Assembly (NCBI RefSeq): GCF_963853765.1
Contig: NC_088861.1
Location: 21,548,281-21,612,280, forward strand
Direction of reading: 5' to 3'
DNA from: Magallana gigas
Lineage: Eukaryota
Length of the DNA: 64,000 nucleotides
This document shows, piece after piece, positions 1 through 64,000 of the stretch. How positions within the stretch are numbered: the stretch's first letter is position 1; each line of letters begins with the position of its first letter. The notes below the pieces were generated by a model. The model was not told where the DNA came from, ran no database searches, and saw nothing but the letters and a program-made list of their open reading frames with translations. Both the position numbers and the translations under genes were made by a program.

Positions 1-277
1 TCACATCATAAGGTGCAAATGATGTATATTGTACATACCGGGGTGTATAATTTAATCTGAGTTTGTCTGACAAATGTCTTACATTTAGTGCATGTACAAT
101 GCATATTTTTGATTGTGAATGCAGATCAATACTTCCTATTATAAATAATTTTTAAGTATTTATAATGCATATTGCTCCAAATAATCTCCCTATTTGCTTT
201 TATTTTTATGGCAGATTGTTAGTAATTTGAACATTATTGTATTTTTTAATCATATACGAATGGTTTACACATTTTTT

Positions 278-299
278 GGGGGAGGGGGGGGGGGGGGGT
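278..299. repeat. Poly-G homopolymer tract, one of at least six G runs of 13 or more
   Basis: Other runs at 3557-3571, 3910-3924, 6783-6802, 25057-25069 and 29776-29788, in an otherwise AT-rich sequence. Confidence 0.9.
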
Positions 300-336
300 G
301 AATTAGAATGGGGAAATATTTTACAATGTGTCTGCA

Positions 337-1331
337 GTGGCGTAGCTACCTTTTAATTTACTGTATTCAAAAAAAGGTAGGGAGTCTGGGGGCCGCCTGA
401 GGCCTCCAGCGGGTCCAAGGCAGAGCCTTGGTGGGGGCCTGGGGGGCGTAGCCCCCGAAAGCTCCTGGATTTTTTGTTATTTGAATGACAAAACAGCCTT
501 AAAAATATGACATTTTTAAGTATTATGATTCCAATAAATATGAACAAAAGTTGCTGAATTCCGAGACAAACATTATTTACCTGGTACTCTTGGATTTTAG
601 GTTTTAGCTTTTAGATTTACAGGCTTTTGATAATGAGATTTTGTCTCAAAATGTTACAATTTTACATACTGTATGTGTAAAGGAAATGTTGAATTTTAAA
701 AGAATGTGTAATTATATATGAAACACTGATACCCTAGCGGAAACCAACTCCATATGACTAAAGATAATAGGCGTTTTGAAACAGATTTATTATTCAATCC
801 GTAACTTGCTTACCTAAATGACAAATTTTTGATCAAGTTTATCACAATGTATTGTGACTTTGTCAAAATTTTAATCACCCGACGGCCGACTTTAAATTAC
901 ATGTAAGTATAGACTGACATAATACAATTACGGACAAACACTCAAAACTTGATGTGTTTTCAGATTTTAGTATGAAAATTCAAACTTGAAAGGATTTAAA
1001 AGTTGTTCATCTCATTTTAATAAGTTTATTGTAGATCATTCTTTAAGCAACATGAAAGTCAAAGGTATAGCTCGTCCATATTAATTTATGATTCAAACAA
1101 ACTTCCAATTAATTTTAATGTAAAGTATGGAATGACGGTATTTTCCGGAATCGTAGTAATTGCATGGTTTACGATGAGAACTGAATACTAAATATGCAGA
1201 TTATAATGCAGTGGAGTCTCAATACGATTTGTTTACGTGCAAACAATAGGAAACTCAAATCATAAGACCTATGCTTTGCAAAATTTTGTGTATTCATTTG
1301 CGTTTTTGCGTAAAGGGCGCTACGCCACTGG
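337..1331. mobile_element. Candidate about 1-kb TIR element (12-bp TIR CAGTGGCGTAGC, 5-bp target duplication GTCTG)
   Basis: Left side gtctg|cagtggcgtagc, right side gctacgccactg|gtctg. A GC-rich segment lies inside at 380-470. Only short TIRs support this. Confidence 0.3.
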
Positions 1332-1389
1332 TCTGTCATATATAGAGTGTAATTTCTATTTTTAGACATATGTACACGTGTTGTCTATA

Positions 1390-1445
1390 GGGAGAGCTTC
1401 GCTCTCACGGGCCCGAAGGGCCCGTGAGAGGGCTTCGCCCTCTAT
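1390..1445. repeat. Cluster of three consecutive GNA-triloop hairpins
   Basis: gagagc-TTC-gctctc, acgggccc-GAA-gggcccgt and agagggc-TTC-gccctct. An alternative 13-bp stem ctctcacgggccc/gggcccgtgagag is also possible. Confidence 0.7.
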
Positions 1446-1576
1446 AAAAACAATAACGATGTTACGACATACAGTCAGTGCTACCTCTAAAGTTCACGTC
1501 AGTACACGCTCAATCAAAAATAATCGAGTGACGTCACAAAGGTTTACACATTGATCTGATTAGATGTTTTCGGCGT

Positions 1577-1680
1577 TAGTCTCGTTCAACCAGACGCTCA
1601 GCTGTCTCCGTAAATCTCCGACAACAGAGCTGCTCGTCGGAAATTTACGGAGACAGCCGAGCGTCTGGTTGAACGAGACT
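1577..1680. mobile_element. Foldback MITE (about 100 bp hairpin element), copy 1
   Basis: Near-perfect inverted arms TAGTCTCGTTCAACCAGACGCTC.GCTGTCTCCGTAAATCTCCGAC...GTCGGAAATTTACGGAGACAGCCGAGCGTCTGGTTGAACGAGACT. No clear target duplication at this copy. Confidence 0.7.
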
Positions 1681-1942
1681 TGTAAAAAATCAGCTCAAAT
1701 AACGTTACGTCCGCCATGTTGCCGTTTAAATTTTGACGCTTGCCCTGTAAAGAAATTTATGAGGCAACCACGTGACGCGATTCATCCAATGACGTCGAGA
1801 CATTCTAGTCCGAGGCAAAACAACAGGTTTTGTGCATGTAAAAGATGAAAAAAAGTCTTAATACATTGCATAATGGCGCGAAAACTATCTGCAATATGCA
1901 AATTGTAAACCCCGAAAACTAAAAAAGGAATTAGGTAATAAA

Positions 1943-2096
1943 ACAATTATTTAATGCTTGAACAGTCAATAGACCAGAATTTTCCCCTTGGTGCAGGGAA
2001 CAGCCTTTGGCCTCGGGCAATAGATCATACTGAGCTGTTCTCTGCACCTCGGGAAAAATATTCTGGTCTATTGACTGCTCAAGCATTAAATAATTG
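1943..2096. mobile_element. Small foldback MITE with about 36-bp arms
   Basis: Left arm aattatttaatgcttgaacagtcaatagaccagaat, right arm attctggtctattgactgctcaagcattaaataattg. Confidence 0.45.
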
Positions 2097-2394
2097 TATA
2101 ATATTTCATTTGAAACAGCGTCACAAAATTGGGTCAGACTTTTCATTCACGATGAGATGTTTCACACGGTAAACTTTCACTTCATTTTACTACAATCACA
2201 TTCAGAATGCCTCTTGTGTTAAAAAAATCAACAACAAAACAAAAACAGAAAACAAACACATGAATATTTATTGACATCGGATTTTATCCAGTATGTACAC
2301 GCTCAGTTGTGTGAAAAAATGACAGTGTGTCAGAAATAGTGATTTCCCCAAATGCTTCGAGTACAGCCATTTTAAAGTCTTACTCTGTACCGGT

Positions 2395-3160
2395 CATTTT
2401 TAAGCAAAGTTTTCACTTTCCGAAAACATTGTTCTGCTGGGTTTAGATCCGGGGAATAAGTTGGTAGGAACAAGTATTCTGCTCCAATTGTGGGAAGCCA
2501 GTTCATTCAAATCCTCTCAGCGGCATGGTGGTGTATACATGTAGGGGCATTATCTACCACTAGCACGTCACCCACATGGATAGCCCTCTCCCCATCGTCT
2601 GTGAAGCTATTTGCCGCTTCACCCACAAAATCAACGTATTTGGTGGTGTCTGATGGCCCATCAAGAATATTAACATATTTAACACCCGTAATGCTTACTA
2701 ACAAGTTAACTGTATAATTAGAAGTTCTGCTGTATCGGGTCATTTCTACGCACTTTGAACCCTTACAGAATGACCGTAAGTTGGTTGCCCGTCCGCAAGT
2801 CTTATTCCCATTTCGTCCATGAATTCAGCCTGAAGGGATCTTTGTTAAAAACATAATTGAAATACTGATGCTTGTAATTGTGTTGGAATGTTTGAGCAAT
2901 TCATCTCGAATTGTTTGAAGCTGAATAGAAGGTATTTCGTTTTTTAATGCCTTGATAATTCACGATCTTCATTTCCAATTTTCCAATCTTTTGTGTTCAT
3001 TGGTTTACGAGGAGAAATGGAAAAGTTTTCTTTATATTTCGCCCAGAGATTTGAAACAGTCGATTTTGAAATTTTATACTTTTTTGCCAAATTTGCGCCT
3101 AAACCACGAGGACATTTGAGATCCCCCACTGAAGCACCGCCATTAATCAAGTCGCATTTC
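2395..3160 (-). pseudogene. Tc1/mariner-family transposase pseudogene (frameshifted)
   Basis: Minus-strand ORF 2944..3150 has a helix-turn-helix-like N-terminus (GLGANLAKKYKISKSTVSNLWAKYKE). ORF 2507..2743 has ...VVDNAPTCIHHHA, the DNAP.H box. A third frame gives PTYSPDLNPAEQCFRKVKTLLK, the SPDLNP.E box. A possible TIR start CAGTGTGTCAGAAATAG lies at 2326. Confidence 0.65.
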
Positions 3161-4271
3161 TCATGTCTCTAAAAAGAGATTTTCCATTAATATTCAATCT
3201 CCATTGTTTGCTTAAGGAATCTATTTAAAAATAAACTGTACATGCAGATCTGAAAGAAGAAAAAAATATATTTAAAAAGACGATAAAATTATGTTTTTAT
3301 ATACATGTATATCTATCTTCTTTTCAAATAAAATGCTAGCCTTATACTACGTCAATTTAAAAAATATATCTATTTTTTTAACTGACACCAATCTACGCAC
3401 TACATCATTATAATTTATAATTAATATAATCTAAGAGATCTATAGACTACATGTATACGTAAAGCATTTATGGATCTATGTACAATATATTAAAAACTTC
3501 ATTTGCTCTGTGGTTTAGACTAACCGAATTTTTTTTTCTAAGATAATACACGATTTGGGGGGGGGGGGGGGCAACTACCCTCAAATTTTTTTTATCAACT
3601 TAAGATATCTATTTGATTAAACATAAAGAAACAAATATCCATTAGCAAAAACAGAATAATAGAGTTGATAAACTGATAAAAAAAATCCCAAATTGAAATT
3701 CGTAACAATGGATTCTTCTATCAAACGATTCTTAGGGTACCTAATTTGCCTGATAGGGGGTATGAGTGTCCCTCTTCCATTTAATTAATATATCCTGACA
3801 TAGGTCTAAATTAAATCATTGATCAAACATCATAAATATCATTCGTGATTAGACCATGTTGGCGATCTGTGCGGAACCAAAGCGAATCAGTGCTAGTTTT
3901 TTGGTTTTCGGGGGGGGGGGGGGGTGGACGGAATGACAACAAAATTTTCTGGCTTTTATTTCATTATGAAAATTAGGATTAGATCAAATAGTTGTATATT
4001 TTCATGATTCATCTCATACCCCAAAATAATATTTTACAGAATCAATATAGATCCATCTCTAAACAGTATGTACATAAAGTAAATTAATTAACTGTACATA
4101 CGATGCAAAACACATTTATGTACTCACGTCTAGCTCTCACTGGAAATCTACATGTATTTTTGCTCGTGTATATATCAAGAGAAATTTGATTGGTTGGTGA
4201 TATCAAGCGCGTAACTTCAACGAACTTTTAGCGCGCAAAACATTTCGATCGGTCCTGGAGATCAGTCAAGA

Positions 4272-5477
4272 TTGAAAATGTCGTCATCAAAAATTGTGTC
4301 CGATGATTACCGAGAGATTGATTTTAAGATACATTACGACTATTACGGAGAAAAAAGATGCACCATGATTGGAGTTTCATTGCGTGAACTACTATCCCTT
4401 GGGTATGTTAATTGGCCTGGAAGGACTTATTCAGTCACAGATAAGATACCTGGGACGGATGCCGGTCTTGCGCATCATGTACAAGGATGATGAAAATGAC
4501 TTTATTGATATGATGGAAACCAATTTCAAGAAATTCATTCGACAAGTAAGATCAATTCAGATTTGTGATCGCGCTGTTGTTAATCTTAAAGTAACTGAGG
4601 GTTCTTCGCCAGCCGGAAACAAAGTTGGAATATCGGACGACAGGTCTAAATCTAAGTGCGTAAATGTTGAGCAAGATCCGGGACCGCAAGCGAGAAAAGG
4701 CTTGGATTTCCCAACATTGTCACAAGATTCTGAAGCAAGTATGTTTGACTTCTTCGAATATAAATCCCCCCTTGATTATTCCCTTCAATACATTGAGGAG
4801 GAAATGAACCAGTTGGGGGTACAAGTCCAGTCTGCCAAGGAGCGCCTGACAGAACTCACGGATAGGTATTGTGCAGTTGTTCAGGGCCGATGGAAACAGT
4901 GCTCGAACTGTCATTTGCGACTGGATCACAATATTCGACAATGTCGAATCGACAAATGCGTTACCTCTGAACAATGTTGAGATTTGAACAATTAAACATC
5001 CCGATCAAAAATTGATTGTGGATTCCGCTGCCGATACTCTAAAAAAGCTTGAACGTGCATGAATTGTCACATAAAAGAGACGAATATGAAATGAGACTAA
5101 AAGCGAAAAACAGTGCATCCCAGTCCTTTTTACAAAGAGTAAGAACACACCTCATAAATGGCAACAAAAATAAATATCTTATACCAACGGCAGAATGGGT
5201 GATTCCTAAATCGGCTGCAGTTAACGTTGATTTAGCGAAGCTTGAGAAGCATTTTAAAGGAAAAGTCCCCGCGGAGTTGGAAATAGTATCCACCCTATTC
5301 GAAAACATTATAGCAGGATACGACAAAGCCAACGCCCCCCAATCTCCCATAGCGAGTACTTCAACAAATCCAGCGGGGAGACTACTGGAATACAACTCGC
5401 TAATGGCAGTGAAATTCCCGCGATTATCTGGTAAGACACTTAATTTAGATCTTTGTAAAATTTACGTTTGCTGTTTG
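4272..5477 (+). CDS. PB1-domain protein-like coding region split over three frame-linked segments
   Basis: 4272..4490 (IDFKIHYDYYGEKRCTMIGVSLRELLSLG) and 4369..4980 (LGRMPVLRIMYKDDENDFIDMMETNFKKF) together form a PB1 fold signature, then a coiled-coil segment and a C/H-rich tail. ORF 5049..5570 returns to the first frame. This implies short introns or frameshifts. The ORF runs into an (AG)n microsatellite. Confidence 0.35.

Positions 5478-5479
<2 letters not shown>

Positions 5480-5534
<55 letters not shown>
5480..5534. repeat. (AG)n microsatellite, about 27 units
   Basis: Uninterrupted gagaga run. Confidence 0.95.
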
Positions 5535-5537
<3 letters not shown>

Positions 5538-6589
5538 TTTATAGCTCCTGGTCTGACAAAATTCGGATGAACAACCTGGGCGCTCGCCTCTGACAGTTTC
5601 TTATGTGTTAAAAACTTGCAATTTAATATGGCGCACAAAAATTTGGTATAATTATGTGATTAATCTTATTTTCGTACACATTCCGTGTATTAATTCGTTT
5701 CAAAATTGTAATAAATTGTAATAAATTGTAGTAAATTGTTTGAAGAATTTAATGATGCTATTTTGTTTTCACAGAATTCGCGTAAAAATAAGGTAAATCA
5801 TAGAAAGTTTATGTGCTCCGTAAATTATAAGTTTTTAACACGTAAAAACTACCTCCTAGGTCATGCATCCTATTTTTTCAGACTGGGTGCTACAGACCTG
5901 CAGCTAGATCAAAATCAAACCAGTCAGAACCGGTTATTAAATACAGCAATCAGTCAATTTTTTTTTATTAAATCAACGGTCTGGCAATTCTCTAATTTAT
6001 TTTTTCGCTAAATCAACACAGGAATCTACACTTCTTATTTACTAACGCCTATGAAAGATCTCAGTCGTATAAATTTACTAAAGACTTGTTTTTTTTTAAT
6101 TTTAGAATCTCCACAGTGCCTTCCACCGAAGAAAAGATAAATTATGATCTAAATACGGGAGTCTGTACCTTTTCCGAGTTTATTTTGTTTTGTTTTGTAT
6201 TTTCCAAGTAGAAATGAATGTGGAATAAAATTTTGATTACTTAAAAAAGCGTTGAAGGTTTCGTCAGTTTATGAATATTGAGTAGCTAGTTCTATCAGCG
6301 ATGTCAGTATTTGACAGCTTGTTTTGCTGCGCAAACAAGATAGTCACCTCCTACCGAAAACCCAAGCTCGTGTTATAATGGTTCTAATTGTAAAACAAAA
6401 AATTGTTTAAGCTGTCTCCTAAAAGACTTAAAAGAAAAGGGATCTCTTATTTTAAACCAAAGACAAATTCAATTGCAAATTTCGATGAAATCTACATTTA
6501 AAAGCACTGAGCTCTATTTTCAATGCTGTCATTCCTATTAACCCTATAATACCGGTATCTATTTTATACAACAAATCTGTTTTGTTGAG

Positions 6590-6860
6590 ATATTTAAATG
6601 ATTGTCGTCGATTAAACATCCTGCATGACAGGTACAGCTGCCTGATTGATGACCGTCGGTGCCTGGTAAGATACCAATACCCACTGCGTGTACATACATA
6701 TTTTTTTTTCATGAAAGCATGGCATTTCGAACGAATGCATCTCTACAGGCTAGCGCAAACATCGTATTTTGAAAGAGTGTGCGGGGGGGGGGGGGGGGGG
6801 GGTTAGAAGAGCAGGCCGACCAACCGAAAATCAAGACGAAAAACAATAAACTAAAACAAT
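6590..6860 (+). repeat. SINE-like repeat family E, copy 1, with a T-arm-like hairpin and an expanded poly-G
   Basis: Homologous to 63440-63640. Contains gcatt-tcgaacg-aatgc, a tRNA T-arm-like stem-loop. The 20-nt G run here corresponds to gagagggggagc in the other copy. Confidence 0.45.
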
Positions 6861-7682
6861 CATTTCACACATTTTCTATCTGAAAACCCTCAGCGGAACC
6901 CTCTGTATATGATCTGTTACCTAGACAAATTGTGAAAAATTACCAACCACAATATATTTTATTTCACAATATTAGGAACTTTGGAATTTGATAAATTGCA
7001 AACATAGCGAAATTTCACCTTTGTAAAAAAGTATTCAGTAAGTTTGTTGGTAAAATCGCCAAAACTTTCTTCTTTTTTTTTTATATCGTAACAAATACAT
7101 GTAATAATTAAGCAATATATATATAGTGCCTGTTTGGGAGGATAACAGTGGAAATTGACACCCTGAGAAAACCATTGTCAACCGACGCGGATTACTACCA
7201 GGTAATGTCTCTGATTGTACCTTTTGCAAAACCAATATTTACGATGCTCTTTAATCTGGATAGAGCTATGCAAAGTTCCCACCAAGGCTTTTAAAGATGA
7301 CAATATGTATTTCTTCTATAACAATACACAATATAATTATATACACACCTTATAAGTTGAGGCTATATATATTTGTTGCATGTTACAGGTGCTGCGGTTC
7401 ATTGACCATCAACTCCCAGAAAGCATTGCTTTGGAGGGATTTATTGCAGATTTTGAAGTAGCCCTGTGGAAGGCCTTAAAGGACCGGTTCCCTGGAACAC
7501 CCATCCAAGGCTGTGTGTTCCACTGGACACAGGTGGTGTTAGGAAAGTCCAGGAGCACGGACTTCAGGTAAATGTAAATTCTAATGCACTTGAATGCAAT
7601 ATTTCCTACTGGTAAAACTTAGTTAATAATTCAGTATTTATCAACATAAATTAAACGTTATATTGTTTGATTTCTATACATC

Positions 7683-8313
7683 AATAATCAAAGTACTGAA
7701 GTACTGACGGGAGTTGATTTTATCGATGATCATTTATTTTAAAATCAGCTTATCTTGCATGACAATTAGTTTCTAGTCTGTATTTGAATTACACAGTTTT
7801 TTATTAAATGAATTTTAGACTTTTCTGACAAGAATTTCGAGAAACCTCATATGAATCATGTGCAATATTTAAAGATAGATTTCAAACTATGTATAAGTAA
7901 TTAAAGCAATTCTAAAAATGTTAGGGATCCAAGCACTATTGATATCGAACTCTAGTCGCGTTCAACCAGACTCTCGGCTGTCTCCGTTAATCTCCGACAA
8001 GCAAGAGAGCCTTTCTGCTTCTCGTAGATTTACGGAGACAGCCGAGCGTTTGGTTTAACGAGGCTATATTTAACTCTGGCGTAGGAATACACGAGACTAT
8101 AAAAATATCTTAGTTTTTCGTATTATATAAAATCTGACTTTTTTCAAAGTGTTTTATTGATAAGTTTCCTTAAAAAACAATGGTTCAGCATACATTACTT
8201 TGAACTTTTCTATTATTTTCAAGAACTAAGTCTTGTGCTTATAGGTCCAGACACTGTTTCACTTTCGGTTTGCCAGAGTAACTGCATAGGAGAGTTGATT
8301 AAAATCAACTCCC
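7683..8313 (+). repeat. Dispersed repeat family A, copy 1 (carries foldback MITE copy 2)
   Basis: Homologous to 50927-52043 across both sides of the foldback element. Possible short TIR GGGAGTTGATTTTA. Confidence 0.6.
7953..8066. mobile_element. Foldback MITE, copy 2 (inside repeat family A, within the MULE-remnant intron)
   Basis: Same arms with a few substitutions. Flanked by tatcgaactc and tatttaactc, an 8/10 target duplication. Confidence 0.75.
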
Positions 8314-9137
8314 AATAAAAAATCAGTATTTCTTTGCAAAATGAAAATATACTGAGACAAATTTGTTATCAGCACAAATAGCATTTATTAGGTTTAATAT
8401 GTAAGCAATTGGTTTTTACCAATTTGGTATGGCAATGCTGTTGTCCATGAATGAATTAAATGGTACTAGTATTTTTATTCAAGGTACAAATACTCATACA
8501 TGTTTATTTCTTACAGACTGCCTATAACAAGAAGCACTCAGTCTACAAGTTCGTGCGCCAACTCCTGGCCCTGCCATTCGATCCTCCCACCTGAGCACAT
8601 TGAGGAGACCTTCCTACGTCTGGATGGTCGTGCACCAGAGGTTCTTGCTCCAGTGATGGACTTTGTTTACAGGACGTGGATCCGTTCTTCAGTCTTCAAG
8701 ATCGATCACTGGAGTGTGTTCATGACTTCCATCCGGATGAACAATGATGTGGAGGGATAGCACAACCGCCTAAACACCAGTGTTGCCACCAGGGGATTGG
8801 TTCCCTTCTACCATCTTCTTCTTGTTCTGCACAGGGAAGCGACCAACATCACAGTGCAGATGAAGATGGTGTCTGAAGGGAAGATGCAGAGATTCCAAAG
8901 GTAGAGGACCTTACAGGTGGAAGGTCATGTCTTCAAGCTCTGGAACGACTACTGTGAAAGATCGATCAGCACGAGTGAACTGTTAAAGGGCCGTGCTGCC
9001 ATTTATGGACCACCAACTTTGAACATGTGATTCATATTGATATCGTGACACTTGTGTCCCCCTTCGTAAATTGTGCATCTTGTAATGTAAAAATAAGTAT
9101 GTTTGTTATTTGTTATTTATTTATTTATTAAGTATGT

Positions 9138-9357
9138 TTGCAAGGTAGGAAGGCATTATTTGTATTGAAAAAAAATATTAGAAACATGTTTCTTAATCAT
9201 AATACTTTGCTATCATTGTTTGATTGCTTTGTTGGCAGTGTCATTAACTATGCTTCTGAGGTATGGGGTTCATTCAAAGCACCTAATATATTGAGAAACT
9301 TCATCTTGATTTTTGTAAACATATCTTGGGAGTTAAAAGGTCAACTTGAATAAGGAC
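9138..9357 (+). pseudogene. 3' fragment of a non-LTR retrotransposon (LINE, CR1/L2/RTE-like) ORF2 tail
   Basis: LLSLFDCFVGSVINYASEVWG matches the conserved post-RT motif L.LYK.LVRP.LEY...VW. A second frame gives IEKLHLDFCKHILGVKRST, matching LEK(V/I)Q..F.K.ILGV. Confidence 0.45.
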
Positions 9358-11275
9358 GCTGTCCTCTGCTGTACCAAAGAATGTTCAATATAGTTAAGTT
9401 CTGGTAAAAAAAAATACTGTACCATAATAATTGTATTATTCAACATTGCTACTAAACACTTTATGACTGAGTCGAAAAACATAATGCAAAAAACTGGTTG
9501 TATCATGTTAAAGATTTTTTTGCCTATGTTTAAAATTCATAATGAATAAAAAGGTGGATGTAGCTAAGAATATAATAATCGTTGTTGTTCTTGAAAGGAT
9601 TTTAATGAATTAAATTTAATTTAGACAAAATTACAAAATGAGTAAATAATTGAATACAACTACAAGCAATTTAGTTCACACAGTATCAATAATTTCAGTG
9701 GCAAGTGAAAAAGTTGCTCCTTAATGGTAAACAAAATGTAGTAAACATACTACAATGCAAGAAATTAAGGTATATCACTCCTCATGTTTTGATTTCATTG
9801 CGCAGATGTTCATTATATTTTAAATGAATATGATTTTATTAATTTAAACCTCACAAAAAGATCATCATTTCATAATTACACAACATTCGTAAAGAAAATC
9901 CATTTGAATTCAAGAAACGAACAAGTTTTGGGGGGAACTATTTTCTCGTGCGGAAGGTTTTTAAGTCGAAAATGACAGAAACAAGCAATTTTATGAATTT
10001 TCAATATACTTTTCTTTTTATAATACTTTATTCACTATTCTCATTTTTAACATTTGATAGGTTTGTGACATGTTCTATAGGTTCTCTATGACTTGTACTA
10101 AACTAAATTTTGAGAGAGTGGTAGACGTTTAGCATAAAATCATGCAAATATATAGAAAATGTCTAAATTTTTTGAAGCCAAATTTTGCAATAATTTTACC
10201 TTTGAAGCCATGTATCTAAAATTTGAAATCACTGACCCCCATGTTTTATTATGTCAAAATGATACTGAATACATATGTAGGCAAACTGGATTAATCTTCT
10301 AAAATTCTTGATATTCAAAACTATTATAAAAATTGTCTATTTTAAGTGCAAAAAGGTCATACAAACATTTATGCAGTTCATGCAATTTTTTTTTTTCGTA
10401 ATCCCTCTATTCAGTGTGACCATTGTACATAATTAAAAGCAACATTTAAAAAAAAAGAGTTTGCTTAATCGAAAATTCTGAAACAAATCCTAATCAGGCT
10501 GAAATCGCATTTTAGGTGCAAAAAGGTCAAATTTATTTGACCATAACTCAGAGGGATGAACACTGACCTCCCATTATCTTTGTATTATTTAAGTGTGTTT
10601 TGTCTACAGATTTCAATAGAATACTTCTCAAGAAGTTCTTGATACAAGAAGATTGAGGAGTGGGATACCTTAAGAACATGATAAGAAAATAATTTAAAAA
10701 CCACAAACTAATCATTTCTGATATTCAATCCGTCTCCTTTAATTATTTCTGCCTATAGTAATTATTGTAAGTATTTTTACTACATTTAGCAATAATATGG
10801 TTATATGGATTAATTGTCTCAATTCATCTTTTAACTAGGCCTATTTTCTCCGTAATTAGCTGGGGGAGCGCCTCTGATATGCTCATTGATGAATGTGAAG
10901 ATCATCTCGCCAAGATGAAACTAGACTGGACCGATAACAACCAAATGTGCAAATGTTCATAAAATTTTCATAGAAAGATAAATTCTTACATAAATTATAT
11001 CAATTCATTCAATTCAAAATATATGTTAAGCCAGTAGCTAGTGAATTATTTCGTCGTAAGTAATAAGTTACATTGAAAAACTCACCTTTCTTCATAAACA
11101 GACATTTCCATGATAAAGGTGCAGTCGTACATTGTGTAACAAATTCAATTTTTTCAAAAATGTGTGTCTAGAATGAGAAACAAAGAGATAAATGAATAAT
11201 ATACAAATGCCGAATTCACCAGATGCCGAGTTAACCGGCTGCCGAGTTCACTATTCTCGGTGCCGAGTTCACCAG

Positions 11276-11376
11276 TAGTCTCGTTCAACCAGACGCTCGG
11301 CTGTCTCCGTAAATCTCCGACTCTCTGCTCGTCGGAGTTTTACGGAGACAGCCGAGCGTCTGGTTGAACGAGACTA
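11276..11376. mobile_element. Foldback MITE, copy 3, with a perfect 10-bp target duplication
   Basis: Element TAGTCTCG...CGAGACTA is flanked on both sides by AGTTCACCAG (11266-11275 and 11377-11386). Confidence 0.85.
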
Positions 11377-11401
11377 AGTTCACCAGGTGCCGGGTTAACC
11401 C

Positions 11402-13096
11402 TGTGTCATATAATATTTTGATACTGCGAAATATTGAACCCGGGTTCAATATATTATGCGATATTATGAACCCGGGTTCAAAAAATCGCTGCGATATATT
11501 GAACCCCCCCCCCTAAAATATCGAACCCCCTACTTATTTCCAATTCCCTTTGGAGAGGGGGTTCAGAATATTATGGCTGCGATATTTTGAACCCCCCTCT
11601 ATTTTCTATTGCTATTAGAGAAGGGGTTCAAAATATTATGACTGCGATATATTGAACCCCCTTCTTATTTCCAATTCCCTTTGGAGAAGGGGTTCAAAAT
11701 ATTATGGCCGCGATATTTTGAACCCCCTCTCCAAAGGGATTTGGAAATAGGTTGGGGTTCAATATATCGCAGCCATAATATTTTGAACCCCCTCTCCAAT
11801 AGCAATGAAAAATAGAGGGGGGTTCAAAATATCGCGGCCATAATATTTTGAACCCCTTCTCCAATGGGAATTAGAAATACACATAGAGTTAGGGGGTTCA
11901 ATATATCGCAGCCATTATACATTTTGAACCCCCTCTCCAAAAGCAATAAAAAATAAAGGGGGGGGGGGTTCAAAATATCGCGGCCATAATATTTTGAACC
12001 CCCTTCCAATGGGAATTGGAAATAGGTTGGGGGTTCAATATATCGCAGCCATAATATTTTGAACCCCCTCTCCAATAGCAATGAAAAATAGAGGGGGGTT
12101 CAAAATATCGCGGCCATAATATTTTGAACCCCCTCTCCAATGGGAATTGGAAATAGGTTGGGGGTTCAATATATCGCAGCCATAATATTTTGAACCCCCT
12201 CTCCAGTAGCAATGAAAAATAGAGGGGGGTTCAAAATATAGCGGCCATTATATTTTGAACCCCCTCTCTAATGGGAATTGGAAATAGGTAGGGGGTTCAA
12301 TATATTGCTGCCATAATATTTTGAACCCCCTCTCCAATAGCAATGACAAATAGAGGGGGGTTCAAAATATCGCGGTCATAATATTTTGAACCCCCTCTCC
12401 AATGGGAATTGGAAAGAGGTAGGGGGTTCAAAATATCGCGCCCATAATATTTTGAACCCCCTCTCCAAAAGCAATGAAAATAGAGAGGGGGGGGTCAAAA
12501 TATCGCGGCCATAATATTTTGAACCCCTTCCAATGGGAATTGGAAATAGGTTGGGGGTTCAATATATCGCAGCCATAATATTTTGAACCCCCTCTCCAAT
12601 AGCAATGAAAAATAGAGGGGGGTTCAAAATATCGCGGCCATAATATTTTGAACCCCCTCTCCAATGGGAATTGGAAATAGGTTGGGGGTTCAATATATCG
12701 CAGCCATAATATTTTGAACCCCCTCTCCAGTAGCAATGAAAAATAGAGGGGGGTTCAAAATATAGCGGCCATTATATTTTGAACCCCCTCTCTAATGGGA
12801 ATTGGAAATAGGTAGGGGGTTCAATATATTGCTGCCATAATATTTTGAACCCCCTCTCCAATAGCAATGACAAATAGAGGGGGGTTCAAAATATCGCGGT
12901 CATAATATTTTGAACCCCCTCTCCAATGGGAATTGGAAAGAGGTAGGGGGTTCAAAATATCGCGCCCATAATATTTTGAACCCCCTCTCCAAAAGCAATG
13001 AAAATAGAGAGGGGGGGGGGGGTCAAAATATCGCGGCCATAATATTTTGAACCCGGGTTCAATATATCGCGGGGTTCAAAATATTATATGACACCG
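11402..13096. repeat. Foldback-like element or satellite array: 131-bp dimeric unit of palindromic 65/66-bp subunits, with terminal inverted repeats
   Basis: Period 131 bp, for example ttcaat at 12034 and 12165. Each subunit is a dyad: gaaccccctctcc...agaggggggttc plus aaaatatcgcggccataatatttt. Orientation flips near 11730. The two ends are inverted repeats of each other: start tgtgtcatataatattttga, end tcaaaatattatatgacaccgg. Confidence 0.8.
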
Positions 13097-14787
13097 GTAC
13101 CCAAATGGAACGTAAAATGACCCAAATTGACCCAAATGGAGCCCAAATGGAAACAAATGAACCCAAATGGAATCACAAATGGAAACAAATGGAAATTGAA
13201 TGGCATAATTGAAGATTTTATTTAATAATTTCAATCATTATTTGATGAATAATCAATAAATATAAATTCTAAAACGACATTTTCTTGTGTTGTTAATGAT
13301 TTTTTATTGATATATGAATTTATATATAACTATAAATAAAACTGTTGATATATAATCATATCGAAATATCTTTAAATTATAACAATATAATTCAAATATT
13401 TATTTTCGATCTTGGTTAAATAAATCCACAATGAACCAGCAACAATTGCCAACATGGTTCTAGATCAAATATCGGACAGATTGTTGCACCAGTTTTACTT
13501 CCCAGATGCCAACGACACTGCCGTCAGGGCAAGCGGTGATGGGGATTGCCTGTTCAACGCCGTGTCCACATTGATGATTTACTCAACCATAAAATGTGAC
13601 ATCAAATGTGACAAACCAAATAGTGACTTGTGAAAAATCATTATAATAATAAAAACACCAATTTATGACTTTTTTCATAAAAGAACTTATTAATATAATT
13701 GTTCTTGAGTAAGATTGTTTGAGGTAACTGAGTCCGGGCCCTGGTAGGGCGTCGTGTTTAACACGATAGGAACAGTTTCTTAATTTAATACAGTCTGATA
13801 TTTCTGTTTGTACAACGATGTAGTTACAATATTAATATATGATTTATTAATAGTTTAATGGTACCAAGTGCTGAAAATATTTGATGTAGAATTATAAGAA
13901 AAATGTTATTCTATCTAGGGAAATATGCATAAATAATAGTTGTCTTCTAAATATAGATGTAAAAATGTATATAAGTTAGTTAGATGGCAAATTATTGTTA
14001 TGCATGTTAAATAATTTAGGGGCTGTAAATACATGTACAGTGCTGTTCTGTTGTTTCTTTTAATAGTGCATTTAATCATTCAAATAGTAGCTCAAACCAA
14101 TCCTGTAGTGCATGTTTTGATATTATGTTTTTTGTTTGCTTATACATGTAAAGTATGTGGTTCATTTTTCATGCATCAATTTTTGAATTAAGTTTTTGAT
14201 TTTCAAATCGATTTTTGGGCTAATTTTTTTTTAAGGTCTTATGAAATTCTAAGTAACCATTAATTATTTTAACATACATATTTTATTTTTAAACAAAAAA
14301 ATTTTTTTTTTTTAATATTCTGCTCGGAAATTAGGCCCTATAATGTTTACGTTTAATTTTTCAATTCGTTCTTTTGACTTTAAATATTTTTATTTGTAAT
14401 TATTTCAATTTGTTCTTTTGGCTTTAAATATTTTTTATTTCAAAATTATGGCCTCCACGTGGCAAGAGCTGGACAGCGTTATACTACTTATAACGGCAAA
14501 CAATCCCATAAATAGATTAAAAAAAATTAAATCATGCATTTAAATCGTGAAACAAATTTATAAGGCTACATTATCTAATTCTTTTTCGATTTGGTCAAAA
14601 ATTGTTGTTCAATGTTTTTTGTTGTTGAAAATTTTCAATAAAAAACTCATTTATTAAAAATAATGATTGAAATTTTTAAATAAAATCTTCAATTATGCCA
14701 TTCAATTTCCATTTGTTTCCATTTGTGATTCCATTTGTTTCCATTTTGGTCATTTTACGTTCCATTTGGGTCCATTTGGGTAAATCG
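13097..14787. mobile_element. Non-autonomous TIR element, family B (CCCAAATGGA-rich termini), copy 1, left end truncated
   Basis: Ends are ...cccaaatggaacgtaaaatgacccaaatt... and the inverse ...ccatttgggtaaatcgacgcaccc. It has no ORF. Its left terminus lacks the terminal GGGTGCGTCGATT and abuts the foldback-like array. Confidence 0.7.
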
Positions 14788-16497
14788 ACGCACCCAAATG
14801 GAGCCCAAATGGAAACAAATGGAAACCCAAATGGAATCACAAATGGAAACAAATGGAAATTGAATGGCATAATCGTAGATTTTATTTAATAATTTCAATT
14901 ACATGATGAGTAATCAATAAATATAAATTCTAAAACGACATTTTCTTGTGTTGTTAATGATTCTTTATTGATATATGAATTTATATATAACTATTAATAT
15001 AACTGTTGATATATAATCATATGGAAATATCTGATTCAACCATCATATGTGACATCAAATGTGACAAACCAAATACCACCGAATGTGATAAACCAAATAG
15101 TGACTTGTGAAAAATCATTATAATAATAAAAACACCAATTTATGACTTTTTTCATAAAAGAACTTATTAATATAATTGTTCTTGAGTAAGATTGTTTGAG
15201 GTAACTGAGTCCGGGCCCTGGTAGAGCGTCGTGTTTAACACGATAGGAACAGTTTCTAAATACAGTCTGATATTTCTGTTTGTACAACGATGTAGTTACA
15301 ATGTTAATATATGAGTTATTAATAGTAAAGTGGTACCTATAAAAACTTATTAATGAAATTGTTTTAGAATAAGATTGTTTGAGGTAACTGAGTCCGGGCC
15401 CTGGTAGGGCGTCGTGTTTAACACGATAGGAACAGTTTCTAAATACAGTCTTATTTCTGTTTCTACAACGATGTAGTTACAATGTTAATATATGATTTTA
15501 TTAATACCGAGCGCAGCGAGAGGCGGGCGAAGCCCGCCTCGCGAAGCGAGGATTAATGGTAACACGTATATATAAGAAAATCAGTGAAAAATGAAAGTTG
15601 AATCAGGGGTACTAAGGCCCAAAATAATTTCTTCCAGCCCTGGGCGCCGCCATATTGGCAGCCATTTTGTTTTTAAAAAGTTAGTTCGATCATTGATTGA
15701 CTGGTACTTATTGATGTTTATTGCCCCTAAACTCAATTAAAATGTTCCAGTGTTTCAATGGAAGGTAATTTTAATTAAAAGAAATAAAAGAGGACACCAG
15801 ATAAGTTCCAATAGTGCTTTAATCAAGAAACACGACTAGGTGTATGTATGTCTTATCAAATTATCAGATGGAAAATAAAAACATTAACATCAAGGAACTG
15901 ATCTTTTAGATACTGAATAAAGTATTCAATTTTATTACCGCGGCATTTATATGAATTAAATCGATAAACAATGAAAGAAGAAGTTAAAAAAAGTTCGGAA
16001 TAATAAACGTAACTCTCTTCGGCTATTTCCGAAGACAAAACGTTGTACGTTTTACGTCTGAAAAATGACGTCATAATGTAGACAGAGCACGCGACGTTTA
16101 GTAAACTTTGGCTAATGATTTGAGTAGGCAACCAGGCGAACCCTACTGTGTGCGTTTCATATAAATTTAATTTGTTCTACAAAAATCAAACTGCACAGTG
16201 TGAAATCTGCGCTCGGTCCAACGGTCACACCGTTTATATATTAGTTAAGTGGTACCAAGTGCTGTAAATATTTGATGTAGAATTATAAGAAAAATGTTGT
16301 TCAATGTTTTTTTTTTAAATTTTCAATAAAAAAAACTCATTTATTAAAAATAATGATTGAAATTATTAAATAAAATCTTCAATTATGCCATTCTATTTCC
16401 ATTTGTGATTCCATTTGGGTCCATTTGTGCTCCATTTGGGTCCATTTGGGTCATTTTACGTTCCATTTGGGTCCATTTGGGTAAATCGACGCACCCT
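14788..16497. mobile_element. Family B element copy 2, head-to-head with copy 1, containing an internal duplication and a nested 727-bp insertion
   Basis: Starts aaatggagcccaaatggaaac, shares internal sequence with copy 1 (15040-15500 matches 13560-13870), and ends gggtaaatcgacgcaccc at 16497. It is interrupted at 15509-16235. Confidence 0.55.
15509..16235. mobile_element. Unclassified 727-bp insertion inside family B copy 2, starting with GAA-triloop hairpins
   Basis: Absent from the homologous site in copy 1 (ttattaata|gtttaatggtacc). Begins CCGAGCGCAG followed by hairpins ggcgggc-GAA-gcccgcc and cctcgc-GAA-gcgagg. The inverse CTGCGCTCGG lies near the other end, which also contains a TGACGTCA motif. 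Confidence 0.45.
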
Positions 16498-16575
16498 CAT
16501 TCGTGTAACATGTAGACTGTCAATGCCTGTCTGATATACGATAGAGACAGAGGGCCAGTCTACATGGTCTATGTA

Positions 16576-17035
16576 GGTATCACACCGGTAATCGGCCAAT
16601 CAAAATGAACTTAGTCAATTGTAGTTCCATATATACTTCATAATTATTTTTTTTCTTGACTGTAGTTTTACATTTTCCTTTACTCAGTTTTAAAATTTTT
16701 TGTACCACTGAGTAGGATATTTCATGTATTTTGTTAGGTGATGATTTTTTTTCACAGGAACTACTTCTTTCAGGGCTCATGCAGCAGCTTCCTGGGGAGT
16801 GTGCAGTCTGTTTACATACAAATGGAAAACACGTGGTTTTGAGGGTAGACCTGTTTGGAGCTAGATATTTTGAGAAAATGCAGTATCGCTTGCCCTTTTT
16901 ATTGTGTTAGCTGATGAGATAGGTAACAAATAACATTTCCTCCGAATATTTTGTCATGAAAAATACAAACTGATTTTTAAGAATTTTTTCCCCTCTATAG
17001 TGTTATATAGTGAAAACAATTACCGGTGTGATACC
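16576..17035 (+). mobile_element. Second copy of the GGTATCACACCGGTAAT TIR MITE (460 bp), about 80 bp upstream of the RPL24 leader
   Basis: ggtatcacaccggtaatcgg...caattaccggtgtgatacc. Flanking ATGTA/TGTAA share TGTA. It is the reverse complement of the 51299-51757 copy. Confidence 0.8.
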
Positions 17036-17110
17036 TGTAACATGGTGCAATTTTTCACTTTCGGGAAACCTCGAGTAATTTCGCTACATACGTAAGAATC
17101 GAGCGAGGTA

Positions 17111-17153
17111 TCCCGAAAGCCTACTTTCGGTCTTTCAACTTCCGGTCTCAAAC
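17111..17153 (+). promoter_or_regulatory. RPL24: Putative pyrimidine-rich promoter / 5' leader of the ribosomal protein L24 gene
   Basis: Pyrimidine-rich tract tcccgaaagcctactttcggtctttcaacttccggtctcaaac lies immediately 5' of the ATG. The first exon ends just after the start codon, as is typical of ribosomal protein genes. Confidence 0.4.
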
Positions 17154-17158
17154 ATGAA
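17154..17158 (+). CDS. RPL24: 60S ribosomal protein L24, exon 1 (ATG plus AA, phase 2)
   Basis: ATGAA is followed by the GTGAGT donor at 17159. Joined to exon 2 it reads [20 protein letters not shown]..., matching the RPL24 N-terminus [18 protein letters not shown]. Confidence 0.75.
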
Positions 17159-17292
17159 GTGAGTGAAAATATTGTATACCGACAATAATCTGTAAAATTC
17201 TGATATTTTTTGGGAACATCGCGAAGAATTAAATTGTTAATGTAAGCAATCAATGTATGATTTACATGTTTTAACTTATATTTTTCATGAAG

Positions 17293-17368
17293 GATCGAAC
17301 TGTGCTCTTACAGTGGGTATAAAATATATCCAGGACACGGAAAACGTATCGTAAAAGTTGACGGAAGG
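17293..17368 (+). CDS. RPL24: 60S ribosomal protein L24, exon 2
   Basis: Acceptor AG at 17291-17292. Exon encodes (K)[25 protein letters not shown] and ends before the GTAAGA donor at 17369. Confidence 0.85.
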
Positions 17369-17499
17369 GTAAGAGCTGATTTTGTTTCCAGTTTCAGAAC
17401 AATGTGAAATTTATGGTTATTTTTATTATGTGAAAAATCTCACGCCATTATTGGAGTAAAATGTGTGTCAGCAGGTCCAGTACAATTACTAGATTAGCT

Positions 17500-18540
17500 A
17501 CGTAGCTTAATACATATTCTCTTTTGAGAAGTGGACAGGCATAGCCTACATCCACTTCTCTTCGCAAGCCCTCATATTTTGATTCTGAAAAACGTGTAAA
17601 TGTTGGAACCAAAGACGGTTTACGTTTCGACTCATGTTTCCACTCCACTTTCCCTGAATTTTCGTAACAGACCTACTATTTCTACATTTTAAACATTATT
17701 GCATCCATATATCACAAAAAAATCAACACTAACTCGCTGTCAAATCATTTTCGCAACTTCTACATCCCGGGTTTAAATTGTGTGTATCACATTGTTTATC
17801 TAGGTCAGCGCAGATTGAATGTTTATGTTTCGGATAAAATTGGAAACCTATTTAAGACAATAATGTCGAAAACGTAACTGAATCAACTTAATCTTACAAT
17901 GTATAAACAAATACTGAGCCAAATAATTACAAAGTGGTATGTCTTCCCTTTTTAACCATCTCTTATGGTGACAAAATTTGTCTACATCTGTTTTTAACAA
18001 TAAAATGAACATTGATTAATATAGCATACAAGAAAGATTAAAATAAAGAGTTTTATGTGACAAAGTTACTTATTTTATTGTATGCATTTGTGTTAATTTG
18101 TCTTAAATTGTAAAACCGTTCTATATAGCTCTGTGAATTTTAGAAAAATACCTTTAATCTAAAGTCTACAATCGGAGCACTATTTTCCGTTTTTTCCGAC
18201 TCTAAATTTTCTACTTTTTAAACCACCTATAGCGAATGATCTCATAATTTAAAACCGGAATGTAGAAGTTGAGAAAATGATTTGACAGCGGGTTAGTGGT
18301 GTTTTGTTTGTAATATATGGATGCATTTATGTTTAAAATGTAGAAATAATGGGTCTGTTACGAAAATTCAGGGAAACTGGAGTCGAAACATGGGTCGAAG
18401 TGTAAACCGTCTTTGGTTCTGACATTTACACGTTTTCCAGAATCAAAATATGAGGGCTTGCGAAGAGAAGTGGATGTAGGCTATGCCTGTCCACTTCTCA
18501 AAAGAGAATACTTAATACATAGCTTTGTTTACCTACCTGA
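17500..18540. mobile_element. About 1-kb element with roughly 270-bp terminal inverted repeats, in RPL24 intron 2
   Basis: 17520-17790 is the reverse complement of 18250-18530, for example gagaagtggacaggcatagcctacatccacttctc against its inverse. It has no ORF. Confidence 0.55.
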
Positions 18541-18884
18541 ATTTATTTATAGTCTGTCCCAAGTTATTGCTTCCATCACTTTTTGATGATTTGTAATGAA
18601 AATACACATACCTGTGAAAGAAGTACAGTTGAAATCGATGAAATGGAAAATATTCAAGATATCTTCATTGACAAATTATCCATTTTCACTCATAAAAGTG
18701 TATAGGAATGAAAACAATTTTCTTACGGAGATATATAATGGGAAATGTTTGCATCTTTTCTCTATTCGGAAGTACTAATGGCTGATGCAATGCAAATCCC
18801 CGTAGACTTTCTATTTCGGGATGTGTATTGAAACCTGAAGCGATAGAAGGGGCATTTCAAAACAGAAAATCTAGACATTTTTCT

Positions 18885-19795
18885 GGTGCATCGATTTACC
18901 CAAATGGAACGTAAAATGACCCAAATGAACCCAAATGGAAACAAATGGAAATTGAATGGCATAATTGAAGATTGTATATATAATAATTTCAATTATTATT
19001 TTAAATATATTGAGTTTTTTTAATTGAAAAATTTCTGACCAAATGGAAAAAAGAATTTGATAATGTAGCCTTATCAATTAGTTTCATGATTTAAATACAT
19101 GATTTAGATATTTTTTTTCGAATCTATTTATTGGATTGTTAGCCGTTATAAGTAGTATAACGTTGTCAAGCTCTTGCCATGTTGAGGCCATCCTAATAAA
19201 TATTGAAAGCCAAAAGAATAAATTGAAAAATTAAACATATAAATTATAATTTCCGACCAAAAAAAGATTTTTATGTTTTAAAAATAAAATATGTATTTTC
19301 AAATGATTATAATAGTTACTTAGAATTTCATATGACCTTAAAAAAATTCAGTCCAAACATCGATTTATTTTAGAAATCAAAAAGTACTTCAAAATTTGAT
19401 GCATGGAAAATGAACCACATACTGTACATGTATAAGCAAACAATACTAACTTATATACATCTATATTTAGAAGAAAACTATGGTACTTTATTTTCCAATA
19501 TCAAAAATAAATATTTGAGTTATATTGTTATGATTAAAAAGGTATCTTGAAATGATTAAATATCAATAGTTATATTAACAGTTATATATAAATTCATATA
19601 TCAATAAACAATCATTAACAACACAAGAAAATTGTTGTTTTAGAATATTCATATTTATTGATTCTTCATCATATAATTGAAATTATTACATAAAATCTTC
19701 AATTATGCCATTTAATTTCCATTTGTTTCCAATTGAGTTTCCATTTGGGTTTATTTGGGTCATTTTACGTTCCATTTGGGTAAATCGACGCACCC
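18885..19795. mobile_element. Family B element copy 3 (complete, 911 bp) with 9-bp target duplication, in RPL24 intron 2
   Basis: Termini are ggtgcatcgatttacccaaatggaacg... and ...cgttccatttgggtaaatcgacgcaccc. Flanked by CATTTTTCT on both sides (18876-18884 and 19796-19804). Confidence 0.8.
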
Positions 19796-22537
19796 CATTT
19801 TTCTATTAGTGGATGAACGTAGTTTAAACACAAAGGTATTTATTATTTTCGAAATATCAAGCGAAGAGTGGTGGAAGCAAAAGCTCGGGATAGAGTATAG
19901 CTACTCAATCATACTTTTGTTTTAAAAGGGCATTTGTACAGGATATCCCATAATAGCTGATACCATTAATTCTATGAATAACTTTTGATTAAGTTAATTT
20001 GACAAAAAATTAAATTTAATTGATCTGATACATTCACACATTTTATACATTAAATGTTTTGTAATTCTGTGAGTTAAATGACAAATAAAAATCAGTCCTT
20101 GTACTTCTGTGTATTTTGGAGGCATTAGTGCAACCCTTTGACCCAATTACAACCGTTGTGTAGCGATTCTGTTTAATTTTGTAGACAACTGTAAACAAAT
20201 GGTTTTATAATTATTTTAGCAATAATTTGGCAGTATTATTAACTAATTACAAGTTTCAAACTAATAGTAATGTCAGCATGAAAAGTAATAAACATCAGTT
20301 GTAATTTTCAATGCACAGTATCACCTGTTTTTATAACCCATGAAGATAAGACAGTCGCAAGTTCCTAATCACAAAAGGGTTTAACTGAGCATGTGAGAAC
20401 GTCTTATGAATTTGATGATAATCATTTTATTGCCTTTGAGTTTAATTAATTAACACAATCGTAAACTCTGCATACAGGGCGACTTCAACTTCTCTTTCGG
20501 AGGAAACTCCGGCAAAGTTGCCGATCACAAAGCAAGTCGTCCTCTAGGTTGGTCACTGTATAATAATACTTTAGTCTTTTAATGGATATTGGATAATAAA
20601 AGGATATCTGTCACATGACTATCAATGATAACGACTTACTATCGATTGTCACCGACCTGCTGCCTTCAGCGATGATTTTTCGATATTCGGCGACTATCGT
20701 AACAACACTAGAGGATTACCTGTGCACCTGTTAACCCTTAGCTGCCTCACCTGACAATTGTCGCACCGAAATTTCAGGTCTGCCACTGCTATGCGCGACT
20801 ATGGTCGTTTTTCCGAGAGCGAGTTATCTAAGGTTTCCACAAGCCTCGCTTTGAGCAAAAACACGATGGCTATGATTGGTCAATTGATGTGTTCGGAAGG
20901 TTTCTAGAGTTTTGCAGAGTTTAAAATAAAGGCTATAGAGCAGTAAACTTCCAAAGAATGTTTTGAATTTGTAGCCAAAGTGGCAAAAGTAGAGTGAAGC
21001 CACGAGACACAAATTTTGGAACTTTTTTCACGGGGATAGCAAAGACGAAAATACTGTTGATGGATTTAATCCTGCAGTACATAACTTAGGAGATGTTAAT
21101 TTATTGATTTATGTGTCTTTAATGAACTTTGTGCCAAGAAATGACCGAGAATTTGATGCCGATCTGGAGGTAGGCTAGTCGCGTGTTGATCCACCGCCAT
21201 TGAATATCCCATCCCATTCACCAGAGAGGAAAAATTAAACACTTAAATGGAGGATTATGAACCTTTATCGTGTCTAAATTAAATTTTTAATGATATTATG
21301 TTTATGGAAATTGTTGTTTAATTGATCAACATCTCTACCGAGAGATTGTGCAGTCTGAGAATGTAAACCAGAACAACATAAAAAAAAAAGCATTGATAAA
21401 GTGTTTCATGTATTTCTTTATTTTTCAGTAATTGTTTACCCAATTTTCAAAATTAAACGAATAAAATTGAATCTCACAATGTATGACTTATTGATATACT
21501 AAAGAACTTTTACAGTCATTTGGGTTCTCAAATATGACAATTGAAGAATGGAACAATGAAAGGCATTAATTTTAATTGATTTTTACATTTGAACATACCT
21601 AGATTGATATATACAAGATAAATGAGGAATATGAGCATTGCATTGAAATCTTCAATATTTTCTCTCGCATTTTAAATATATATAAAGTTTGGTAACTGTA
21701 GCAATAAATATATAGTTGCTGTGATATATTATTTTAAACTCTATGGTCAATTACCATTAATTGTGAATAATTAATTCAGCAGTGGCAGCCATCTTTGCGA
21801 AAGTTAAAGCAGCAGCCTAAGAGTTAAGTGACACCTCCGGATATATATTGTTTTCTTTGGTGTTTCAGAGTAAAATCTGGATGTTAAAAGGTCTTTCTTA
21901 TTACTATATAAGGCCTATGCATTACTATATATGCAACTGATATAAGAAAAACCGGAAGTATTAGTAAAAATTAAATTAGACAAAAACATGTCATACTAAG
22001 ATCACGGTAGACAGTACTTTGATGGATTTTGATATATTTAAGCTACATAGCAGCTTTTTGAGGCCATTTGTCTGAATGAATGAGAAAATAAGTTATGTAG
22101 AGCCCTGTCAGTTTTAGAACATATTAAAGAAAATGCTTTGTTGCTGAGATAAATCATTGAAAATATTAGATATTTTGCAAGTTTAAGATTATTTTAAAAA
22201 GTTTTATGTTAAAAAAATGAGATGTATTAGAACTGTCCACCAATTGAGTATTGTTGCCCATTTTTCTCTATTTTATGATGATAGATAGATAGATACTTTA
22301 TTTCTAATACTGGGCCCTCTTGGGCATATAAAGGTAATAAAGAAAATAATGATAAAAAATAAATAAAAAAATACATACACACATACAAGGAAAGGGAGGG
22401 TTTCAAAATGATAGTTTATATTTATGTTGAATAAAAGATGAGTCAAAGTAGGAATCTATTCAATTTTCTATTTGCTCAACAACTAAAAATTCTGTGAGTG
22501 CTAATTCTCATATATAATAGTAACCATCATGTTGTAG

Positions 22538-22785
22538 GTTTTCCAGTTCCTCAATGGAAAATGCGAGGCTTCACACAAAATGAAGAGGAATCCACGCGAG
22601 ATTAATTGGACAGTGCTATACAGAAGAAAGCACAAGAAAGGCAATCTTGAAGAGATTGCTAAAAAGAGAACTCGCAGGACTACCAAGTTTACACGTGCTG
22701 TCACTGGGCTTTCTCTTGCTGAAATTCAGGCAAAGCGAAACCAGAAACCAGAAGTGAGGAAGGCACAGAGAGAACAGGCCATCAG
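22538..22785 (+). CDS. RPL24: 60S ribosomal protein L24, exon 3
   Basis: Acceptor ttgtag at 22536-22537. Encodes [82 protein letters not shown](R), near-identical to the central region of metazoan RPL24. GTTAGT donor at 22786. Confidence 0.9.
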
Positions 22786-23167
22786 GTTAGTTAATTTCAA
22801 GGATTTGATTTTATATACTGGCATGAATAAAAAATTAAAATTATTGGAATGCTGATGGGATTTATCTAAGAAATAAGCAGCAAGTTATAAAGTTCACTGA
22901 GATATGAACTTGGTTGGTCACATGATCAAATCCTAGAATCTTAAAGGGCTTCTCAAAAGATTTGATCATGTACCAACAAAGTTCTTATTCCAGTGTCTGT
23001 GTTGAATAATTTTATAACAAATAATTTTAAAACTAAATTTTTTTAATTTAATTTTATCACTTTTACGTATATTAAGTTGTTTATTCTCTAGCAGAATTTT
23101 ATTGGAAGTTTAAAAAATCAAGGAGACTTCCATTATTGGACACCCGCACAATGCTAGAACCATTTTA

Positions 23168-23662
23168 GGCGAGAGAAATTTAATTTTTAGTTTTACGGAT
23201 TTTGTTGTAAAAAATTTGGGTCGGAGGAGGGGGAAAAAAAAACCAGTGGGCAAACTTTTATTAATCAAAATTACATATTATTTGCTTGAACTTATATGAT
23301 TAAGTTTAATTTGTCCACTATCCACTGTGTACTTGGTATTGGTATTAACCTTACTAAACTTGTTCAGGATAACATTTTCTTTGCTTTTCATAAAAACTTT
23401 TAAGCCAAACCATGCATGGCTGACCTCAATCTTAAATACTCCATGTTATAGAGACGCTTACAATTGATTTGAAAAGCTCTCTTTGTCAACCGTTTTGCAG
23501 ATTTCAAATAAAATAAAGTAATTTTAAAACCAAGATCTGTAAAACTTGAAAATTCCGGAAAAATATCCGAAGATACAATTTTTTTTTCATTTTTTTTTTT
23601 TTACAAAATCGAATAAATTGGGTTGGCGGATCCGTAAAACTAAAAATTAAATTTCTCTCGCC
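23168..23662. mobile_element. Tourist/Harbinger-like MITE (495 bp) with TTA target duplication
   Basis: TIR GGCGAGAGAAATTTAATTTTTAGTTTTACGGAT... has a 34-bp match at the other end. TTA flanks both ends (23165-23167 and 23663-23665). Confidence 0.6.
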
Positions 23663-24046
23663 TTAACAAGGCCTTGGACTTTCAGTAGGACATAACTATC
23701 TGTTTCTTTCGTCAAAACAAGTTAAAAATGATGCTGGCTTCAGGTGAAATATGCACTGATTGAGTAGTCTTAGCTCAAAAGCCAGACAAATCTTGTTGAT
23801 TTCAAAGAGCAATGGCTGAGTGGCCTACAATGAAATAGACAGGCCTATGTCACATTGCAGTTTGACACCAACTACCCAAAGTCCAAGCTTTTGTTAAAAT
23901 GGTTCTAATATCTATTGATAGTAAAATAAAACAGCTTTGTAAATTTTTTAAAAACTTTTCAAATTTGTTAAACTGAATTGATTTGATGTATTCTTACATT
24001 TTATAGATGAAAAGTTTTGTAATTTTGTTATGTAAATGACAAATAA

Positions 24047-24725
24047 ATGAGTCTCTATGGAACACCATGGCTGCCTTATAGCATTAGACTATAGGTACAT
24101 TATGTCAAATTACCATTACATTATGTCAAAGTCCATTACGTGGTGTGAATATATCTTTACATTTGGTCAAATCGTTATTACGTGATGTCAAAAGCACGTT
24201 AGGTGAAGTAAACATGTCTTTACATTATGTCAACTTTTCATGTTGTGATGTAAAATCATCCTTACGTTATGCCAACATTGTACAACCAAAGGTCAATACA
24301 TCATGACATTATTTCGACACTGTATTACATGGGGCGAATGTATCCTTACATTATGTCAACATTTTATTACATGCTTTCAATATATCCTTACATTATATCA
24401 ACACCGCAGTACGTATCGCGATTCTATCCTTACATTATGTCAACATTTTATTACATGATATCAATGCGTTTTTACATTTTATCAACACCTTAATACATGG
24501 TGTTAACTCATCCTTTCATTATGTCAACACTTTATCACTTTATGTCAAAAGTACATTACTTGATACGAAAATGTCTTGACTTTTTGTCTAAACTTTATTA
24601 CCTGATGTAAATAAGTCTTTACATTAGGCAAATTCTCTATTCCGTGATGTATACGCTCTATTACTTTAAGTCGAAACATCATTCCGTTATACAAACACGA
24701 AATCCTTGGTCTTTGTATATTTGTC
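24047..24725 (+). repeat. Left arm of a large inverted repeat (about 680-bp arms, 1.6-kb spacer) containing an about 41-bp minisatellite
   Basis: Reverse complement of 26338..27003. Internal repeats of tccttacattatgtcaacattttattacatg. ORFs 24269..24493 and 26544..26780 are identical translations of the two arms. Confidence 0.8.
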
Positions 24726-26337
24726 ATGTTTTAAATACAAAATTTACTATATAGAAACGGTACGCCGATTTACCCAAATGGACCCAGAAAAACCCCAACA
24801 AAATGGACCCAGAAAAACCCCAACAGTAGATACTAGTAAGAAGCAGTGATTTAATCATACAAGAATGAAAATATATATAGGCCTATATATAGGTCTTCTG
24901 AAAGCTGTAAAAGACTTAGTTGCTGACAATTTAATTTCTCGAGAGTGAATGAACATTTACTTAAAATCCAAGTTTTCTCGTGCTCATCGGCCCTTGAATA
25001 TTTAAAATGAAATGGATATAAAATCTAAAAATAACCCCTTCATTGGGGTTTTTTTTGGGGGGGGGGGGGTTTAAAATTTTATTTTTGATTTATACTTTTT
25101 TTACTTCAATAATATTCAAATTACGTTCGTTACTACACACTCAGTCATTTAGCAGTCAGGGTTCTTTATCGTTCCAAAGCCTGTATGTCGTGGCACAGAC
25201 ACCCAGTGCATATTTAATTTTCTAAAATTTAGTCTCAAAGTATTTTGTAGTTAAAATAAAGTATTTAGTAGTTAAAAGTAAACGTTGCTATTGCTATCTT
25301 AAATTAAGGATACTGACCCTAACTACACATGTAGGTATGGCCGTTCTGCTACAAAATTATTATGCTATGAAAATGATTTTTTTCTTATTGCTGCAGAGGG
25401 GGTGGGAATGGTGTTTGTGGAGGGGGTACGCTACGTTCCTCTGAATAAATTTTCTCCTTTTCATCCAAGAAGGCACTTGATAACTTATATGAAATAAAGT
25501 CTACAAATAAATTACAAGAGATCTTTAACCCCTTTAAAGACCTTCTCCATCTTGATATAGATGTTTTTATGAAATGTTTGTTTTAGGTAATTGTTCAGAC
25601 AGAGGGTATAAATCAGAAATATGTCATAATAAAAACGCACACAAATAAGAGGGGAACTGTATTCGCCGATTTCAGAATTATTATAAAGAAAGGCAAACAC
25701 TTTTGGTAGAATCGGTACCGTCTTCAGGGTTTGCCCCATACATGTAACTTACTAAATTTTAATTAAATGAAATAATTCGACAGCATGAGTGTTGGTTTTT
25801 GTAAACAGTTAAATGTATAATCATGTTACATATATTTTCGTTGTAAGTATAGAATAGGCGTGAAAATAGGTTGAGAAGGAAATTTACGCTCATTCCGTTC
25901 TGTTCCGTTGAATACCAATATCCACAGGGGTAATAATATATTGCGGAACGTAACGGAACCAGAATCTTACAAATAAGTCAAGTACTGCTGACATTGTAAT
26001 TTTAAAGATGGTATGCTTTGGAATGCGTTTGGTTTGTTTTAAATCTCTAACTAATAGAGAATATTTTTTGCTAGCTTAAACTAGTTAGTAAGTTCTGCCG
26101 TGAAAATACTGTAATATGTTAATATTAGAGTAGTAAGTAATATAATTATGTATATTTTTCTTTAAACAACGAATTTAAACAATAAAATTAAAGATCAATC
26201 TTATTTTGAAATGAAATGAATAAAAACAAAATAAATCATTATTTTTAAATTTCTATTTTCCCATTGGATGACCCTTTACTGGTTCCGTTCTGTTCCACAA
26301 AGTTTCAATAACCCCTGGATACATTTGGGTAAGCTTA

Positions 26338-27003
26338 CCGTTTCCTTGTATATAGAAAGGCCGATGTATCCGTGTTCGCGTAACGAAATGATGTTTCACC
26401 TTAAAGTAATGGAGCATGTACATCATGAAATAGAGAACTGACCTACAGCAAAGACTTATTTACATCACGTTATTAAGTTTAGACATAACGTCATAAACTT
26501 ATGATATCAAGTTATAAAGGTTTGACATAATAAAACGATATATTTACACCATGTAATAAAGTGTTGATAAAATGTAAAAATGCATTGATGTCATGTAATA
26601 AAATGTTGACATAATGTAAGGATAGAATCGCGATACGTACTGCGGTGTTGATATAATGTAAGGATATATTGAAAGCATGTAATAAAATGTTGACATAATG
26701 TAAGGATACATTCGCCCCATGTAATACAGTGTCGAAATAATGTCATGATGTATTGACCTTTGGTTGTACAATGTTGGCATAATGTAAGGATGATTTTACA
26801 TCACAACATGAAAAGTTGACATAATGTAAAGACATGTTTACTTCACCTAACGTGCTTTTGACATCACGTAATAACGATTTGACCTAGCGTAAAGATATAT
26901 TCACACCACGTAATGGACTTTGACATAATGTAATGGTAATTTGACATAATGTACCTATAGTCTAATGCTATAAGGCAGCCATGGCGTTCCATAAGTCTCT
27001 TTA
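26338..27003 (-). repeat. Right arm of the large inverted repeat
   Basis: For example, 26941-27000 is the reverse complement of 24050-24110. Confidence 0.8.
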
Positions 27004-28060
27004 CATCAGCGTACAGTGGAATAATTTTTATTTGTGGGGGTCAATGTTGAAGGGTAGCCAAAATTTTCTTGGTTCATGGGGGTCAAATTTCGTTGGTAGC
27101 TTCTCTTTTGGAGGAAATTCCAGCATAAAAAAAATGATTATAAAGCAAGTATTTCAACCAAGTCGCTGCCTAAGTTGGTCCCTGATCATAGTACGTTAAT
27201 ATCAAACACTTGAAACACTGAAAAACTTCAATATTAGTAACTTAGATCTATTTCTTATTGACTTGAAATCAAAAACACAAAAACAACATAACAGCAGTGT
27301 TTGAAAAAACCAACTGCCGGACAGCCTGAGGCACATTACTTTTGGCAGGGGCTAAAAAATTTGTTTGTACGAATGCCTGACTGGACGTGTATATTTTTTT
27401 AGGGCCAAGTGTATATAAAATCGGGATCAGGGTTTCAAAAATTTTAACTGATTCTTGTCATACTATTGCTTTCCTTGTATGGTCATTTAACACCAGTCAA
27501 GACAAGTGTTAAATTTATGTAGACTATGCTTGACACGTGAGCATGGCAAGGTAGAGTTCCCATGCTATGAAATAATATAGGTAAACTTGGCGAGATTCTT
27601 TGAGACTGAAAAATTTTGACACGCGTCTTCTCTGAATCCCAACTTCTGTCGGTTGTTATGATAGAAATACGCTGAATTAAATCAACTGCCTGCTTCAACT
27701 TTTTATTTTGAACATCGTTTGATTTCCCTATCATCGTAGAATGTTAGTTTCAACTTTTTACTTTGAACATCGTTTGATTTCCCTATCGGCATTGAATGTT
27801 AGTTTCCTAACGTTTAATGGTTTTAATCCCACAATATATGAACTTGTTGTTTTTTTTAAATTCATTTCCATATGCATTCACACCTCATGCCTAAGAGTTC
27901 CAGTCAAGGTCAAATATACTCTCAGAAGTCCGGAAGAAACTTTAGTCAAATTTTGTTAGTCTCAAAGAATCTCGCTGGGAACAATAAAAAACCTAACGAG
28001 TTTATGACAGAAAGAAATTAAAACAGATATTTTAATGAAAAGAAATAAACAAATGTCAAC

Positions 28061-28067
<7 letters not shown>

Positions 28068-28097
<30 letters not shown>

Positions 28098-28140
28098 AAT
28101 TGGTCTTCGTCCGTCGTCGTGCGTTCGTGCGTCGTGCGTT
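28068..28140 (-). repeat. Inverted-orientation terminal module (perfect palindrome plus (CGTC/CGTG)n) bordering the 168-bp satellite
   Basis: aggtcacctgagtcactcaggtgacct, then gtcttcgtccgtcgtcgtgcgttcgtgcgtcgtgcg, the reverse complement of a GACG-like repeat. A related motif actcaggtgaccgttaaggccaattggcc recurs at 30205 on the far side of the array. Confidence 0.55.
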
Positions 28141-28199
28141 AACAATTTTACATTTTTAACTTCTTCTTGAAAACTACCAGGCCAATCGTTACCATTTTT

Positions 28200-30060
28200 G
28201 GTGTGAAGCATCTCTATGGTAAGAAGAATCTAAATTGTGAAATTCATGGCTCTACCACCCCTGGGGTGCCACGGGCGGGGCCAAATATGCAAAAAAAGCC
28301 AAATTTTCAAAAATCTTCTTCTCTACTCCCACGCATGTGAGGAAAAAACTGGTTGCATGGTTATGTTGTCCATGAAGCCCTCTACCAAAATTGTGAAATT
28401 TATGGCCCCTGGGTCAGGGGTTCTGGCTCTAGGGTGGGGCCAATATGGCCATATAGTAAAACTGTATTTAACCTTAGAAAATCTTCTTCTCTACTACCAT
28501 ATATTTTTAAAAAACTTAATGCATGATTATGATGTCCATGAAGCCCTCTACCAAAATTGTGAAATTTATGACCCCTGGGTCAGGGGTTCAGGATCTAGGG
28601 TGGGGCCAATGTGGCCAAATAGTAAAAATGTATTAAATCTTAGAAAATCTTCTTCTCTACTATCATACATATTTGTCAAAAACTAAATGCATGATAATGA
28701 TGTCCATGAAGCCCTCAACCTAAATTGTGAAATTCATGACCCCTTGGTCAGGGGTTCAGGCTCTAGGGTGGGGCCAATATGGCCATATAGTACAAATGTA
28801 TTAAATCTTAGAAAATCTTCTTCTCTACTCCCATATATATTTGTCAAAAACTAAATGCATGATCATGATGTCCATGAGGCCCTCTATCAAAATTGTGAAA
28901 TTAATGACCCCTGGGTCAGGGGTTCAGGCTCTAGGGTGGGGCCAATATGGCCATATAGTAAAAATGTATTAAATCTTAGAAAATCTTCTTCTCTACTACC
29001 ATATATATTTGTTAATAACTAAATGCATGATTATGATGTCCATGAAGCCCTCTACCAAAATTGTGAAATTCATGACCCCTGGGTCAGGGGTTCAGGCTCT
29101 AGGGTGGGGCCAATATAGACAAATAGTAAAAATGTATTAAATCTTAGAAAATCTTCTTCTCTACTACAATATATTTTTGTTAAAAACTAAATGCATGATT
29201 ATGATGTCCATGAAGCCCTCTACCAAAATTGTGAAATTCATGACCTCTGGGTCGGGGGTTCAGGCTCTAGGGTGGGGCAAATATGGACAAATAGTAAAAA
29301 TGTATTATAACTTAGAAAATCTTCTTCTCTACTACCATATATATTTGTCAAAAACTAAATGCATTGCTATGATGTCCATGAGGCCTTCTACCAAAATTGT
29401 GAAATTCATGACCCCTTTGTTAGGTGTTCAGGCTTTAGGGTGGGGCCAATATGGCCATATAGTAAAACTTTTTTAAATCTTAAAAAATCTTCTTCTCTAC
29501 TCCCACACATGTGAGCAAAAATCTGAATACATGGTTATGATGTTCATGAGGGCCTCTACTAAAATTGTGAAATTCATGACCCCTTTATTAGGTGTTCAGG
29601 CTCTAGGGTGGGGCCAATATGGCCATATAGTAAAAATGTTTTAAATCTTAAAAAATCTTCTTCTCTACTCCCACACATGTGGGCAAAAAACTGAATACAT
29701 GGTTATAATATCCACAATCTCCTTTACCTAAATTGTGAAATTCATGGCCCCTGGGTCAGGGGTTCAGGACATGAAGGGGGGGGGGGGGCGCAATATAGTG
29801 TTAATGCATATAATGTTTAAAAATTTTCTTCTCTATTCTCACACATCTGTATAAAAAAACTGACTTATAATTATGTTTACCAGGAAGTCCTCTACTGAAA
29901 TTTTAATTTTCATGTTCCCCTCAAGGATGGGTTTTGACTCTAGGACAGGGCCAAAATGGATGTATAGATGTTAATGCATATAACGCTAAAAAATTATTTT
30001 CTTTACTCCCACACATCTGAAAGGAAAACTGAATTCATGATTTTGTAGACCAGATCTTTT
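28200..30060. repeat. Satellite array with 168-bp unit, about 11 copies, degenerating at the right end
   Basis: gatgtccatgaagccctctaccaaaattgtgaaatt recurs at 28531, 28699, 28868, 29035, 29203, 29371 and 29539. ORF-track ORFs here are translations of the repeat. Confidence 0.85.
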
Positions 30061-30414
30061 AGTTTTTCACCAAAATAATAGGTTTCACAGTTCTTTTTGA
30101 AATGAGGTCGTCATTACAAATTTATTATTTTTTTACTCCAGTATGAAACCTAATTAATCAGATGCATATATGAGACTCCATGACAAGTTTTAGTATGGGA
30201 TATATGCTACTCAGGTGACCGTTAAGGCCAATTGGCCTCTTGTTTCTTTGGGCTGGTTGATTTTAACAGGGCTGACAAATTATACTAGCTGTCAGCCCTG
30301 AGAGTCTAGCTAGTTTTTTGAAGAGTTTAAAACACTGATAACAGTTGTAGAAATATTTGATGTTGACTTAGACTTGTGAAATTCACTTATTGGTTTCTGT
30401 TCTTTAATTTTTAG

Positions 30415-30466
30415 AGCTGCAAAAGAGAAACAGAAAGCTAAAGATGCTCTAAAGAAACAACAAAAG
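30415..30466 (+). CDS. RPL24: 60S ribosomal protein L24, exon 4
   Basis: Acceptor tttag at 30413-30414. Encodes (R)AAKEKQKAKDALKKQQK, the lysine/alanine-rich tail, and ends at the GTATGA donor. Confidence 0.8.
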
Positions 30467-30496
30467 GTATGAATAATATCATAAATATCACTGAAT

Positions 30497-30560
30497 TATC
30501 CCCTCGGGCAACTTGTTGCGAGGGGGATATAGCATCGCTGCTGCGCGCGCGCGTGTGTGT
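30497..30560 (-). repeat. Inverted-orientation hairpin plus microsatellite module, 30 bp downstream of RPL24 exon 4
   Basis: ttatccccctcg-ggcaacttgttg-cgagggggataa, then (gc)n(gt)n. The stem and loop resemble those at 60195 and 62650. Confidence 0.5.
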
Positions 30561-31900
30561 ATGTCCATTGTCAGCTCTTAAGCAAAATTCCAAGAAAACC
30601 CTCCATTGAATATTCATCAGACTTTGTTCACTTCTTTGGCATGGTAAAAGGACAAACTCTTTTGATTTCCAAGTCAATTGAATCAATATTTTTTGAATTA
30701 TCGTAAAAAGGTAAAGTTAAAACATGAATTTTTTATCGGACTTGACAATAGACATTTCCGGTAATTTTATGTACGACTTTCAGTAAATCGCTACCGTGTG
30801 CAGTTCAAATCAACAACTTTATATTTTTGGGATTTTAATCTAGTAAAGGTAAAAAAAAAAAAGCAAACATTTTGTAGTATTGGAGGGTTAGAAGATTGCC
30901 CATAGGTAAAAGTTGAAGCGGGCAAGAAATTAAAGTCATCCGATTGACATCGAAACAAGCAGTCAACTTTTGGACAAATTTTCCCGTATTACTTACAATA
31001 GAACTAGTGCAAAATTTGGAGGATACTTTGGCAGATATCGCACATTTATCACGCAAAGATTGTTTCATATCAATAATAACTGCATATCTACTACTATGGG
31101 TTGACATACCACAAGCAACTAGAATTGTCCATCAGAGCTAGGGCTGGGACGATACTGAACTTAGCCGATTTGGTACATATCATGATGCATGAGATGCGAT
31201 ACGATACATATCACGATACATTGCAACTAAATGGAAACATGAATAAGGGTTAAAAATTTATTCAATCTTTCAATGTATTACCGCATATCCAAAGTTATTT
31301 TGATATATGAGCGTTGCACAATTTTAAAATTACTTTAGTCTCATATACACTACTTTTTCATAAACAAGTAATCCAAAAGTTGTCCACACTCCAGATTTAG
31401 CTTCCTAACAGTTTTGACAACTTTACGAGGTTTTCTGCCATCTTTGTACTTTCATATTAGGCGGACTAAAAATAGCTGATATATGAAGCTTGGATATTTT
31501 TGGAAAATAAAAAAAAGTTCGCTTAGATTACTTTCGGTTTATCCCTCCGCGTGTTTCAAATAGTACAAGTCAAAATGAGAGCACACGACAGTTTTATCGA
31601 TAAAAATAGGATAAATTGTAATTAACTAAGCAAAACAATTACTTAATGAATAATCTCAATCAATCATTTTGCATTTCCCTACAGCAGAAAACGTTTGTTT
31701 ACGTTTTAAAGCGGCGTAGTAATACAGTGTAAGACAGTAAAATCTCACACTGCTGTCTCACACTGGACAAACCAACTTAAGCTGATTTTATCATACCTAT
31801 TGTTGTTCAGGTGAGCGATGGGCCTCTTCTTTAAGCTGAGTTTTAGAGCAGGTGCCATCTGATGATTATATCTTAGTTATTACTGGTCCTAACTTCACCC

Positions 31901-32373
31901 ATCTTCCAAAGTAAAGGGTTTCTGATCCGCTCTGCTGTACATAAACCCTTGACCGAATAGGCAGAGTTTGACTTGATTAGAAACCTCCCACGTTGGTTGG
32001 TGTCATACAAGTTTGCATGATCCAAGAAGAAACGATGTTTCAATAATGATGTTAATTGTGAATTGATCAATGTTGAACCGTTGTCAAATAAATTAGAGAC
32101 AAATAGTAAGTATTTGACATACTGATATCGGTTTTTAGTCTGAGTGAATCCATATTTTCTACGAATTTGATTTTGTTCATGGGAGCAGCCATATTGCTAT
32201 ACTGTTTCTGTTTATAAAGCATTCTCTGATTGGTCAGAACAAGAGGTCACAAAAGTTTAAAAATTAGTACTCTCACTAGATGGCGTAATCGTTAACCTGC
32301 ATATGTGTTGTCTTTTTCGGTCAAGGGTTTATGTAGAGCGAAGCGGATCAGAAACCCTTGACTTGGAAAGATG
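31901..32373. mobile_element. MITE (473 bp) with about 50-bp TIRs and a perfect 9-bp target duplication AACTTCACC, in RPL24 intron 4
   Basis: Left end catcttccaaagtaaagggtttctgatccgc, right end gcggatcagaaacccttgacttggaaagatg. AACTTCACC lies at 31892-31900 and 32374-32382. Confidence 0.8.
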
Positions 32374-33067
32374 AACTTCACCAAACTTGCATAGATGATG
32401 TGTATTATGGCTGTGGTGCTGTTACATAGCACTGCACACCAACTCTGCCAAACTTCCCCCCATGCATCAACAATTTTCTGGGGAAAACACTGAAATGGCA
32501 ACAGCGACATTTTAAGTCAAGTAAAAAAGAAGGGCTAAAAACTCTAACGTCGTGACATTTTTGCACCAGTTCATAATGCGTAGGAATAAAAGGTATTCTT
32601 ATATTTGAGAGCATGTTGATTTAAAGCATTTTTGTGTCTTCTATCGTTAAATGAATTTACTGTTAATGTACTTCAGTCGTTGGATAAAAGAAAGAAACAA
32701 ATTGTCTAATATTAGAGTTTGACATTGACATCATAAGAATTATTTCATGCAGTCCTTGATTTTCCTTAAAACAATGGTGGTTTCAACCAATTGATAAAAG
32801 ATGCATCTAGATTTCAATTTTGTCTGTTTTGGCCACTAAGGTTCGACCAATCAATAAACGAGGCATGTTGATATCGGTCCTGTTAGTTTCTATAGAGCTA
32901 TAAATTAACTAGTTACTTTCTATAGAGCTCTATATAAACTAAAGTTTCCGTAAGAAATGGAGGGAATCATACTCAATACATTTAAATATCGTCGTATCAA
33001 ACCTGTAACTGTTAAGGCCCTTCATGCCTTTGATTATTTCATTATATTTAAGTTACTTTAATCTTAA

Positions 33068-33200
33068 GGAGCATATACCTATAGCTCAGTGGAGCACATT
33101 GTTTAATGGTCATAGGCGTGAAGCTACTCAGGTCAGTAACCGAAAGAGCGCTAGTTTAAACCCTGCTGTGGTCACACTGAGACAGGGCAAATTAGCCTTG
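33068..33200 (+). other. Possible tRNA-derived SINE fragment in RPL24 intron 4
   Basis: tagctcagtggagcac is A-box-like. agtttaaaccc is a weak B-box-like match about 70 nt downstream. Confidence 0.25.
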
Positions 33201-33467
33201 TGGGAGTTAAGTCTCATTTGGATGGTTCTAGCTGAACCAGAGAATTGTTTTTAGAAAGAATAGCACAGTCCATACAAATCTATTACCTCAATTTTATTTG
33301 GTGGCTGCTACCATGTAGATTATATGGTGGCTGCCAGATAAATCATGTAGCTGCAGTTGCATTTGCCAGATAAGGTATAATTTTTATGTGGTCAGCGAGC
33401 TTCCGTAGAAAAATAGATTTCTTCCTTTTGTACTATATTTCTTGAAAAATTATTTTTATTGTTCTAG

Positions 33468-33557
33468 ACTCAGGCCAGCAGAACTTCTCAACCCAAGGTT
33501 AAACCAACAATGAAAGGCGGAGCAGCAACCAAGCCTAGAGTGGGAGGAAAACGTTGA
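33468..33557 (+). CDS. RPL24: 60S ribosomal protein L24, exon 5 with stop codon
   Basis: Acceptor ttctag at 33466-33467. Encodes TQASRTSQPKVKPTMKGGAATKPRVGGKR* and ends PRVGGKR like human RPL24. Total predicted protein is about 156 aa. Confidence 0.8.
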   Translation, partial: TQASRTSQPKVKPTMKGGAATKPRVGGKR

Positions 33558-33573
33558 TTCTGGAAAAGGAAAA

Positions 33574-33579
33574 AATAAA
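33574..33579 (+). terminator. RPL24: Candidate polyadenylation signal AATAAA for the RPL24 transcript
   Basis: AATAAA lies about 17 nt downstream of the TGA stop. Confidence 0.4.
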
Positions 33580-36097
33580 AAATACACTACTGGATATTTT
33601 TGTTTGTTTGTTATAGATTGATATTATTATGAAGATTATTCAGGTTTGGACTAATCGGCCAAATGGGTTATGGTTGCCTGTATTTGAAATGAAAGTGGGC
33701 TATATAGGGAAATAAAGTAAGCCAATAGATGTAGAATTGGCAGGAATCTGGGCAGACAAGAAGAGTTATAAAATTTTCCAAAGGGCTTTGGTAGGTCTTA
33801 GTTCTGTCCATATGAGACATCCGGCACATTCATCCTTCACCCACAATATTGCCTTTTCGATATTTGTCATCGTTGTAGACCCGTGTAACAATCTATTAAG
33901 TAGGTGCTTGCACGACATACAACCCCTTGGTGATCAACGTTTTCATTAACCCATATAAAGAAATGTTTTTTATTTTTTCTTGGAATTTTTTTCTTGAATT
34001 ATTTTGATGTAAAAAAAAAATATTTCTCAGTCTCTCTTTATGCTTGTTTGTTAGCGGTTAATCTAAGTTCATTTTGCATATCCTTTTGTAATTTAAAAAA
34101 TTCGATGTAAATTTTTTATCAATGCAATGTTTCGGATATAGCAATGAAGAGTAATATCTTGAAACATGAAAACTTGAATCATATTATACAAAATTTTATT
34201 AGACCTTTAAATTGTAAAATGCTAACATTGAAAATTGTGCCCGATTTCTTAGTAAAACTTTTTTGATTAAAAAAAAACAACCGATTCCTTGAGACAAAAT
34301 AAATTGACTTAATCAATAAGAGTTTGACAATCTCTAACTGCAGGTCTGTAGCTCTTAGTCTGAAAAAGAATTGGATGACCTAAGACCCAGATCGTCCATC
34401 AAAATTTCTTGAATATTGCCATTTCTTTCGTACGCGGACGCATGCCGGCCAAATACTCACCGAAACTAAATGGTTTGTATTTCAAGTTTTAACTGCATTT
34501 AAAGGTAATATTGGAATTCGGATAATTTTGAAAATGATTAATTAAATAAAAAATGGGTAAAATACCGGCATCGGTCTTCCCCATGTGCGGATCTACATGG
34601 AGAAGAGAAGGGTTCCAGACCCCACCCCAACCCTGCAAAATTTCTTTCAATTACATTTACATTATAAAATTACTAAAATATGCCTCATACATCCCGTAGC
34701 AAACTCAAATAACCGTCAGACACTCAACCCCCATCCCGGAAAATTTTTCTGATCCGCGCATGCTCCCCCTCCAAAATTATTCTTCAAATACCCCCCGTAA
34801 AATTTCCAGGATCTCCGCATATATTGGCGCTTGCGTTCGATAAAAAATGCGAGTAAAATGTTTGGTCTTTTTACCTTCATACCGGGCATACCCACTGCGT
34901 GAATCGTCGTCCATATTCTGTCTATATTGAGTCAATTATGATGATTAAATAAGTTTCTCAAAATAAAATGCACGTACAAAAACAACATGCGGCGAATCAA
35001 ACTTTAGACATCTTTAAAAGATCTTTATTTGCTTAATATATACATGTAGTATAGTATTTTATTTCTTTTACTCAGTGTTTATATCGATACATCTAATATT
35101 GTACCATGTAAGTATCAATTTTTGTATTACGTCACAAGTAAGATGCAGCTACGACGGAAGACCTAATCGTTGCTTGCAACGAGGTCGTCTCTAGTTTCAC
35201 TGTACTCGGCTTAGTTTGAATAATCTGGGTCTAGGGACAGGTTTCACCACAGTTAAAATGCCTTTCATAGCCTATACCTCGAAACTTGACTCTCAGATAC
35301 TGTTAGTAAATAGAAAATTGTAAACAATAAACACAGGAAAAATGCACTAAAACAAAGAAAGAGCATAATTTATTTTTCACAATAAATATACCTTAATATT
35401 TCTAGCAGCGATAATAATCTCTGTTTATAGACTGAAAATGTTGAGCATCTTAACAAAACACGTTGCATTAATCAACCATAATGATTAGGCTCAAAATTAT
35501 TCCTGTTTCCTGTCGCCCGACCGACCCTATCTTTTACCATCCGATCCTAAAAGTTTTTTTGTGATCATGATGTTGATCGGTAACTTCGCCAGAATTTCCT
35601 CAGAAAAAGAAGTAAAGGTGCTCAGTCTTCTGAGTTCACAATCGTGTAAATTAACCTCATGTAGCGTTTTAACTTTCTATTTTCTCAACGTTTTTCCGAG
35701 CATGTCATTTCATTTTCAAATCATTATTTCTTTCGCTTTTCAAAGAATAAGCCTGCATTGAGCTCACAATTTTAATAAAGGTAGTAATCCAAGGAATACA
35801 TTTATAAACACAGCAATTACTTACATCCAATTCATTCAAAACTTGTGCAATTCGACTTTGAATTGCTATCCTACTACTCTGCAAGATAATACCAATCGCA
35901 CTGAACTTTTAAGTCAATTTCCCTTTATACAATCAAGTGCATAATTTACTCCTAATAATAAAATCAACTCCTCTCTTTAAAGGTGCATGATCATGATTTT
36001 GGTCAAATTTTATTTTCCTGTTTTTATTATTCTCAATGCTTTCAGAATGCATTTCTAATATTTAAATGAAATTTGGGTGCCAGTCGTTGAGTTTTAA

Positions 36098-36360
36098 GCA
36101 AGATACAGGGCTCACAATTCTTCGTCTTGTAAACAAGGCTCGTGCCCTGTTTTTGTTTACATAGGCTCAATAAACCAGTAAAAATCTTTTTAAAGCTGGT
36201 TCGTCTATCTTATTATTCATTTAAAGCATAAATAAACGGTTCCTAACGATTAACATTTTTATTTTAGGTTTTAAACTGGAATTTTCACTTCAACATTCGA
36301 AATGTAAACAAACGCTTTGTTTACATAGCGAAGAATTGTAAGCTCTTTAACTCGCTTAAT
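36098..36360. mobile_element. MITE family G (TIR TTAAGCAAGATACAGGGCTCACAATT), copy 1
   Basis: Inverted terminal match with ...aattgtaagctctttaactcgcttaa. A second copy is at 50338-50528. Confidence 0.5.
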
Positions 36361-38274
36361 TATTACTCATCAAATGACACTCAAATTTTGGTTGCCTATT
36401 AAAAATGACTTACTGAAGCATTGTAAACATCAAAATCGAAAAATTAATTTTTGACCAAAATCGTGACCATGTCCCTTTAAAATAACTCCTCAATCACGTT
36501 TCATATTTAATACAATTTAGGTCAGAGATGAGGAGTTAATATCAATTAGTAAACAAAGTCCATACGTTAAAGAAAGAAATAAACCAGATAAAATTAAAAT
36601 GAATAATATTACTTTGCTTCACTCAGTATATGACGGTAAACTAATCTACAGACATCTTTACTGCATAAATGAACCACGGGTTAGTAACTTGCGACTACCT
36701 TAAATTATCTCTAGAAGTTATAAATACTGATGATGCAATGACATACTGTGCGATGTAATTTTAAGATGTTTATTACTTTTAATCCGGATATTACAGTTAG
36801 TTAATAACCTGTTATTAGTTAATCACTCTGCAACAAATGTTAAAATTATTATAAAACTGTTTTCTACATTATTTTGAGAATTAAACAGAACACCTACATA
36901 ATGTACGGTAGTACAGGTATGTGGGTCAAAGGGTTGGGCTAATACCCCAAATACCCAGACGTACAGAGACTGATTTAATAAATATTGTCATGTACCTAAC
37001 ACAGTGAAGAAATATTTATCCATTAAAGGTATAAATATATTAATACACATGTAGATTAAATTTTGCAAATAAGATAAGTTTTATTCTTAATTTTAAAAAA
37101 ATCTATTTTTTTCTTTGCCTGTTTTTGACTATACAATTACACGTATCAATGACACAAAGACCTTTGGAAATAATAAATCTTCATTAACGTATCGTACACT
37201 GTGAATACTAGTATACTTCTTCCTCTTATTATCACACATATGTTCCAAGTTTTTAAAAATAAAATATTTTTTAAAAGTAATATTTTTTCTACCTACTTAC
37301 CCTAATATTTTTGGTCAGGGGGCAGGAAACAGGAATTTTGTATTGGCATAACGTAGAGATCGTACTGAATTACCAATGGAATGAATATTATTTTATAGTG
37401 CATCAATTTTGCTCATTTTGCTCAGGTAAACAATCACTGTCTGGTTTTTGATTTGATAAAATAATCCCAAACACAGGCGATATTTACCCTCACATTAAAA
37501 GGCATAATTAACGAAAATGAAACGAAAATCAAAACAACATAAAACCACCGTTACCAGTGGAACTGTCAACGCATTGAAATATTTAACCACAATTTACTTT
37601 ACAAAATTGGCATATGTTATTTTGCATGTTTCAAATATTCCCTTCGCACGTAAACTGTTGCACAACAAGCAAATTCATCTTTGTCAGTTTGACCCATTTA
37701 TCATGTGTCAAGCATGGCTTCATCAAACAAAAAACCTGGTTTTCGATATACGAAGTACCGAGCCCGAAATTTTAAACCTCCATTCTTAATATTATTTTCG
37801 TAAATTACCCAAAGAAGATGGGTGGATAAGGCGTGTAAAATACCCATACACGGTCGGACAGGCCATTGAAAAATTAAAGTATCAATAAATCTGATGGCTT
37901 CTTTAGAAATCATTAAAAACAATATATATTTAACGAATCATTGATTTTAACCTGTAGGTATGTTCAATACTTGGAATATGTTGACTCAAACAGGCGTATA
38001 CGTATCAAAACCTGCAAATATTGCCATTTTTTTTAGAACTTCAAGGCATTTTCTTTTATAGAGTGGGTCTGTGCTCCATATTTTTCTCATAGTCTAAATA
38101 AGGTCTATTGGAAAACAAACCGATTTCAATCAACAAAAACGTGGAGAGATGACCCACTATACATTAAAAATATCATTTTGTATCCCAACAACTGAACGTT
38201 TTGAAAAAATAATACAAGTCCGGTAGTTCGTGACCTTAGTCACACATAATATTTAAAAAGCCCACTTTGTTGTG

Positions 38275-38365
38275 TCTGAAATGGCTCAGTGGTTAGAGTA
38301 CCTGGCACAAGCTAACCTTATATATCTAGGGTTTTTATGTTATGGGTTCGATACCACCAGAATAT
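38275..38365 (+). other. tRNA-like sequence (A box plus B box), probably a tRNA-derived SINE head or tRNA pseudogene
   Basis: ggctcagtggttagagtacctggc is D-arm/A-box like. gggttcgataccacc is T-arm/B-box like (GGTTCGAnnCC). An over-long variable region argues against a functional tRNA. Confidence 0.4.
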
Positions 38366-38539
38366 CCGACAATATTTTTTTTCTTATTTTTGTTAAATAT
38401 ATTAAAAACTGACTATATAGTTAGAAATTTTACTTTTGCAAAGTTGTATTATAATATATTTGAATGAGTTTAATTGGGAAAAAATAAATTTAAAATTGTA
38501 TTTCACTACTAAACCGAATGGGCATTTGCGCCATCTTAT

Positions 38540-39205
38540 TCCCCCATCTTCTTTGAAACAGTGCAAAATCCGTGACCAAGAAAGAGCCAATAACTTCCGA
38601 TATTCTACAGCAAATTGTGAAACGTAACGGGACGGGAAGTAGCATTTTACCGGACATTCGAATTTCATGTATGTGTTTATTAAGTTATGCAGCTTTTTGC
38701 GTTTTTCGGACTGGTCAACTTAAAACACTCTGACATCGTATTTTATGAGGATCATCTTTTTTTGTTCATTTCTAAGAGCAAAACGGACAAATACAAGACT
38801 GGAAGTAATGTTTTTGTTTCTAGGACAGATAAAGTAGCATGTCCGTATATGTTAAAATTATATTTGAAAATTGCTGATATTTCTTCAGATTCTGATTGTT
38901 TTATTTTCAGGGCAGTTACTTATTGTAAGAAATCTGTTGAATATAAATTAAGAGATTCTGGACCATTGTTGTTTAGTAGAGCTAGAGTATTATTGCTTGA
39001 AGCATTAGAAAATGTTGGTGTAGATAAGTCCAAATTCGGGCTTCATAGTCTTAGGTCTGGGGGCGCTACCGCGGCTGCCAATTCTGGTGTGAGTGACAGA
39101 CTGTTCAGGAAGCATGGCAGGTGGCGTTCCGACAATGCTAAAGATGGTTATGTGCATGAAATTGTGAAGTCATTAATGTCTGTGTCCAAGTCTTTGAATA
39201 TTTGA
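38540..39205 (+). pseudogene. Tyrosine recombinase fragment (phage-integrase fold; Crypton/DIRS-like), with a frameshift
   Basis: ORF 38687..39205 contains HSLRSGGATAAANSGVSDRLFRKHGRWRSDNAKDGYVHE, giving the H-x-x-R, HGRW and terminal Y catalytic signature. The upstream segment ...PITSDILQQIVKRNGTGSSILPDIRISCMCLLSYAAFCVFRTG is in another frame. There is no RT nearby. Confidence 0.6.
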
Positions 39206-39854
39206 TTATCTATATAAAGTAAAAACAAATATAGTTCATAATTTTTCTTTTTCCCCTTTCTTTAATTTGTTACATTCGAAATGCGCTAGTCTTTGTGTTG
39301 TTATGATTGAATAAGGTAGTAAATATTTTATGTTCGTTTGAGATTGTTCGAATTGGAACATAATGAATATCATGGTATTTTTGAAGTATTTGCACCTGGA
39401 TTTCAGTCTGTTTTGTTTCGTCGTTTATTGGATATATCTTGCCAGTGCAGTGGTTGTCATGTTATTTTTGTAAAAAACTCGTGTCTACACGTCTTATCGT
39501 CCAAGGTAACGTGTTCGGATGTATGAAATTTCTGAATGAGTTAAAGCATGATAACGCTCTCTGCCTTATATAGGGGGTGTGTAGCGATGAGCAGGACAAA
39601 AGAAATCGACAACTAATATGGCGGTATACGGAGATAAAAGGGACATTATGTGCATTTATTACGGGATTCTCTCTCCCGTACAGGACTACATGTAGTACTG
39701 GGTCAACCTTGTGTTTATTCTCTTGTTGTTGGACCCAGCCTCACGAAACCTCCAACAAGCCAACACGCATTTTAGTTTTCAGACTTTTATATAGACTTTA
39801 CATGAAATATACATTTACGTGAGTTTGGTATGCATCAGTACCGAAGGTTGATTC

Positions 39855-40941
39855 TGTTACAGTCTTTGTTTGAAATAACTGACAACAAAGATATCTGTAT
39901 GGTTCGTTTTATTTGTATCCGGACACAGTGACTTTAAAATTTGCAATGTATATTTAAGCCCTGAAATATCATAAAACAATAATATAATTTATATCAAAAT
40001 ATAACATTAGTACAATTTATATGTATTTCCATCAAGATAATATTTTTACATTATCTTACTATAATTGTACTTAAACATTTAGCGGGAGGTAACTCTTATA
40101 ATATACATGAATTACATTTCTCCAAAATAAGTCATAAAATATATATTAATCAGATAAAAAAATATTTAAAAACACTTTCTCACCATTCTATGGGAACAGG
40201 CTCATACACCGATTGCGTGGTGAGATTAAATTGACATTGACTGATTCTGTAATATGAACAGAATAATTCTAAAAATATTTATTACTGAAGTATAATCTAA
40301 TTGATCTTATAAATGACCAATTTAATCAAATATCTGATCATCATAAAATTCTTATATACAATTGATTTGAGAATCAATTAATACTATAATAAATAAACCA
40401 AATATTGATCTTTACACTGTATTCCATATAAAAAAATATCTTTTCATTCCAATTCATTCATACTCATTAGTTTGTGATCATGGACGGAATTAATGTTTTC
40501 TGCAATTTATAGGATAATCAATTTATTAGTAGTAAGTGTTATAGGATATTAGTATACTTAGTATAACTTACCAGAAAAAGAGCAAGGTCTGGTCCAAAAT
40601 AAATTTACTTCTCAATATAAATATAGTCTGTTCTAGTCAATGTCCAGACAAAGATTGTCAAACTTGGCGGTAAAACACATAAAGCAAAATATACAAACCA
40701 ACCAAATTCAACCTGACACAAACAACCAATAAAAACCAAGATCACAAATATCCACTGACCAACTCATGATCAAGTACTGCCCTAAGGGTATATATTGTAC
40801 ATGTGTATGAATTAAAAGAAAGGGTGGATCTAACTTTTTTATATGTGTAATGTTTAGATGTATCAATTACAATAACTTTATTTATTTATATTACAATAAC
40901 TTTATTTATTTATTCAAATCAACAATTTTCATACTCTTACA
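39855..40941 (-). repeat. 3' LTR of the gypsy element
   Basis: Direct repeat of 48061..49147. Ends with ...CA and is followed on the element strand by the purine tract GGGGGGAGAG. Confidence 0.9.
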
Positions 40942-40951
40942 CTCTCCCCCC
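40942..40951 (-). other. Polypurine tract GGGGGGAGAG immediately upstream of the 3' LTR
   Basis: Plus strand ctctcccccc abuts the LTR start on the element strand. Confidence 0.5.
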
Positions 40952-41049
40952 GGTCGCAGAATGACTTCCACGTCATTCAACTCGGAAGCTGCATATATCT
41001 GAAGAGTAACATGGCATAAAATACATATATTTACAATTTAAAAAAAATA

Positions 41050-44000
41050 TCATGTATTAGAACATGTAGAAGCAGACACAATGTTAAGTAAAGCCATCTG
41101 GCATCTACTTCGGTCAATGTCTCGTAATGAACCATCATTCATCAACCCTTTCACAAATACTGCTCTTTGTAGCCAATCTGGTTGTGTCTGGTTCATCATG
41201 ACAAACTCCTTTGTCCATGCTGGCATTTTTCTTTGTCTGGTAGATCTTCTTGGGGCTGGAGTAGGTATATCGACATTTTCTCTGGAAGGCATTTCATCTT
41301 CAGAATCATCAGATTCATTGATGTCATCATCAGTGCTATCAACATCATGGATGATATTCTCATCATCATCATCATTGTTGACATCATCCTCTGGTTCATC
41401 ATCATTGATGATCTCTTCAGGTTGGTTCTCAGGCTCTCTATCCTGATGGGAAGCGTCCTCCCCTGAACCAGCTGCTGAAGCTTCCTCAGTTGTAGATTGA
41501 TCGTCATCATCTAAACTGGGAGTAACTTGGGAATTTTCATTTCTAAATGCAGAGTTATCTACATAAGAAAATTCACTGTCACTATCTGAATCATTCTCAG
41601 TAATAATGCTTACTGGTTCTGCCTTCCTTCTCTTTCTAGGAGTAACTGGAGGAGGAGAAGTACTTCTTGGAAGCTTTGTTCCGATAGGTAGAAGCACATT
41701 TCTATGAAGAACTCTAGTTCTTCCTTCTCCATCCTCACGTCTGACTTTATAAACCGGAATGTCATCATTTGCTTTCGCTAAAATGACATAAATATCATCT
41801 TCCCATTTATCAGCAATTTTATGTTTGCCGTCGTATGCCACTTTCTTGACGAGAACTCTGTCACCTTCCTCTAAAGTGATGGCTCTTGCTTTTATGTCAT
41901 AACGGCATTTCTGGTTCTGCTGAGAAGATTTTATTGCTGTTTGTGCCTGTCTGTAAGCATCTTGCAGTCTTTGCTTCAGCTCGGATATGTACTTAGTTGT
42001 ACACTTATCCTCAGAATGGCTGCTGGAAAATCCAAAGACCACATCTACTGGCAAAACTGGTTCTCTTCCAAACATTAGATAGAATGGTGTGAACCCAGTT
42101 GTATCGTGTCTAGTAGAGTTATATGCGTGAACCAGTGTGTTTATATGCTTTTTCCAATTAGCTTTCTGAGCGTTATCTAATGTTCCTAGCATTGATAATA
42201 ATGTCCTATTGAATCGCTCTGTAATACCATTACCCATAGGGTGATATGGCGTTGTCCTGGATTTAGAGATGCCAAATATGGAGCATAATTCCTTAATGAT
42301 GTTGCTGCAGAAATTTGTCCCTTGGTCCGAATGAAGTTTAGCTGGAATCCCGTAATGAACAATAAAATGGTTATAAATAGCTTCTGCTGTTGTTTTGGCT
42401 GTTTGGTTCTTGGTTGGCACGGCAATTGAATATCGTGTGAAATGATCGGTTATGACTAAAATGTTTTGTATTCCTCCTTTCGATGGTTCAAGAGTGAGAT
42501 AGTCCATGCATACAAGCTCTAGTGGCTCTGATGTTCTGATGTTGACCAATTCTGCTCTCTCATTGCTGGTCTTGCTCTTAATGCATCTTTCACAGGAGTT
42601 GATCCAATCAGAAACATCACGCTGCATCTTTGGCCAGTAAAATCTTTGCCTAATTAAGGAGAGAGTCTTATCTCGCCCTAAATGACCCATCTTGTTATGT
42701 AAGTATTCCAAAACAGTGGGATACACTGATGCAGGAATTACATATTGCTGATGAGTATTGTCATCTACTTTGACTTCTCTGAGTAAAATACCATCTTTTA
42801 CTCTAAGTTTGGCAAAGTTCCTGTGGTAAACAAAATCATCTTCAGTAATAAGTGTCTCTCGTTTGGGTCTAATACATTCCTGTACCTTGTTTTTCCAAAA
42901 ACTAACAGTAGGATCTGTGTTTTGGATTTCCATGATATCCAAATACTTTCCAATATCTGTACAAGGTTGTACTTGGTTGCAAATAGCATCATCTATAGCA
43001 AGAGATTCTGCATATGGCTGTCCAGTTGCAAGCTGGCAAATTGCCTTAATGGTGTCACTAGATACTGTTTCCACTTCCTTTAATCTGGATAGTCTATCTG
43101 CATCTATATTTGTTTTCCCTGGTTTGTAGATGATCTTGAAATTAAATGAAGCTAATGCTGAAATCCATCGATGTCCAGTTGCATCCAATTTTGCTGAAGT
43201 TAAAACATAGGTAAGGGGATTATTGTCGGTGTATACTACAAATTCTTTGCCTTGAAGGTAATCTGAAAATTTTTCTGTGACTGCCCATTTAAGTGCCAAA
43301 AATTCCAGTTTGTGAGTAGGATAATTCTTTTCAGATTTACTCAATCCTCGACTAGCATATGCTATAACTCTATCCATTCCATCCTGCTCCTGATATAGCA
43401 CTGCGCCTAGTCCTGTCTGACATGCATCGGTATGGAGCTTAAAAGGTTTGTCGAAGTCTGGGTAACCTAGGACGGGTGGTGATGTAAGTTTCTGCTTAAT
43501 GAGGTCAAATGATGTTTGCTGTTCCTTCTCCCACCTCCACTTTGGATCCACTTTCTTACTTCTTGATTTTTTTCCTGTGGCCATGATATCTAATAAAGGT
43601 CTAGCAATTTTAGAGAAATCATGAATAAATTTTCTATAGTATCCTGCAAACCCTAAAAATTGTCTTACCTCTTCAGGATTCTGTGGAATAGGCCAGTTTT
43701 TAACTTTAGCAAGTTTATCAGGGTCTGGCTCAACCCCATGCTCGGACACAATGTGTCCTACATATTTAACCTTCTTCATAAGTAAGGAACACTTTTTGGG
43801 AGAAAGTTTAAGCCCATAATCTCTAATTCTCTGGAAAACTTGCTGAAGGCGATTAAGATGTTCCCTGAAAGATTTAGAAAATATGATTAAATCATCTAAA
43901 TATACAAAACAAATTTTTAGATGAAGGTCGCCTAAACATTGCTCTTGAAGACGCTGATAGGTTGCAGGGGCGTTTGCAAGGCCAAAACTCATGCGGTTAA

Positions 44001-45456
44001 ATTCATAAAACCCAAGTGGACCAACAGTGAAGGCAGTTCTCTCCTTATGCTCCTCTGCAATTTCTATCTGATGATAGCCGGACTTCATGTCTAATACACT
44101 GAAGTAGGTGTTACCTGAAAGAGAATCTAAAATCTCTTCTATTCTAGGCAGAGCATAATTATCTTTGATAGTCCTAGAATTAAGATACCTATAGTCTATA
44201 CATAGCCGCAAGGATCCATCATGCTTTCTAACTAAAACTACGTTAGATGAAAACGGAGAATGAGATGGTCTGATAATGCCTGCAGCTAGTAAATCCTTGA
44301 TGTGAGTACGGACTTCCTCAACCAATGCTGGTGGTACTCTCCTGTACTTCTGCTTAAAAGGTATCTCATCAAGGAGTTCAATTCTGTGCTTCACTTTGTC
44401 CGTTGTACCTATGTCTGTTGCTCCTGTTGAGAATATATCCCTGTAAGAATTCAACAAATTCAAACAGTCCTGTTTTTCATCTTCTCCAATATCATCTGGG
44501 AGTTGAATTTTGGATATAATATCCTCAATTTGCTCTGAGCTTGACAAAGAGGATTTCTCAACTGTTGTGTCCTCAATAGCAACAGGCTGTATTTCGCAAA
44601 TCACTCCTTTTGGGGATATTGAAATAGTCCTGGTTGTTATGTTGTTGATGGTAACAGGCATTGTTTGACACTCTTCATACACATACTGATGCAGTGTAGC
44701 TTCTATGTCTACATCAGATGGAATGCAGGATTTTTCAGATTGCTGCATCATGACAGTTACTTGATGATAAGGAATCTTCTTATCCAAGTATCCAAGAATG
44801 GTCACATGACTGTTCGGAGGGATGATAACTCTATCTGTCTCAGCACTCTTTACTAATCCTAATACATAACCATGTCTGTGTAACTCCCTCTCTCTCAATG
44901 CAATGCATCTGAATGCTAAATACCATGGTGTGTAAATGGCTGCATCCTGCAGAAATCTTGAGCCAAACTCCTGTTTTGTCACATCCATTAGGTTCTGTAA
45001 GATGTTTGTTCCTATAAGCACTGGTACATGTGCATTATAATTGCTCTTGGGAACAACTAAAAACAGACAATCATTTAGTTTGTTCAAAGATGGAATACCA
45101 AATGGTGTTAAATCAACACATACATAGCCAAGATAGGGCATCAGTTGACCATCCGCACACTCTATATTGATAACGTCATCCAGTGAATGAAGCTCTACAT
45201 CTGAAAGGTACTGATTATAAAATGCTTCGCTTAGAGTGGATACTGTTGCTCCTGTATCTAGAAGAGCTGTACATTGTACATCATTGATGGCCACTGATAT
45301 TTCATTTGGTTTTCCAATTAGTTGTTTTTCTCTGGGACCCTTGATTCTCTCACCAACCCCTTGTCCCCAGGTGCTGACGTGTTGTAGTTTAAAGCCTGGC
45401 GCCTGTGGTTGACTAAAACTCTGCATCCCACAGCGATATGGCCTACCTGTCCACAT
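41050..45456 (-). CDS. Retrotransposon pol polyprotein (protease, RT, RNase H, integrase)
   Basis: 1468-aa ORF carries ALLDTGATVS (aspartic protease), YFSVLDMKSGYHQI and FVYLDDLIIFS (RT YXDD), DACQTGLGAVLYQ (RNase H), and HX3H...CX2C zinc finger plus the D,D,E core of an integrase. The order PR-RT-RH-IN is gypsy-like. An acidic D/E-rich C-terminal extension follows. Confidence 0.9.
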   Translation of the reverse strand: MWTGRPYRCGMQSFSQPQAPGFKLQHVSTWGQGVGERIKGPREKQLIGKPNEISVAINDVQCTALLDTGATVSTLSEAFYNQYLSDVELHSLDDVINIECADGQLMPYLGYVCVDLTPFGIPSLNKLNDCLFLVVPKSNYNAHVPVLIGTNILQNLMDVTKQEFGSRFLQDAAIYTPWYLAFRCIALRERELHRHGYVLGLVKSAETDRVIIPPNSHVTILGYLDKKIPYHQVTVMMQQSEKSCIPSDVDIEATLHQYVYEECQTMPVTINNITTRTISISPKGVICEIQPVAIEDTTVEKSSLSSSEQIEDIISKIQLPDDIGEDEKQDCLNLLNSYRDIFSTGATDIGTTDKVKHRIELLDEIPFKQKYRRVPPALVEEVRTHIKDLLAAGIIRPSHSPFSSNVVLVRKHDGSLRLCIDYRYLNSRTIKDNYALPRIEEILDSLSGNTYFSVLDMKSGYHQIEIAEEHKERTAFTVGPLGFYEFNRMSFGLANAPATYQRLQEQCLGDLHLKICFVYLDDLIIFSKSFREHLNRLQQVFQRIRDYGLKLSPKKCSLLMKKVKYVGHIVSEHGVEPDPDKLAKVKNWPIPQNPEEVRQFLGFAGYYRKFIHDFSKIARPLLDIMATGKKSRSKKVDPKWRWEKEQQTSFDLIKQKLTSPPVLGYPDFDKPFKLHTDACQTGLGAVLYQEQDGMDRVIAYASRGLSKSEKNYPTHKLEFLALKWAVTEKFSDYLQGKEFVVYTDNNPLTYVLTSAKLDATGHRWISALASFNFKIIYKPGKTNIDADRLSRLKEVETVSSDTIKAICQLATGQPYAESLAIDDAICNQVQPCTDIGKYLDIMEIQNTDPTVSFWKNKVQECIRPKRETLITEDDFVYHRNFAKLRVKDGILLREVKVDDNTHQQYVIPASVYPTVLEYLHNKMGHLGRDKTLSLIRQRFYWPKMQRDVSDWINSCERCIKSKTSNERAELVNIRTSEPLELVCMDYLTLEPSKGGIQNILVITDHFTRYSIAVPTKNQTAKTTAEAIYNHFIVHYGIPAKLHSDQGTNFCSNIIKELCSIFGISKSRTTPYHPMGNGITERFNRTLLSMLGTLDNAQKANWKKHINTLVHAYNSTRHDTTGFTPFYLMFGREPVLPVDVVFGFSSSHSEDKCTTKYISELKQRLQDAYRQAQTAIKSSQQNQKCRYDIKARAITLEEGDRVLVKKVAYDGKHKIADKWEDDIYVILAKANDDIPVYKVRREDGEGRTRVLHRNVLLPIGTKLPRSTSPPPVTPRKRRKAEPVSIITENDSDSDSEFSYVDNSAFRNENSQVTPSLDDDDQSTTEEASAAGSGEDASHQDREPENQPEEIINDDEPEDDVNNDDDDENIIHDVDSTDDDINESDDSEDEMPSRENVDIPTPAPRRSTRQRKMPAWTKEFVMMNQTQPDWLQRAVFVKGLMNDGSLRDIDRSRCQMALLNIVSASTCSNT

Positions 45457-46607
45457 CTATAACAAGTAGGGGGTTCTCTTACCCTGGAACTCTGAGGTTC
45501 CTTAGCAACATCTGTACTTTGGGGCTGAGGAAATCTGGGATATTGCCTATATCCTCCTCTGTATCCTCTTTCCTGTCTGCCTCTCTGATATGGTTGTCTT
45601 GGTGCCCTATAAGGCTGGGGCATAGGAGTATAAGAATACTCTTTTTCCTTCATACTTCTGACCTCAGTGGTTAACTGATTAATCTTAGCTTCTAAGCTAT
45701 CGAATCTGTCAGCTGACTGGTCTTTCACTGTTGCAGCTTTTGCTGTAGCTGATTTCTTTTCTGTAGTTTGTGGATGATGTTCAATCTCCAGTTTTCTCAC
45801 AGATGTTCTCAATTCATCGAATGATTTGCATTTATCATATAGATGTCCACATATATCTTTAAGTGAAGGTCGCAGTCCCTTAAAGAACATGGTTCTTAGC
45901 ATCTCCTCGAACTGACTACGGTCAATGAGGTTTTTCTGTATAGCCTTATTCAGAATATCCTCCAATCTACAACTCCATCTCGCACATTCCTCATCCTCTC
46001 TCTGTCTAGCACTGTAAAACTCTGACAGAATGTCCTCTTTTTCAGCCACTGTGCCATAAATACTGTCTAGCTTCTGTATAATTGAGGATATTCGTGCTCC
46101 TGGTCCAAGATGCATTACCACTCGACTTGCTTCTCCTTTAAGTGAGCGTCGTATAGCATGATGAATGACATCTGGACTATAAGACTCATTATAGAGACAT
46201 TCCACCTCATATCTCCAAACTTCATATGTGGCATCATTCTTAGAATCTCCGGAGAAAAATGGAATTTTAGGGAACTGACTAGGAGGTAGAGATTTGGCAG
46301 GTTGTGAAGAAGCAGAGGCAGTATCAGTACTTACAACCTCTTCCTTGATCTTCTTCTCCTGAACAGCAGATGACATCCATGATAAAAAATCTTCAGCTGA
46401 ATCAGCTTTTGGTTTCATCTTTAGCTGCTTGAGTGCAGATACCACTTTGGCTATCTCCTCTGTTGACATTGATTCCTCAGTGTCTGACATGGTGTTAAAT
46501 TGTATGATTGTAGCTAACACAAGTAATATTGAATATATCAAAGAAAATTCACACAAATTCATGCAACAACACAATGCATGTAACCAAGTAGATGTTGGTA
46601 TAAGCAA
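45318..46607 (-). CDS. Retrotransposon gag with C-terminal CCHC zinc knuckle
   Basis: 429-aa ORF contains CYRCGQVGHIAVGC (CX2CX4HX4C) near its C-terminus. It overlaps pol by 139 nt in a different frame, which suggests a programmed frameshift. Confidence 0.85.
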   Translation of the reverse strand: MLIPTSTWLHALCCCMNLCEFSLIYSILLVLATIIQFNTMSDTEESMSTEEIAKVVSALKQLKMKPKADSAEDFLSWMSSAVQEKKIKEEVVSTDTASASSQPAKSLPPSQFPKIPFFSGDSKNDATYEVWRYEVECLYNESYSPDVIHHAIRRSLKGEASRVVMHLGPGARISSIIQKLDSIYGTVAEKEDILSEFYSARQREDEECARWSCRLEDILNKAIQKNLIDRSQFEEMLRTMFFKGLRPSLKDICGHLYDKCKSFDELRTSVRKLEIEHHPQTTEKKSATAKAATVKDQSADRFDSLEAKINQLTTEVRSMKEKEYSYTPMPQPYRAPRQPYQRGRQERGYRGGYRQYPRFPQPQSTDVAKEPQSSRVREPPTCYRCGQVGHIAVGCRVLVNHRRQALNYNTSAPGDKGLVRESRVPEKNN

Positions 46608-48039
46608 ATGAGTAACTAAATTTCACACAGATTATATCACTGCAAGAAATGGCAAATTCAGCAATGTGAATAGTTTTAAATCAGGAGGGTAGTTCAAAAT
46701 GAACCATAAATAATTTGGACAGTATGCAAAAGGCACAATCAATTATTGCAAGCAACAGCTGATGATGTTTCTTTAAGTAAATGAATCAAAGAAATAAATA
46801 AGTTCTACCTGAAAGAAAAAATTCAGTTCAAATATAAAGATAACAATAAACAAATGATGAAAGAATTCAATAAATCTTTTCTATATTGAAATAAACAAGA
46901 AAAAATACCGAGATTAATGGAAACAGCGAATTTCCTCGATTACACTTTGTTTACTTCCGGTGAAACGCAATTATTACGGAAATCGAGCCTGATTAGATTT
47001 TTTTAACGGCAAAAACCGAACCCGATGATTTTTGAACGGCGAAAACCGAACCCGATGATTTAGATACGAGTAGAAATAATATGAACAGTGGAGATCAAGC
47101 TTAAAACTAAATTAAAGGGGAAATTAATTAAATGTGTGTTTTAAATACTGTGTATAGCTATCAAACAACACAGAAACCACTTAGACTGATACTACTACAA
47201 CTCTGCGACAGAAAACTTGTTCAACACTGAACTCATCCTCAAAATAAACAATGATGCAAACCAACTCAATCAACCGGCAAAGTAGTCCAAATCTCACGTC
47301 AGTCTCGTCAATAAACTGTCAAGTCTTGAAAGTATACAGCAAATAGTTTTCTAATTAGCTTTTATAACGTTAATTAGTATATTTGGAAATACAAGGGAAA
47401 ACAATATGGGTTGTGCGCAAATTGTTAATGTTTTCACTTACACTGCACTGTACCCACACTTCCTTTCTTGCTATTGTTGTTCTTAATTTCAAATTCAAAT
47501 GATCAATACACAATAAAGGGCAAAAATATATCTCAACAAAAAAATGGTTTAAGGATTGTGGCCAAACGCAACCCTGTCTCAATCAATATTACACAGGTAT
47601 TTAAATCCGGATAACTTATACTAAAGTGCACTGTCAAACTAAAGAAATCACAGATTTACATGCTTTGTGGTATACCAATTCTTTCAACAGTTTAATGAAT
47701 TATGATAAATCAAGACTTGTCTACCTTGAGGTAAAGTGTGCATACATGCGCGCACACAAATTACTAATGTCAATATGGTGCACCAAAGTCTTATATCTAT
47801 ACGACTCACCAGGTGAGATACACAGTTTGTTTGCACGTGTTGTACTCTGTCAATGAGTTGAACAGCTGATCCTAGGAATAACAATAGATGCGCGGATCCC
47901 AGTCAATTTAGGAACACAGGCGCGGAACACTAGTCATGGTTCAATAGGAATACACTGGCAATGGTCGTCATGGTTCACAGTTCACTGGGTATAGGGTTGG
48001 TGAAGTCTTTCCAGCTCCAATTACATATAAAGTCACTGT

Positions 48040-48057
48040 GTCCCAACGTGGGCGCCA
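48040..48057 (-). other. Primer-binding site TGGCGCCCACGTTGGGAC
   Basis: On the minus strand the 5' LTR is followed by TT then TGGCGCCCACGTTGGGAC. This is complementary to a tRNA 3' end ...GUCCCAACGUGGGCGCCA and shares TGGCGCCC with tRNA-Lys-type binding sites. Confidence 0.6.
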
Positions 48058-48060
48058 AAA

Positions 48061-60225: not shown

Positions 60226-62595
60226 AACTGACATACTGTCTTTCCTCTCTTAAATTGCATTTGATATTCATTCAAATTTGAACATATTTAAAGAACAGAA
60301 TTTAGCCCTTGTCGATCCCCATGCCATCACCTGAGACTGTGCAAAGAGTAATAACATCTTTATTTTGATATATAGTCTCTCCTCTTACTGTGTATTGGTG
60401 CCCTTACGACAGAACCCCTGTTTTTGGTGTCATAAATCTTTAAATATTGTCAAATTTTATTCAATGTCAACAGAAATTAAGAATAGAATTTTTTAAACAT
60501 TATTTACAAAATATTACACAACATTTTGGCCCCACCTGGGAGTCAGACACCCTATAACAAGGATTACGAAATCTGCACTTTTACATTTTTGGTAATGTTT
60601 AAAGCAAAACCAATTTTTAATATAATATACAATAACTAGTATACTGTATGACCAGTTTAGCCCCGCTCTGGAATCAGGACCCTTGCCTTAGGAGTCTTGA
60701 AATTTACAATATTAGTATATAGCTTTTTAGTCTTTCTATTCAGTTTCCACTCAGTTTCAGCAGAGATAAAGTGGATTATGATTGTGTTCATAACCATGTT
60801 TGAACAAACCCCTTAGCAGGACGACTGTGTATCTAAGATATGTGGGTAATTGCGTTCATGCACACACATCTTCGAGCATTCTAAGATTTCTTTCCATTCA
60901 ACAAACGTACCTTCTAACCAGCGCTTGGTTTCCATGACTTCACTTTGTAAATCTGCCAATAATATATGTCCTGGGACTGACAAAATCACCATTGAAATGG
61001 CAAATAATGCTGCATGACGCACCTTCCTAAAAAAAGAGAAATATAGACCTCATTCAAAAGTATATCTAATAACACCTTATCTTTTATGTAAACTTATTAG
61101 GTAAAAATTTTTTAAAATATTTCTATGCTCAGAAATTTTGAGGCTACTTTAAAAATCGAAATAAATTCTCATCTGAAAAACAATTTGTATTATTAGCCCC
61201 TGACCTGAAAATTGGTGATTTCGTAAAACGGACAGAAGAATCTTTACTCAGTGGGATTTTGTACTCATGTTTTAATTTGTTGTATTCAAATATTAATGAA
61301 AATAATAATTATAACTAGAACTGTCCTAATGGGACTAATACCCCCGCTAGGCTAATTTCAAATGGGACAAATAATTGAATTGAATAATAATTAAGGTTTG
61401 GAACACATACAAAAAAAAATTCTAGAATTGTAAAAAAAAAAAAAATAGTTAACAAAGAAAAATTAAAATCAAAATTGTCAGAATTTCACTGTAAATACAT
61501 ATCTATAACAGTAATACATTTACAAATGTATGTATTTGATGATATATTTTTTTTATTTAATTGATTTAAAGAAAAACCAACAAAATGACAATAACCCCTC
61601 CCTTTGCAGTGAATAGAAATACTGGTAGCCAAGCAATGCTCTTCTGTTGATAAAACTTTCAATATCTTTCTAATAAGAGTCTTGACAGATGCAATTAGTT
61701 GTTTCAAATTTTCCTCACTTTCTCCTATGGCACAATTGAACTCCATATCAGAAAATTGATCCCATAGGACTATGATTTTCTTTGATGAGCTTGTTAAATT
61801 TAATAAACTCCCAAAACATTACCATAATTACCATACTATGTAAAAATATGTAAAAAAGAAAATTTAATATTACAAACAATTTTAAAATTGCCAAAACACT
61901 ACAATCATATCAGTAATTTTGAATTTCATTTAAATTAATGCCCAATAGGGTCACTTCATCAAATTACTTGACAAATAAATTTAAACAACCTCTAAAAATA
62001 GTTTAACTTCTTTATTAATAATTATATTATTTATTTCCTTATAATGATAGACCTTTTGGTTTACATGAAACAGTTTTAAAATAGCCCCAAAACCATCACC
62101 CATTTTACAGATTATCAATTTCCCCTAAACACATGCTCCATCTGAGCCATGGCTCAGATAATGGCTCCCTTGGGACAAATGAATTCAGCCAAACTTGTCT
62201 TTGATGTTCTCATTAGCTCCTAAGAATTTATCATTGACAAACAAAAACTTTGCATTGTCAGTTGATAGAATACTTATAAAAAATAATTATTTTTTTATTA
62301 ATTAAGACATAAAGACAAAAAAAATCCATCTGGATGTATTTATATAAATATATTTTAGAGTGTTTTCTATTAATTAATTAATAAAATCTGTAAGGATTAC
62401 CTCCCTTACTTTTCAACATTAGTGTACAATATATAGAATAAGGAAAATGAATACTGTCATAAACTCATTAAATCTTGTCTGATCTTAAAAAAAATTGCAG
62501 GTGCACATCTTCAGATGGTGTTCAACATATGTACAAATTTTCAAACTGTTCCATGCAGTAATAAAAAATTCTATAGGGGGGACAAAGTTGCGTCT

Positions 62596-62685
62596 ACAGA
62601 CAGACGGACAGACGGACAGACAGACAGACGGACAGACGGACAGGGTGAAACCAATATACCCCCCTAAACTTCGTTTGCGGGGGTA

Positions 62686-62686
<1 letters not shown>
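62596..62686 (+). repeat. Terminal module: (GACR)n microsatellite plus hairpin tataccccc...gggggtata
   Basis: (cagacgga/cagacaga)n followed by aatatacccccc-taaacttcgtttgc-gggggtataactag, then the palindrome ctcgttgcgagcaacgag. Confidence 0.6.
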
Positions 62687-62718
<32 letters not shown>

Positions 62719-63439
62719 GGGTCTTCCGTCCGATTTTAGAAGAGGAAATGACTTTGTCTTTATCTTCATCAACGAAACATATCGGGAAATGCAAATGTGA
62801 TCTAAAAAAGCGATGGATGAAGTATTATACACCCCGTTGGATTCTTGACTTGAGGGATCAGTCCCATTTTATTTCATATCAAATAAAAGGTCTTTTGATT
62901 TCAATACATTTTGTGTAAAAAGTTTAGAAATTTTGTACCGTTCTTGGTATATCTGGAAAAGATCGTGGGAACGGATAACAAACAAGTTTTGGTTGCAGAT
63001 TGTTAACCACATTTTTTTTGCGTATTTTGTTCAATATTGCTTCTTAAAATTGATTTTTTTTAATTTTGGGACGTTGATAATAGATTCGGACTTCTGGCCC
63101 CTTTAAAATCCCTTATTACATAACATAGGAGTAAACAATTTTCATATATGTATATGTACATAACATTTCGATTAACATAATTGCTTCTGTAATGTATTAC
63201 AAAATATTTCACAATGAAAAGTTATGATTAAAAGACTTTAGAGCCTTATCGGCCCCTAATTGAAGAGCCAGTCCCTTTTTCTTGATATGAAAAGAAAGCT
63301 CTTTTCATTTTAAACACATTTTGTTCAATAAGTGTTTAGAAAGTATGTACCGTTCAAGAGATATCTGGAGAAGATCATTTTAAATACAATGAGTCTGTTT
63401 TGTTGAGTTCAAATGGTTGTCTTTGAATAAACATCGTAC

Positions 63440-63640
63440 ATGAAAGGTATAGCTGCTTGAATTGATGACCGTCGGTGCCTGGTGAGATACCAATACTCAC
63501 TGCGTCTATATGTGTTTCATGAATGCCTGGCATTTCGAACGAATGCATCTCAACAGACTAGCGCAAACATTGCATTTTGAAAGAGTGTGTGCGTGAGAGG
63601 GGGAGCATACCGACCTAAAATCATGACGAAAAACAATTTT
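63440..63640 (+). repeat. SINE-like repeat family E, copy 2
   Basis: Shares gatgaccgtcggtgcctggt.agataccaatac.cactgcgt...ggcatttcgaacgaatgcatctc...tagcgcaaacat...ttttgaaagagtgtg. Confidence 0.45.
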
Positions 63641-64000
63641 AAAAAATCAATATAAGCTCACAAATTCCCAAAATCCAGGTCCGTGAAGTTGGGGTGTCGT
63701 ACATTTATATATGAATTTCATCATAATTATATATATGCGTAATTTCCCTAGTTGTCCATAGAAAAAAATAAGGACAGTTCGTTAGAAATTTATATTTCTA
63801 TATTTGATTTCTAGAATAAAATCGATTTTCATTCCAGCTCTTTCTAAGTCATAACATCTTTCATTTCTGCGTATTAAATAGGGTTGTTTTATCAGAGAAT
63901 TCATAACCATCATCCATCCGTTAGCTCTAAAATTGACAAAAGGAGTAACTGTTCGATAAGTTAGAATCAAAATGTCTTTCAATGTTTATAGATTAATCAA

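Follow-up and report, generated by a model that had tools for sequence, protein, structure and literature searches.

Bivalves harbour Helitron2/Helentron elements in large numbers, and these elements seed satellite DNA. These Helitron2/Helentron-type (HLE2) transposons have short terminal inverted repeats together with a stem-loop after the right repeat (PMC11417382). In HINE and Cg_HINE elements, the 5' subterminal repeat and an adjoining complementary inverted repeat form a hairpin, and the 3' end consists of a subterminal repeat followed by a palindrome (PMC4067079, PMC7492417). Canonical Helitrons, by comparison, begin with 5'-TC, end with CTRR-3', have a hairpin 10-12 nt from the 3' end and insert at A/T (PMC4067079, PMC5148889).

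Two Helitron2 elements of the fungus Fusarium oxysporum are of particular relevance here. The 5' ends of FoHeli1 and FoHeli2 read TCAGCC-GAA-GGCTG and TAGTCC-GAA-GGACTT, both elements insert at TNAT^A and have AT-rich T-tails at the 3' end, and joined-end, putatively circular forms of FoHeli1 were detected by PCR (PMC5148889). Hairpins with a GAA loop are also known from prokaryotic replicons, as GCGAAGC-type hairpins mark single-strand initiation sites on the single-stranded DNA of phage G4 and at ssiA of RSF1010 (PMC13037366).

Here, we describe two clusters of GAA/TTC triloop hairpins in a stretch of 64 kb of repeat-rich bivalve nuclear DNA, which is referred to as the window. One of the clusters, site 2, lies at the left end of a transposon whose anatomy resembles that of HLE2 elements, and the other, site 1, shares its hairpin core. 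On balance, we consider it likely that the hairpin clusters are the terminal recognition or fold modules of HLE2 rolling-circle transposons in a bivalve genome. The clusters are of interest mainly because they tie a long-known mini-hairpin motif to the left ends of HLE2 elements in both fungi and molluscs.

Results

Two clusters of GC-rich triloop hairpins

The window has an overall GC content of 34%, and the two clusters comprise the following features:

1386-1446, no strand assigned: site 1, a quasi-palindrome of 61 bp centred on GAA, with three abutting hairpins that share arms
1392-1406, plus strand: site 1 hairpin 1, GAGAGC-TTC-GCTCTC, which contains GCGAAGC on the minus strand
1402-1430, plus strand: site 1 hairpin 2, CTCTCACGGGCCC-GAA-GGGCCCGTGAGAG, with a 13-bp stem and a CCGAAGG core
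1427-1443, plus strand: site 1 hairpin 3, AGAGGGC-TTC-GCCCTCT, which contains GGGCGAAGCCC on the minus strand
15520-15540, plus strand: site 2 hairpin 1, GAGGCGGGC-GAA-GCCCGCCTC
15537-15551, plus strand: site 2 hairpin 2, CCTCGC-GAA-GCGAGG
15527 and 15541 on the plus strand, 1396 and 1432 on the minus strand: GCGAAGC
1413, plus strand: CCGAAGG

An earlier note on this DNA had reported three abutting hairpins with GAA or TTC loops at 1390-1445 and two with GAA loops at 15509-15552. All of them are present and have perfect, GC-rich stems: the former occupy 1392-1443, and the latter were located at 15520-15551. In the middle hairpin of site 1, the stem reaches 13 bp, which exceeds the length given in the note, and its arms are common with both neighbours.

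The note had further argued that such hairpins are not a product of chance, and the null model indeed excludes chance. In 200 first-order Markov simulations of the window (stem of at least 6 bp, GC content of at least 60%), the mean was 0.005 GAA/TTC triloop hairpins per window, compared with five seen; for hairpins with any triloop the mean was 0.57. Elsewhere in the 64 kb, only one satellite-repeat hairpin family and three single hairpins of this kind were found. The heptamer GCGAAGC occurs seven times in the window (1.3 expected), and four of these seven copies lie inside the two clusters. In sequence, the hairpins have the GNA triloop, the C-G closure and the G-C stem of the d(GCGAAGC) type, and all five apices are exact mini-hairpin heptamers (four times GCGAAGC, once CCGAAGG). 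Besides the two clusters, the 64 kb contain no short GC islands of this type, poly-G runs and satellite units aside.

Folding of both regions as single-stranded DNA, a check that the note had proposed, gave structures that beat shuffled sequences with z-scores from -3.6 to -5.8. For site 1, fold energies of -21.5 and -21.1 kcal/mol were obtained (z about -5.5 to -5.8). Neither cluster matches an Rfam family, and based on RNA-family and tRNA searches we rejected a tRNA, an RNA gene or a mitochondrial origin as explanation for the clusters. The 64-kb window as a whole contains no tRNA genes and no Rfam families at gathering score.

We also searched for further copies. Within the window, neither self-BLAST nor hairpin searches allowing up to three mismatches found a second copy of either cluster or of the 737-bp element described below. 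Two genome-contig scans with the clusters or the element gave no match, and about 125 kb of other bivalve-like DNA contained no GC-rich GAA/TTC hairpins. A metagenome scan returned one contig with a GC content of 72%, in which the match did not belong to a hairpin, and the four matches from scans of viral contigs showed no apparent connection to the window. At the protein level, a 58-aa ORF across site 1 had no match, either in an exact look-up or among 1.8 billion protein representatives, and the concatenated six-frame translation of both clusters matched no protein.

A separate hairpin at 32320-32365 (GTCAAGGGTTT...AAACCCTTGAC, 11-bp stem) contains a GCGAAGC mini-hairpin inside its 21-nt loop. 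The string GTGTTGTCT is common to the left flanks of this hairpin and of site 1, probably by chance.

The site 2 hairpins lie at the left end of a 737-bp insertion

Self-BLAST of the window revealed that 13099-14795 and 14792-16496 are adjacent paralogous copies of a repeat of about 1.7 kb. The first copy is uninterrupted at 13846-13865 (...ATTAAT^AGTTTAATGGTACC...) and the second copy is broken at the same point. The insertion and its parts are as follows:

15506-16242, plus strand: non-coding insertion of 737 bp; 15507-16243 is equally possible (1-nt boundary ambiguity)
13846-13853, plus strand: empty site ATTAAT^AG, located in the adjacent paralogous copy of the host repeat
15506-15516, plus strand: left terminal inverted repeat ACCGAGCGCAG, 11/11 complementary to 16207-16217
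16207-16217, plus strand: right subterminal inverted repeat CTGCGCTCGGT, 25 nt from the 3' end
16220-16234, plus strand: 3' stem-loop AACGGT-CAC-ACCGTT with a 6-bp stem, separated by CC (2 nt) from the right repeat
16235-16242, plus strand: T-ended tail TATATATT, the 8 nt between the stem-loop and the element end

When 15506-16242 was deleted, the junction aligned without a gap to the paralog at 13780-13930, whereas a model with a TA duplication costs a gap of 2 nt. The segment is a single precise insertion at TTAAT^AGTT without a target-site duplication. This empty-site alignment bears out the statement of the earlier note that the site 2 hairpins are located at the terminus of a nested insertion.

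The GAA hairpins start 3 nt inside the left repeat of the insertion. As an imperfect stem, the first hairpin extends to 15512-15548 and thereby reaches into the final bases of the left repeat, and since CCTC is common to both hairpins, alternative folds arise. Both loops are GAA on the strand that runs from the left to the right end. A comparable pair of terminal repeats was found in only 0.33% of random 737-bp segments of the repeat-rich window. The 3' stem-loop can be read directly in the sequence and is also present in the fold of the joined ends (see below).

No tandem repeats were detected inside the insertion. Its longest ORF comprises 91 aa and has no homologues, and the element is therefore non-autonomous; a Rep/helicase gene was not identified in the 64-kb window. 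Directly after the hairpins, the 9-mer TTAATGGTA (15554-15562) resembles the downstream flank of the target, which under a single-insertion model is a coincidence with an estimated p of about 0.005.

Several copies of the host repeat of about 1.7 kb are present (13099-16496 and 18885-19799), with subterminal arrays of CCCAAATGG/CCATTTGGG motifs in inverted orientation. The second copy also has an internal tandem duplication of 183 bp (15155-15337 and 15338-15506).

The insertion at site 2 is an HLE2-type element

The identity of the insertion is largely resolved: 15506-16242 is a non-autonomous, HINE-like element of the Helitron2/Helentron type with GAA hairpins at its left end. Its inverted repeats, 5' terminal and 3' subterminal, pair at 11 of 11 positions and have the length expected for HLE2 (about 11-18 nt). 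A stem-loop follows the right repeat near the 3' terminus, the extended stem of the GAA hairpins overlaps the left repeat, and the insertion occurred without target-site duplication at a site whose paralog is empty. The insertion point departs from the HLE2 pattern, being neither T^T, as for Helentrons, nor preceded by TTTT, as for Helitron2, but TTAAT^AGTT (or A^G); the target TAAT^A fits the TNAT^A preference of FoHeli1 and FoHeli2. It is a known kind of transposon end, and the anatomy is otherwise that of an ordinary transposon. A structural signal at the end of a rolling-circle transposon, one of the roles proposed in the earlier note, is supported for site 2 and reaches site 1 only by analogy.

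Two other transposon classes were considered for site 2. A cut-and-paste transposon with terminal inverted repeats or a MITE of the Tc1/mariner type was rejected: the right repeat lies 25 nt internally, the model with a TA duplication aligns worse, and the sequences at the two actual ends, CCGAGCGCAG and ATATATAAAC, differ from each other. There is also next to no chance that the hairpins represent the 3' terminal hairpin of a canonical Helitron (HLE1). Read on the minus strand, they are located 13-15 nt from the element end and thus close to the Helitron spacing of 10-12 nt, but this end reads ...CTGCGCTCGGT instead of CTRR, the opposite end reads AATATATAAAC instead of TC, and the insertion took place at T^A or A^G and not at A^T. 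Moreover, canonical Helitrons have no terminal/subterminal inverted repeat of the sort present here. The termini, AC...TATT or in reverse AATA...CGGT, refute a canonical Helitron; the TC...CTRR ends that the note had suggested looking for are absent in both orientations, and there is no insertion at A^T.

Comparison with described elements

The window contains a canonical element that served as internal comparator:

28066-30237, plus strand: Cg_HINE-type Helentron derivative (compared with PMC7492417)

At its 5' end, this element has a perfect 13-bp hairpin, AGGTCACCTGAGT-C-ACTCAGGTGACCT, and a GTCY microsatellite. About ten tandem repeats of 168 bp in the style of Cg170/BIV160 form its middle part, and the 3' end reads ACTCAGGTGACC-GTTAA-GGCCAATTGGCC, with GGCCAATTGGCC as the 3' palindrome. 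Its ends show the same geometry and spacing rules as those of the site 2 element.

The wider group of HINE, DINE-1 and Cg_HINE elements from insects, mites and oysters resembles the site 2 element in several respects (PMC4067079, PMC7492417): the 5' arm of the hairpin begins inside the repeat, the 3' subterminal repeat is followed by a short palindrome, the elements are non-coding, and their boundaries were verified by a paralogous empty site. In contrast to this group, the site 2 element has neither a microsatellite nor central tandem repeats, and it is not inserted at TT and has no run of T at the 5' boundary. Furthermore, its 5' hairpins are independent GC-rich stems with GAA triloops, whereas the HINE hairpin is formed by the simple complement of the subterminal repeat.

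The C-GAA-G hairpins at the 5' ends of FoHeli1 and FoHeli2 are the most telling parallel to site 2. In both cases, an asymmetric terminal inverted repeat of 11-12 nt is combined with hairpins at both termini, the 5' hairpin has a GAA triloop closed by C-G (CAGCC-GAA-GGCTG in Fusarium), and the 3' repeat and hairpin lie within a few tens of nt of an AT-rich, T-ended terminus (here TATATATT). Insertion at TNAT^A without target duplication is common to both as well. The differences concern the 5' hairpin, which in the FoHeli elements is the inverted repeat itself, whereas at site 2 the repeat, ACCGAGCGCAG, is followed by two larger GC hairpins with stems of 9 and 6 bp, and the 3' stem-loop, which at site 2 is unrelated in sequence to the 5' hairpins. 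In addition, the site 2 element resides in a mollusc and not in a fungus, is only 737 bp long and non-coding, and has no sequence homology to the FoHeli elements.

The mini-hairpins of phages and plasmids act as primase or origin signals (PMC13037366), whereas the clusters described here stand in the context of a eukaryotic transposon end, with no indication of a primase or origin role. With 6-13 bp, their stems are also much longer than those of the d(GCGAAGC) and d(CCGAAGG) mini-hairpins. In the IS200/IS605 and REP/RAYT systems, HUH nucleases of the Y1 type recognise strand-specific subterminal hairpins on single-stranded DNA. These systems share with site 2 the strand-specific hairpins near the ends and the insertion without target duplication; unlike site 2, they are bacterial, belong to another transposase class, use imperfect hairpins and guide sequences, and lack the inverted-repeat architecture.

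Site 1 as a candidate left end of a second element

Site 1 sits in a stretch of 241 bp between two other mobile elements:

335-1330: non-autonomous transposon with terminal inverted repeats, left of site 1; ends CAGTGGCGTAGC..., inverted repeat CAGTGGCGTAGCTACCTTT (17/19)
1577-1680: palindromic repeat of 104 bp, right of site 1, with three further copies in the window

The left-hand transposon is flanked by a 5-bp target duplication, GTCTG, at 330-334 and 1331-1335. With this duplication of its own, and ending 60 bp away, it was rejected as the element to which site 1 belongs. At 415-456, this transposon contains GC-rich hairpins whose triloops are AGA and GTA.

According to a repeat search, the two arms of site 1 (1386-1414 and 1418-1446) are 76% complementary. 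The 11-mer GGGCGAAGCCC is common to the minus strand of site 1 and to site 2; outside the hairpin core, the flanks of the two sites are unrelated. Self-BLAST found no paralog of site 1 in the 64-kb window, and no inverted-repeat partner was detected within 62 kb to the right with up to three mismatches per hairpin. A scan for 12-mer inverted repeats around site 1 yielded nothing but AT-rich matches at chance level, and neither an element boundary nor an empty site was found in the window. Two repeat pairs, a 10-nt inverted repeat (1369-1378/6687-6696) and a 15-nt direct repeat (259-273/1538-1552), were dismissed as they are at chance level. A terminal hairpin of the T/Y-shaped parvovirus type (ITR), in which a long outer stem encloses two small palindromic arms beside viral genes, was likewise rejected: site 1 has three abutting hairpins, and only TATA would serve as the outer stem.

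Loop orientation at site 1 is mixed, with two of the three loops reading GAA on the minus strand. The flank on that strand, ...TTTTTAT|AGAGGGCGAAGCC, corresponds to TNAT|A (here TTAT|A), which is also the form found at site 2, and on account of both features the minus strand would act as the top strand. By analogy with site 2, and given that no partner was found on the right, site 1 probably represents the left end of a further, minus-strand element of the HLE2 type. The body of this putative element and its partner end would extend leftwards beyond the window edge, with about 390 bp of pre-insertion sequence left in the window.

Discussion

Alternative explanations for the hairpin clusters

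Three other explanations were weighed against terminal modules of HLE2 elements. An unlikely one accepts site 2 as a transposon end and regards site 1 as unrelated, namely as a stand-alone cruciform palindrome, for instance a regulatory or fragile-site element beside a TATA-like box, or as the remnant of a head-to-tail element junction. This would agree with the lack of a partner repeat or paralog in the window, the symmetry of the 61-bp quasi-palindrome with its mixed loop orientation, the TATAAAA that site 1 directly adjoins and the unrelated flanks beyond the hairpin core. On the other hand, both sites have the same composition, loop type and GGGCGAAGCCC core; with only about 0.005 such hairpins expected by chance in a window, it is unlikely that they arose twice independently within 64 kb, and TATA-like strings are common in DNA with 34% GC. 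Alternatively, the GC-rich clusters of 45-55 bp could be small insertions themselves, comparable to the GC clusters or double-hairpin elements of fungal mitochondria or to bacterial REP sequences, with the site 2 cluster placed beside a separate insertion of about 680 bp. Direct repeats of 6 nt do flank both clusters (TCTATA...TCTATA at site 1, ATTAAT...ATTAAT at site 2), the sequence that follows the site 2 cluster, ATTAATGGTAAC, is similar to TTTAATGGTACC of the host target, and no larger element was detected around site 1. It is the occurrence of TTAATGGTA in the target together with the bracketing 6-nt repeats that keeps this explanation alive, which we nevertheless hold to be quite improbable. 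The two outer flanks account for all host sequence with no bases missing, and two insertions would therefore require an extra duplication of 12 nt of the host. The exact GC-rich pair of inverted 11-mers at the outer cluster edge and at 16207-16217, the 3' stem-loop and the terminal geometry would be left as coincidences. Moreover, the right-hand TCTATA of site 1 is partly within hairpin 3, and no further copies of the clusters exist in the 64 kb.

Finally, the clusters might have arisen as by-products of repair or replication, in which 3' ends with GCGAAGC or CCGAAGG fold back, are extended and switch template, thereby producing GC palindromes. The exceptional stability of the mini-hairpins, the perfect stems and the shared arms (1402-1406, 1427-1430 and 15537-15540, each part of two stems) would agree with such a process. 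However, with the exception of the 11-mer at 16207, the AT-rich flanks offer no template for the GC-rich arms, and a manual attempt to derive site 1 through simple successive fold-backs did not yield the observed sequence. Fold-back also leaves the insertion without target duplication, the 3' stem-loop and the match to Helitron2 5' ends unexplained, and we regard it as very improbable.

Possible role of the hairpins in transposition

In HLE elements, the Rep/helicase nicks and transfers one strand. If the two clusters are HLE2 end modules, the 737-bp element would be mobilised in trans by a Rep/helicase transposase (HUH, Y2) that acts on unwound single-stranded DNA. Owing to their C-GAA-G triloops, the left-end hairpins could snap into an unusually stable fold on the transferred top strand, while the complementary TTC loops would not fold in this way, and both the end and the strand would thereby be marked for the nuclease. 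In published measurements, d(GCGAAGC) melts at 76.5 °C, and the T-loop variants examined have melting temperatures of about 33 °C or lack a transition (PMC13037366); these figures refer to heptamers and not to the hairpins of site 1 and site 2. Given this difference, the top strand should fold quickly and stably, and the bottom strand should not.

If the ends are joined in a circular intermediate, pairing between the inverted repeats would enclose the 3' stem-loop beside the GAA hairpins. An in silico junction of the right and left ends folded accordingly, with an 11-bp repeat stem enclosing the 3' hairpin and a GAA hairpin stacked beside it (-31 kcal/mol). In the literature searched, we found no biochemical studies on end recognition by HLE2/Helentron transposases.

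The GAA-loop left ends of site 2 and of Fusarium Helitron2 suggest that what marks the initiating end is a triloop hairpin of very high and strand-asymmetric stability. A more far-reaching reading, which is speculative and in our estimate unlikely, is that the C-GAA-G mini-hairpin is a deeply conserved, strand-specific module for the HLE2 Rep/helicase of both fungi and molluscs, with site 1 as a minimal triple-hairpin unit. Within this same joint reading, and with equally little likelihood, site 1 would be either a junction of joined right and left ends or a miniature element that consists of termini only. If true, this would provide a compact substrate for testing end recognition by Helentron-type transposases. 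Apart from this, scans of AT-rich genomes for GC stems with GAA loops can flag HLE2 termini that are missed by searches for TC...CTRR.

Other repeats in the window

Five ORFs of at least 150 aa are present in the 64-kb window. In a Pfam scan limited to these five, the two largest contained gag and pol domains of retrotransposons, one had a sub-threshold match to DUF3915, two had no match, and no viral domain was found. The two largest ORFs belong to the following element:

39855-49147: complete Ty3/gypsy LTR retrotransposon
45318-46607, minus strand: intact gag ORF
41050-45456, minus strand: intact pol ORF

Its LTRs (39855-40941 and 48061-49147) are 1087 bp long and 100% identical, and together with the intact gag and pol ORFs this indicates a very recent insertion. 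The nearest named relatives of the pol protein are from the bivalves Pinctada and Mytilus, with an identity of about 50%, and a Logan transcript/contig from SRR13374887 carries a pol identical to that of the window. Together with the oyster-type Helentron derivative at 28066-30237, these relatives identify the window as bivalve nuclear DNA. As judged by self-BLAST, a patchwork of repeats and satellite arrays makes up the remainder of the window.

Just upstream of the gypsy LTR, an ORF of 172 aa (38687-39205) contains HSLRSGGAT...HGRW, which by eye resembles the C-terminus of a tyrosine recombinase in translation; a Pfam search at E<=0.001 returned no matches for it. The motif suggests a fragment of a Crypton- or DIRS-like element. 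Runs of 13-22 consecutive G, whose flanks are unrelated, recur at 273-304, 3557-3572, 3911-3925, 6785-6804, 13011-13023 and 29777-29789 and could be true homopolymers, element tails or an artefact of sequencing or assembly. A tandem array at 11518-13054 with periodicities of about 66 and 131 bp is flanked by inverted segments (11400-11473 and 13019-13097) and may be another satellite-carrying transposon. Near-perfect, MITE-like palindromes of about 104 bp with arms of 45 nt are located at 1577-1680, 7953-8066, 11276-11377 and 51218-51298, and show sub-threshold Rfam matches to models of miRNA precursors, such as mir-1298 with 44 bits compared to a gathering score of 70.

Follow-up and report, generated by a model that had tools for sequence, protein, structure and literature searches.

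Small non-coding transposons flanked by target site duplications (TSDs) of Mutator length, and lying beside a decayed MULE gene, raise the question of whether MULE transposases have mobilised them. The hallmark of the Mutator superfamily is a TSD of 8-11 bp (PMC6446971). The sequence considered here, referred to as the window, comprises 64,000 nt of the Magallana (Crassostrea) gigas genome and is a transposon-rich piece of it; about 200 kb of oyster DNA in total was compared. The original prediction held that the window contains three MITE families with 9-10-bp TSDs, here called A, B and C, a MULE-like remnant, and by extension MITEs mobilised by MULEs.

The TSDs can be read directly (A, 10 bp; B, 9 bp; C, 9 bp), and the three termini named for these families were all found in their places. 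One of them, TAGTCTCGTTCAACC, has 8 matches in the window where 1.26 are expected, and another, GGTGCGTCGATTTACCC, has 5 where 0.03 are expected. Two further families had been overlooked, D with a 9-bp and F with a 10-bp TSD, and such duplications thus recur in five families (A, B, C, D and F). Families A-D have terminal inverted repeats (TIRs) and lack coding capacity: they hold no long open reading frames, and a blastx comparison with MULE proteins gave no match to any of the four.

Table 1. Transposon features of the window, with target site duplications where readable, and full-length oyster FLYWCH-MULE elements.
Feature	Position or length	Strand	TSD, basis or remarks
MITE A copy 1	1577..1681	.	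no recognisable TSD
MULE-X remnant, FLYWCH-type, 5'-truncated, decayed	7189..11399	+	DNA identity, homology start, right-end alignment
MULE exon, second catalytic D (ADFE) and CxxH (GCVFHW)	7389..7567	+	GT..AG boundaries; 1-nt frameshift near 7535
MITE A copy 2, within repeat 7693-8314 nested in MULE intron	7953..8066	.	decayed TSD (TATCGAACTC / TATTTAACTC)
Last MULE exon, catalytic E (NNDVEG)	8517..9030	+	frameshift near 8585; stops
MULE-X 3' terminal region, array of 15-16-bp subterminal repeats (GGTGAACTCGGCACC, minus strand)	11190..11399	-	unit positions; L004/L005 alignment
MITE A copy 3, 101-bp near-perfect hairpin	11276..11376	.	10-bp TSD AGTTCACCAG at 11266-11275 / 11377-11386
Family B, two copies, rearranged or truncated, and other fragments	13097-14794, 14795-16495 (13097..16495)	.	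no readable TSD
Target site of family F, empty (CCATATTGGC)	15650..15659	.	C. angulata: 1542-bp element between two copies of the 10-mer
Family E (GGTATCACACCGGTAAT..), contrast case	16576..17035	.	4-bp TSD (TGTA); missing in C. angulata
Family D, 996 bp, TIRs ~275-300 bp	17515..18510	.	9-bp TSD CTTAATACA at 17506-17514 / 18511-18519
Family B copy 3, TIRs ~120 bp with CCAAATGGA subterminal repeats	18885..19795	.	9-bp TSD CATTTTTCT at 18876-18884 / 19796-19804
Family C, 474 bp, TIRs ~58 bp	31900..32373	.	perfect 9-bp TSD AACTTCACC at 31891-31899 / 32374-32382
MITE A copy 4, split by family E element at 51299-51757	51218..51770	.	10-bp TSD TATTGAACTC at 51208-51217 / 51771-51780
Full-length MULE L013	4737 bp		TSD AACCTAAAC (9 bp)
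Full-length MULE L012	6482 bp		TSD GTTTGGAC (8 bp)
Full-length MULE L001	7037 bp		TSD GTTGTCAT (8 bp)

Family A shows its 10-bp TSD at two independent insertions, copies 3 and 4; copy 2 is a paralogue of the old insertion represented by copy 4 and hence not a separate event. Copy 3, which is also found in C. angulata, folds as DNA into a hairpin with a 45-bp stem and a 9-nt loop (-58.1 kcal/mol, z=-18.7). In family B, copy 3 lies in intron 2 of RPL24. A seemingly extra C to the right of this copy was assigned to the terminal base of the TIR, since the right ends of all three B copies read GCACCC. The family C terminus CATCTTCCAAAGT starts at 31900, its partner at 32361-32373 is degenerate, and the copy together with its flanks is identical in C. 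angulata.

That the flanking direct repeats are mere chance, or a by-product of insertion into tandem repeats, is hardly credible. Copy 3 of A does sit in an array with a 16-bp period, where short direct repeats are common, and copy 1 of the same family has no TSD. Against this reading, a match at a fixed position has a chance of about 9e-6 for 9 bp and about 2.5e-6 for 10 bp at the local base composition, and such matches are seen in five families. Furthermore, removal of A copy 3 along with one copy of its TSD restores the repeat register of the paralogous array in a C. angulata locus (L005). The paralogous MULE copies thereby provide an empty-site-like sequence, which the 10-bp model fits and the TA model does not.

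Empty sites refute a chance or tandem-repeat origin for D and F. Family D is missing from the orthologous locus of C. angulata, and the empty site there (..GTAGCTTAATACATAGC.., in L002) holds a single copy of the 9-mer, which proves the 9-bp TSD. Family F is present only in the C. angulata allele; its 10-bp TSD is proven by the single CCATATTGGC of the M. gigas window, set against the two that flank the C. angulata element. Because M. gigas carries D and C. angulata carries F, each at a site that is empty in the other taxon, insertions with 9-10-bp TSDs can be called recent.

The MULE remnant had been placed at 7143-8905 with an in-frame stop. Its MULE homology and its stops are real, whereas its extent is considerably larger. 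Homology starts at ~7189, about 13 nt ahead of the exon 1 donor site, rather than at 7143, and the right ends of the copies of this family, designated X, can be aligned up to ..GTGCCGGGTTAACC, so that the remnant reaches the 3' terminal repeats at ~11399. At the DNA level, the remnant is 82-93% identical to two C. angulata copies (L004 10021-12278; L005 12311-14308). Three later insertions are nested within the remnant, at 7693-8314, 9769-10669 and 11276-11376. Against oyster MULE-domain proteins, several of which carry PF10551, the remnant scores E=8e-122. On its own, its match to the Pfam MULE model (PF10551) is weak, at E=8e-4 and 20.3 bits, under the curated cut-off of 27.6 bits; its relatives reach 1.7e-12 to 2.5e-10 on that model. 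The remnant belongs to a clade of FLYWCH-zinc-finger MULEs, defined by the combination of FLYWCH and MULE domains.

This copy is dead, with two stops, two frameshifts and a 5' truncation, yet it is a member of the MULE/Mutator superfamily by descent. The in-frame TAG stops of the last exon lie at 8758-8760 (W to stop) and 8902-8904. The remnant does not retain a complete D, D, E triad with CxxH in an open frame, as the first D (WYMDATF region) has gone through 5' truncation. Of the two ends of the element, the window retains just the 3' terminal region, lacking the final 7 nt (AGCATTC); the 3' terminus of family X is GAATGCTGGTGAACCCGGCAC. Being dead, 5'-truncated and equipped with a terminus of its own, and carrying MITE A inside its terminal repeat array, the remnant is a bystander, neither driver nor source of the neighbouring MITEs.

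Full-length oyster elements of the same clade were also recovered. Three of four are surrounded by TSDs of 8-9 bp, while the flanks of the fourth (L014) display only TTAA and no clear 8-11-bp TSD; a 5' terminus GGGTGC is also kept in three of the four. One FLYWCH-MULE element of C. virginica has kept its catalytic triad intact and is flanked by a perfect 9-bp TSD. The clade of the remnant thus demonstrably generates 8-9-bp duplications in oysters.

Family F can be tied to these elements. Its termini GAATTGCAGACGTTTAGGCCCC align locally with GAATTACGGACGTTTCGGG of the MULE elements at z=8.8-10.3, an internal stretch matches the full-length elements at 78% over 115 bp (blastn), and it encodes the first 11 codons of the M. 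gigas MULE model P0223. Motif clusters are confined to the element ends. Because F has its termini, its subterminal repeats and part of its interior in common with the full-length elements, F is a deletion derivative of the FLYWCH-MULE clade, and on these sequence features the two make up a genuine pair of MULE and non-autonomous element.

For the other families, the expected link would lie in TIRs or subterminal motifs common to MITE and MULE. MULE ends of five lineages were compared, namely family X as represented by the window remnant, O. edulis, S. cucullata and two C. virginica elements. The termini of A, B and C match no MULE end recovered, barring a short terminal likeness in B, and A, B and C hold no subterminal motif in common with an autonomous MULE of the five lineages; including D and extending the comparison to F likewise revealed none. 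A blastn search of A-D against the MULE ends of the five lineages and F gave no matches, and local alignments of MITE with MULE termini did not exceed z=3, with controls at 8.8-20.7. No autonomous partner for A, C or D was found among the five lineages, sampled from ~200 kb of oyster DNA.

The likeness of B concerns its terminus GGGTGCGTCGA and the 5' GGGTGC(N)CGA of the clade, with P ~7.5e-4 uncorrected over 90 tests and borderline once corrected. It is limited to ~11 terminal nt, and the subterminal repeats of B differ. Against the 5' terminus of S. cucullata, the B terminus scores 8.0, the same as the control comparison of S. cucullata with O. edulis 5' termini. The GGGTGC..CGA common to B and the MULE clade is therefore at most suggestive; together with TSD length, it hints that B may have been mobilised by this clade. 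For A, C and D, it is TSD length alone that points at mobilisation by MULEs.

The spatial association noted originally might mean that family X itself, as the remnant and its intact relatives, supplied the transposase for A, B and C. Co-location within a single 13-kb stretch and compatible TSD lengths speak for it, and the terminal 16-mer of B, GGTAAATCGACGCACC, bears a loose likeness to the X subterminal unit GGTAAACTCGGCACC, at a z of only 1.4-2.0. We nevertheless consider this source very improbable: the X 3' terminus and its subterminal repeats are absent from A-D, A-E have no blastn match in two other X loci (~44 kb in total), MITE A is a later insertion into the X terminal array, and the copy present here is a truncated, dead one.

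If part of the 9-bp group (B, C and D) instead came from another superfamily with TSDs of 8-9 bp, such as Merlin, or from an undescribed one, only the 10-bp families A and F would be left as Mutator-type. Merlin TSDs measure 8-9 bp in the Repbase classification, and a 9-bp TSD by itself is compatible with Merlin too. What ties C and D to MULEs is TSD length only, and no MULE partner for B, C or D emerged among the five lineages. This origin is nonetheless unlikely, as Merlin, among molluscs, is reported almost exclusively from cephalopods and seldom from bivalves, and MULEs are present in every mollusc genome examined (PMC10294476). In addition, the ~300-bp TIRs of D and the long TIRs with subterminal repeats of B are MULE-typical (PMC6446971), and B possesses the MULE 5' terminal hexamer.

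We hence favor, with moderate confidence, an explanation in which several MITE families were mobilised in trans by MULEs encoded elsewhere, the adjoining MULE copy being dead and not the source. Four or more non-autonomous TIR families of the window that are unrelated to one another (A, B, C and D), plus F in the allele of the sister species, integrated through staggered cuts 9-10 nt apart, the integration signature of Mutator-superfamily DDE transposases. MULE transposases from other genomic places would most likely have acted on these families, and the adjoining FLYWCH-MULE copy, with its different termini, itself served as a landing pad for MITE A. The original interpretation is in this respect partly supported: its TSDs are real, the clade makes such TSDs and F is a derivative of it, but the termini of A, C and D match no MULE terminus recovered.

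Whether such mobilisation continues is a more tentative matter. Six TE presence/absence differences separate M. gigas from C. angulata, and transcript-like contigs without introns, from seven runs, contain a 409-aa FLYWCH-MULE open reading frame; both point to possible current activity. This spliced transcript, the intact C. virginica element and the differences between M. gigas and C. angulata for D and F hint at the same. We hypothesize, as a possible if rather doubtful scenario, that oysters harbor a currently active FLYWCH-MULE system that cross-mobilises several unrelated MITEs, including a 101-bp hairpin, via very short terminal motifs. If true, it would join a very small number of animal Mutator systems that are active in nature, and it would be tractable; ongoing activity would make it an animal model for Mutator transposition.

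Several known systems resemble the one described here. Foldback elements related to Mutator include Drosophila FB, the Phantom clade and Tm1 of root-knot nematodes; FB-type elements duplicate 9 bp of their target and have been connected with Mutator transposases. MITE A likewise consists almost entirely of inverted repeat and has a 10-bp TSD, but it is only 101 bp long with arms lacking tandem sub-repeats, and a relationship with foldback elements is putative. Muta1 of Aedes aegypti is an animal MULE for which transposition has reportedly been demonstrated. The oyster MULE is likewise an animal element with intact copies and hints of recent mobility, whereas its activity is deduced only from insertion differences between two taxa and transcript-like contigs.

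With the MULE/MuDR superfamily at large (Repbase; Dupeyron et al. 2019, PMC6446971), the oyster elements share the DDE transposase (Pfam MULE domain, D..D..E, CxxH), TIRs that are long or imperfect and accompanied by subterminal repeats, 8-10-bp TSDs, and internally deleted non-autonomous copies with common termini, here F. In contrast, the oyster clade has an N-terminal FLYWCH zinc finger, an intron-containing gene and asymmetric termini (5' GGGTGC.., 3' ..GAATT as reverse complement), and A, C and D lack terminal similarity to any MULE sampled. The landscape of MITEs and Helentrons (Cg_HINE, Pearl) described for the same genome also features an abundance of non-autonomous DNA elements nested in one another and in introns; MITE families were not assigned to superfamilies by TSD in these studies (PMC7492417, PMC8268682, PMC10294476), and in PMC10294476 they are unclassified. 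Repbase already has C. gigas DNA/MuDR entries.

The biology behind MITEs with 9-10-bp TSDs and MULEs is already known, and small non-coding transposons with Mutator-length duplications beside a dead MULE gene are ordinary for an oyster genome. Significance outside annotation is accordingly small: several oyster MITE families are placed in a probable superfamily, a FLYWCH-type MULE clade of oysters is now defined by termini, TSDs and domain make-up, and one clean MULE/non-autonomous pair, F, is documented. At this ribosomal-protein locus, M. gigas and C. angulata can be told apart by TE insertions, of which two are Mutator-type, and these could be used as markers.

Three termini were quoted in the original prediction, and all are present in the window in non-random fashion: 8 matches to the A terminus occur where 1.26 are expected, and 5 to the B terminus where 0.03 are expected. 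The 9-10-bp target-site duplications (TSDs) proposed for the foldback MITE (family A, 10 bp) and for families B and C (9 bp each) proved to be real upon inspection of the flanks. These TSDs come from manual curation, the automated TSD-first scan being too crude. By chance, the flanks of a given site would match with a probability of ~9e-6 over 9 bp or ~2.5e-6 over 10 bp. MITE A, 101 bp long, folds into a hairpin whose stem spans 45 bp (-58.1 kcal/mol, z=-18.7). Its copy 2 is the same old insertion as copy 4, because paralogous repeats host both, and the flanks of copy 1 hold no TSD. The spare C to the right of family B copy 3 can be assigned to the terminal base of its terminal inverted repeat (TIR), since each of the three right ends of B in the window reads GCACCC.

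A Tc1/mariner reading of MITE A, with its TA..TA ends taken as TA duplications, was rejected, as it leaves 12 surplus bases relative to the paralogous arrays. The motif GTTCA/TGAAC occurs in both A target sites (11266-11275 and 51208-51217) and also within the A TIR (CGTTCAACC); with only two sites, its presence there may be due to chance. The window gave no hit in Rfam and tRNA scans, so that the MITE hairpins correspond to no curated RNA family, and an exact-pattern scan of JGI metagenome contigs gave 0 matches to the A terminus. A full-text literature search with five terminal sequences returned no match, and no oyster MITE classification assigning superfamilies was found in the literature.

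Positions, flanking duplications and sequence features of the elements and gene model discussed (window positions unless a locus is named; rc, reverse complement)
Feature	Position	Flanking duplication	Ends and remarks
MITE A copy 2	7953-8066		Host repeat is a paralogue of that of copy 4
MITE A copy 3	11276-11376	AGTTCACCAG, both flanks	
MITE A copy 4	51218-51770	TATTGAACTC, both flanks	
Family B copy 3		CATTTTTCT	
Family C	31900-32373	AACTTCACC, perfect	
Family D	17515-18510	CTTAATACA	TIRs ~275-300 bp
Family F	L002 7449-8990	CCATATTGGC	1542 bp, C. angulata only
MULE, C. virginica	L013 8852-13588	AACCTAAAC (9 bp)	5' GGTAACCCGACATTTCGGG; 3' rc GAATTACCGACATTTCGGG
MULE, S. cucullata	L012 5482-11963	GTTTGGAC (8 bp)	5' GGGTGCACGATGTTTCGGCACC; 3' rc GAATTCTGGACTTTTCGGCACC
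MULE, O. edulis	L001 5706-12742	GTTGTCAT (8 bp)	5' GGGTGCAGGACTTTTCGGCACC; 3' rc GAATTACGGACGTTTCGGG
MULE, C. virginica	L014 7075-14078	No clear TSD, only TTAA repeated	5' GGGTGCCCGACG; 3' rc GAATTACGGACG
Subterminal repeats			CGACGTTTCGGCACC; GGTGAACTCGGCACC (MULE-X); CCCAAATGGA
P0011 exons	4477-4866, 5136-5429, 7133-7203, 7386-7568, 8512-8757		M. gigas UniRef model, 100% identity to the window

The C. angulata ortholog of the window (L002), retrieved by way of the RPL24 protein, whose gene spans 17155-22786, is collinear with window positions 8037-54616 at 98.5-99.8% identity. Family D is not in C. angulata, where its flanking sequence stands singly at the empty site, and the flanking sequence of family F has a single occurrence in the window (15650-15659). 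These empty sites prove both that the 9- and 10-bp duplications arise upon insertion and that insertions of this kind are younger than the divergence of the two alleles. Families D and B lie in the 5.2-kb second intron of the ribosomal protein L24 gene, where presence or absence of D could mark M. gigas versus C. angulata.

Other insertions differ in duplication length, so that the 9-10-bp class is one among several active classes rather than a property of the locus. In the comparison of the window with C. angulata, family E shows 4-5-bp duplications (TGTA, TTGAA and TTAA). Of this family (GGTATCACACCGGTAAT..), the copy at 16576-17035 is missing from C. angulata and the one at 51299-51757 splits MITE A copy 4; a relative at 9769-10669 lies within the MULE remnant. 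Three further elements are missing from C. angulata. A 1.76-kb TIR element at a TTAA site (52298-54061; AGACCGGGG..CCCGGTCT) probably represents a piggyBac- or Kolobok-type transposon. An LTR retrotransposon (39855-49147) has 100% identical 1087-bp LTRs, TG..CA ends, a 4-bp TSD (ATTC) and minus-strand ORFs of 1468 and 429 aa; C. angulata does not have it, which marks its insertion as very recent. A non-autonomous element of Helentron type (Cg_HINE-like, 28066-30238), inserted at a T-run without TSD, contains tandem repeats of ~168 bp each in an array (28301-30039) and, after a 3' subterminal repeat, the palindrome AAGGCCAATTGGCCT.

The remnant originally placed at 7143-8905 with an in-frame stop was upheld in its MULE identity and its stop, but not in its bounds. 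Its repaired conceptual translation matches 'MULE transposase domain' proteins of oyster, mussel, coral and crustacean (best E=8e-122). When aligned with relatives, the translation shows the second catalytic D (ADFE), the CxxH motif (GCVFHW) and the E (NNDVEG), and the first catalytic D is missing; two TAG stops (8758-8760 and 8902-8904) and two frameshifts (near 7535 and near 8585) interrupt the coding sequence. Against the C. angulata copies L004 and L005, homology starts at ~7189, 13 nt ahead of a conserved splice donor, and reaches ~11399, broken by window-specific nested insertions. Judged by these alignments, 7143-8905 is the middle part of a 4.2-kb dead element (MULE-X, family X) with a still recognisable 3' end. 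Its final 200 bp consist of arrayed subterminal repeats, each of 15-16 bp (GGTGAACTCGGCACC). The L004 and L005 elements end in ..GGGTTCACCAGCATTC, after which the flanks diverge, and the MULE-X 3' terminus is therefore, reading inward, GAATGCTGGTGAACCCGGCAC. MITE A copy 3 sits within this terminal array, and its removal with one TSD copy restores the L005 register.

P0011 (A0A8W8JD..), a public gene model titled 'MULE transposase domain-containing protein', is chimeric: it fuses unrelated upstream exons (4477-5429) with those of the dead MULE, and its reading frame crosses a frameshift. A foldback element at 11400-13095, with 65/131-bp tandem units in opposite orientations and termini CCGGTGTCATATAATATTTTGA, has no TSD and is bordered on one side by the truncated MULE 3' end and on the other by a truncated B copy; a similar short motif is found 13 nt past the MULE-X end in L004.

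Full-length oyster MULE proteins measure 590-633 aa, and longer sister-family members in M. gigas combine an N-terminal FLYWCH zinc finger with a MULE domain (in P0233, E=1e-6 and E=2.5e-10, respectively). Relatives of the clade occur in molluscs, cnidarians, crustaceans, amphioxus and echinoderms. Some relatives contain PHD fingers, which hinted at a Rehavkus-like affiliation; the full-length oyster proteins have FLYWCH instead. The D, D, E triad is intact in the sequence of the C. virginica protein P0238. An identical intron-less contig in seven Logan runs (L006-L011; SRR18452367 and six others) contains a 409-aa FLYWCH-MULE ORF (P0229); because the genomic gene carries introns, we read these contigs as expressed, spliced transposase mRNA. 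Clusters of the subterminal repeat GTTTCGG(C/G)AC are confined to the ends in all four full-length elements, and GGGTGC forms the 5' tip in three of them. The element ends thus reveal asymmetric yet conserved tips for the clade (5' GGGTGC.., 3' GAAT..), and the family-X 3' tip GAATGCTGG agrees with the 3' pattern. An outer inverted repeat flanking the O. edulis MULE (AGTCAACTCGTACCC) was rejected as its TIR, since the MULE has its own 8-bp TSD inside; the repeat is a distinct element that served as insertion site for the MULE.

Family F has the clade's 3'-type tip (GAATTGCAGACGTTTAGGCCCC) and subterminal repeat motif, matches L001 internally at 78% over 115 bp, and encodes the first 11 codons of the M. 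gigas MULE gene model P0223. Its terminal similarity to the full-length elements reaches z=8.8-10.3 versus shuffles. By these sequence features, F and the full-length FLYWCH-MULEs form a genuine MULE/non-autonomous pair.

Every MULE end recovered, from family X and from the O. edulis, S. cucullata and two C. virginica elements, was set against the termini of families A-E. Among these ends, none matches A, C or D. Blastn of A-D against ~130 kb of MULE loci gave no match save a 38-bp family C stretch at the far end of L013, outside the MULE element. Local alignment of 40-nt termini in both orientations stayed at z <=3 in all pairs, with controls at 8.8-20.7, and the B terminus showed no significance against the family-X subterminal unit in either orientation. 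Shared subterminal motifs, the second expected sign of kinship, did not materialise: the MULE repeat motifs are missing from the MITEs, and the CCAAATGGA repeats of B are not in the three MULE loci checked (L001, L004, L005). For B, terminus-anchored comparison of GGGTGCGTCGAT with the S. cucullata 5' tip (GGGTGCACGATG) did yield one signal, with a score of 8.0 (empirical P 7.5e-4, one of 90 tests) that equals the control score of two true MULE 5' tips. Since GGGTGC is the 5' tip of most full-length elements, B is by sequence a plausible client of the FLYWCH-MULE clade. A, C and D are candidate Mutator members by TSD length alone. A ~3-kb structure at 24044-27003, without visible TSD, has tandem repeats inside ~650-bp inverted arms and a B-like motif (GGTACGCCGATTTACCCAAATGG) on the inner border of both arms.

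Duplications of 10 bp, such as those of A and F, are not known to have a source other than MULEs in the Repbase classification. MULE TSDs measure 8-11 bp (PMC6446971), and MULEs are present in every mollusc genome surveyed (PMC10294476). The proposal that MULEs mobilised the MITEs is retained in part: TSD lengths and the F pairing fit, but A, C and D have no terminal match to the MULE ends recovered and the remnant is a bystander. As the most likely account, and with moderate confidence, we take these families to be Mutator-type non-autonomous elements that MULEs at other genomic sites would have moved in trans. That some 9-bp families belong to another superfamily is unlikely in our view; Merlin, the other superfamily with 8-9-bp duplications, is largely confined to cephalopods (PMC10294476). 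That the local MULE family drove the MITEs is suggested by adjacency and is very improbable, given its dead copy in the window and a 3' terminus that A-D do not share.

Oyster genomes are rich in MITEs and DNA transposons, and Repbase already has C. gigas MuDR entries, as two satellites are annotated DNA/MuDR. Mutator-type classing of elements with 9-10-bp TSDs is routine; new here is the local detail of family boundaries, empty sites, FLYWCH-MULE termini and the F pairing. In C. virginica, L013 also harbors a C-like 75-bp mini-foldback (21936-22010; CATCTGG..CAAAGATG) flanked by a degenerate 9-bp repeat (TGATTGCCC / TGATTGTTC), and family C therefore appears to predate the Crassostrea/Magallana split.

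Follow-up and report, generated by a model that had tools for sequence, protein, structure and literature searches.

Between positions 11398 and 13097 of the window (the whole 64-kb stretch of oyster DNA that we analysed) lies a single long imperfect inverted repeat, 1.7-kb in length and non-coding, which is probably one copy of an oyster family of non-autonomous, foldback-type class II (TIR) elements whose arms are arrays of the satellite CgiSat24. The satellite had been catalogued before; the new part is that it can be placed in a foldback element which is flanked by TA and whose L and R ends are defined. Comparison with related loci supports the view that this would be a member of a dispersed family, and not a one-off rearranged satellite. 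The features of the element are collected in Table 1. A search of Rfam gave no match in 10500-14000.

Table 1 Features of the foldback-type element and its immediate flanks (positions in the window)
Feature	Position	Strand	Basis or remark
Flanking TA, putative target dinucleotide	11396..11397		Conservation among copies stops at TA; boundary +/- ~3 nt
Left terminal domain, L-type end	11398..11522	+	Conserved in L002/L010 left, L007 right
Short arm, CgiSat24-type subunits A, B, A	11523..11702	-	Stem-motif split and complementarity to right arm
Single central spacer TATGGCCGCG, foldback turn	11703..11712		Loop of 141-nt central hairpin
Long arm, 20 subunits = 10 A/B dimers of 131 bp	11713..13041	+	TRF, motif scan, CgiSat24 match
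Tandem duplication of 8-subunit ~525-bp block	11989..13041	+	99% identity, shared private variants
Right terminal domain, R-type end	13042..13097	-	Conserved in L001b, L004, L007 left
Right flanking TA, also TA inside adjacent family-B terminus	13098..13099		Junction comparison

The array is built on two scales. TRF found a 131-bp period (10.3 copies, 89% matches) at 11689-13054 and, on the left side, a 66-bp period (3.2 copies) at 11518-11728, in agreement with an earlier note on this DNA that had described 65/66-bp units forming a 131-bp higher-order repeat. When the array was cut into subunits by the stem motif, the right arm yielded 20 subunits, equal to the roughly 10 double units of that note, and the left arm three subunits plus a remnant in place of its estimate of about 2.5. 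There are 21 copies of the unit motif ATAATATTTTGAACCCCCTCTCC in the 64-kb window, against 0 expected, and all lie within the block. Three spacer motifs lie in minus orientation (11567, 11632 and 11698) and 20 in plus orientation, between 11766 and 13030, so that the reported flip in orientation is real; it had been placed near 11730, about 25 bp away from the centre of symmetry at 11703-11712, where the arms join A-to-A across one spacer. Both structural hallmarks of the foldback class are present, namely long inverted arms, able to fold back, that account for the greater part of the element, and tandem subrepeats in unequal number. With three subunits facing 20, the asymmetric-arm foldback architecture that had been proposed holds, though not as a relative of Drosophila FB.

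Much of this asymmetry results from a very recent event that took place in situ. A block of eight subunits (~525 bp, 11989-12513) is duplicated at 12514-13041 with 99% identity, and the two blocks share private variants in an unchanged order; taking 11993-12292 as the reference copy, 12517-12816 is likewise 99% identical to it. This duplication shows that arm length changes locally. Local comparisons put the complementarity of the short arm to parts of the right arm at 87-91%; aligned globally with gaps, the short arm is 82% complementary to the innermost right arm. Units are 89-99% alike within the window copy, versus 67-81% between loci.

At the level of the single unit, the subunits are 65/66-bp hairpin-formers with the stem ATATTTTGAACCCCC / GGGGGTTCAAAATAT, linked by the 10-nt spacer core CGCGGCCATA. 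Two loop forms, A (AATGGGAATTGGAAATAGGT) and B (AATAGCAATGAAAAATAG), alternate strictly, which gives rise to the 131-bp higher-order period. Folding energies computed for single-stranded DNA were -14.2 kcal/mol for the A unit (z -4.1), -15 kcal/mol for the B unit (z -4.6), -56.6 kcal/mol for the central 141 nt (11637-11777; z -14.8) and -238 kcal/mol for 11398-12060 (z -34), consistent with the dyad symmetry and hairpin potential already pointed out for this block. A covariance model of the unit identified 69 non-overlapping units in other loci, in which we scored the 15 outer stem positions: 731 stem cells had the consensus on both sides, 256 carried one-sided changes, 10 a matching double change and 11 a discordant double change. 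These 69 units gave no signal of compensatory stem changes, and since the decay of the stems across copies is mostly one-sided, pairing itself is apparently not selected. We therefore rejected selection on the hairpins, against which the 256 one-sided versus 10 matching double changes argue: the sequence motif persists, and pairing is not conserved by compensation.

The arms end in terminal domains of ~125 bp on the left and 56 bp on the right. A perfect 19-bp TIR, GTGTCATATAATATTTTGA, has exactly two matches in 64 kb, one at 11403-11421 (+) and one at 13076-13094 (-), where ~0.12 would be expected by chance; the outer ends are hence inverted copies of one another as had been claimed, except that the 20-mer then proposed agrees at 19/20 positions because its first T is without a partner. 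Inverted similarity continues for ~100 bp inward from the tips at ~80%, apart from one 29-bp indel. Following the TIR, the left domain contains GATACTGCG, two GAACCCGGGTTC palindromes (11434-11449 and 11467-11480) and a C10 run (11504-11513), while the right domain, read towards its tip, has one TTGAACCCGGGTTCAA palindrome (13047-13062), then CGCGGGGTTCAAAA, the TIR and the end ...ATGACACCGG. All three copies of the TTGAACCCGGGTTCAA palindrome, of which the left domain has two, are perfect, and a G12 run at 13011-13022, just inward of the right domain, is symmetric to the C10 run on the left. Minus-type spacer remnants are present in both terminal domains when these are read inward, which makes the whole element inverted-symmetric from its tips. 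Within each 65/66-bp subunit, in turn, TTGAACCCC, which is one half-site of the subterminal palindrome, is present twice in inverted orientation, and for this reason the subunits look like opened forms of that palindrome.

Eight ends could be aligned between the window copy and its relatives; they agree in the consensus TA-CCGGTGTCATATAATATTTTGA, beyond which they are of two types. L-type ends continue with GATACYGCG and two GAACCCGGGTTC palindromes, R-type ends with GAACCCCGCG and one palindrome. The terminus itself comes in two variants, TA-CCGGTGTCAT and TA-ACNNTGTGTCAT; the left end of the window copy, TA then ACCCTGTGTCAT, is of the same variant as the right end of L002 (TA-ACAATGTGTCAT). 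The order of ends is L...R in the window element and R...L in the complete copy L007; L002/L010 begins with an L end, and L001b and L004 begin with R ends. Ends that are both differentiated and conserved in this way indicate a discrete element rather than an inverted piece of satellite.

The relatives were found through a 102-aa ORF on the minus strand of the array, whose translation was used as query against a protein collection. The search returned 12 ORFs, all called inside related arrays on short Logan/JGI/ENA contigs (source samples ERR13913660, ERR13986120, ERR13868268, SRR6063316, SRR6063355, SRR6063412, SRR14492785, SRR14865052, ERZ27263980 and JGI 3300045951), and these reduce to ten distinct related loci, 67-81% identical to the window copy. 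Their flanks are unlike each other and unlike those in the window, save two weak matches to other window repeats. In L001, L002/L010, L004 and L007, which are public contigs and not demonstrably of this genome, the shared termini mark the edges of related arrays whose surroundings are unrelated. L007 has both ends and represents a second complete foldback copy. Orientation flips occur in the window copy, L003, L004, L007 and L011, one in each, and all five (5/5) go from minus to plus with none reversed; in L003 the arms are separated by an unrelated middle domain of ~830 bp that holds only short ORFs. According to the earlier note, plain head-to-tail copies lacking inverted termini would have marked the locus as a rearranged satellite; the complete L007 and the flips in L003, L004 and L011 are of the opposite kind. 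Short derivatives without a flip do exist: two sequencing runs captured one insertion at a single locus (L002 and L010), a copy of ~430 bp in which four units lie between an L end and a short R tip. The arrays of L005 and L006/L012 have no terminus inside their short contigs. As the related copies are 19-33% diverged from the window copy and come from public short contigs, nothing shows recent activity in this genome.

Scans at the DNA level with the R-type terminus TTTTGAACCCCGCRAWATWTTGAA and the unit core gave 0 matches in viral contigs and 0 in metagenome contigs apart from one chance match in a bacterial gene (L009); terminus and unit-core scans of bacterial and archaeal genomes gave 0 as well. 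None of these collections holds oyster DNA. The DNA scans missed the L001 contig (JGI 3300045951), though it contains the terminus and unit-core patterns.

Upstream of the terminus nothing is conserved, and conservation among copies ends at a TA. This TA stands in a fixed register at the right end of the window copy, in L001b and at the left ends of L002 and L007; at the left end of the window copy and the right end of L002 it lies two bases further out and is followed by AC. L004 has TG, the degenerate L001a has TC, and the right end of L007 falls in a TATATA run and is uninformative. Counting L002 and L010 once, TA is in register at 6/8 informative termini, for which the TA dinucleotide frequency of 0.088 gives a chance of ~1e-5 (at least 6/8). 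None of the three copies with both ends (the window copy, L002/L010 and L007) has a duplication longer than TA, and the longer target duplications that we considered (3, 4, 8 and 9 bp; TTAA; TWA) do not fit them. A TA 'duplication' is indistinguishable from a TIR longer by 1 nt that inserted into T^A, so that the TA flanks could equally be part of the TIR and TA is a weak signature. At the left junction of the window copy the sequence TTAACC also fits the flanking 16-bp repeat, leaving an ambiguity of ~3 nt.

The neighbouring elements bear on how this copy came to its place. A family-B terminus adjoins the right end directly at 13098, as the earlier note had observed; intact B ends read GGGTGCRTCGATT-TA-CCCAAATGG and are found at ~18885 and, on the reverse strand, at ~14790 and ~16493. 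The right junction falls exactly at the TA of the B terminus, as insertion at that TA would give, and the B terminus offers a paralogous 'empty' right half only. The left flank consists of the last part of an array of 16-bp repeats (GCCGAGTTCACCAGRT) that covers 11207-11275 and 11378-11397. Between these two parts the array is interrupted by a palindromic, TA-flanked MITE of ~100 bp (11276-11377), which has three further copies elsewhere in the window; this MITE, said before to lie immediately beside the element, is 20 bp from its left end. After a simple insertion, 13 nt of B would be expected in the left flank, and they are missing there. Simple insertion into the family-B terminus therefore fits the right junction and fails at the left, which implies either that the locus was rearranged after insertion or that the juxtaposition with B is secondary. 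The whole window is transposon-dense, and with such a neighbourhood and a left junction without the missing part of B, the suggested 'insertion hotspot' is not established.

The arm repeat proved to be a known one. The 66-bp consensus of CgiSat24, TCAATATATCGCAGCCATAATATTTTGAACCCCCTCTCCAATGGGAATTGGAAATAGGTAGGGGGT (Data S1 of PMC8268682), contains the unit motif, corresponds to an A-type subunit plus spacer, and matches the subunits at 94-95% over 66/66 bp in 26 BLAST hits, all in the block. In the satellitome of Crassostrea gigas, CgiSat24 is listed as a 66-bp satellite making up 0.04% of the genome, without Repbase match or assigned transposon (PMC8268682), and is present on all 10 chromosomes with ~2,700-2,800 annotated monomers (PMC8268682, as read from Tables 1-2). 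The published analysis of satellite organisation was confined to the 11 most abundant satellites and so does not cover CgiSat24 (PMC8268682). CgiSat24 is absent from the 13 satellites common to six oyster species, and our literature search found no mentions beyond the C. gigas satellitome; a search of paper full texts for the repeat sequence strings gave no match, and the satellite was found only through the supplement data. Compared with the catalogue entry, the 66-bp sequence is the same and the scatter over all chromosomes fits a transposon-borne repeat; what differs is that a 66-bp monomer without a transposon is listed there, whereas the arrays here consist of 131-bp A/B dimers in inverted arms bounded by TIRs. 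The 64-kb window is AT-rich, eukaryotic rather than prokaryotic in character, and also contains a match to CgiSat09 (56829-56968, 88%), so that the satellites place it in C. gigas or a near relative. The gypsy pol of the window had no exact protein match on record.

No partner element encoding a transposase with these TIRs is present in the 64-kb window. Since we found no transposase, autonomous partner or empty site, we infer mobility from the dispersed copies only. The TA flanks, together with the terminus YCRGTGT, would point to Tc1/mariner-like rather than Mutator-like mobilisation; this start we take to resemble the TIR starts of mariner/Tc1 elements, a lead and not a test. Under such a mechanism, a transposase supplied in trans would recognise the terminal domains of ~20-100 bp (TIR tip plus TTGAACCCGGGTTCAA palindromes), cut at the TA boundaries and reinsert at TA in the manner of Tc1/mariner. 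The subunits would be iterated, 'opened' versions of the subterminal palindrome and may act as extra binding sites or travel as passengers. Arm asymmetry would come from unequal exchange or slippage in the 131-bp register, MITE-like copies from the loss of an arm when identical stem motifs recombine, and the scatter of CgiSat24 over all chromosomes from transposition of such elements. A bolder reading would see an active or recently active TA-targeting foldback, its arms, in which hairpin units are nested within a kilobase hairpin, being iterated transposase-binding palindromes grown by hairpin-templated synthesis and its copies forming cruciform-prone sites of fragility and inversion; we give it only a small chance of being right. 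If it were true, oysters would have a distinct, non-Helitron route for making and scattering satellite DNA.

Several other explanations can be set against the non-autonomous foldback family. The ancestral form might have been a simple tandem-repeat MITE (L-end, head-to-tail units, R-end), with the foldback arising recurrently as a local by-product of hairpin-primed or template-switch replication or of stem inversion. Models of this type have been discussed for MITE-derived repeats (PMC8268682), the stems are identical in both orientations and could serve as scar-free switch points, the flip in the window falls exactly at a stem-spacer-stem junction, and L002/L010 has a terminus on either side without a flip between them. 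We nevertheless consider it unlikely: local events predict both polarities and multiple flips, yet we saw one flip per copy and one polarity in 5/5, and the spacer remnants in the terminal domains make the element inverted-symmetric from the tips. The form of L002/L010, moreover, can be explained as easily by a putative deletion between direct GGGGTTCAAAATAT repeats.

The same constant polarity relative to the ends (5/5 flips) speaks against a rearranged satellite, that is, a local inversion or inverted duplication of a standalone CgiSat24 array in which the 19-mers at the ends belong to the array and no mobility is involved. The terminal domains differ from array sequence, their L and R forms recur at array edges in unrelated flanks, and L007 provides a complete second copy. 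Such an origin, with the 15-bp inverted stems of each unit mediating the inversion, would agree with the cataloguing of CgiSat24 without similarity to a transposable element (PMC8268682) and with the arrays of L005 and L006/L012, in which termini are not visible; on balance it is decidedly improbable.

Cargo status in a non-autonomous Helitron/Helentron element, the usual carrier of satellites in C. gigas, has in its favour that the most abundant satellites of this species are Helitron/Helentron-associated (PMC8268682, PMC7492417) and that a satellite of this type occurs in the same window (28310-29768). The array, however, reaches to within ~60-125 bp of ends that are true TIRs, in the element sequence we saw no conserved Helentron boxes of the Cg_HINE type, no adjoining microsatellite and no 5'-TC/CTRR-3' ends, and the published Repbase comparison gives no Helitron match for CgiSat24 (PMC8268682), so that this origin is very improbable. 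An assembly artefact, such as a chimeric foldback read or repeat mis-assembly, is scarcely credible, as a chimeric-read palindrome would not show such diverged (82-91%) and unequal arms and the same architecture appears in independent assemblies from other samples, even if palindromic repeats are error-prone to assemble and the 99% ~525-bp duplication might reflect an expansion or collapse error, by which the copy number of that block could still be wrong.

Read as a non-autonomous foldback family, the locus has some bearing on oyster genomes in general, which serve as a model for satellites that exist in scattered short arrays instead of heterochromatic blocks. This scatter has so far been attributed mainly to Helitron/Helentron elements, and the locus and its relatives suggest a second type of carrier, a foldback TIR element flanked by TA, for CgiSat24. 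TA|CCGGTGTCATATAATATTTTGA plus TTGAACCCGGGTTCAA provide concrete terminal sequences with which the family can be annotated, and the nearly perfect palindromes, from 140 bp to >600 bp, may be places where replication runs into trouble or where deletions and inversions occur. As Tetris is already a known example of a foldback that seeds a satellite, the gain is an incremental one.

To place the element among known systems, the nearest structural parallels lie in Drosophila. The FB elements described by Potter in 1982 and Truett in 1981 reportedly have long inverted arms of short tandem repeats, often of unequal length, with most copies non-coding. FB of Drosophila melanogaster makes 9-bp duplications and has a Mutator-like transposase, Galileo of D. 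buzzatii makes 7-bp duplications and has a P-like transposase, and neither shows sequence similarity to the oyster element. Among bivalves, pearl/CvA, the Cg_HINE Helentrons and DTC84 (Donax trunculus) also carry satellite-like arrays in small non-autonomous elements; theirs are head-to-tail arrays between Helentron boxes, with a microsatellite, in contrast to inverted arms that extend to TIR tips. MITEs derived from Tc1/mariner share the TA at both boundaries, and typical ones have simple TIRs without kilobase repeat arms. The closest likeness is to Tetris of D. virilis, which is likewise non-autonomous, with long TIRs that have an outer flanking domain and variable tandem repeats, and which likewise has rearranged, short derivatives (DAIBAM) and a link between satellite and transposon (PMC4079207); the seed of that satellite was its internal TIR-220 repeats (Dias et al. 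2014, PMC4079207). Tetris differs in its 8-10-bp duplications, which suggested the Mutator superfamily, in its 220-bp non-palindromic repeats and in its middle domain (PMC4079207), while the oyster element has TA flanks, 65/66-bp hairpin units and, in the window copy, virtually no middle domain. The 8-10-bp duplication of FB/Mutator-like foldbacks is found at neither the window copy nor L002/L010 nor L007. With no such duplication, unrelated repeats and palindromic arm units, the oyster element is, judged by its sequence, not a relative of FB or Tetris, and the foldback structure is considered to have evolved independently in different superfamilies (PMC4079207).

The foldback element at 11398-13097 has a sister subfamily among public short contigs, represented by three related loci, and in these the repeat is a dimer of about 120 bp in which one hairpin unit, GAACCCCCCTCCC...GGGTGGGGATTC, is paired with a second, distinct one, TTGACCTCCTG...AGGAGGAGGGGGTTCAA. 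One of the loci, L001, carries two copies in the same orientation, about 200 bp apart. The R-type terminus, the terminal domain at the right end of the element, is common to L001b and the foldback element in the window.

Within the window, a short array of 16-bp repeats borders the foldback element on its left. This array is split by the copy at 11276-11377 of a palindromic MITE of approximately 100-120 bp (sequence TAGTCTCGTTCAACCAGACGCTCGGCTGTCTCCGTAAATCTCCGAC...), which is nested inside it. On the other side lie the family-B elements, whose inverted ends are built of CCCAAATGG 10-mers and whose intact end reads GGGTGCRTCGATTTACCCAAATGG. Two copies are arranged head-to-tail, each having a left end without its outermost part, and in copy 1 a remnant is present, reading ...RASGDGDCLFNAVSTLM, which may resemble an OTU-protease motif. 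Beside the third copy, a long inverted repeat probably represents another TIR element.

Features catalogued in the window and in related contigs
Feature	Position or source	Remarks
Palindromic MITE	11276-11377; 1577-1680; 7947-8066; 51211-51298	four in the window; TA on both flanks
16-bp repeat array	11207-11275 + 11378-11397	unit GCCGAGTTCACCAGRT
Family-B elements	13098-14790; 14792-16493; ~18885-19800	
Inverted repeat	17525-17782 / 18243-18500	258 nt; 92% complementary; 460 nt between arms
Foldback-like element	24056-26993	family other than that of 11398-13097
Apparent gypsy-type element and recombinase-like ORF	41050-46607 (-); 38687-39205 (+)	translations judged by eye
Other satellite-like arrays	28310-29768; 56587-56968; 59612-60136	in order: 168-bp repeat; CgiSat09-like stretch; 140-bp repeat
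Sister subfamily	L001 (JGI 3300045951); L003 (ENA ERZ27263980); L008	

The second foldback-like element has arms of 509 nt each, 95% complementary, which enclose a middle domain of 1,920 nt. Tandem repeats of 42/84 bp are found within both arms (24254-24535 and 26514-26791), and their consensus units are reverse complements of one another. Further along, a Ty3/gypsy-type LTR retrotransposon is apparently present, as suggested by translations containing a gag-like ORF of 429 aa and a pol-like ORF of 1,468 aa; an exact-protein look-up of the pol-like sequence returned no record. A 172-aa ORF in the same region appears tyrosine recombinase-like in translation.

Among the remaining satellite-like arrays is a 140-bp repeat (3.6 copies). 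In contig L008, the array of the foldback family is bordered by relatives of this repeat. With respect to the named satellites of the Crassostrea gigas satellitome, a 168-bp repeat (8.7 copies) in the window gives short matches to CgiSat01b, of the Cg170/HindIII family, and another stretch is CgiSat09-like at 88%.

Follow-up and report, generated by a model that had tools for sequence, protein, structure and literature searches.

Promoters of animal ribosomal protein genes are compact, with a TOP start and ETS/GABP-type sites. The oyster genome is rich in repeats: they make up 43% of it, with no depletion of Helitron-type elements in the vicinity of genes (PMC7992393). The Cg_HINE elements of C. 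gigas are non-autonomous Helentrons with satellite-like arrays (Vojvoda Zeljko et al. 2020, PMC7492417), related to pearl of C. virginica and DINE-1 of Drosophila, and they insert at T-rich sites, genes included, leaving no target-site duplication (TSD; PMC7492417). Divergence between C. gigas and C. angulata is dominated by large indels that affect most introns; of 15,475 conserved ortholog pairs, 10,565 differ by intron indels >50 bp and 6,431 by such indels within 2 kb upstream (PMC10546077). The locus described here is an ordinary gene, the single eL24 (RPL24) previously annotated in this Pacific/Portuguese oyster (Crassostrea gigas/angulata complex). Its introns have been inflated by non-autonomous DNA transposons, lineage-specific and partly very recent, whose insertions are probably effectively neutral.

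A preliminary description had recognised a housekeeping RPL24 of 156 aa in five small exons with introns of 5.2, 7.6 and 3.0 kb, and this gene model is confirmed. Five coding exons (17154-33557, stop included; Table 1) give a CDS of 471 nt, and introns 1 to 4, all GT-AG, measure 134, 5169, 7629 and 3001 bp. The protein matches Pfam Ribosomal_L24e (6.7e-31), aligns over its full length with solved eL24 chains (1e-66) and has exactly the sequence of two RefSeq proteins, XP_034331477.1 from C. gigas and XP_052710034.1 from C. angulata. Three spliced RNA contigs from separate sequencing runs (Logan; L002, L011 and L012) match the exons at 100% identity. Junctions 22785/30415 and 30466/33468 are seen in all three and 17368/22538 in L002 and L012, while L002, which terminates in poly(A), is the only one to reach the junction of exons 1 and 2 (17158/17293); all four proposed junctions agree with the RNA. 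The preliminary description had also named a complication, a second compact RPL24 elsewhere that carries the expression. A compact or intronless copy with most of the expression would leave the present locus under relaxed constraint. Such a copy might be read from four C. gigas UniRef entries with an identical eL24 sequence and from three Logan contigs in which intronless RPL24 is fused to unrelated sequence, but the contigs fuse at differing RPL24 positions (~17149, 17296 and 33579/33590), which, together with the poly(A) end of L002, is the pattern of chimeric transcriptome assembly and not of one retrocopy. The C. angulata assembly records the exact eL24 protein at one genomic place only, the CDS is intact and identical between the two genomes, and the core promoter does not vary among the four oyster genera. 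Among these contigs and protein records a second copy finds no support, and one that carries most of the expression is very unlikely.

Table 1. Features of the RPL24 locus, in positions of the window (the whole 64,000-nt stretch analysed)
Feature	Position	Strand	Characteristics
460-bp MITE	16576-17035	.	17-bp terminal inverted repeat (TIR) GGTATCACACCGGTAAT; 4-bp TSD TGTA
Invariant 19-nt core CGGTCTTTCAACTTCCGGT (putative core promoter/leader)	17128-17146	+	-26 to -8 of ATG
Exon 1, coding part (ATGAA)	17154-17158	+	followed by 134-nt intron 1, 17159-17292
Exon 2	17293-17368	+	CDS model, spliced RNA contigs
Long-TIR element, ~1 kb	17517-18512	.	275-bp TIR arms, 91% complementary; 9-11-bp TSD CTTAATACATA
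'Family B' element, 910 bp	18885-19794	.	TIRs built of CCCAAATGGA subrepeats; 9-bp TSD CATTTTTCT
312-bp dispersed repeat	20010-20321	.	further copies 36743-37040, fragment 23968-24047
Exon 3	22538-22785	+	CDS model, spliced RNA contigs
Tourist-like MITE, ~500 bp	23164-23666	.	37-bp TIRs (GGCGAGAG...), 97%; flanked by TTA
Foldback-like element, 2.9 kb	24056-26993	.	509-bp arms, 95% complementary; 6-bp TSD AGTCTC
386-bp MITE-like element	27590-27975	.	31-bp TIRs; no clear TSD
Non-autonomous Helentron (Cg_HINE type), 2179 bp	28066-30244	+	subTIRs, microsatellite, tandem core, palindrome
Helentron 5' subTIR and complementary IR	28067-28091		
Helentron GTCK-type microsatellite	~28105-28140		
Helentron core	28310-29768		168-bp x 8.7 tandem array
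Helentron 3' subTIR	30210-30220		
Helentron palindrome	30227-30238		GGCCAATTGGCC
Exon 4, 52 nt	30415-30466	+	CDS model, spliced RNA contigs
Short hairpin TATCCCCTCG / CGAGGGGGATA and GC/GT microsatellite	30495-30560	+	hairpin 30495-30530
474-bp MITE	31900-32373	.	58-bp TIRs; 9-bp TSD AACTTCACC
Exon 5	33468-33594	+	stop 33557; AATAAA 33574-33579; poly(A) site ~33594

Intron sizes differ among the oyster loci. Introns 1 to 4 measure 134/4174/5448/3001 in C. angulata, 135/1779/190/676 in Saccostrea and 134/5266/3363/1162 in Ostrea, and introns 1 to 3 are 136/297/1302 in C. virginica. Beyond the exons, which are conserved, the sequence that the oyster loci have in common amounts to the 19-nt core, unchanged from C. 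gigas and C. angulata to C. virginica, Saccostrea and Ostrea, and intron 1, which is 134-136 nt in all five; no other intron segment is conserved across oyster genera. Within the core, CTTTC is pyrimidine-rich and CTTCCGG (reverse complement ACCGGAAGT) is ETS-like, and Mytilus has a related sequence, CTTTCTCTTCCGGT. We infer that the block is the core promoter and 5' leader, and its likeness to the compact promoters of other animal ribosomal protein genes is one of motifs alone, both lying within 30 nt of the ATG; the oyster leader is also very short, with the first intron directly after ATGAA. In other animals snoRNAs are often found within ribosomal protein genes, and the large introns might on that precedent be kept because they house a functional non-coding RNA, be it a snoRNA, a miRNA or a nested gene. 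The snoRNA scan that had been proposed for the introns, run with Rfam, was negative: no family was found in the gene at the gathering threshold or at E<=1, and the three orthologous loci gave no snoRNA and only weak miRNA-like hairpin matches far below threshold. Intron ORFs of at least 90 aa lie only in the tandem array or gave no match in the tests run, none of them convincing, and conservation between genera is confined to intron 1. A hosting role is accordingly given a very slim chance, one that would rest on a lineage-specific or uncatalogued RNA.

The introns contain nine repeat types, so that the 'at least eight' of the preliminary description holds, at the positions claimed, as do its 3-kb inverted-repeat structure (the 2.9-kb foldback-like element) and its MITE with a 9-bp duplication. 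The listed repeats belong to the non-autonomous DNA transposons: they have inverted ends, are flanked by target-site duplications and carry no ORF. They resemble known MITEs and non-autonomous cut-and-paste elements of introns and promoters in being short, with TIRs and TSDs of 3, 4, 6 or 9-11 bp, in lying within introns or just upstream of the gene, and in being, in some cases, polymorphic for presence; their superfamily labels were assigned solely from the length of the TSD and the structure of the TIRs, and no partner transposase was identified. On that footing the non-autonomous long-TIR element is Mutator-like in structure, and the ~500-bp MITE is of Tourist/PIF-like structure. The foldback-like element, also non-autonomous and without an ORF, has arms with 21/42/84-bp subrepeats and a 6-bp TSD where Drosophila FB has 9 bp. 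'Family B' has related copies upstream at ~13100-16500. Together the identified elements account for 55% of intron bases; ~45% remains unclassified because only repeats visible within the 64,000-nt window were detectable.

The proposed ortholog comparison dates part of this load. In C. virginica, Saccostrea and Ostrea, the orthologous loci lack every one of the elements. The C. angulata locus (one assembly, GCA_025612915.2) is 99.5-99.8% identical to the window and shares 'family B', the Tourist-like MITE, the foldback-like element and a 100% identical copy of the 474-bp MITE, but lacks three elements that lie within or next to the gene, and the corresponding sites are empty and clean: the 460-bp MITE, the long-TIR element and the Helentron. 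Two more empty sites lie downstream, and C. angulata has one reciprocal insertion. Because the empty sites are clean, these three elements are younger than the gigas/angulata split or still segregating, and because the identity is above species-level expectation (~2% published mismatch divergence) the differences could be between or within species. Assemblies often collapse repeats and a single C. angulata assembly was compared, so the differences might instead be deletions or collapses in that reference. In the window, however, each element is delimited by its own termini, and the matching empty site has a single copy of the duplicated flank: TGTA (MITE), CTTAATACATA (long-TIR element) and ATTC (an LTR element). 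The Helentron lies precisely between two T's, and no duplication accompanies it; boundaries of such exactness are not expected from random deletion or collapse. Precise excision of cut-and-paste elements is formally possible, yet would equally imply recent mobility. Deletion or collapse is thus very unlikely as the source of these differences.

The coding structure is conserved, with five exons, the first ending after ATGAA, and the gene is correctly spliced. Introns 2-4 have grown as non-autonomous DNA transposons inserted time and again: MITEs, the long-TIR element of Mutator-like structure, the foldback-like element and the Helentron with its satellite array. These insertions are lineage-specific, with at least three very recent or still segregating. 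The functional promoter is probably very compact, made up of about the final 100 bp together with the leader and intron 1, and because of this compactness insertions at ~-90 and deep in introns would be effectively neutral and simply spliced out. Gene size would then reflect the genome-wide transposon flux of oysters and not a property of RPL24. The preliminary description had considered such a load notable for a ribosomal protein gene, a view that finds no support in the size of RPL24 in other bivalves (C. angulata 13.2 kb, Ostrea edulis 10.4 kb, Dreissena 11.5 kb, Mytilus 7.6-8.9 kb) or in the intron indels found in most gigas/angulata pairs. The inflation is real, explained and ordinary, typical of genes in a repeat-rich oyster genome.

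Neutrality may be questioned at the promoter and at exon 4. The 460-bp MITE had been placed ~80 bp from the leader; the element and its end at 17035 stand, the distance being 118 bp to the ATG and ~90 bp to the 19-nt core. It interrupts the one stretch before the core promoter that is free of repeats. A further copy at 51299-51757, with 95.4% identity, is common to C. angulata. The MITE at ~-90, absent from the C. angulata allele, might alter RPL24 transcription, and the long inverted repeats (509-bp and 275-bp arms) might form dsRNA in the abundant pre-mRNA, affecting splicing (exon 4 skipping, for instance), editing or small RNAs; the 509-nt arms, being 95% complementary, would pair once transcribed. 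Exon 4 has the Helentron end 171 bp upstream and the hairpin 29 bp past its donor, the latter an exception among identified elements that otherwise lie at least 149 bp from any splice site, and UniProt isoform A0A8W8JDV5 (124 aa), the one hint of an effect on splicing or expression, is exactly the product of skipping this exon. Against these effects, the insertions leave the conserved core promoter untouched, canonical junctions occur in all three RNA contigs, and the foldback-like element and hairpin are also in C. angulata and so have long been tolerated. C. virginica is likewise annotated with an alternative isoform at exon 4, though without the C. gigas elements. A functional effect of the load is therefore considered improbable, and effective neutrality is preferred, with the proviso that there may be some splicing cost, since the annotated isoform skips the exon most closely flanked by repeats. 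The hairpin module itself, described earlier as 30 bp from exon 4, is present, with a stem of only 10-11 bp in a 94-nt context that is no more stably folded than shuffled sequence (z -0.34). The module is similar to the 5' end seen in Helentron-type elements, unconfirmed as such; a matching 3' end was sought and not found.

What had been called a 168-bp satellite is a real repeat, though not a free satellite: it is the internal array of a mobile element, the Helentron upstream of exon 4, which shows the full published Cg_HINE architecture (5' subTIR and IR, GTCK-type microsatellite, ~168-bp array, 3' subTIR and palindrome), inserted between T and T in an oligo-T tract. Its monomers share motifs AAAATCTTCTTCTC and AAATTGTGAAATTCATGACCCC with Cg170-type (CL1) monomers, and Cg_HINE_4 / Helitron-N2e_CGi is the best, tentative guess for its subfamily, from the 168-170-bp monomer length. 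The absence of this Helentron from C. angulata implies mobility more recent than suggested earlier (PMC7992393).

The gene at 17154-33557 encodes cytoplasmic eL24, not its RSL24D1 paralog or a pseudogene: the open reading frame is intact, and the mRNA is spliced and polyadenylated. All of its introns run from GT to AG. The product matches the Pfam family PF01246 (Ribosomal_L24e) over residues 1-64 with 106.8 bits (E 6.7e-31; cut-off 27 bits), aligns over residues 1-156 with eL24 chains of solved 60S/80S structures (9eho_W and 7oya_W1, 1e-66 to 1e-63) and, on exact-sequence look-up, is identical to both XP_034331477.1 (C. gigas, 60S ribosomal protein L24) and XP_052710034.1 (C. angulata). Identity to both RefSeq proteins assigns the window to an oyster of the gigas/angulata complex, and means that the gene model is already publicly annotated. 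Pfam, structure and RefSeq matches thus agree on the RPL24 call of the preliminary description, and its exon junctions were likewise borne out by RNA-derived contigs. Spliced RPL24 occurs at 100% identity in three Logan contigs, each from a different sequencing run: L002 spans all four junctions and carries a poly(A) about 15 nt past the AATAAA at 33574-33579, L012 covers exons 2-5 and L011 exons 3-5. At position -3 of the intron 2 acceptor (window 22535) the window reads TAG versus CAG in 306 Logan genomic contigs (P0125), a common polymorphism at a tolerated splice-site position.

In the three RNA contigs the RPL24 parts are joined to unrelated sequence at differing positions (~17149, 17296 and 33579/33590), fusions that probably arose as chimeras, in the library or in assembly, from an mRNA of very high abundance. 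The partner regions (L002:1-490, L011:373-1170, L012:1-631 and 1128-1157) include, for example, an EF-hand ORF, and the L002 join has 14 of 15 bases in common with the end of exon 1. A compact second copy of RPL24 elsewhere, which would have lessened the significance of the locus, found no support. The intronless contigs were considered as a retrocopy or compact copy of this kind and rejected, being chimeric at different points; the exact eL24 protein has one genomic place on record in the C. angulata assembly, and we regard such a copy as barely credible.

Exons of RPL24 and repeats in and beside the gene (window coordinates)
Feature	Position	Copies or location	Structure
RPL24 exons	17154-17158, 17293-17368, 22538-22785, 30415-30466, 33468-33557		joined ORF 471 nt, 156 codons
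460-bp MITE	16576-17035		17-bp TIR, TSD TGTA
Long-TIR element	17517-18512		275-bp arms, 91% complementary
'Family B' element	18885-19794		9-bp TSD
Dispersed repeat, 312 bp	20010-20321		
Tourist-like MITE	23164-23666		37-bp TIR, TTA flanks
Foldback-like element	24056-26993		509-bp arms, 95% complementary, 21/42/84-bp subrepeats, TSD AGTCTC
MITE, 386 bp	27590-27975		31-bp TIRs
168-bp array	28310-29768	8.7 copies	
Small hairpin	30495-30530	29 bp past exon 4	
MITE, 474 bp	31900-32373		58-bp TIR, 9-bp TSD AACTTCACC

The repeats first described in and beside the gene are all present, located by their inverted-repeat or tandem-repeat anatomy and their target site duplications (TSDs). Identified elements make up 43%, 80% and 18% of introns 2, 3 and 4 (55% overall) and, the hairpin module aside, every one of them lies at least 149 bp from the nearest splice site. 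The RPL24 introns contain no transposase-like ORF, their 149-aa and 99-aa ORFs falling in the tandem array, so all intronic elements are non-autonomous. Terminal inverted repeats (TIRs), a TSD, small size and a non-coding sequence (no ORF of at least 90 aa) mark the 460-bp, Tourist-like and 474-bp elements as MITEs. The first of these has a second copy at 51299-51757, in reverse orientation, 95.4% identical and common to C. angulata; the other MITEs are single-copy within the window. With its long TIRs and an 11-bp duplication at the empty site, the long-TIR element is Mutator-like in structure. The large element of intron 3 resembles foldback (FB) elements in its long arms of tandem subrepeats but has a TSD of 6 bp, not the 9 bp of the Drosophila type, and is for that reason named foldback-like only. 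The hairpin after exon 4 is weak, its 94-nt context folding no better than shuffles (z -0.34), and a search for a 3' end of this module, which would have made it a candidate second Helentron, found none.

The 168-bp repeat had been described as a satellite; the array is real, but it is the internal array of a mobile Helentron and not a free satellite. It forms the core of a 2179-bp element at 28066-30244 which, judged by its architecture, is a non-autonomous Helentron of the Cg_HINE type. At the 5' end a subterminal inverted repeat GGTCACCTGAG (28067-28077) and its complementary repeat CTCAGGTGACC (28081-28091) form a palindrome with a 13-bp stem (-22.5 kcal/mol, z -6.9); the left flank carries a GTCK-type microsatellite tcgtccgtcgtcgtgcgttcgtgcgtcgtgcgt (~28105-28140), the central array (89% matches) consists of satellite-like tandem repeats whose unit falls in the 140-180-bp range that characterises HINEs, and the 3' end consists of the subterminal repeat CTCAGGTGACC at 30210-30220 followed by the palindrome GGCCAATTGGCC at 30227-30238. 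The C. angulata empty site reads caactttttt/ctttggg, and in the window the insertion follows the fifth T of this run and precedes the sixth, without a TSD, as Helentrons are expected to insert. The architecture is that published for Cg_HINE, the non-autonomous Helentrons by which satellite-like repeats are dispersed across the C. gigas genome, gene introns included (PMC7492417). The monomers have two motifs in common with Cg170-type (CL1) monomers; from the monomer length of 168-170 bp alone, the CL4 / Helitron-N2e_CGi group would be the best-fitting subfamily.

Dating of the insertions by orthologous loci, as proposed at the outset, was informative. The C. angulata locus (L001, GCA_025612915.2) is 99.5-99.8% identical to the window, with an RPL24 span of 13,228 bp versus 16,404 bp, and three elements are missing from it at exact empty sites: the 460-bp MITE (TGTA present once), the long-TIR element (CTTAATACATA present once) and the Helentron. 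The other intronic elements are common to C. angulata at 99-100% identity, and none of the window's elements was found at the RPL24 orthologs in C. virginica, Saccostrea echinata and Ostrea edulis. Two further insertions private to the window lie downstream of RPL24, and C. angulata has a private 1.5-kb insertion of its own (L001:7449-8990, at ~window 15650-15659) with a 10-bp TSD CCATATTGGC; presence/absence differences therefore run both ways, and six large ones fall within ~33 kb of two very close genomes. That they instead reflect deletion or assembly collapse in C. angulata is very improbable, given that the element boundaries are exact.

The minus strand of the window at 39855-49147 carries an intact 9.3-kb Ty3/gypsy LTR retrotransposon, missing from the C. 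angulata ortholog with a clean empty site, whose 1087-bp LTRs are 100% identical, with TG...CA ends and the TSD ATTC. It encodes a 429-aa gag-like protein (PNMA, zinc knuckle) and a 1468-aa pol (protease, RT, RNase H, integrase), and has the appearance of an active element that inserted very recently. A 1.76-kb insertion at 52298-54061, also absent from C. angulata, has inverted ends AGACCGGGG...CCCGGTCT and adjoins TTAA, with a few extra bases at its right junction.

RPL24 intron lengths (bp) in oysters
Locus	Intron 1	Intron 2	Intron 3	Intron 4
Window	134	5169	7629	3001
C. angulata	134	4174	5448	3001
Saccostrea	135	1779	190	676
Ostrea	134	5266	3363	1162
C. virginica	136	297	1302	not found

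The Ostrea introns are big but unrelated in sequence, and expansion there was thus independent. In C. virginica (GCA_053477285.1, L003/L010) exons 1-4 are present and exon 5 is not recognisable within 10 kb downstream; a major vault protein gene begins 6.6 kb downstream, the annotation gives the locus a 133-aa 'eL24-like' product, and no genomic position is recorded for the full-length C. virginica protein of 156 aa (P0135). A rearranged or partial copy may lie behind this, or else a fault in the assembly. For want of exon 5 it was dropped as a compact outgroup and only its introns 1-3 were used, the complete compact ortholog for comparison being that of Saccostrea.

Conservation across the four oyster genera, by blastn and alignment, is confined to the exons, to intron 1 (134-136 nt) and to a block that begins ~30 nt ahead of the ATG; when the gene was compared by blastn with its orthologs in C. 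virginica, Saccostrea and Ostrea, intron 1 was the only intron sequence that proved conserved. RPL24 was considered as a snoRNA host gene and rejected, there being no covariance-model match and no conserved intron block other than intron 1. The scan for snoRNAs suggested earlier was negative in the gene and in the three orthologous loci (L003-L005): Rfam gave no RNA family match at the gathering threshold over the whole window, none at E<=1 over 16000-34200 and no snoRNA in the orthologs, where its sole matches were sub-threshold plant/insect miRNA-like hairpins from the flanks or introns of Ostrea and C. virginica, taken here to be transposon hairpins. An intron-hosted RNA, for which no support was found, is accordingly most improbable.

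Upstream of the coding sequence, the 19-mer CGGTCTTTCAACTTCCGGT is invariant and lies exactly at -26 to -8 of the ATG in every oyster locus, with a related counterpart, CTTTCTCTTCCGGT, in Mytilus. A pyrimidine-rich start-like motif and an ETS-type CTTCCGG occur together in it, which, in the light of what is generally known of animal ribosomal protein promoters, leads us to infer a putative core promoter and leader. A conserved CTTTC lies inside the block, a TOP motif being defined as a C followed by 4-15 pyrimidines at the transcript start; the sole RNA contig to reach the leader (L002) is chimeric there. No conservation was seen upstream of ~-30, the end of the 460-bp MITE lies ~90 bp upstream of the invariant block, and in the gigas/angulata lineage 'family B' repeats, whose TIRs are built of subrepeats, are already reached beyond ~-650. 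Several whole or partial 'family B' elements with CCCAAATGGA-type subrepeats are clustered at 13099-16501 and take up the sequence upstream of RPL24, so that nearly all sequence beyond ~-650 is transposon-derived. RPL24 has a head-to-head neighbour in C. virginica, Saccostrea and Ostrea, a 1600-aa LRR/fibronectin gene within ~0.4-0.8 kb. No trace of it was found in window 1-17000; either the intergenic region has greatly expanded or synteny has been broken in the gigas/angulata lineage. The downstream flanks gave repeat-like matches only.

The preliminary description had judged this load notable for a ribosomal protein gene, a view that the comparison did not sustain. The span of RPL24 is 7.6-8.9 kb in Mytilus (three assemblies), 10.4 kb in Ostrea and 11.5 kb in Dreissena (look-up of the scallop and Mya loci found no record); multi-kilobase introns are common in bivalve RPL24 genes, and 16.4 kb is the largest span among those compared. 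Between gigas and angulata large indels are the main source of divergence: of 15,475 conserved ortholog pairs, 10,565 have intronic indels above 50 bp, and 6,431 have such indels in the 2 kb upstream (PMC10546077). Repeats form 43% of the C. gigas genome, whose gene-dense regions show no depletion of Helitron-type elements (PMC7992393). Most gigas/angulata orthologs thus have intron indels, the locus behaves as a typical oyster gene, and the gene and the kinds of element were already known.

The best-supported reading, which we hold with considerable confidence, is that non-autonomous transposons pile up, neutrally or nearly so, in the introns and upstream of a very compact promoter, where intronic elements would be transcribed within the pre-mRNA and then removed by normal splicing. 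Functional effects, of the MITE on transcription or of the inverted repeats on splicing, editing or small RNAs, are unlikely: their sole hint is an annotated isoform, the 124-aa UniProt entry P0124, which is the exact product that exon-4 skipping would yield, and C. virginica, although it is without these elements, likewise has an alternative isoform at exon 4. It is more doubtful still that the MITE, the long-TIR element and the Helentron are segregating alleles that measurably change the output of an essential, dosage-sensitive gene. Were they so, through altered transcription, exon-4 skipping or dsRNA from intronic inverted repeats, they would form a natural allelic series adding to oyster genetic load and growth variation.

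A milder and likelier corollary of such segregating alleles is that the satellite-carrying Helentrons and the Ty3/gypsy element may still be mobile in this lineage. A Helentron missing from a genome 99.5-99.8% identical in its flanks, together with the identical LTRs of the Ty3/gypsy element, points to ongoing or very recent transposition, contrary to the suggestion of Peñaloza et al. that oyster Helitron-type elements are probably inactive (PMC7992393). A dated insertion verified by its empty site is useful for asking if satellite-spreading elements remain active, and the three presence/absence sites would be handy PCR markers for gigas/angulata stocks. The locus, of little weight beyond annotation, serves as a clear illustration of how, and how fast, non-autonomous DNA transposons inflate oyster genes; this assembled genome, which has an insertion ~90 bp from the 19-nt core, contains an essential ribosomal protein gene whose coding sequence and core promoter are intact.

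Elsewhere in the window, an array of a 131-bp unit at 11518-13054 (10.3 copies, 89% matches) differs in length from that of C. angulata; each unit comprises two 66-bp half-units with palindromic GGGGTTCAAAATAT/ATATTTTGAACCCC motifs, and the array is probably the core of another tandem-repeat-carrying element. A 140-bp tandem repeat at 59612-60136 (3.6 copies, 82% matches) follows ACAG/GACAGACG microsatellites and is a candidate for a further element of the Helentron type. Lastly, a 172-aa ORF at 38687-39205 has a weak, sub-threshold match to tyrosine recombinases (Phage_integrase, E 0.0018) and may be the remnant of a Crypton or DIRS-like element.

Follow-up and report, generated by a model that had tools for sequence, protein, structure and literature searches.

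The interval 28061-30244 (+ strand) of the window, the 64,000-nucleotide stretch of Magallana gigas DNA analysed here, is very probably one copy of a non-autonomous Helentron (HINE, DINE-1-like, 'pearl' or Cg_HINE) of the Helitron-N2_CGi lineage, Cg_HINE group 1, with 168-bp repeats as its cargo. This kind of element is already known, having been described in detail in the Pacific oyster. The copy is 2.2 kb long and non-coding, and is located in an intron of the eL24 ribosomal-protein gene, where it has no evident host function. An initial annotation had reported a palindrome, a microsatellite, an array of about 11 copies of a 168-bp monomer, and a repeated flank motif, all of which are present at 28061-30244. 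Its bounds of 28060-30240 were essentially right, with other copies placing the ends at 28061 and 30244/45. It did not recognize the unit as a transposon; the 12-mer shared by the flanks is the known subTIR/IR system of Helentron-type elements. The element contains the following features:

28061-30244, + strand: whole element, ends set by comparison with other copies (3' end at 30244/45)
28061-28065, + strand: 5' terminal T-run, common to related copies; element start and presumed T-rich insertion site
28067-28078, + strand: 5' subTIR GGTCACCTGAGT, perfect complement of 30209-30220
28080-28091, + strand: IR ACTCAGGTGACC, complementary to the 5' subTIR and 1 nt from it
about 28105-28139, + strand: left-flank microsatellite of the GTCY/GTCK type, read in the sequence as a CGTC/CGTG tract
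28140-28343, + strand: spacer homologous to Box 3 (by alignment), passing into a degenerate first monomer
28344-29673, + strand: eight well-conserved 168-bp monomers in the variant order A, Bx5, Cx2 (TRF, identity matrix, monomer map and tree)
29686-30053, + strand: degenerate terminal monomers, two to three in number, namely variants D and E plus a remnant (monomer map and tree)
30054-30208, + strand: non-repetitive internal part of the right flank, conserved in contig L043
30209-30220, + strand: 3' subTIR ACTCAGGTGACC, present in contigs L043, L044 and L047 and aligning to Box 2
30225-30238, + strand: 3' palindrome AGGCCAATTGGCCT (short stem-loop), perfect over 14 nt and 6 nt from the end
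30239-30244, + strand: 3' terminus ...CTTGTT, common to other copies, with unrelated sequences downstream

The module order is therefore: T-run; 5' subTIR; IR; microsatellite; spacer; satellite-like repeats; 3' subTIR; 3' palindrome; and ...CTTGTT. The subTIR pair is complementary at 12/12 positions, with the left member 1-2 nt after the T-run and the right member 24 nt from the 3' end. At one mismatch or fewer, CTCAGGTGACC occurs three times in the 64 kb, always inside the element, as compared to 0.29 expected occurrences. The 5' subTIR and IR together build the 5' palindrome, TAGGTCACCTGAGT-C-ACTCAGGTGACCTA (14+1+14 nt, 28065-28093, 100% complementary). The perfect palindrome of the initial annotation is thus present, but measures 29 nt and not 27 bp. 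As single-stranded DNA, it is predicted to form a hairpin of -13.5 kcal/mol (z = -5.9). The hairpin predicted for the 3' palindrome is weak (-4.2 kcal/mol, z -1.2) and thermodynamically unremarkable. The units of the microsatellite are (GTCC/GTCG/GTGC)n. The DNA just upstream of 28061 ends in ...AATAAACAAATGTCAAC, and the DNA downstream of 30245 begins with TCTTTGGGCTGGTTGATTTTAACAGG. The coding capacity of the element is limited to mechanical ORFs. A coding or RNA-gene reading of the array was rejected, as the best frames contain one stop per monomer and searches of the element for Rfam families and tRNAs returned no match.

Comparison copies were contigs from public metagenome data (L036, L039, L043, L044, L046, L047, L049, L050 and L051); L050 is the same locus as L044 and was not counted as a separate copy. 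These provide eight or nine independent left ends (two in L036, others in L039, L043, L044, L047, L049 and L051) and three or four independent right ends (in L043, L044 and L047), and the contig flanks are unrelated. In all copies, the ends are TTTTTAGG... and ...CTTGTT. At the left, TTT(TT)AGGTCACC is common to the window, L043, L044, L047, L049 and L051, while the sequence upstream of it is different in every copy. The IR beside the 5' subTIR is kept in six of seven related left ends and is deleted in L043. A GTCY/GTCK-type microsatellite is also found in every related copy, among them L039, L043, L044, L047, L049 and L051, and the spacer/first-monomer segment at 28140-28343 is conserved in L043 (86%), L044 (77%) and L046 (74%). 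At the right, the internal part of the flank is 81% identical over 171 nt to L043 2085-2255. The 3' palindrome has imperfect versions in L044 and L047 and is missing in L043, and the 3' terminus shares GGCCTCTTGTT with L044 and CACTTGTT with L047. With respect to the left flank, the array points the same way in the window, L043, L044, L046, L047 and L049. Across the boundaries T-run...CTTGTT, no duplicated flank is found in the three complete copies compared. The proposal of an array inside a discrete unit with defined ends is borne out by these copies, in which the same ends flank related arrays at unrelated loci.

Several candidate matches were set aside. The resemblance of L044 4077-4117 to a right end is due to chance, and the true right end of this contig is 4309-4346. 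When metagenomes were scanned with the flank pattern, 38 of 40 matches were chance hits in high-GC contigs, and only L036 and L039 were related. One viral match to the flank pattern is also a chance hit, in a contig of 56% GC. The 5' palindrome found no match in viral and prokaryotic collections.

The similarity between the two flanks had been described as a shared motif ending in ..AATTGG. Here, the 12-bp core ACTCAGGTGACC is indeed common to both flanks, and because it recurs around other arrays, the similarity is not coincidental. The ..AATTGG portion is private to the window copy: at this position, the left flank of other copies reads CTATGGG or CCATTGG, and their right flank CTGTGGGCC or CTGAAGACC. 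It is therefore not a family feature, and the true flank-to-flank similarity is the 12-bp core only. A deeper homology between the IR region of the left flank and the whole right end was rejected, the 12-mer alone being common across copies.

The family placement draws on the conserved Boxes 1, 2 and 3 published for C. gigas Helitron-N2/N2C. Box 2 is identical to 30210-30243 at 28 of 34 positions (82%; score 38, shuffle maximum 24), and Box 3 to 28146-28212 at 51 of 69 (74%; score 46, shuffle maximum 30). Box 1 and the exact 5' end are identical at 26 of 35 positions (74%); since the score of 23 is within the shuffle range (maximum 28), only position and architecture argue for this match. The 5' subTIR aligns with the start of Box 1, TAGCTCACCTGAGC. 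Box 2 carries GGCCCATGGGCC at the position of the 3' palindrome, and the 3' terminus CCTCTTGT is common to the window and Box 2. A search of the 64-kb window for an autonomous Helentron partner with matching termini found none, and published work has also failed to link any autonomous partner to Cg_HINEs. The window additionally contains a second HINE with an almost perfect match to the published boxes, a Gypsy pol that is 100% identical to a contig from run SRR13374887, and one ORF that is 92% identical to a Magallana gigas protein. The runs numbered next to SRR13374887 are RNA-seq of C. gigas gonad, and these observations agree with C. gigas as the host.

In C. gigas, Cg_HINE group 1 comprises Cg_HINE_1, _2, _4 and _10_13, which are Repbase Helitron-N2, N2d, N2e and N2C_CGi (Vojvoda Zeljko et al. 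2020, PMC7492417; Tunjic-Cvitanic et al. 2021, PMC8268682). The definition of a Cg_HINE involves: a 5' subTIR of 11-12 bp; an IR at a distance of 1-12 bp; a GTCY/GTCK microsatellite; a spacer of 10-500 bp; tandem repeats of 140-180 bp; a 3' subTIR followed by a palindrome; and oligo-T insertion with no TSD. The anatomy of the window element agrees with this definition item by item, insertion and TSD being judged from three complete copies. The usual monomer size in the oyster elements is 160-180 bp. The subTIRs of HINEs and Cg_HINEs are 11-15 bp long; the left one begins within a few nt of the element's 5' end, and the right one is tens of nt away from the 3' end. In HINEs and Cg_HINEs, a short IR is expected 1-22 bp downstream of the 5' subTIR, and an IR at 1-12 bp is a defining trait of Cg_HINE and DINE-1 elements. 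GTCY, GTCC and GTCK microsatellites have been reported in Cg_HINE left flanks, the GTCY type in many families.

The window element shares with group 1: an identical module order and orientation; 12-bp subTIRs, the IR beside one of them, a microsatellite of the GTCY/K type and a spacer resembling Box 3; repeats of 168 bp that have two motifs in common with Cg170; a 3' subTIR, a GGCC..GGCC palindrome and a CTCTTGT terminus; and an intronic location. Its T-rich boundaries and the apparent lack of a TSD in the three complete copies compared would also agree with group 1. It differs in the subTIR, which is GGTCACCTGAGT here as compared to GCTCACCTGAGC in group 1, and in the gap between subTIR and IR, which is 1 nt as compared to 5. 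It also differs in the monomer: of the 13-17-mers and, after them, the 9-10-mers of it that were searched, none had an exact match in the 52 satellite consensus sequences published for C. gigas. Within group 1, Cg_HINE_4 fits the window element by description only: its flanks are similar, and its monomers, divergent except for two motifs, are about 168-170 bp long with about 36.5% GC, as compared to 37.5% GC in the window. Likened by description only, CL4/SAT-2_CGi is the most likely named identity for the window monomer.

Similar elements are found in other animals. Like the window element, DTC84 of the clam Donax consists of a flank, core repeats of about 160 bp, an (ACGG/ACGA = CCGT/TCGT)n microsatellite and a second flank, and it has inverted motifs, of 11 bp. 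Its repeat number also varies between fixed flanks (1-5), and its repeat variants are ordered, keeping their position while copy number changes. It differs in species and sequence, in its description as a MITE with an AA TSD, and in array length, the arrays compared here being longer (up to 11). The pearl elements CvA, CvE and CvG of Crassostrea virginica (Gaffney et al. 2003) and MgE of Mytilus, which are likened here by description, are interspersed in bivalve genomes as well and carry as many as six repeats, each about 160 bp long and related to satellites of the Cg170 type; pearl-type elements were later reassigned to Helentrons. DINE-1/HINE elements of Drosophila, mites and mosquitoes (Thomas et al. 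2014, PMC4067079) likewise have subTIRs, of 12-15 bp, the 5' one with an IR close by, as well as a microsatellite and, in some cases, tandem repeats in the centre. They end in a 3' stem-loop, have Ts at the boundaries with TT insertion, and are mobilised by Helentrons. They have no sequence similarity to the window element, and DINE-1 has a conserved core block and, as a rule, shorter repeats or none.

Pearl and DTC84 were first classified as cut-and-paste MITEs, the latter with AA as its putative TSD. Mobilization by a DDE transposase that recognizes 12-bp inverted repeats and duplicates a TT/AA target would also explain the perfect 12-bp inverted repeats near both ends of the window element, as well as the Ts that both ends abut or contain. 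These repeats, however, are subterminal and asymmetric (1-2 nt after the 5' T-run; 24 nt from the 3' end), and apart from them the two ends are unrelated. A stem-loop lies 3' of the right repeat, and beyond the shared Ts no duplication is found in the three complete copies. With the class itself now assigned to Helentrons, a MITE is very unlikely. A non-autonomous canonical Helitron, with 5' TC...CTRR 3' ends, a hairpin about 11 bp from the 3' end and A|T insertion, fits the 3' hairpin near the end and the lack of a TSD in three copies, and Repbase files the related C. gigas elements as DNA/Helitron ('Helitron-N*_CGi'). It is nevertheless highly improbable: the observed ends are T(3-5)AGG... 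and ...CTTGTT rather than TC and CTRR, the flanks are T-rich rather than A|T, and the element has subTIRs and a 5' IR, which are absent from canonical Helitrons.

The last alternative is in-place growth of an ordinary satellite array through unequal crossing-over, with a coincidental flank similarity and a 168-bp period selected for nucleosome phasing. The homogenised centre (90-95%) and degenerate edges of the array agree with this, the period is within the range often linked to nucleosomes, and some growth in place did happen (the B variant is present five times here and once in L043). This explanation is scarcely tenable given that loci with different surroundings carry the same two ends, spacer and edge monomers, that the ends match published transposon boxes, and that the copies, as their flanks show, are not segmental duplicates of the window locus. 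The term 'nucleosome-sized', applied to the monomer in the initial annotation, is a remark on length only. The reading as a non-autonomous Helentron is thus preferred.

Turning to the cargo of this Helentron copy, TRF identifies a period of 168, with 8.7 copies and 89% matches at 28310-29768. In-register degenerate copies extend the array from 28165 to about 30053, for a total of about 11 units. The central monomers are 90-95% identical to one another; for the first monomer and the final two or three, identity to the others is 55-75%. The monomer consensus aligns to the Cg170/HindIII satellite (CgiSat01b, CL1) with 70-73% identity over about 110 of 168 bp (score 52-62, shuffle maximum 27), and the remaining third does not align; among published Cg170/HindIII subfamilies, identity is at least about 65% across the entire monomer. 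Both monomers contain CAAAATTGTGAAATTCATGACCCC and AAATCTT..AAAATCTTCTTCTC, and they differ by 10-20 bp in the G-rich middle. The arrays also differ, being short and element-borne in the window and long and heterochromatic for the BIV160-type Cg170/HindIII. Judged by sequence, the 168-bp monomer appears to be a distant relative of Cg170/HindIII, as reported for CL4. A literature search for the subTIR and monomer motif strings returned only unrelated primer matches.

The initial annotation had proposed looking for the same flanks around different numbers of monomers, and this is what the copies contain, with monomer counts of about 11 (window), 6 (L043), about 7.5 (L044) and about 6 (L047). The edge monomers are position-specific and common to copies, with window 28344, 29686 and 29855 corresponding to L043 1248, 1727 and 1900, respectively. 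The degenerate terminal monomers share 68-75% identity with the consensus and 91-92% with their positional counterparts in L043. The internal B variant, in contrast, has five copies in the window and one in L043. The number of monomers thus differs only in the internal variants, while the edge monomers are constant between copies. One tentative possibility is that this is a Cg_HINE subfamily not individually described, in which the array is ordered A-Bn-Cn-D-E, the edges are inherited, and only B and C vary. Ordered, position-specific variants had been called unique to DTC84.

By analogy with known Helitrons and Helentrons, an autonomous Helentron would supply the Rep/helicase(-endonuclease) protein that copies the element in trans. 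The likely steps are: recognition of the 5' subTIR/IR hairpin by this protein as the start signal for rolling-circle (single-strand) transposition; recognition of the 3' subTIR and stem-loop by the same protein as the stop signal; and insertion of the element between Ts. Unequal exchange or slippage in the homogeneous interior of the array could change its length inside the element. Such internal changes in Helentron-type elements may seed dispersed satellite arrays.

Satellite repeats carried by Helentrons are an already published picture for C. gigas, and the element has little import beyond annotation. It is a clean, complete example of oyster satellite-like repeats that travel and change length inside Helentron-type transposons, and such arrays are best masked, or annotated as the cargo of a transposon and not as independent satellites. 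The pattern of fixed edges and variable centre between copies is usable for studying array expansion. If the ordered A-Bn-Cn-D-E subfamily is real, bivalve HINEs would in general have ordered arrays that expand internally, and these would offer a concrete handle on satellite seeding by HINE transposons.

The 2.2-kb element, a non-autonomous Helentron (HINE), lies within a 7.6-kb intron of the ribosomal-protein gene eL24 (RPL24) and is oriented like the gene. The window around it is AT-rich (~34% GC) and contains many eukaryotic repeats. The neighbouring exons and the parts of the element are:

22538-22785 (+): upstream eL24 exon (29.1 bits for Pfam Ribosomal_L24e, cut-off 27)
28061-28065 (+): T-run
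28065-28093 (+): perfect palindrome, 14+1+14, TAGGTCACCTGAGT-C-ACTCAGGTGACCTA
~28105-28139 (+): short, impure (GTCC/GTCG/GTGC)n tract
between the microsatellite and 28344 (+): spacer of ~200 bp, merging into a degenerate repeat unit
28344-29673 (+): eight well-conserved monomers of 168 bp each
29686 to ~30053 (+): two or three degenerate monomers
between the last degenerate monomer and 30209 (+): unique sequence of 155 bp
30209-30220 (+): ACTCAGGTGACC, second occurrence
30225-30238 (+): perfect palindrome AGGCCAATTGGCCT, then CTCTTGTT
30415-30466 (+): downstream eL24 exon, continuing ...QAIR/AAKEKQKAKDALKKQQK

Folded as DNA, the palindrome at 28065-28093 gives a hairpin of -13.5 kcal/mol (z -5.9). 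TRF reports the array with a period of 168, 8.7 copies and 89% matches, and the total reaches ~11 units once degenerate edge monomers are counted in; the monomer consensus is 168 bp with 37.5% GC. The 11-mer CTCAGGTGACC, allowing at most one mismatch, has three matches in 64 kb against 0.29 expected, all within the element. As every described part is present and the 11-mer is confined to the element, the palindrome, microsatellite, array and repeated flank motif reported in the initial annotation are confirmed, with small corrections. The motif said to be shared by the flanks stands as a 12-mer, located in the left IR (a short repeat complementary to the 5' subterminal inverted repeat, or subTIR) and in the right 3' subTIR; the AATTGG assigned to it is private to the window copy.

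The order of parts is exactly that of published HINEs; the structural features listed below are all present, the boundaries are T-rich, and three complete copies show no target duplication. The DINE-1/HINE elements of Drosophila and mites have: 12-15-bp subterminal inverted repeats, the 5' copy accompanied by a short IR; a microsatellite; in some cases central tandem repeats; a 3' stem-loop; and boundary Ts, with TT insertion without duplication (PMC4067079). In C. gigas HINEs (Cg_HINE; PMC7492417, PMC8268682), the left flank comprises an 11-12-bp subTIR, an IR 1-12 bp off and a GTCY/GTCC/GTCK microsatellite, the interior a variable segment of 10-500 bp followed by satellite-like repeats of 140-180 bp, and the right flank a subTIR and a palindrome. 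The window element is a real feature of this already well-documented kind.

Comparison with the conserved segments published for C. gigas Helitron-N2/N2C (Boxes 1-3) places it more closely. Box 2, the 3' end, is identical to 30210-30243 at 28 of 34 positions, including GGCC..GGCCTCTTGT (score 38, shuffle maximum 24), and Box 3, the microsatellite-to-repeats segment, is identical to 28146-28212 at 51 of 69 (score 46, shuffle maximum 30). Box 1, the 5' end (TAGCTCACCTGAGC-CGAAG-GCTCAAGTGAGC), is identical to the exact 5' end of the element at 26 of 35, a score within the shuffle range; the two share a subTIR-IR design. Most likely, the element is one copy of a Helitron-N2-group HINE already catalogued for C. 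gigas.

Against monomers of Cg170/HindIII type (CgiSat01b and a CL1 array), the monomer consensus shows 70-73% identity over ~110 bp (scores 52-62, shuffle maximum 27), with CAAAATTGTGAAATTCATGACCCC and AAATCTT..AAAATCTTCTTCTC as common motifs. The 9-17-mers of the monomer that were searched have no match in 52 published C. gigas satellite consensus sequences. Cg_HINE_4 (Helitron-N2e_CGi), whose repeat CL4 (SAT-2_CGi) is ~168-170 bp with 36.5% GC, has according to its authors similar flank substructures and monomers that are divergent apart from two motifs. The window element fits this description and is possibly Cg_HINE_4 itself. The 168-bp length, initially remarked on as nucleosome-sized, is simply the usual monomer length of such elements: monomers of 160-180 bp account for 51% in C. 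gigas arrays, and the authors of that survey raise nucleosomal periodicity merely as a general idea.

The eL24 intron also holds at least two other repeat elements. Inverted repeats of 509 nt (24056-24564 and 26485-26993), 95% complementary, 1.9 kb apart and made of 21/42/84-bp subrepeats, form a foldback-like or long-TIR element. The HINE is closely preceded by a 386-bp MITE-like unit (27590-27975), whose terminal inverted repeats measure 31 nt and are 90% complementary; a 55-bp tandem duplication (27694-27803) is internal to the unit.

Elsewhere in the window, a second HINE (56520-57211, minus strand) carries TTTTTAGCTCACCTGAACCGAAGGTTCAAGTGAGG and a (GTCC)n tract, together with an almost perfect copy of the published Box 3 (56980-57132) and ~2.5 CgiSat09-like monomers, and so is Helitron-N2C_CGi / Cg_HINE_10_13-like. 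At a distance of 7 kb from it (49683-49722, -) is a separate 3' end of Box-2 type. A Gypsy-type LTR retrotransposon (~40500-49120, -) has gag (45318-46607) and pol (41050-45456) ORFs that are both intact. The direct repeats, separated by 8206 bp, show no mismatch (100% identity) across the 300 nt compared, and the insertion is therefore probably young. A transcript-derived contig assembled from run SRR13374887 matches this pol at 100% identity, and runs SRR13374879, -888 and -889 belong to gonad transcriptomes of the Pacific oyster. A Magallana (Crassostrea) gigas protein shares 92% identity with another ORF of the window. With the close match of the second HINE to the published C. gigas boxes, these identities make C. 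gigas, or a species very near to it, the very probable host. The 140-bp tandem array at 59524-60185 (3.6 copies), containing GTGACCTTGACCTT...GGTCAAGGTCA palindromic motifs and flanked on either side by (ACAG/ACGG)n tracts and short stem-loops, is a further repeat-carrying element of different design. A repeat-rich stretch (11425-13054, 13099-13194, 14706-14859 and 16397-16486) includes 10 tandem copies of a 131-bp (2 x 66) unit, and the left edge of this array carries a 213-nt inverted segment; (ACCCAAATGG)n blocks in both orientations and 133-nt inverted repeats (13111-13243 and 14658-14790) lie nearby. The ORF at 38687-39205 (+) is weakly similar to tyrosine recombinases (Phage_integrase, 18.5 bits, under cut-off), as is typical of the Crypton/DIRS-like remnants that bivalve genomes contain.

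A metagenome scan for the flank pattern returned 40 matches, two of them related (contigs L036 and L039); further contigs were reached via a protein-collection search with a spurious ORF crossing the array as the query. The 5' junction T(3-5)AGGTCACCTGAGT is common to the window, L043, L044, L047, L049 and L051, and L039 and L036 carry more divergent versions of it; L044 and L050 are one locus. Upstream of this junction, the sequence differs in each copy. The window, L044 and L047 share the 3' junction ACTCAGGTGAyCGTyAA..GGCC..CTTGTT, downstream of which their sequences are unrelated. None of the three complete copies shows a target duplication. L043 has cleanly lost the second (IR) arm of its 5' palindrome (983-1010), which joins AGGTCACCTGAGT to TTATTGCAAT; the 3' subTIR is kept, divergence begins 4 nt beyond it (2256-2275), and the 3' palindrome is absent. 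These missing parts could reflect palindrome instability with 3' truncation, or an assembly artefact.

The proposal that the array belongs to a defined unit, not an arbitrary locus, was thus right, as the ends recur in dispersed copies with unrelated surroundings. The check it called for, copies with different monomer numbers between like flanks, found them at ~6 to ~11: ~11 in the window, 6 in L043, ~7.5 in L044 and ~6 in L047. In a monomer tree, monomers at corresponding positions of the window and L043 group as orthologues:

first good monomer: window 28344, L043 1248, L046 533 (monomer tree)
central type: five in the window (28499-29171, mutual identity 92-95%), one in L043 (1404)
penultimate type: window 29339 and 29518, L043 1574 (monomer tree)
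two degenerate terminal monomers: window 29686 and L043 1727; window 29855 and L043 1900 (91-92% identity)

Between the same two copies, the spacer with the first degenerate unit is conserved at 86% and the 155-bp right internal segment at 81%. With conserved edges and differing numbers of the central type, the edges move together with the element, and copies differ in length through their internal, homogeneous monomers, a fixed-edge, variable-centre pattern based on two full copies plus fragments. About five units were gained by the window copy or lost by L043. The same array behaviour is reported for DTC84, a repeat-carrying element of the clam Donax, in which ordered repeat variants hold fixed positions whatever the copy number.

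Taken together, the element has a modular structure, conserved ends, a dispersed distribution, a variable internal copy number and no visible target site duplication. No autonomous partner lies within the window, and published work links no autonomous Helentron to Cg_HINEs. From what is known of how Helitrons and Helentrons transpose, the Rep/helicase(-endonuclease) of a Helentron would mobilise the element in trans. Copying would likely be single-stranded and of rolling-circle type, starting at the 5' end and stopping at the 3' subTIR/stem-loop, with integration at T-rich sites. By the same reasoning, unequal exchange or slippage may then shift the length of the array.
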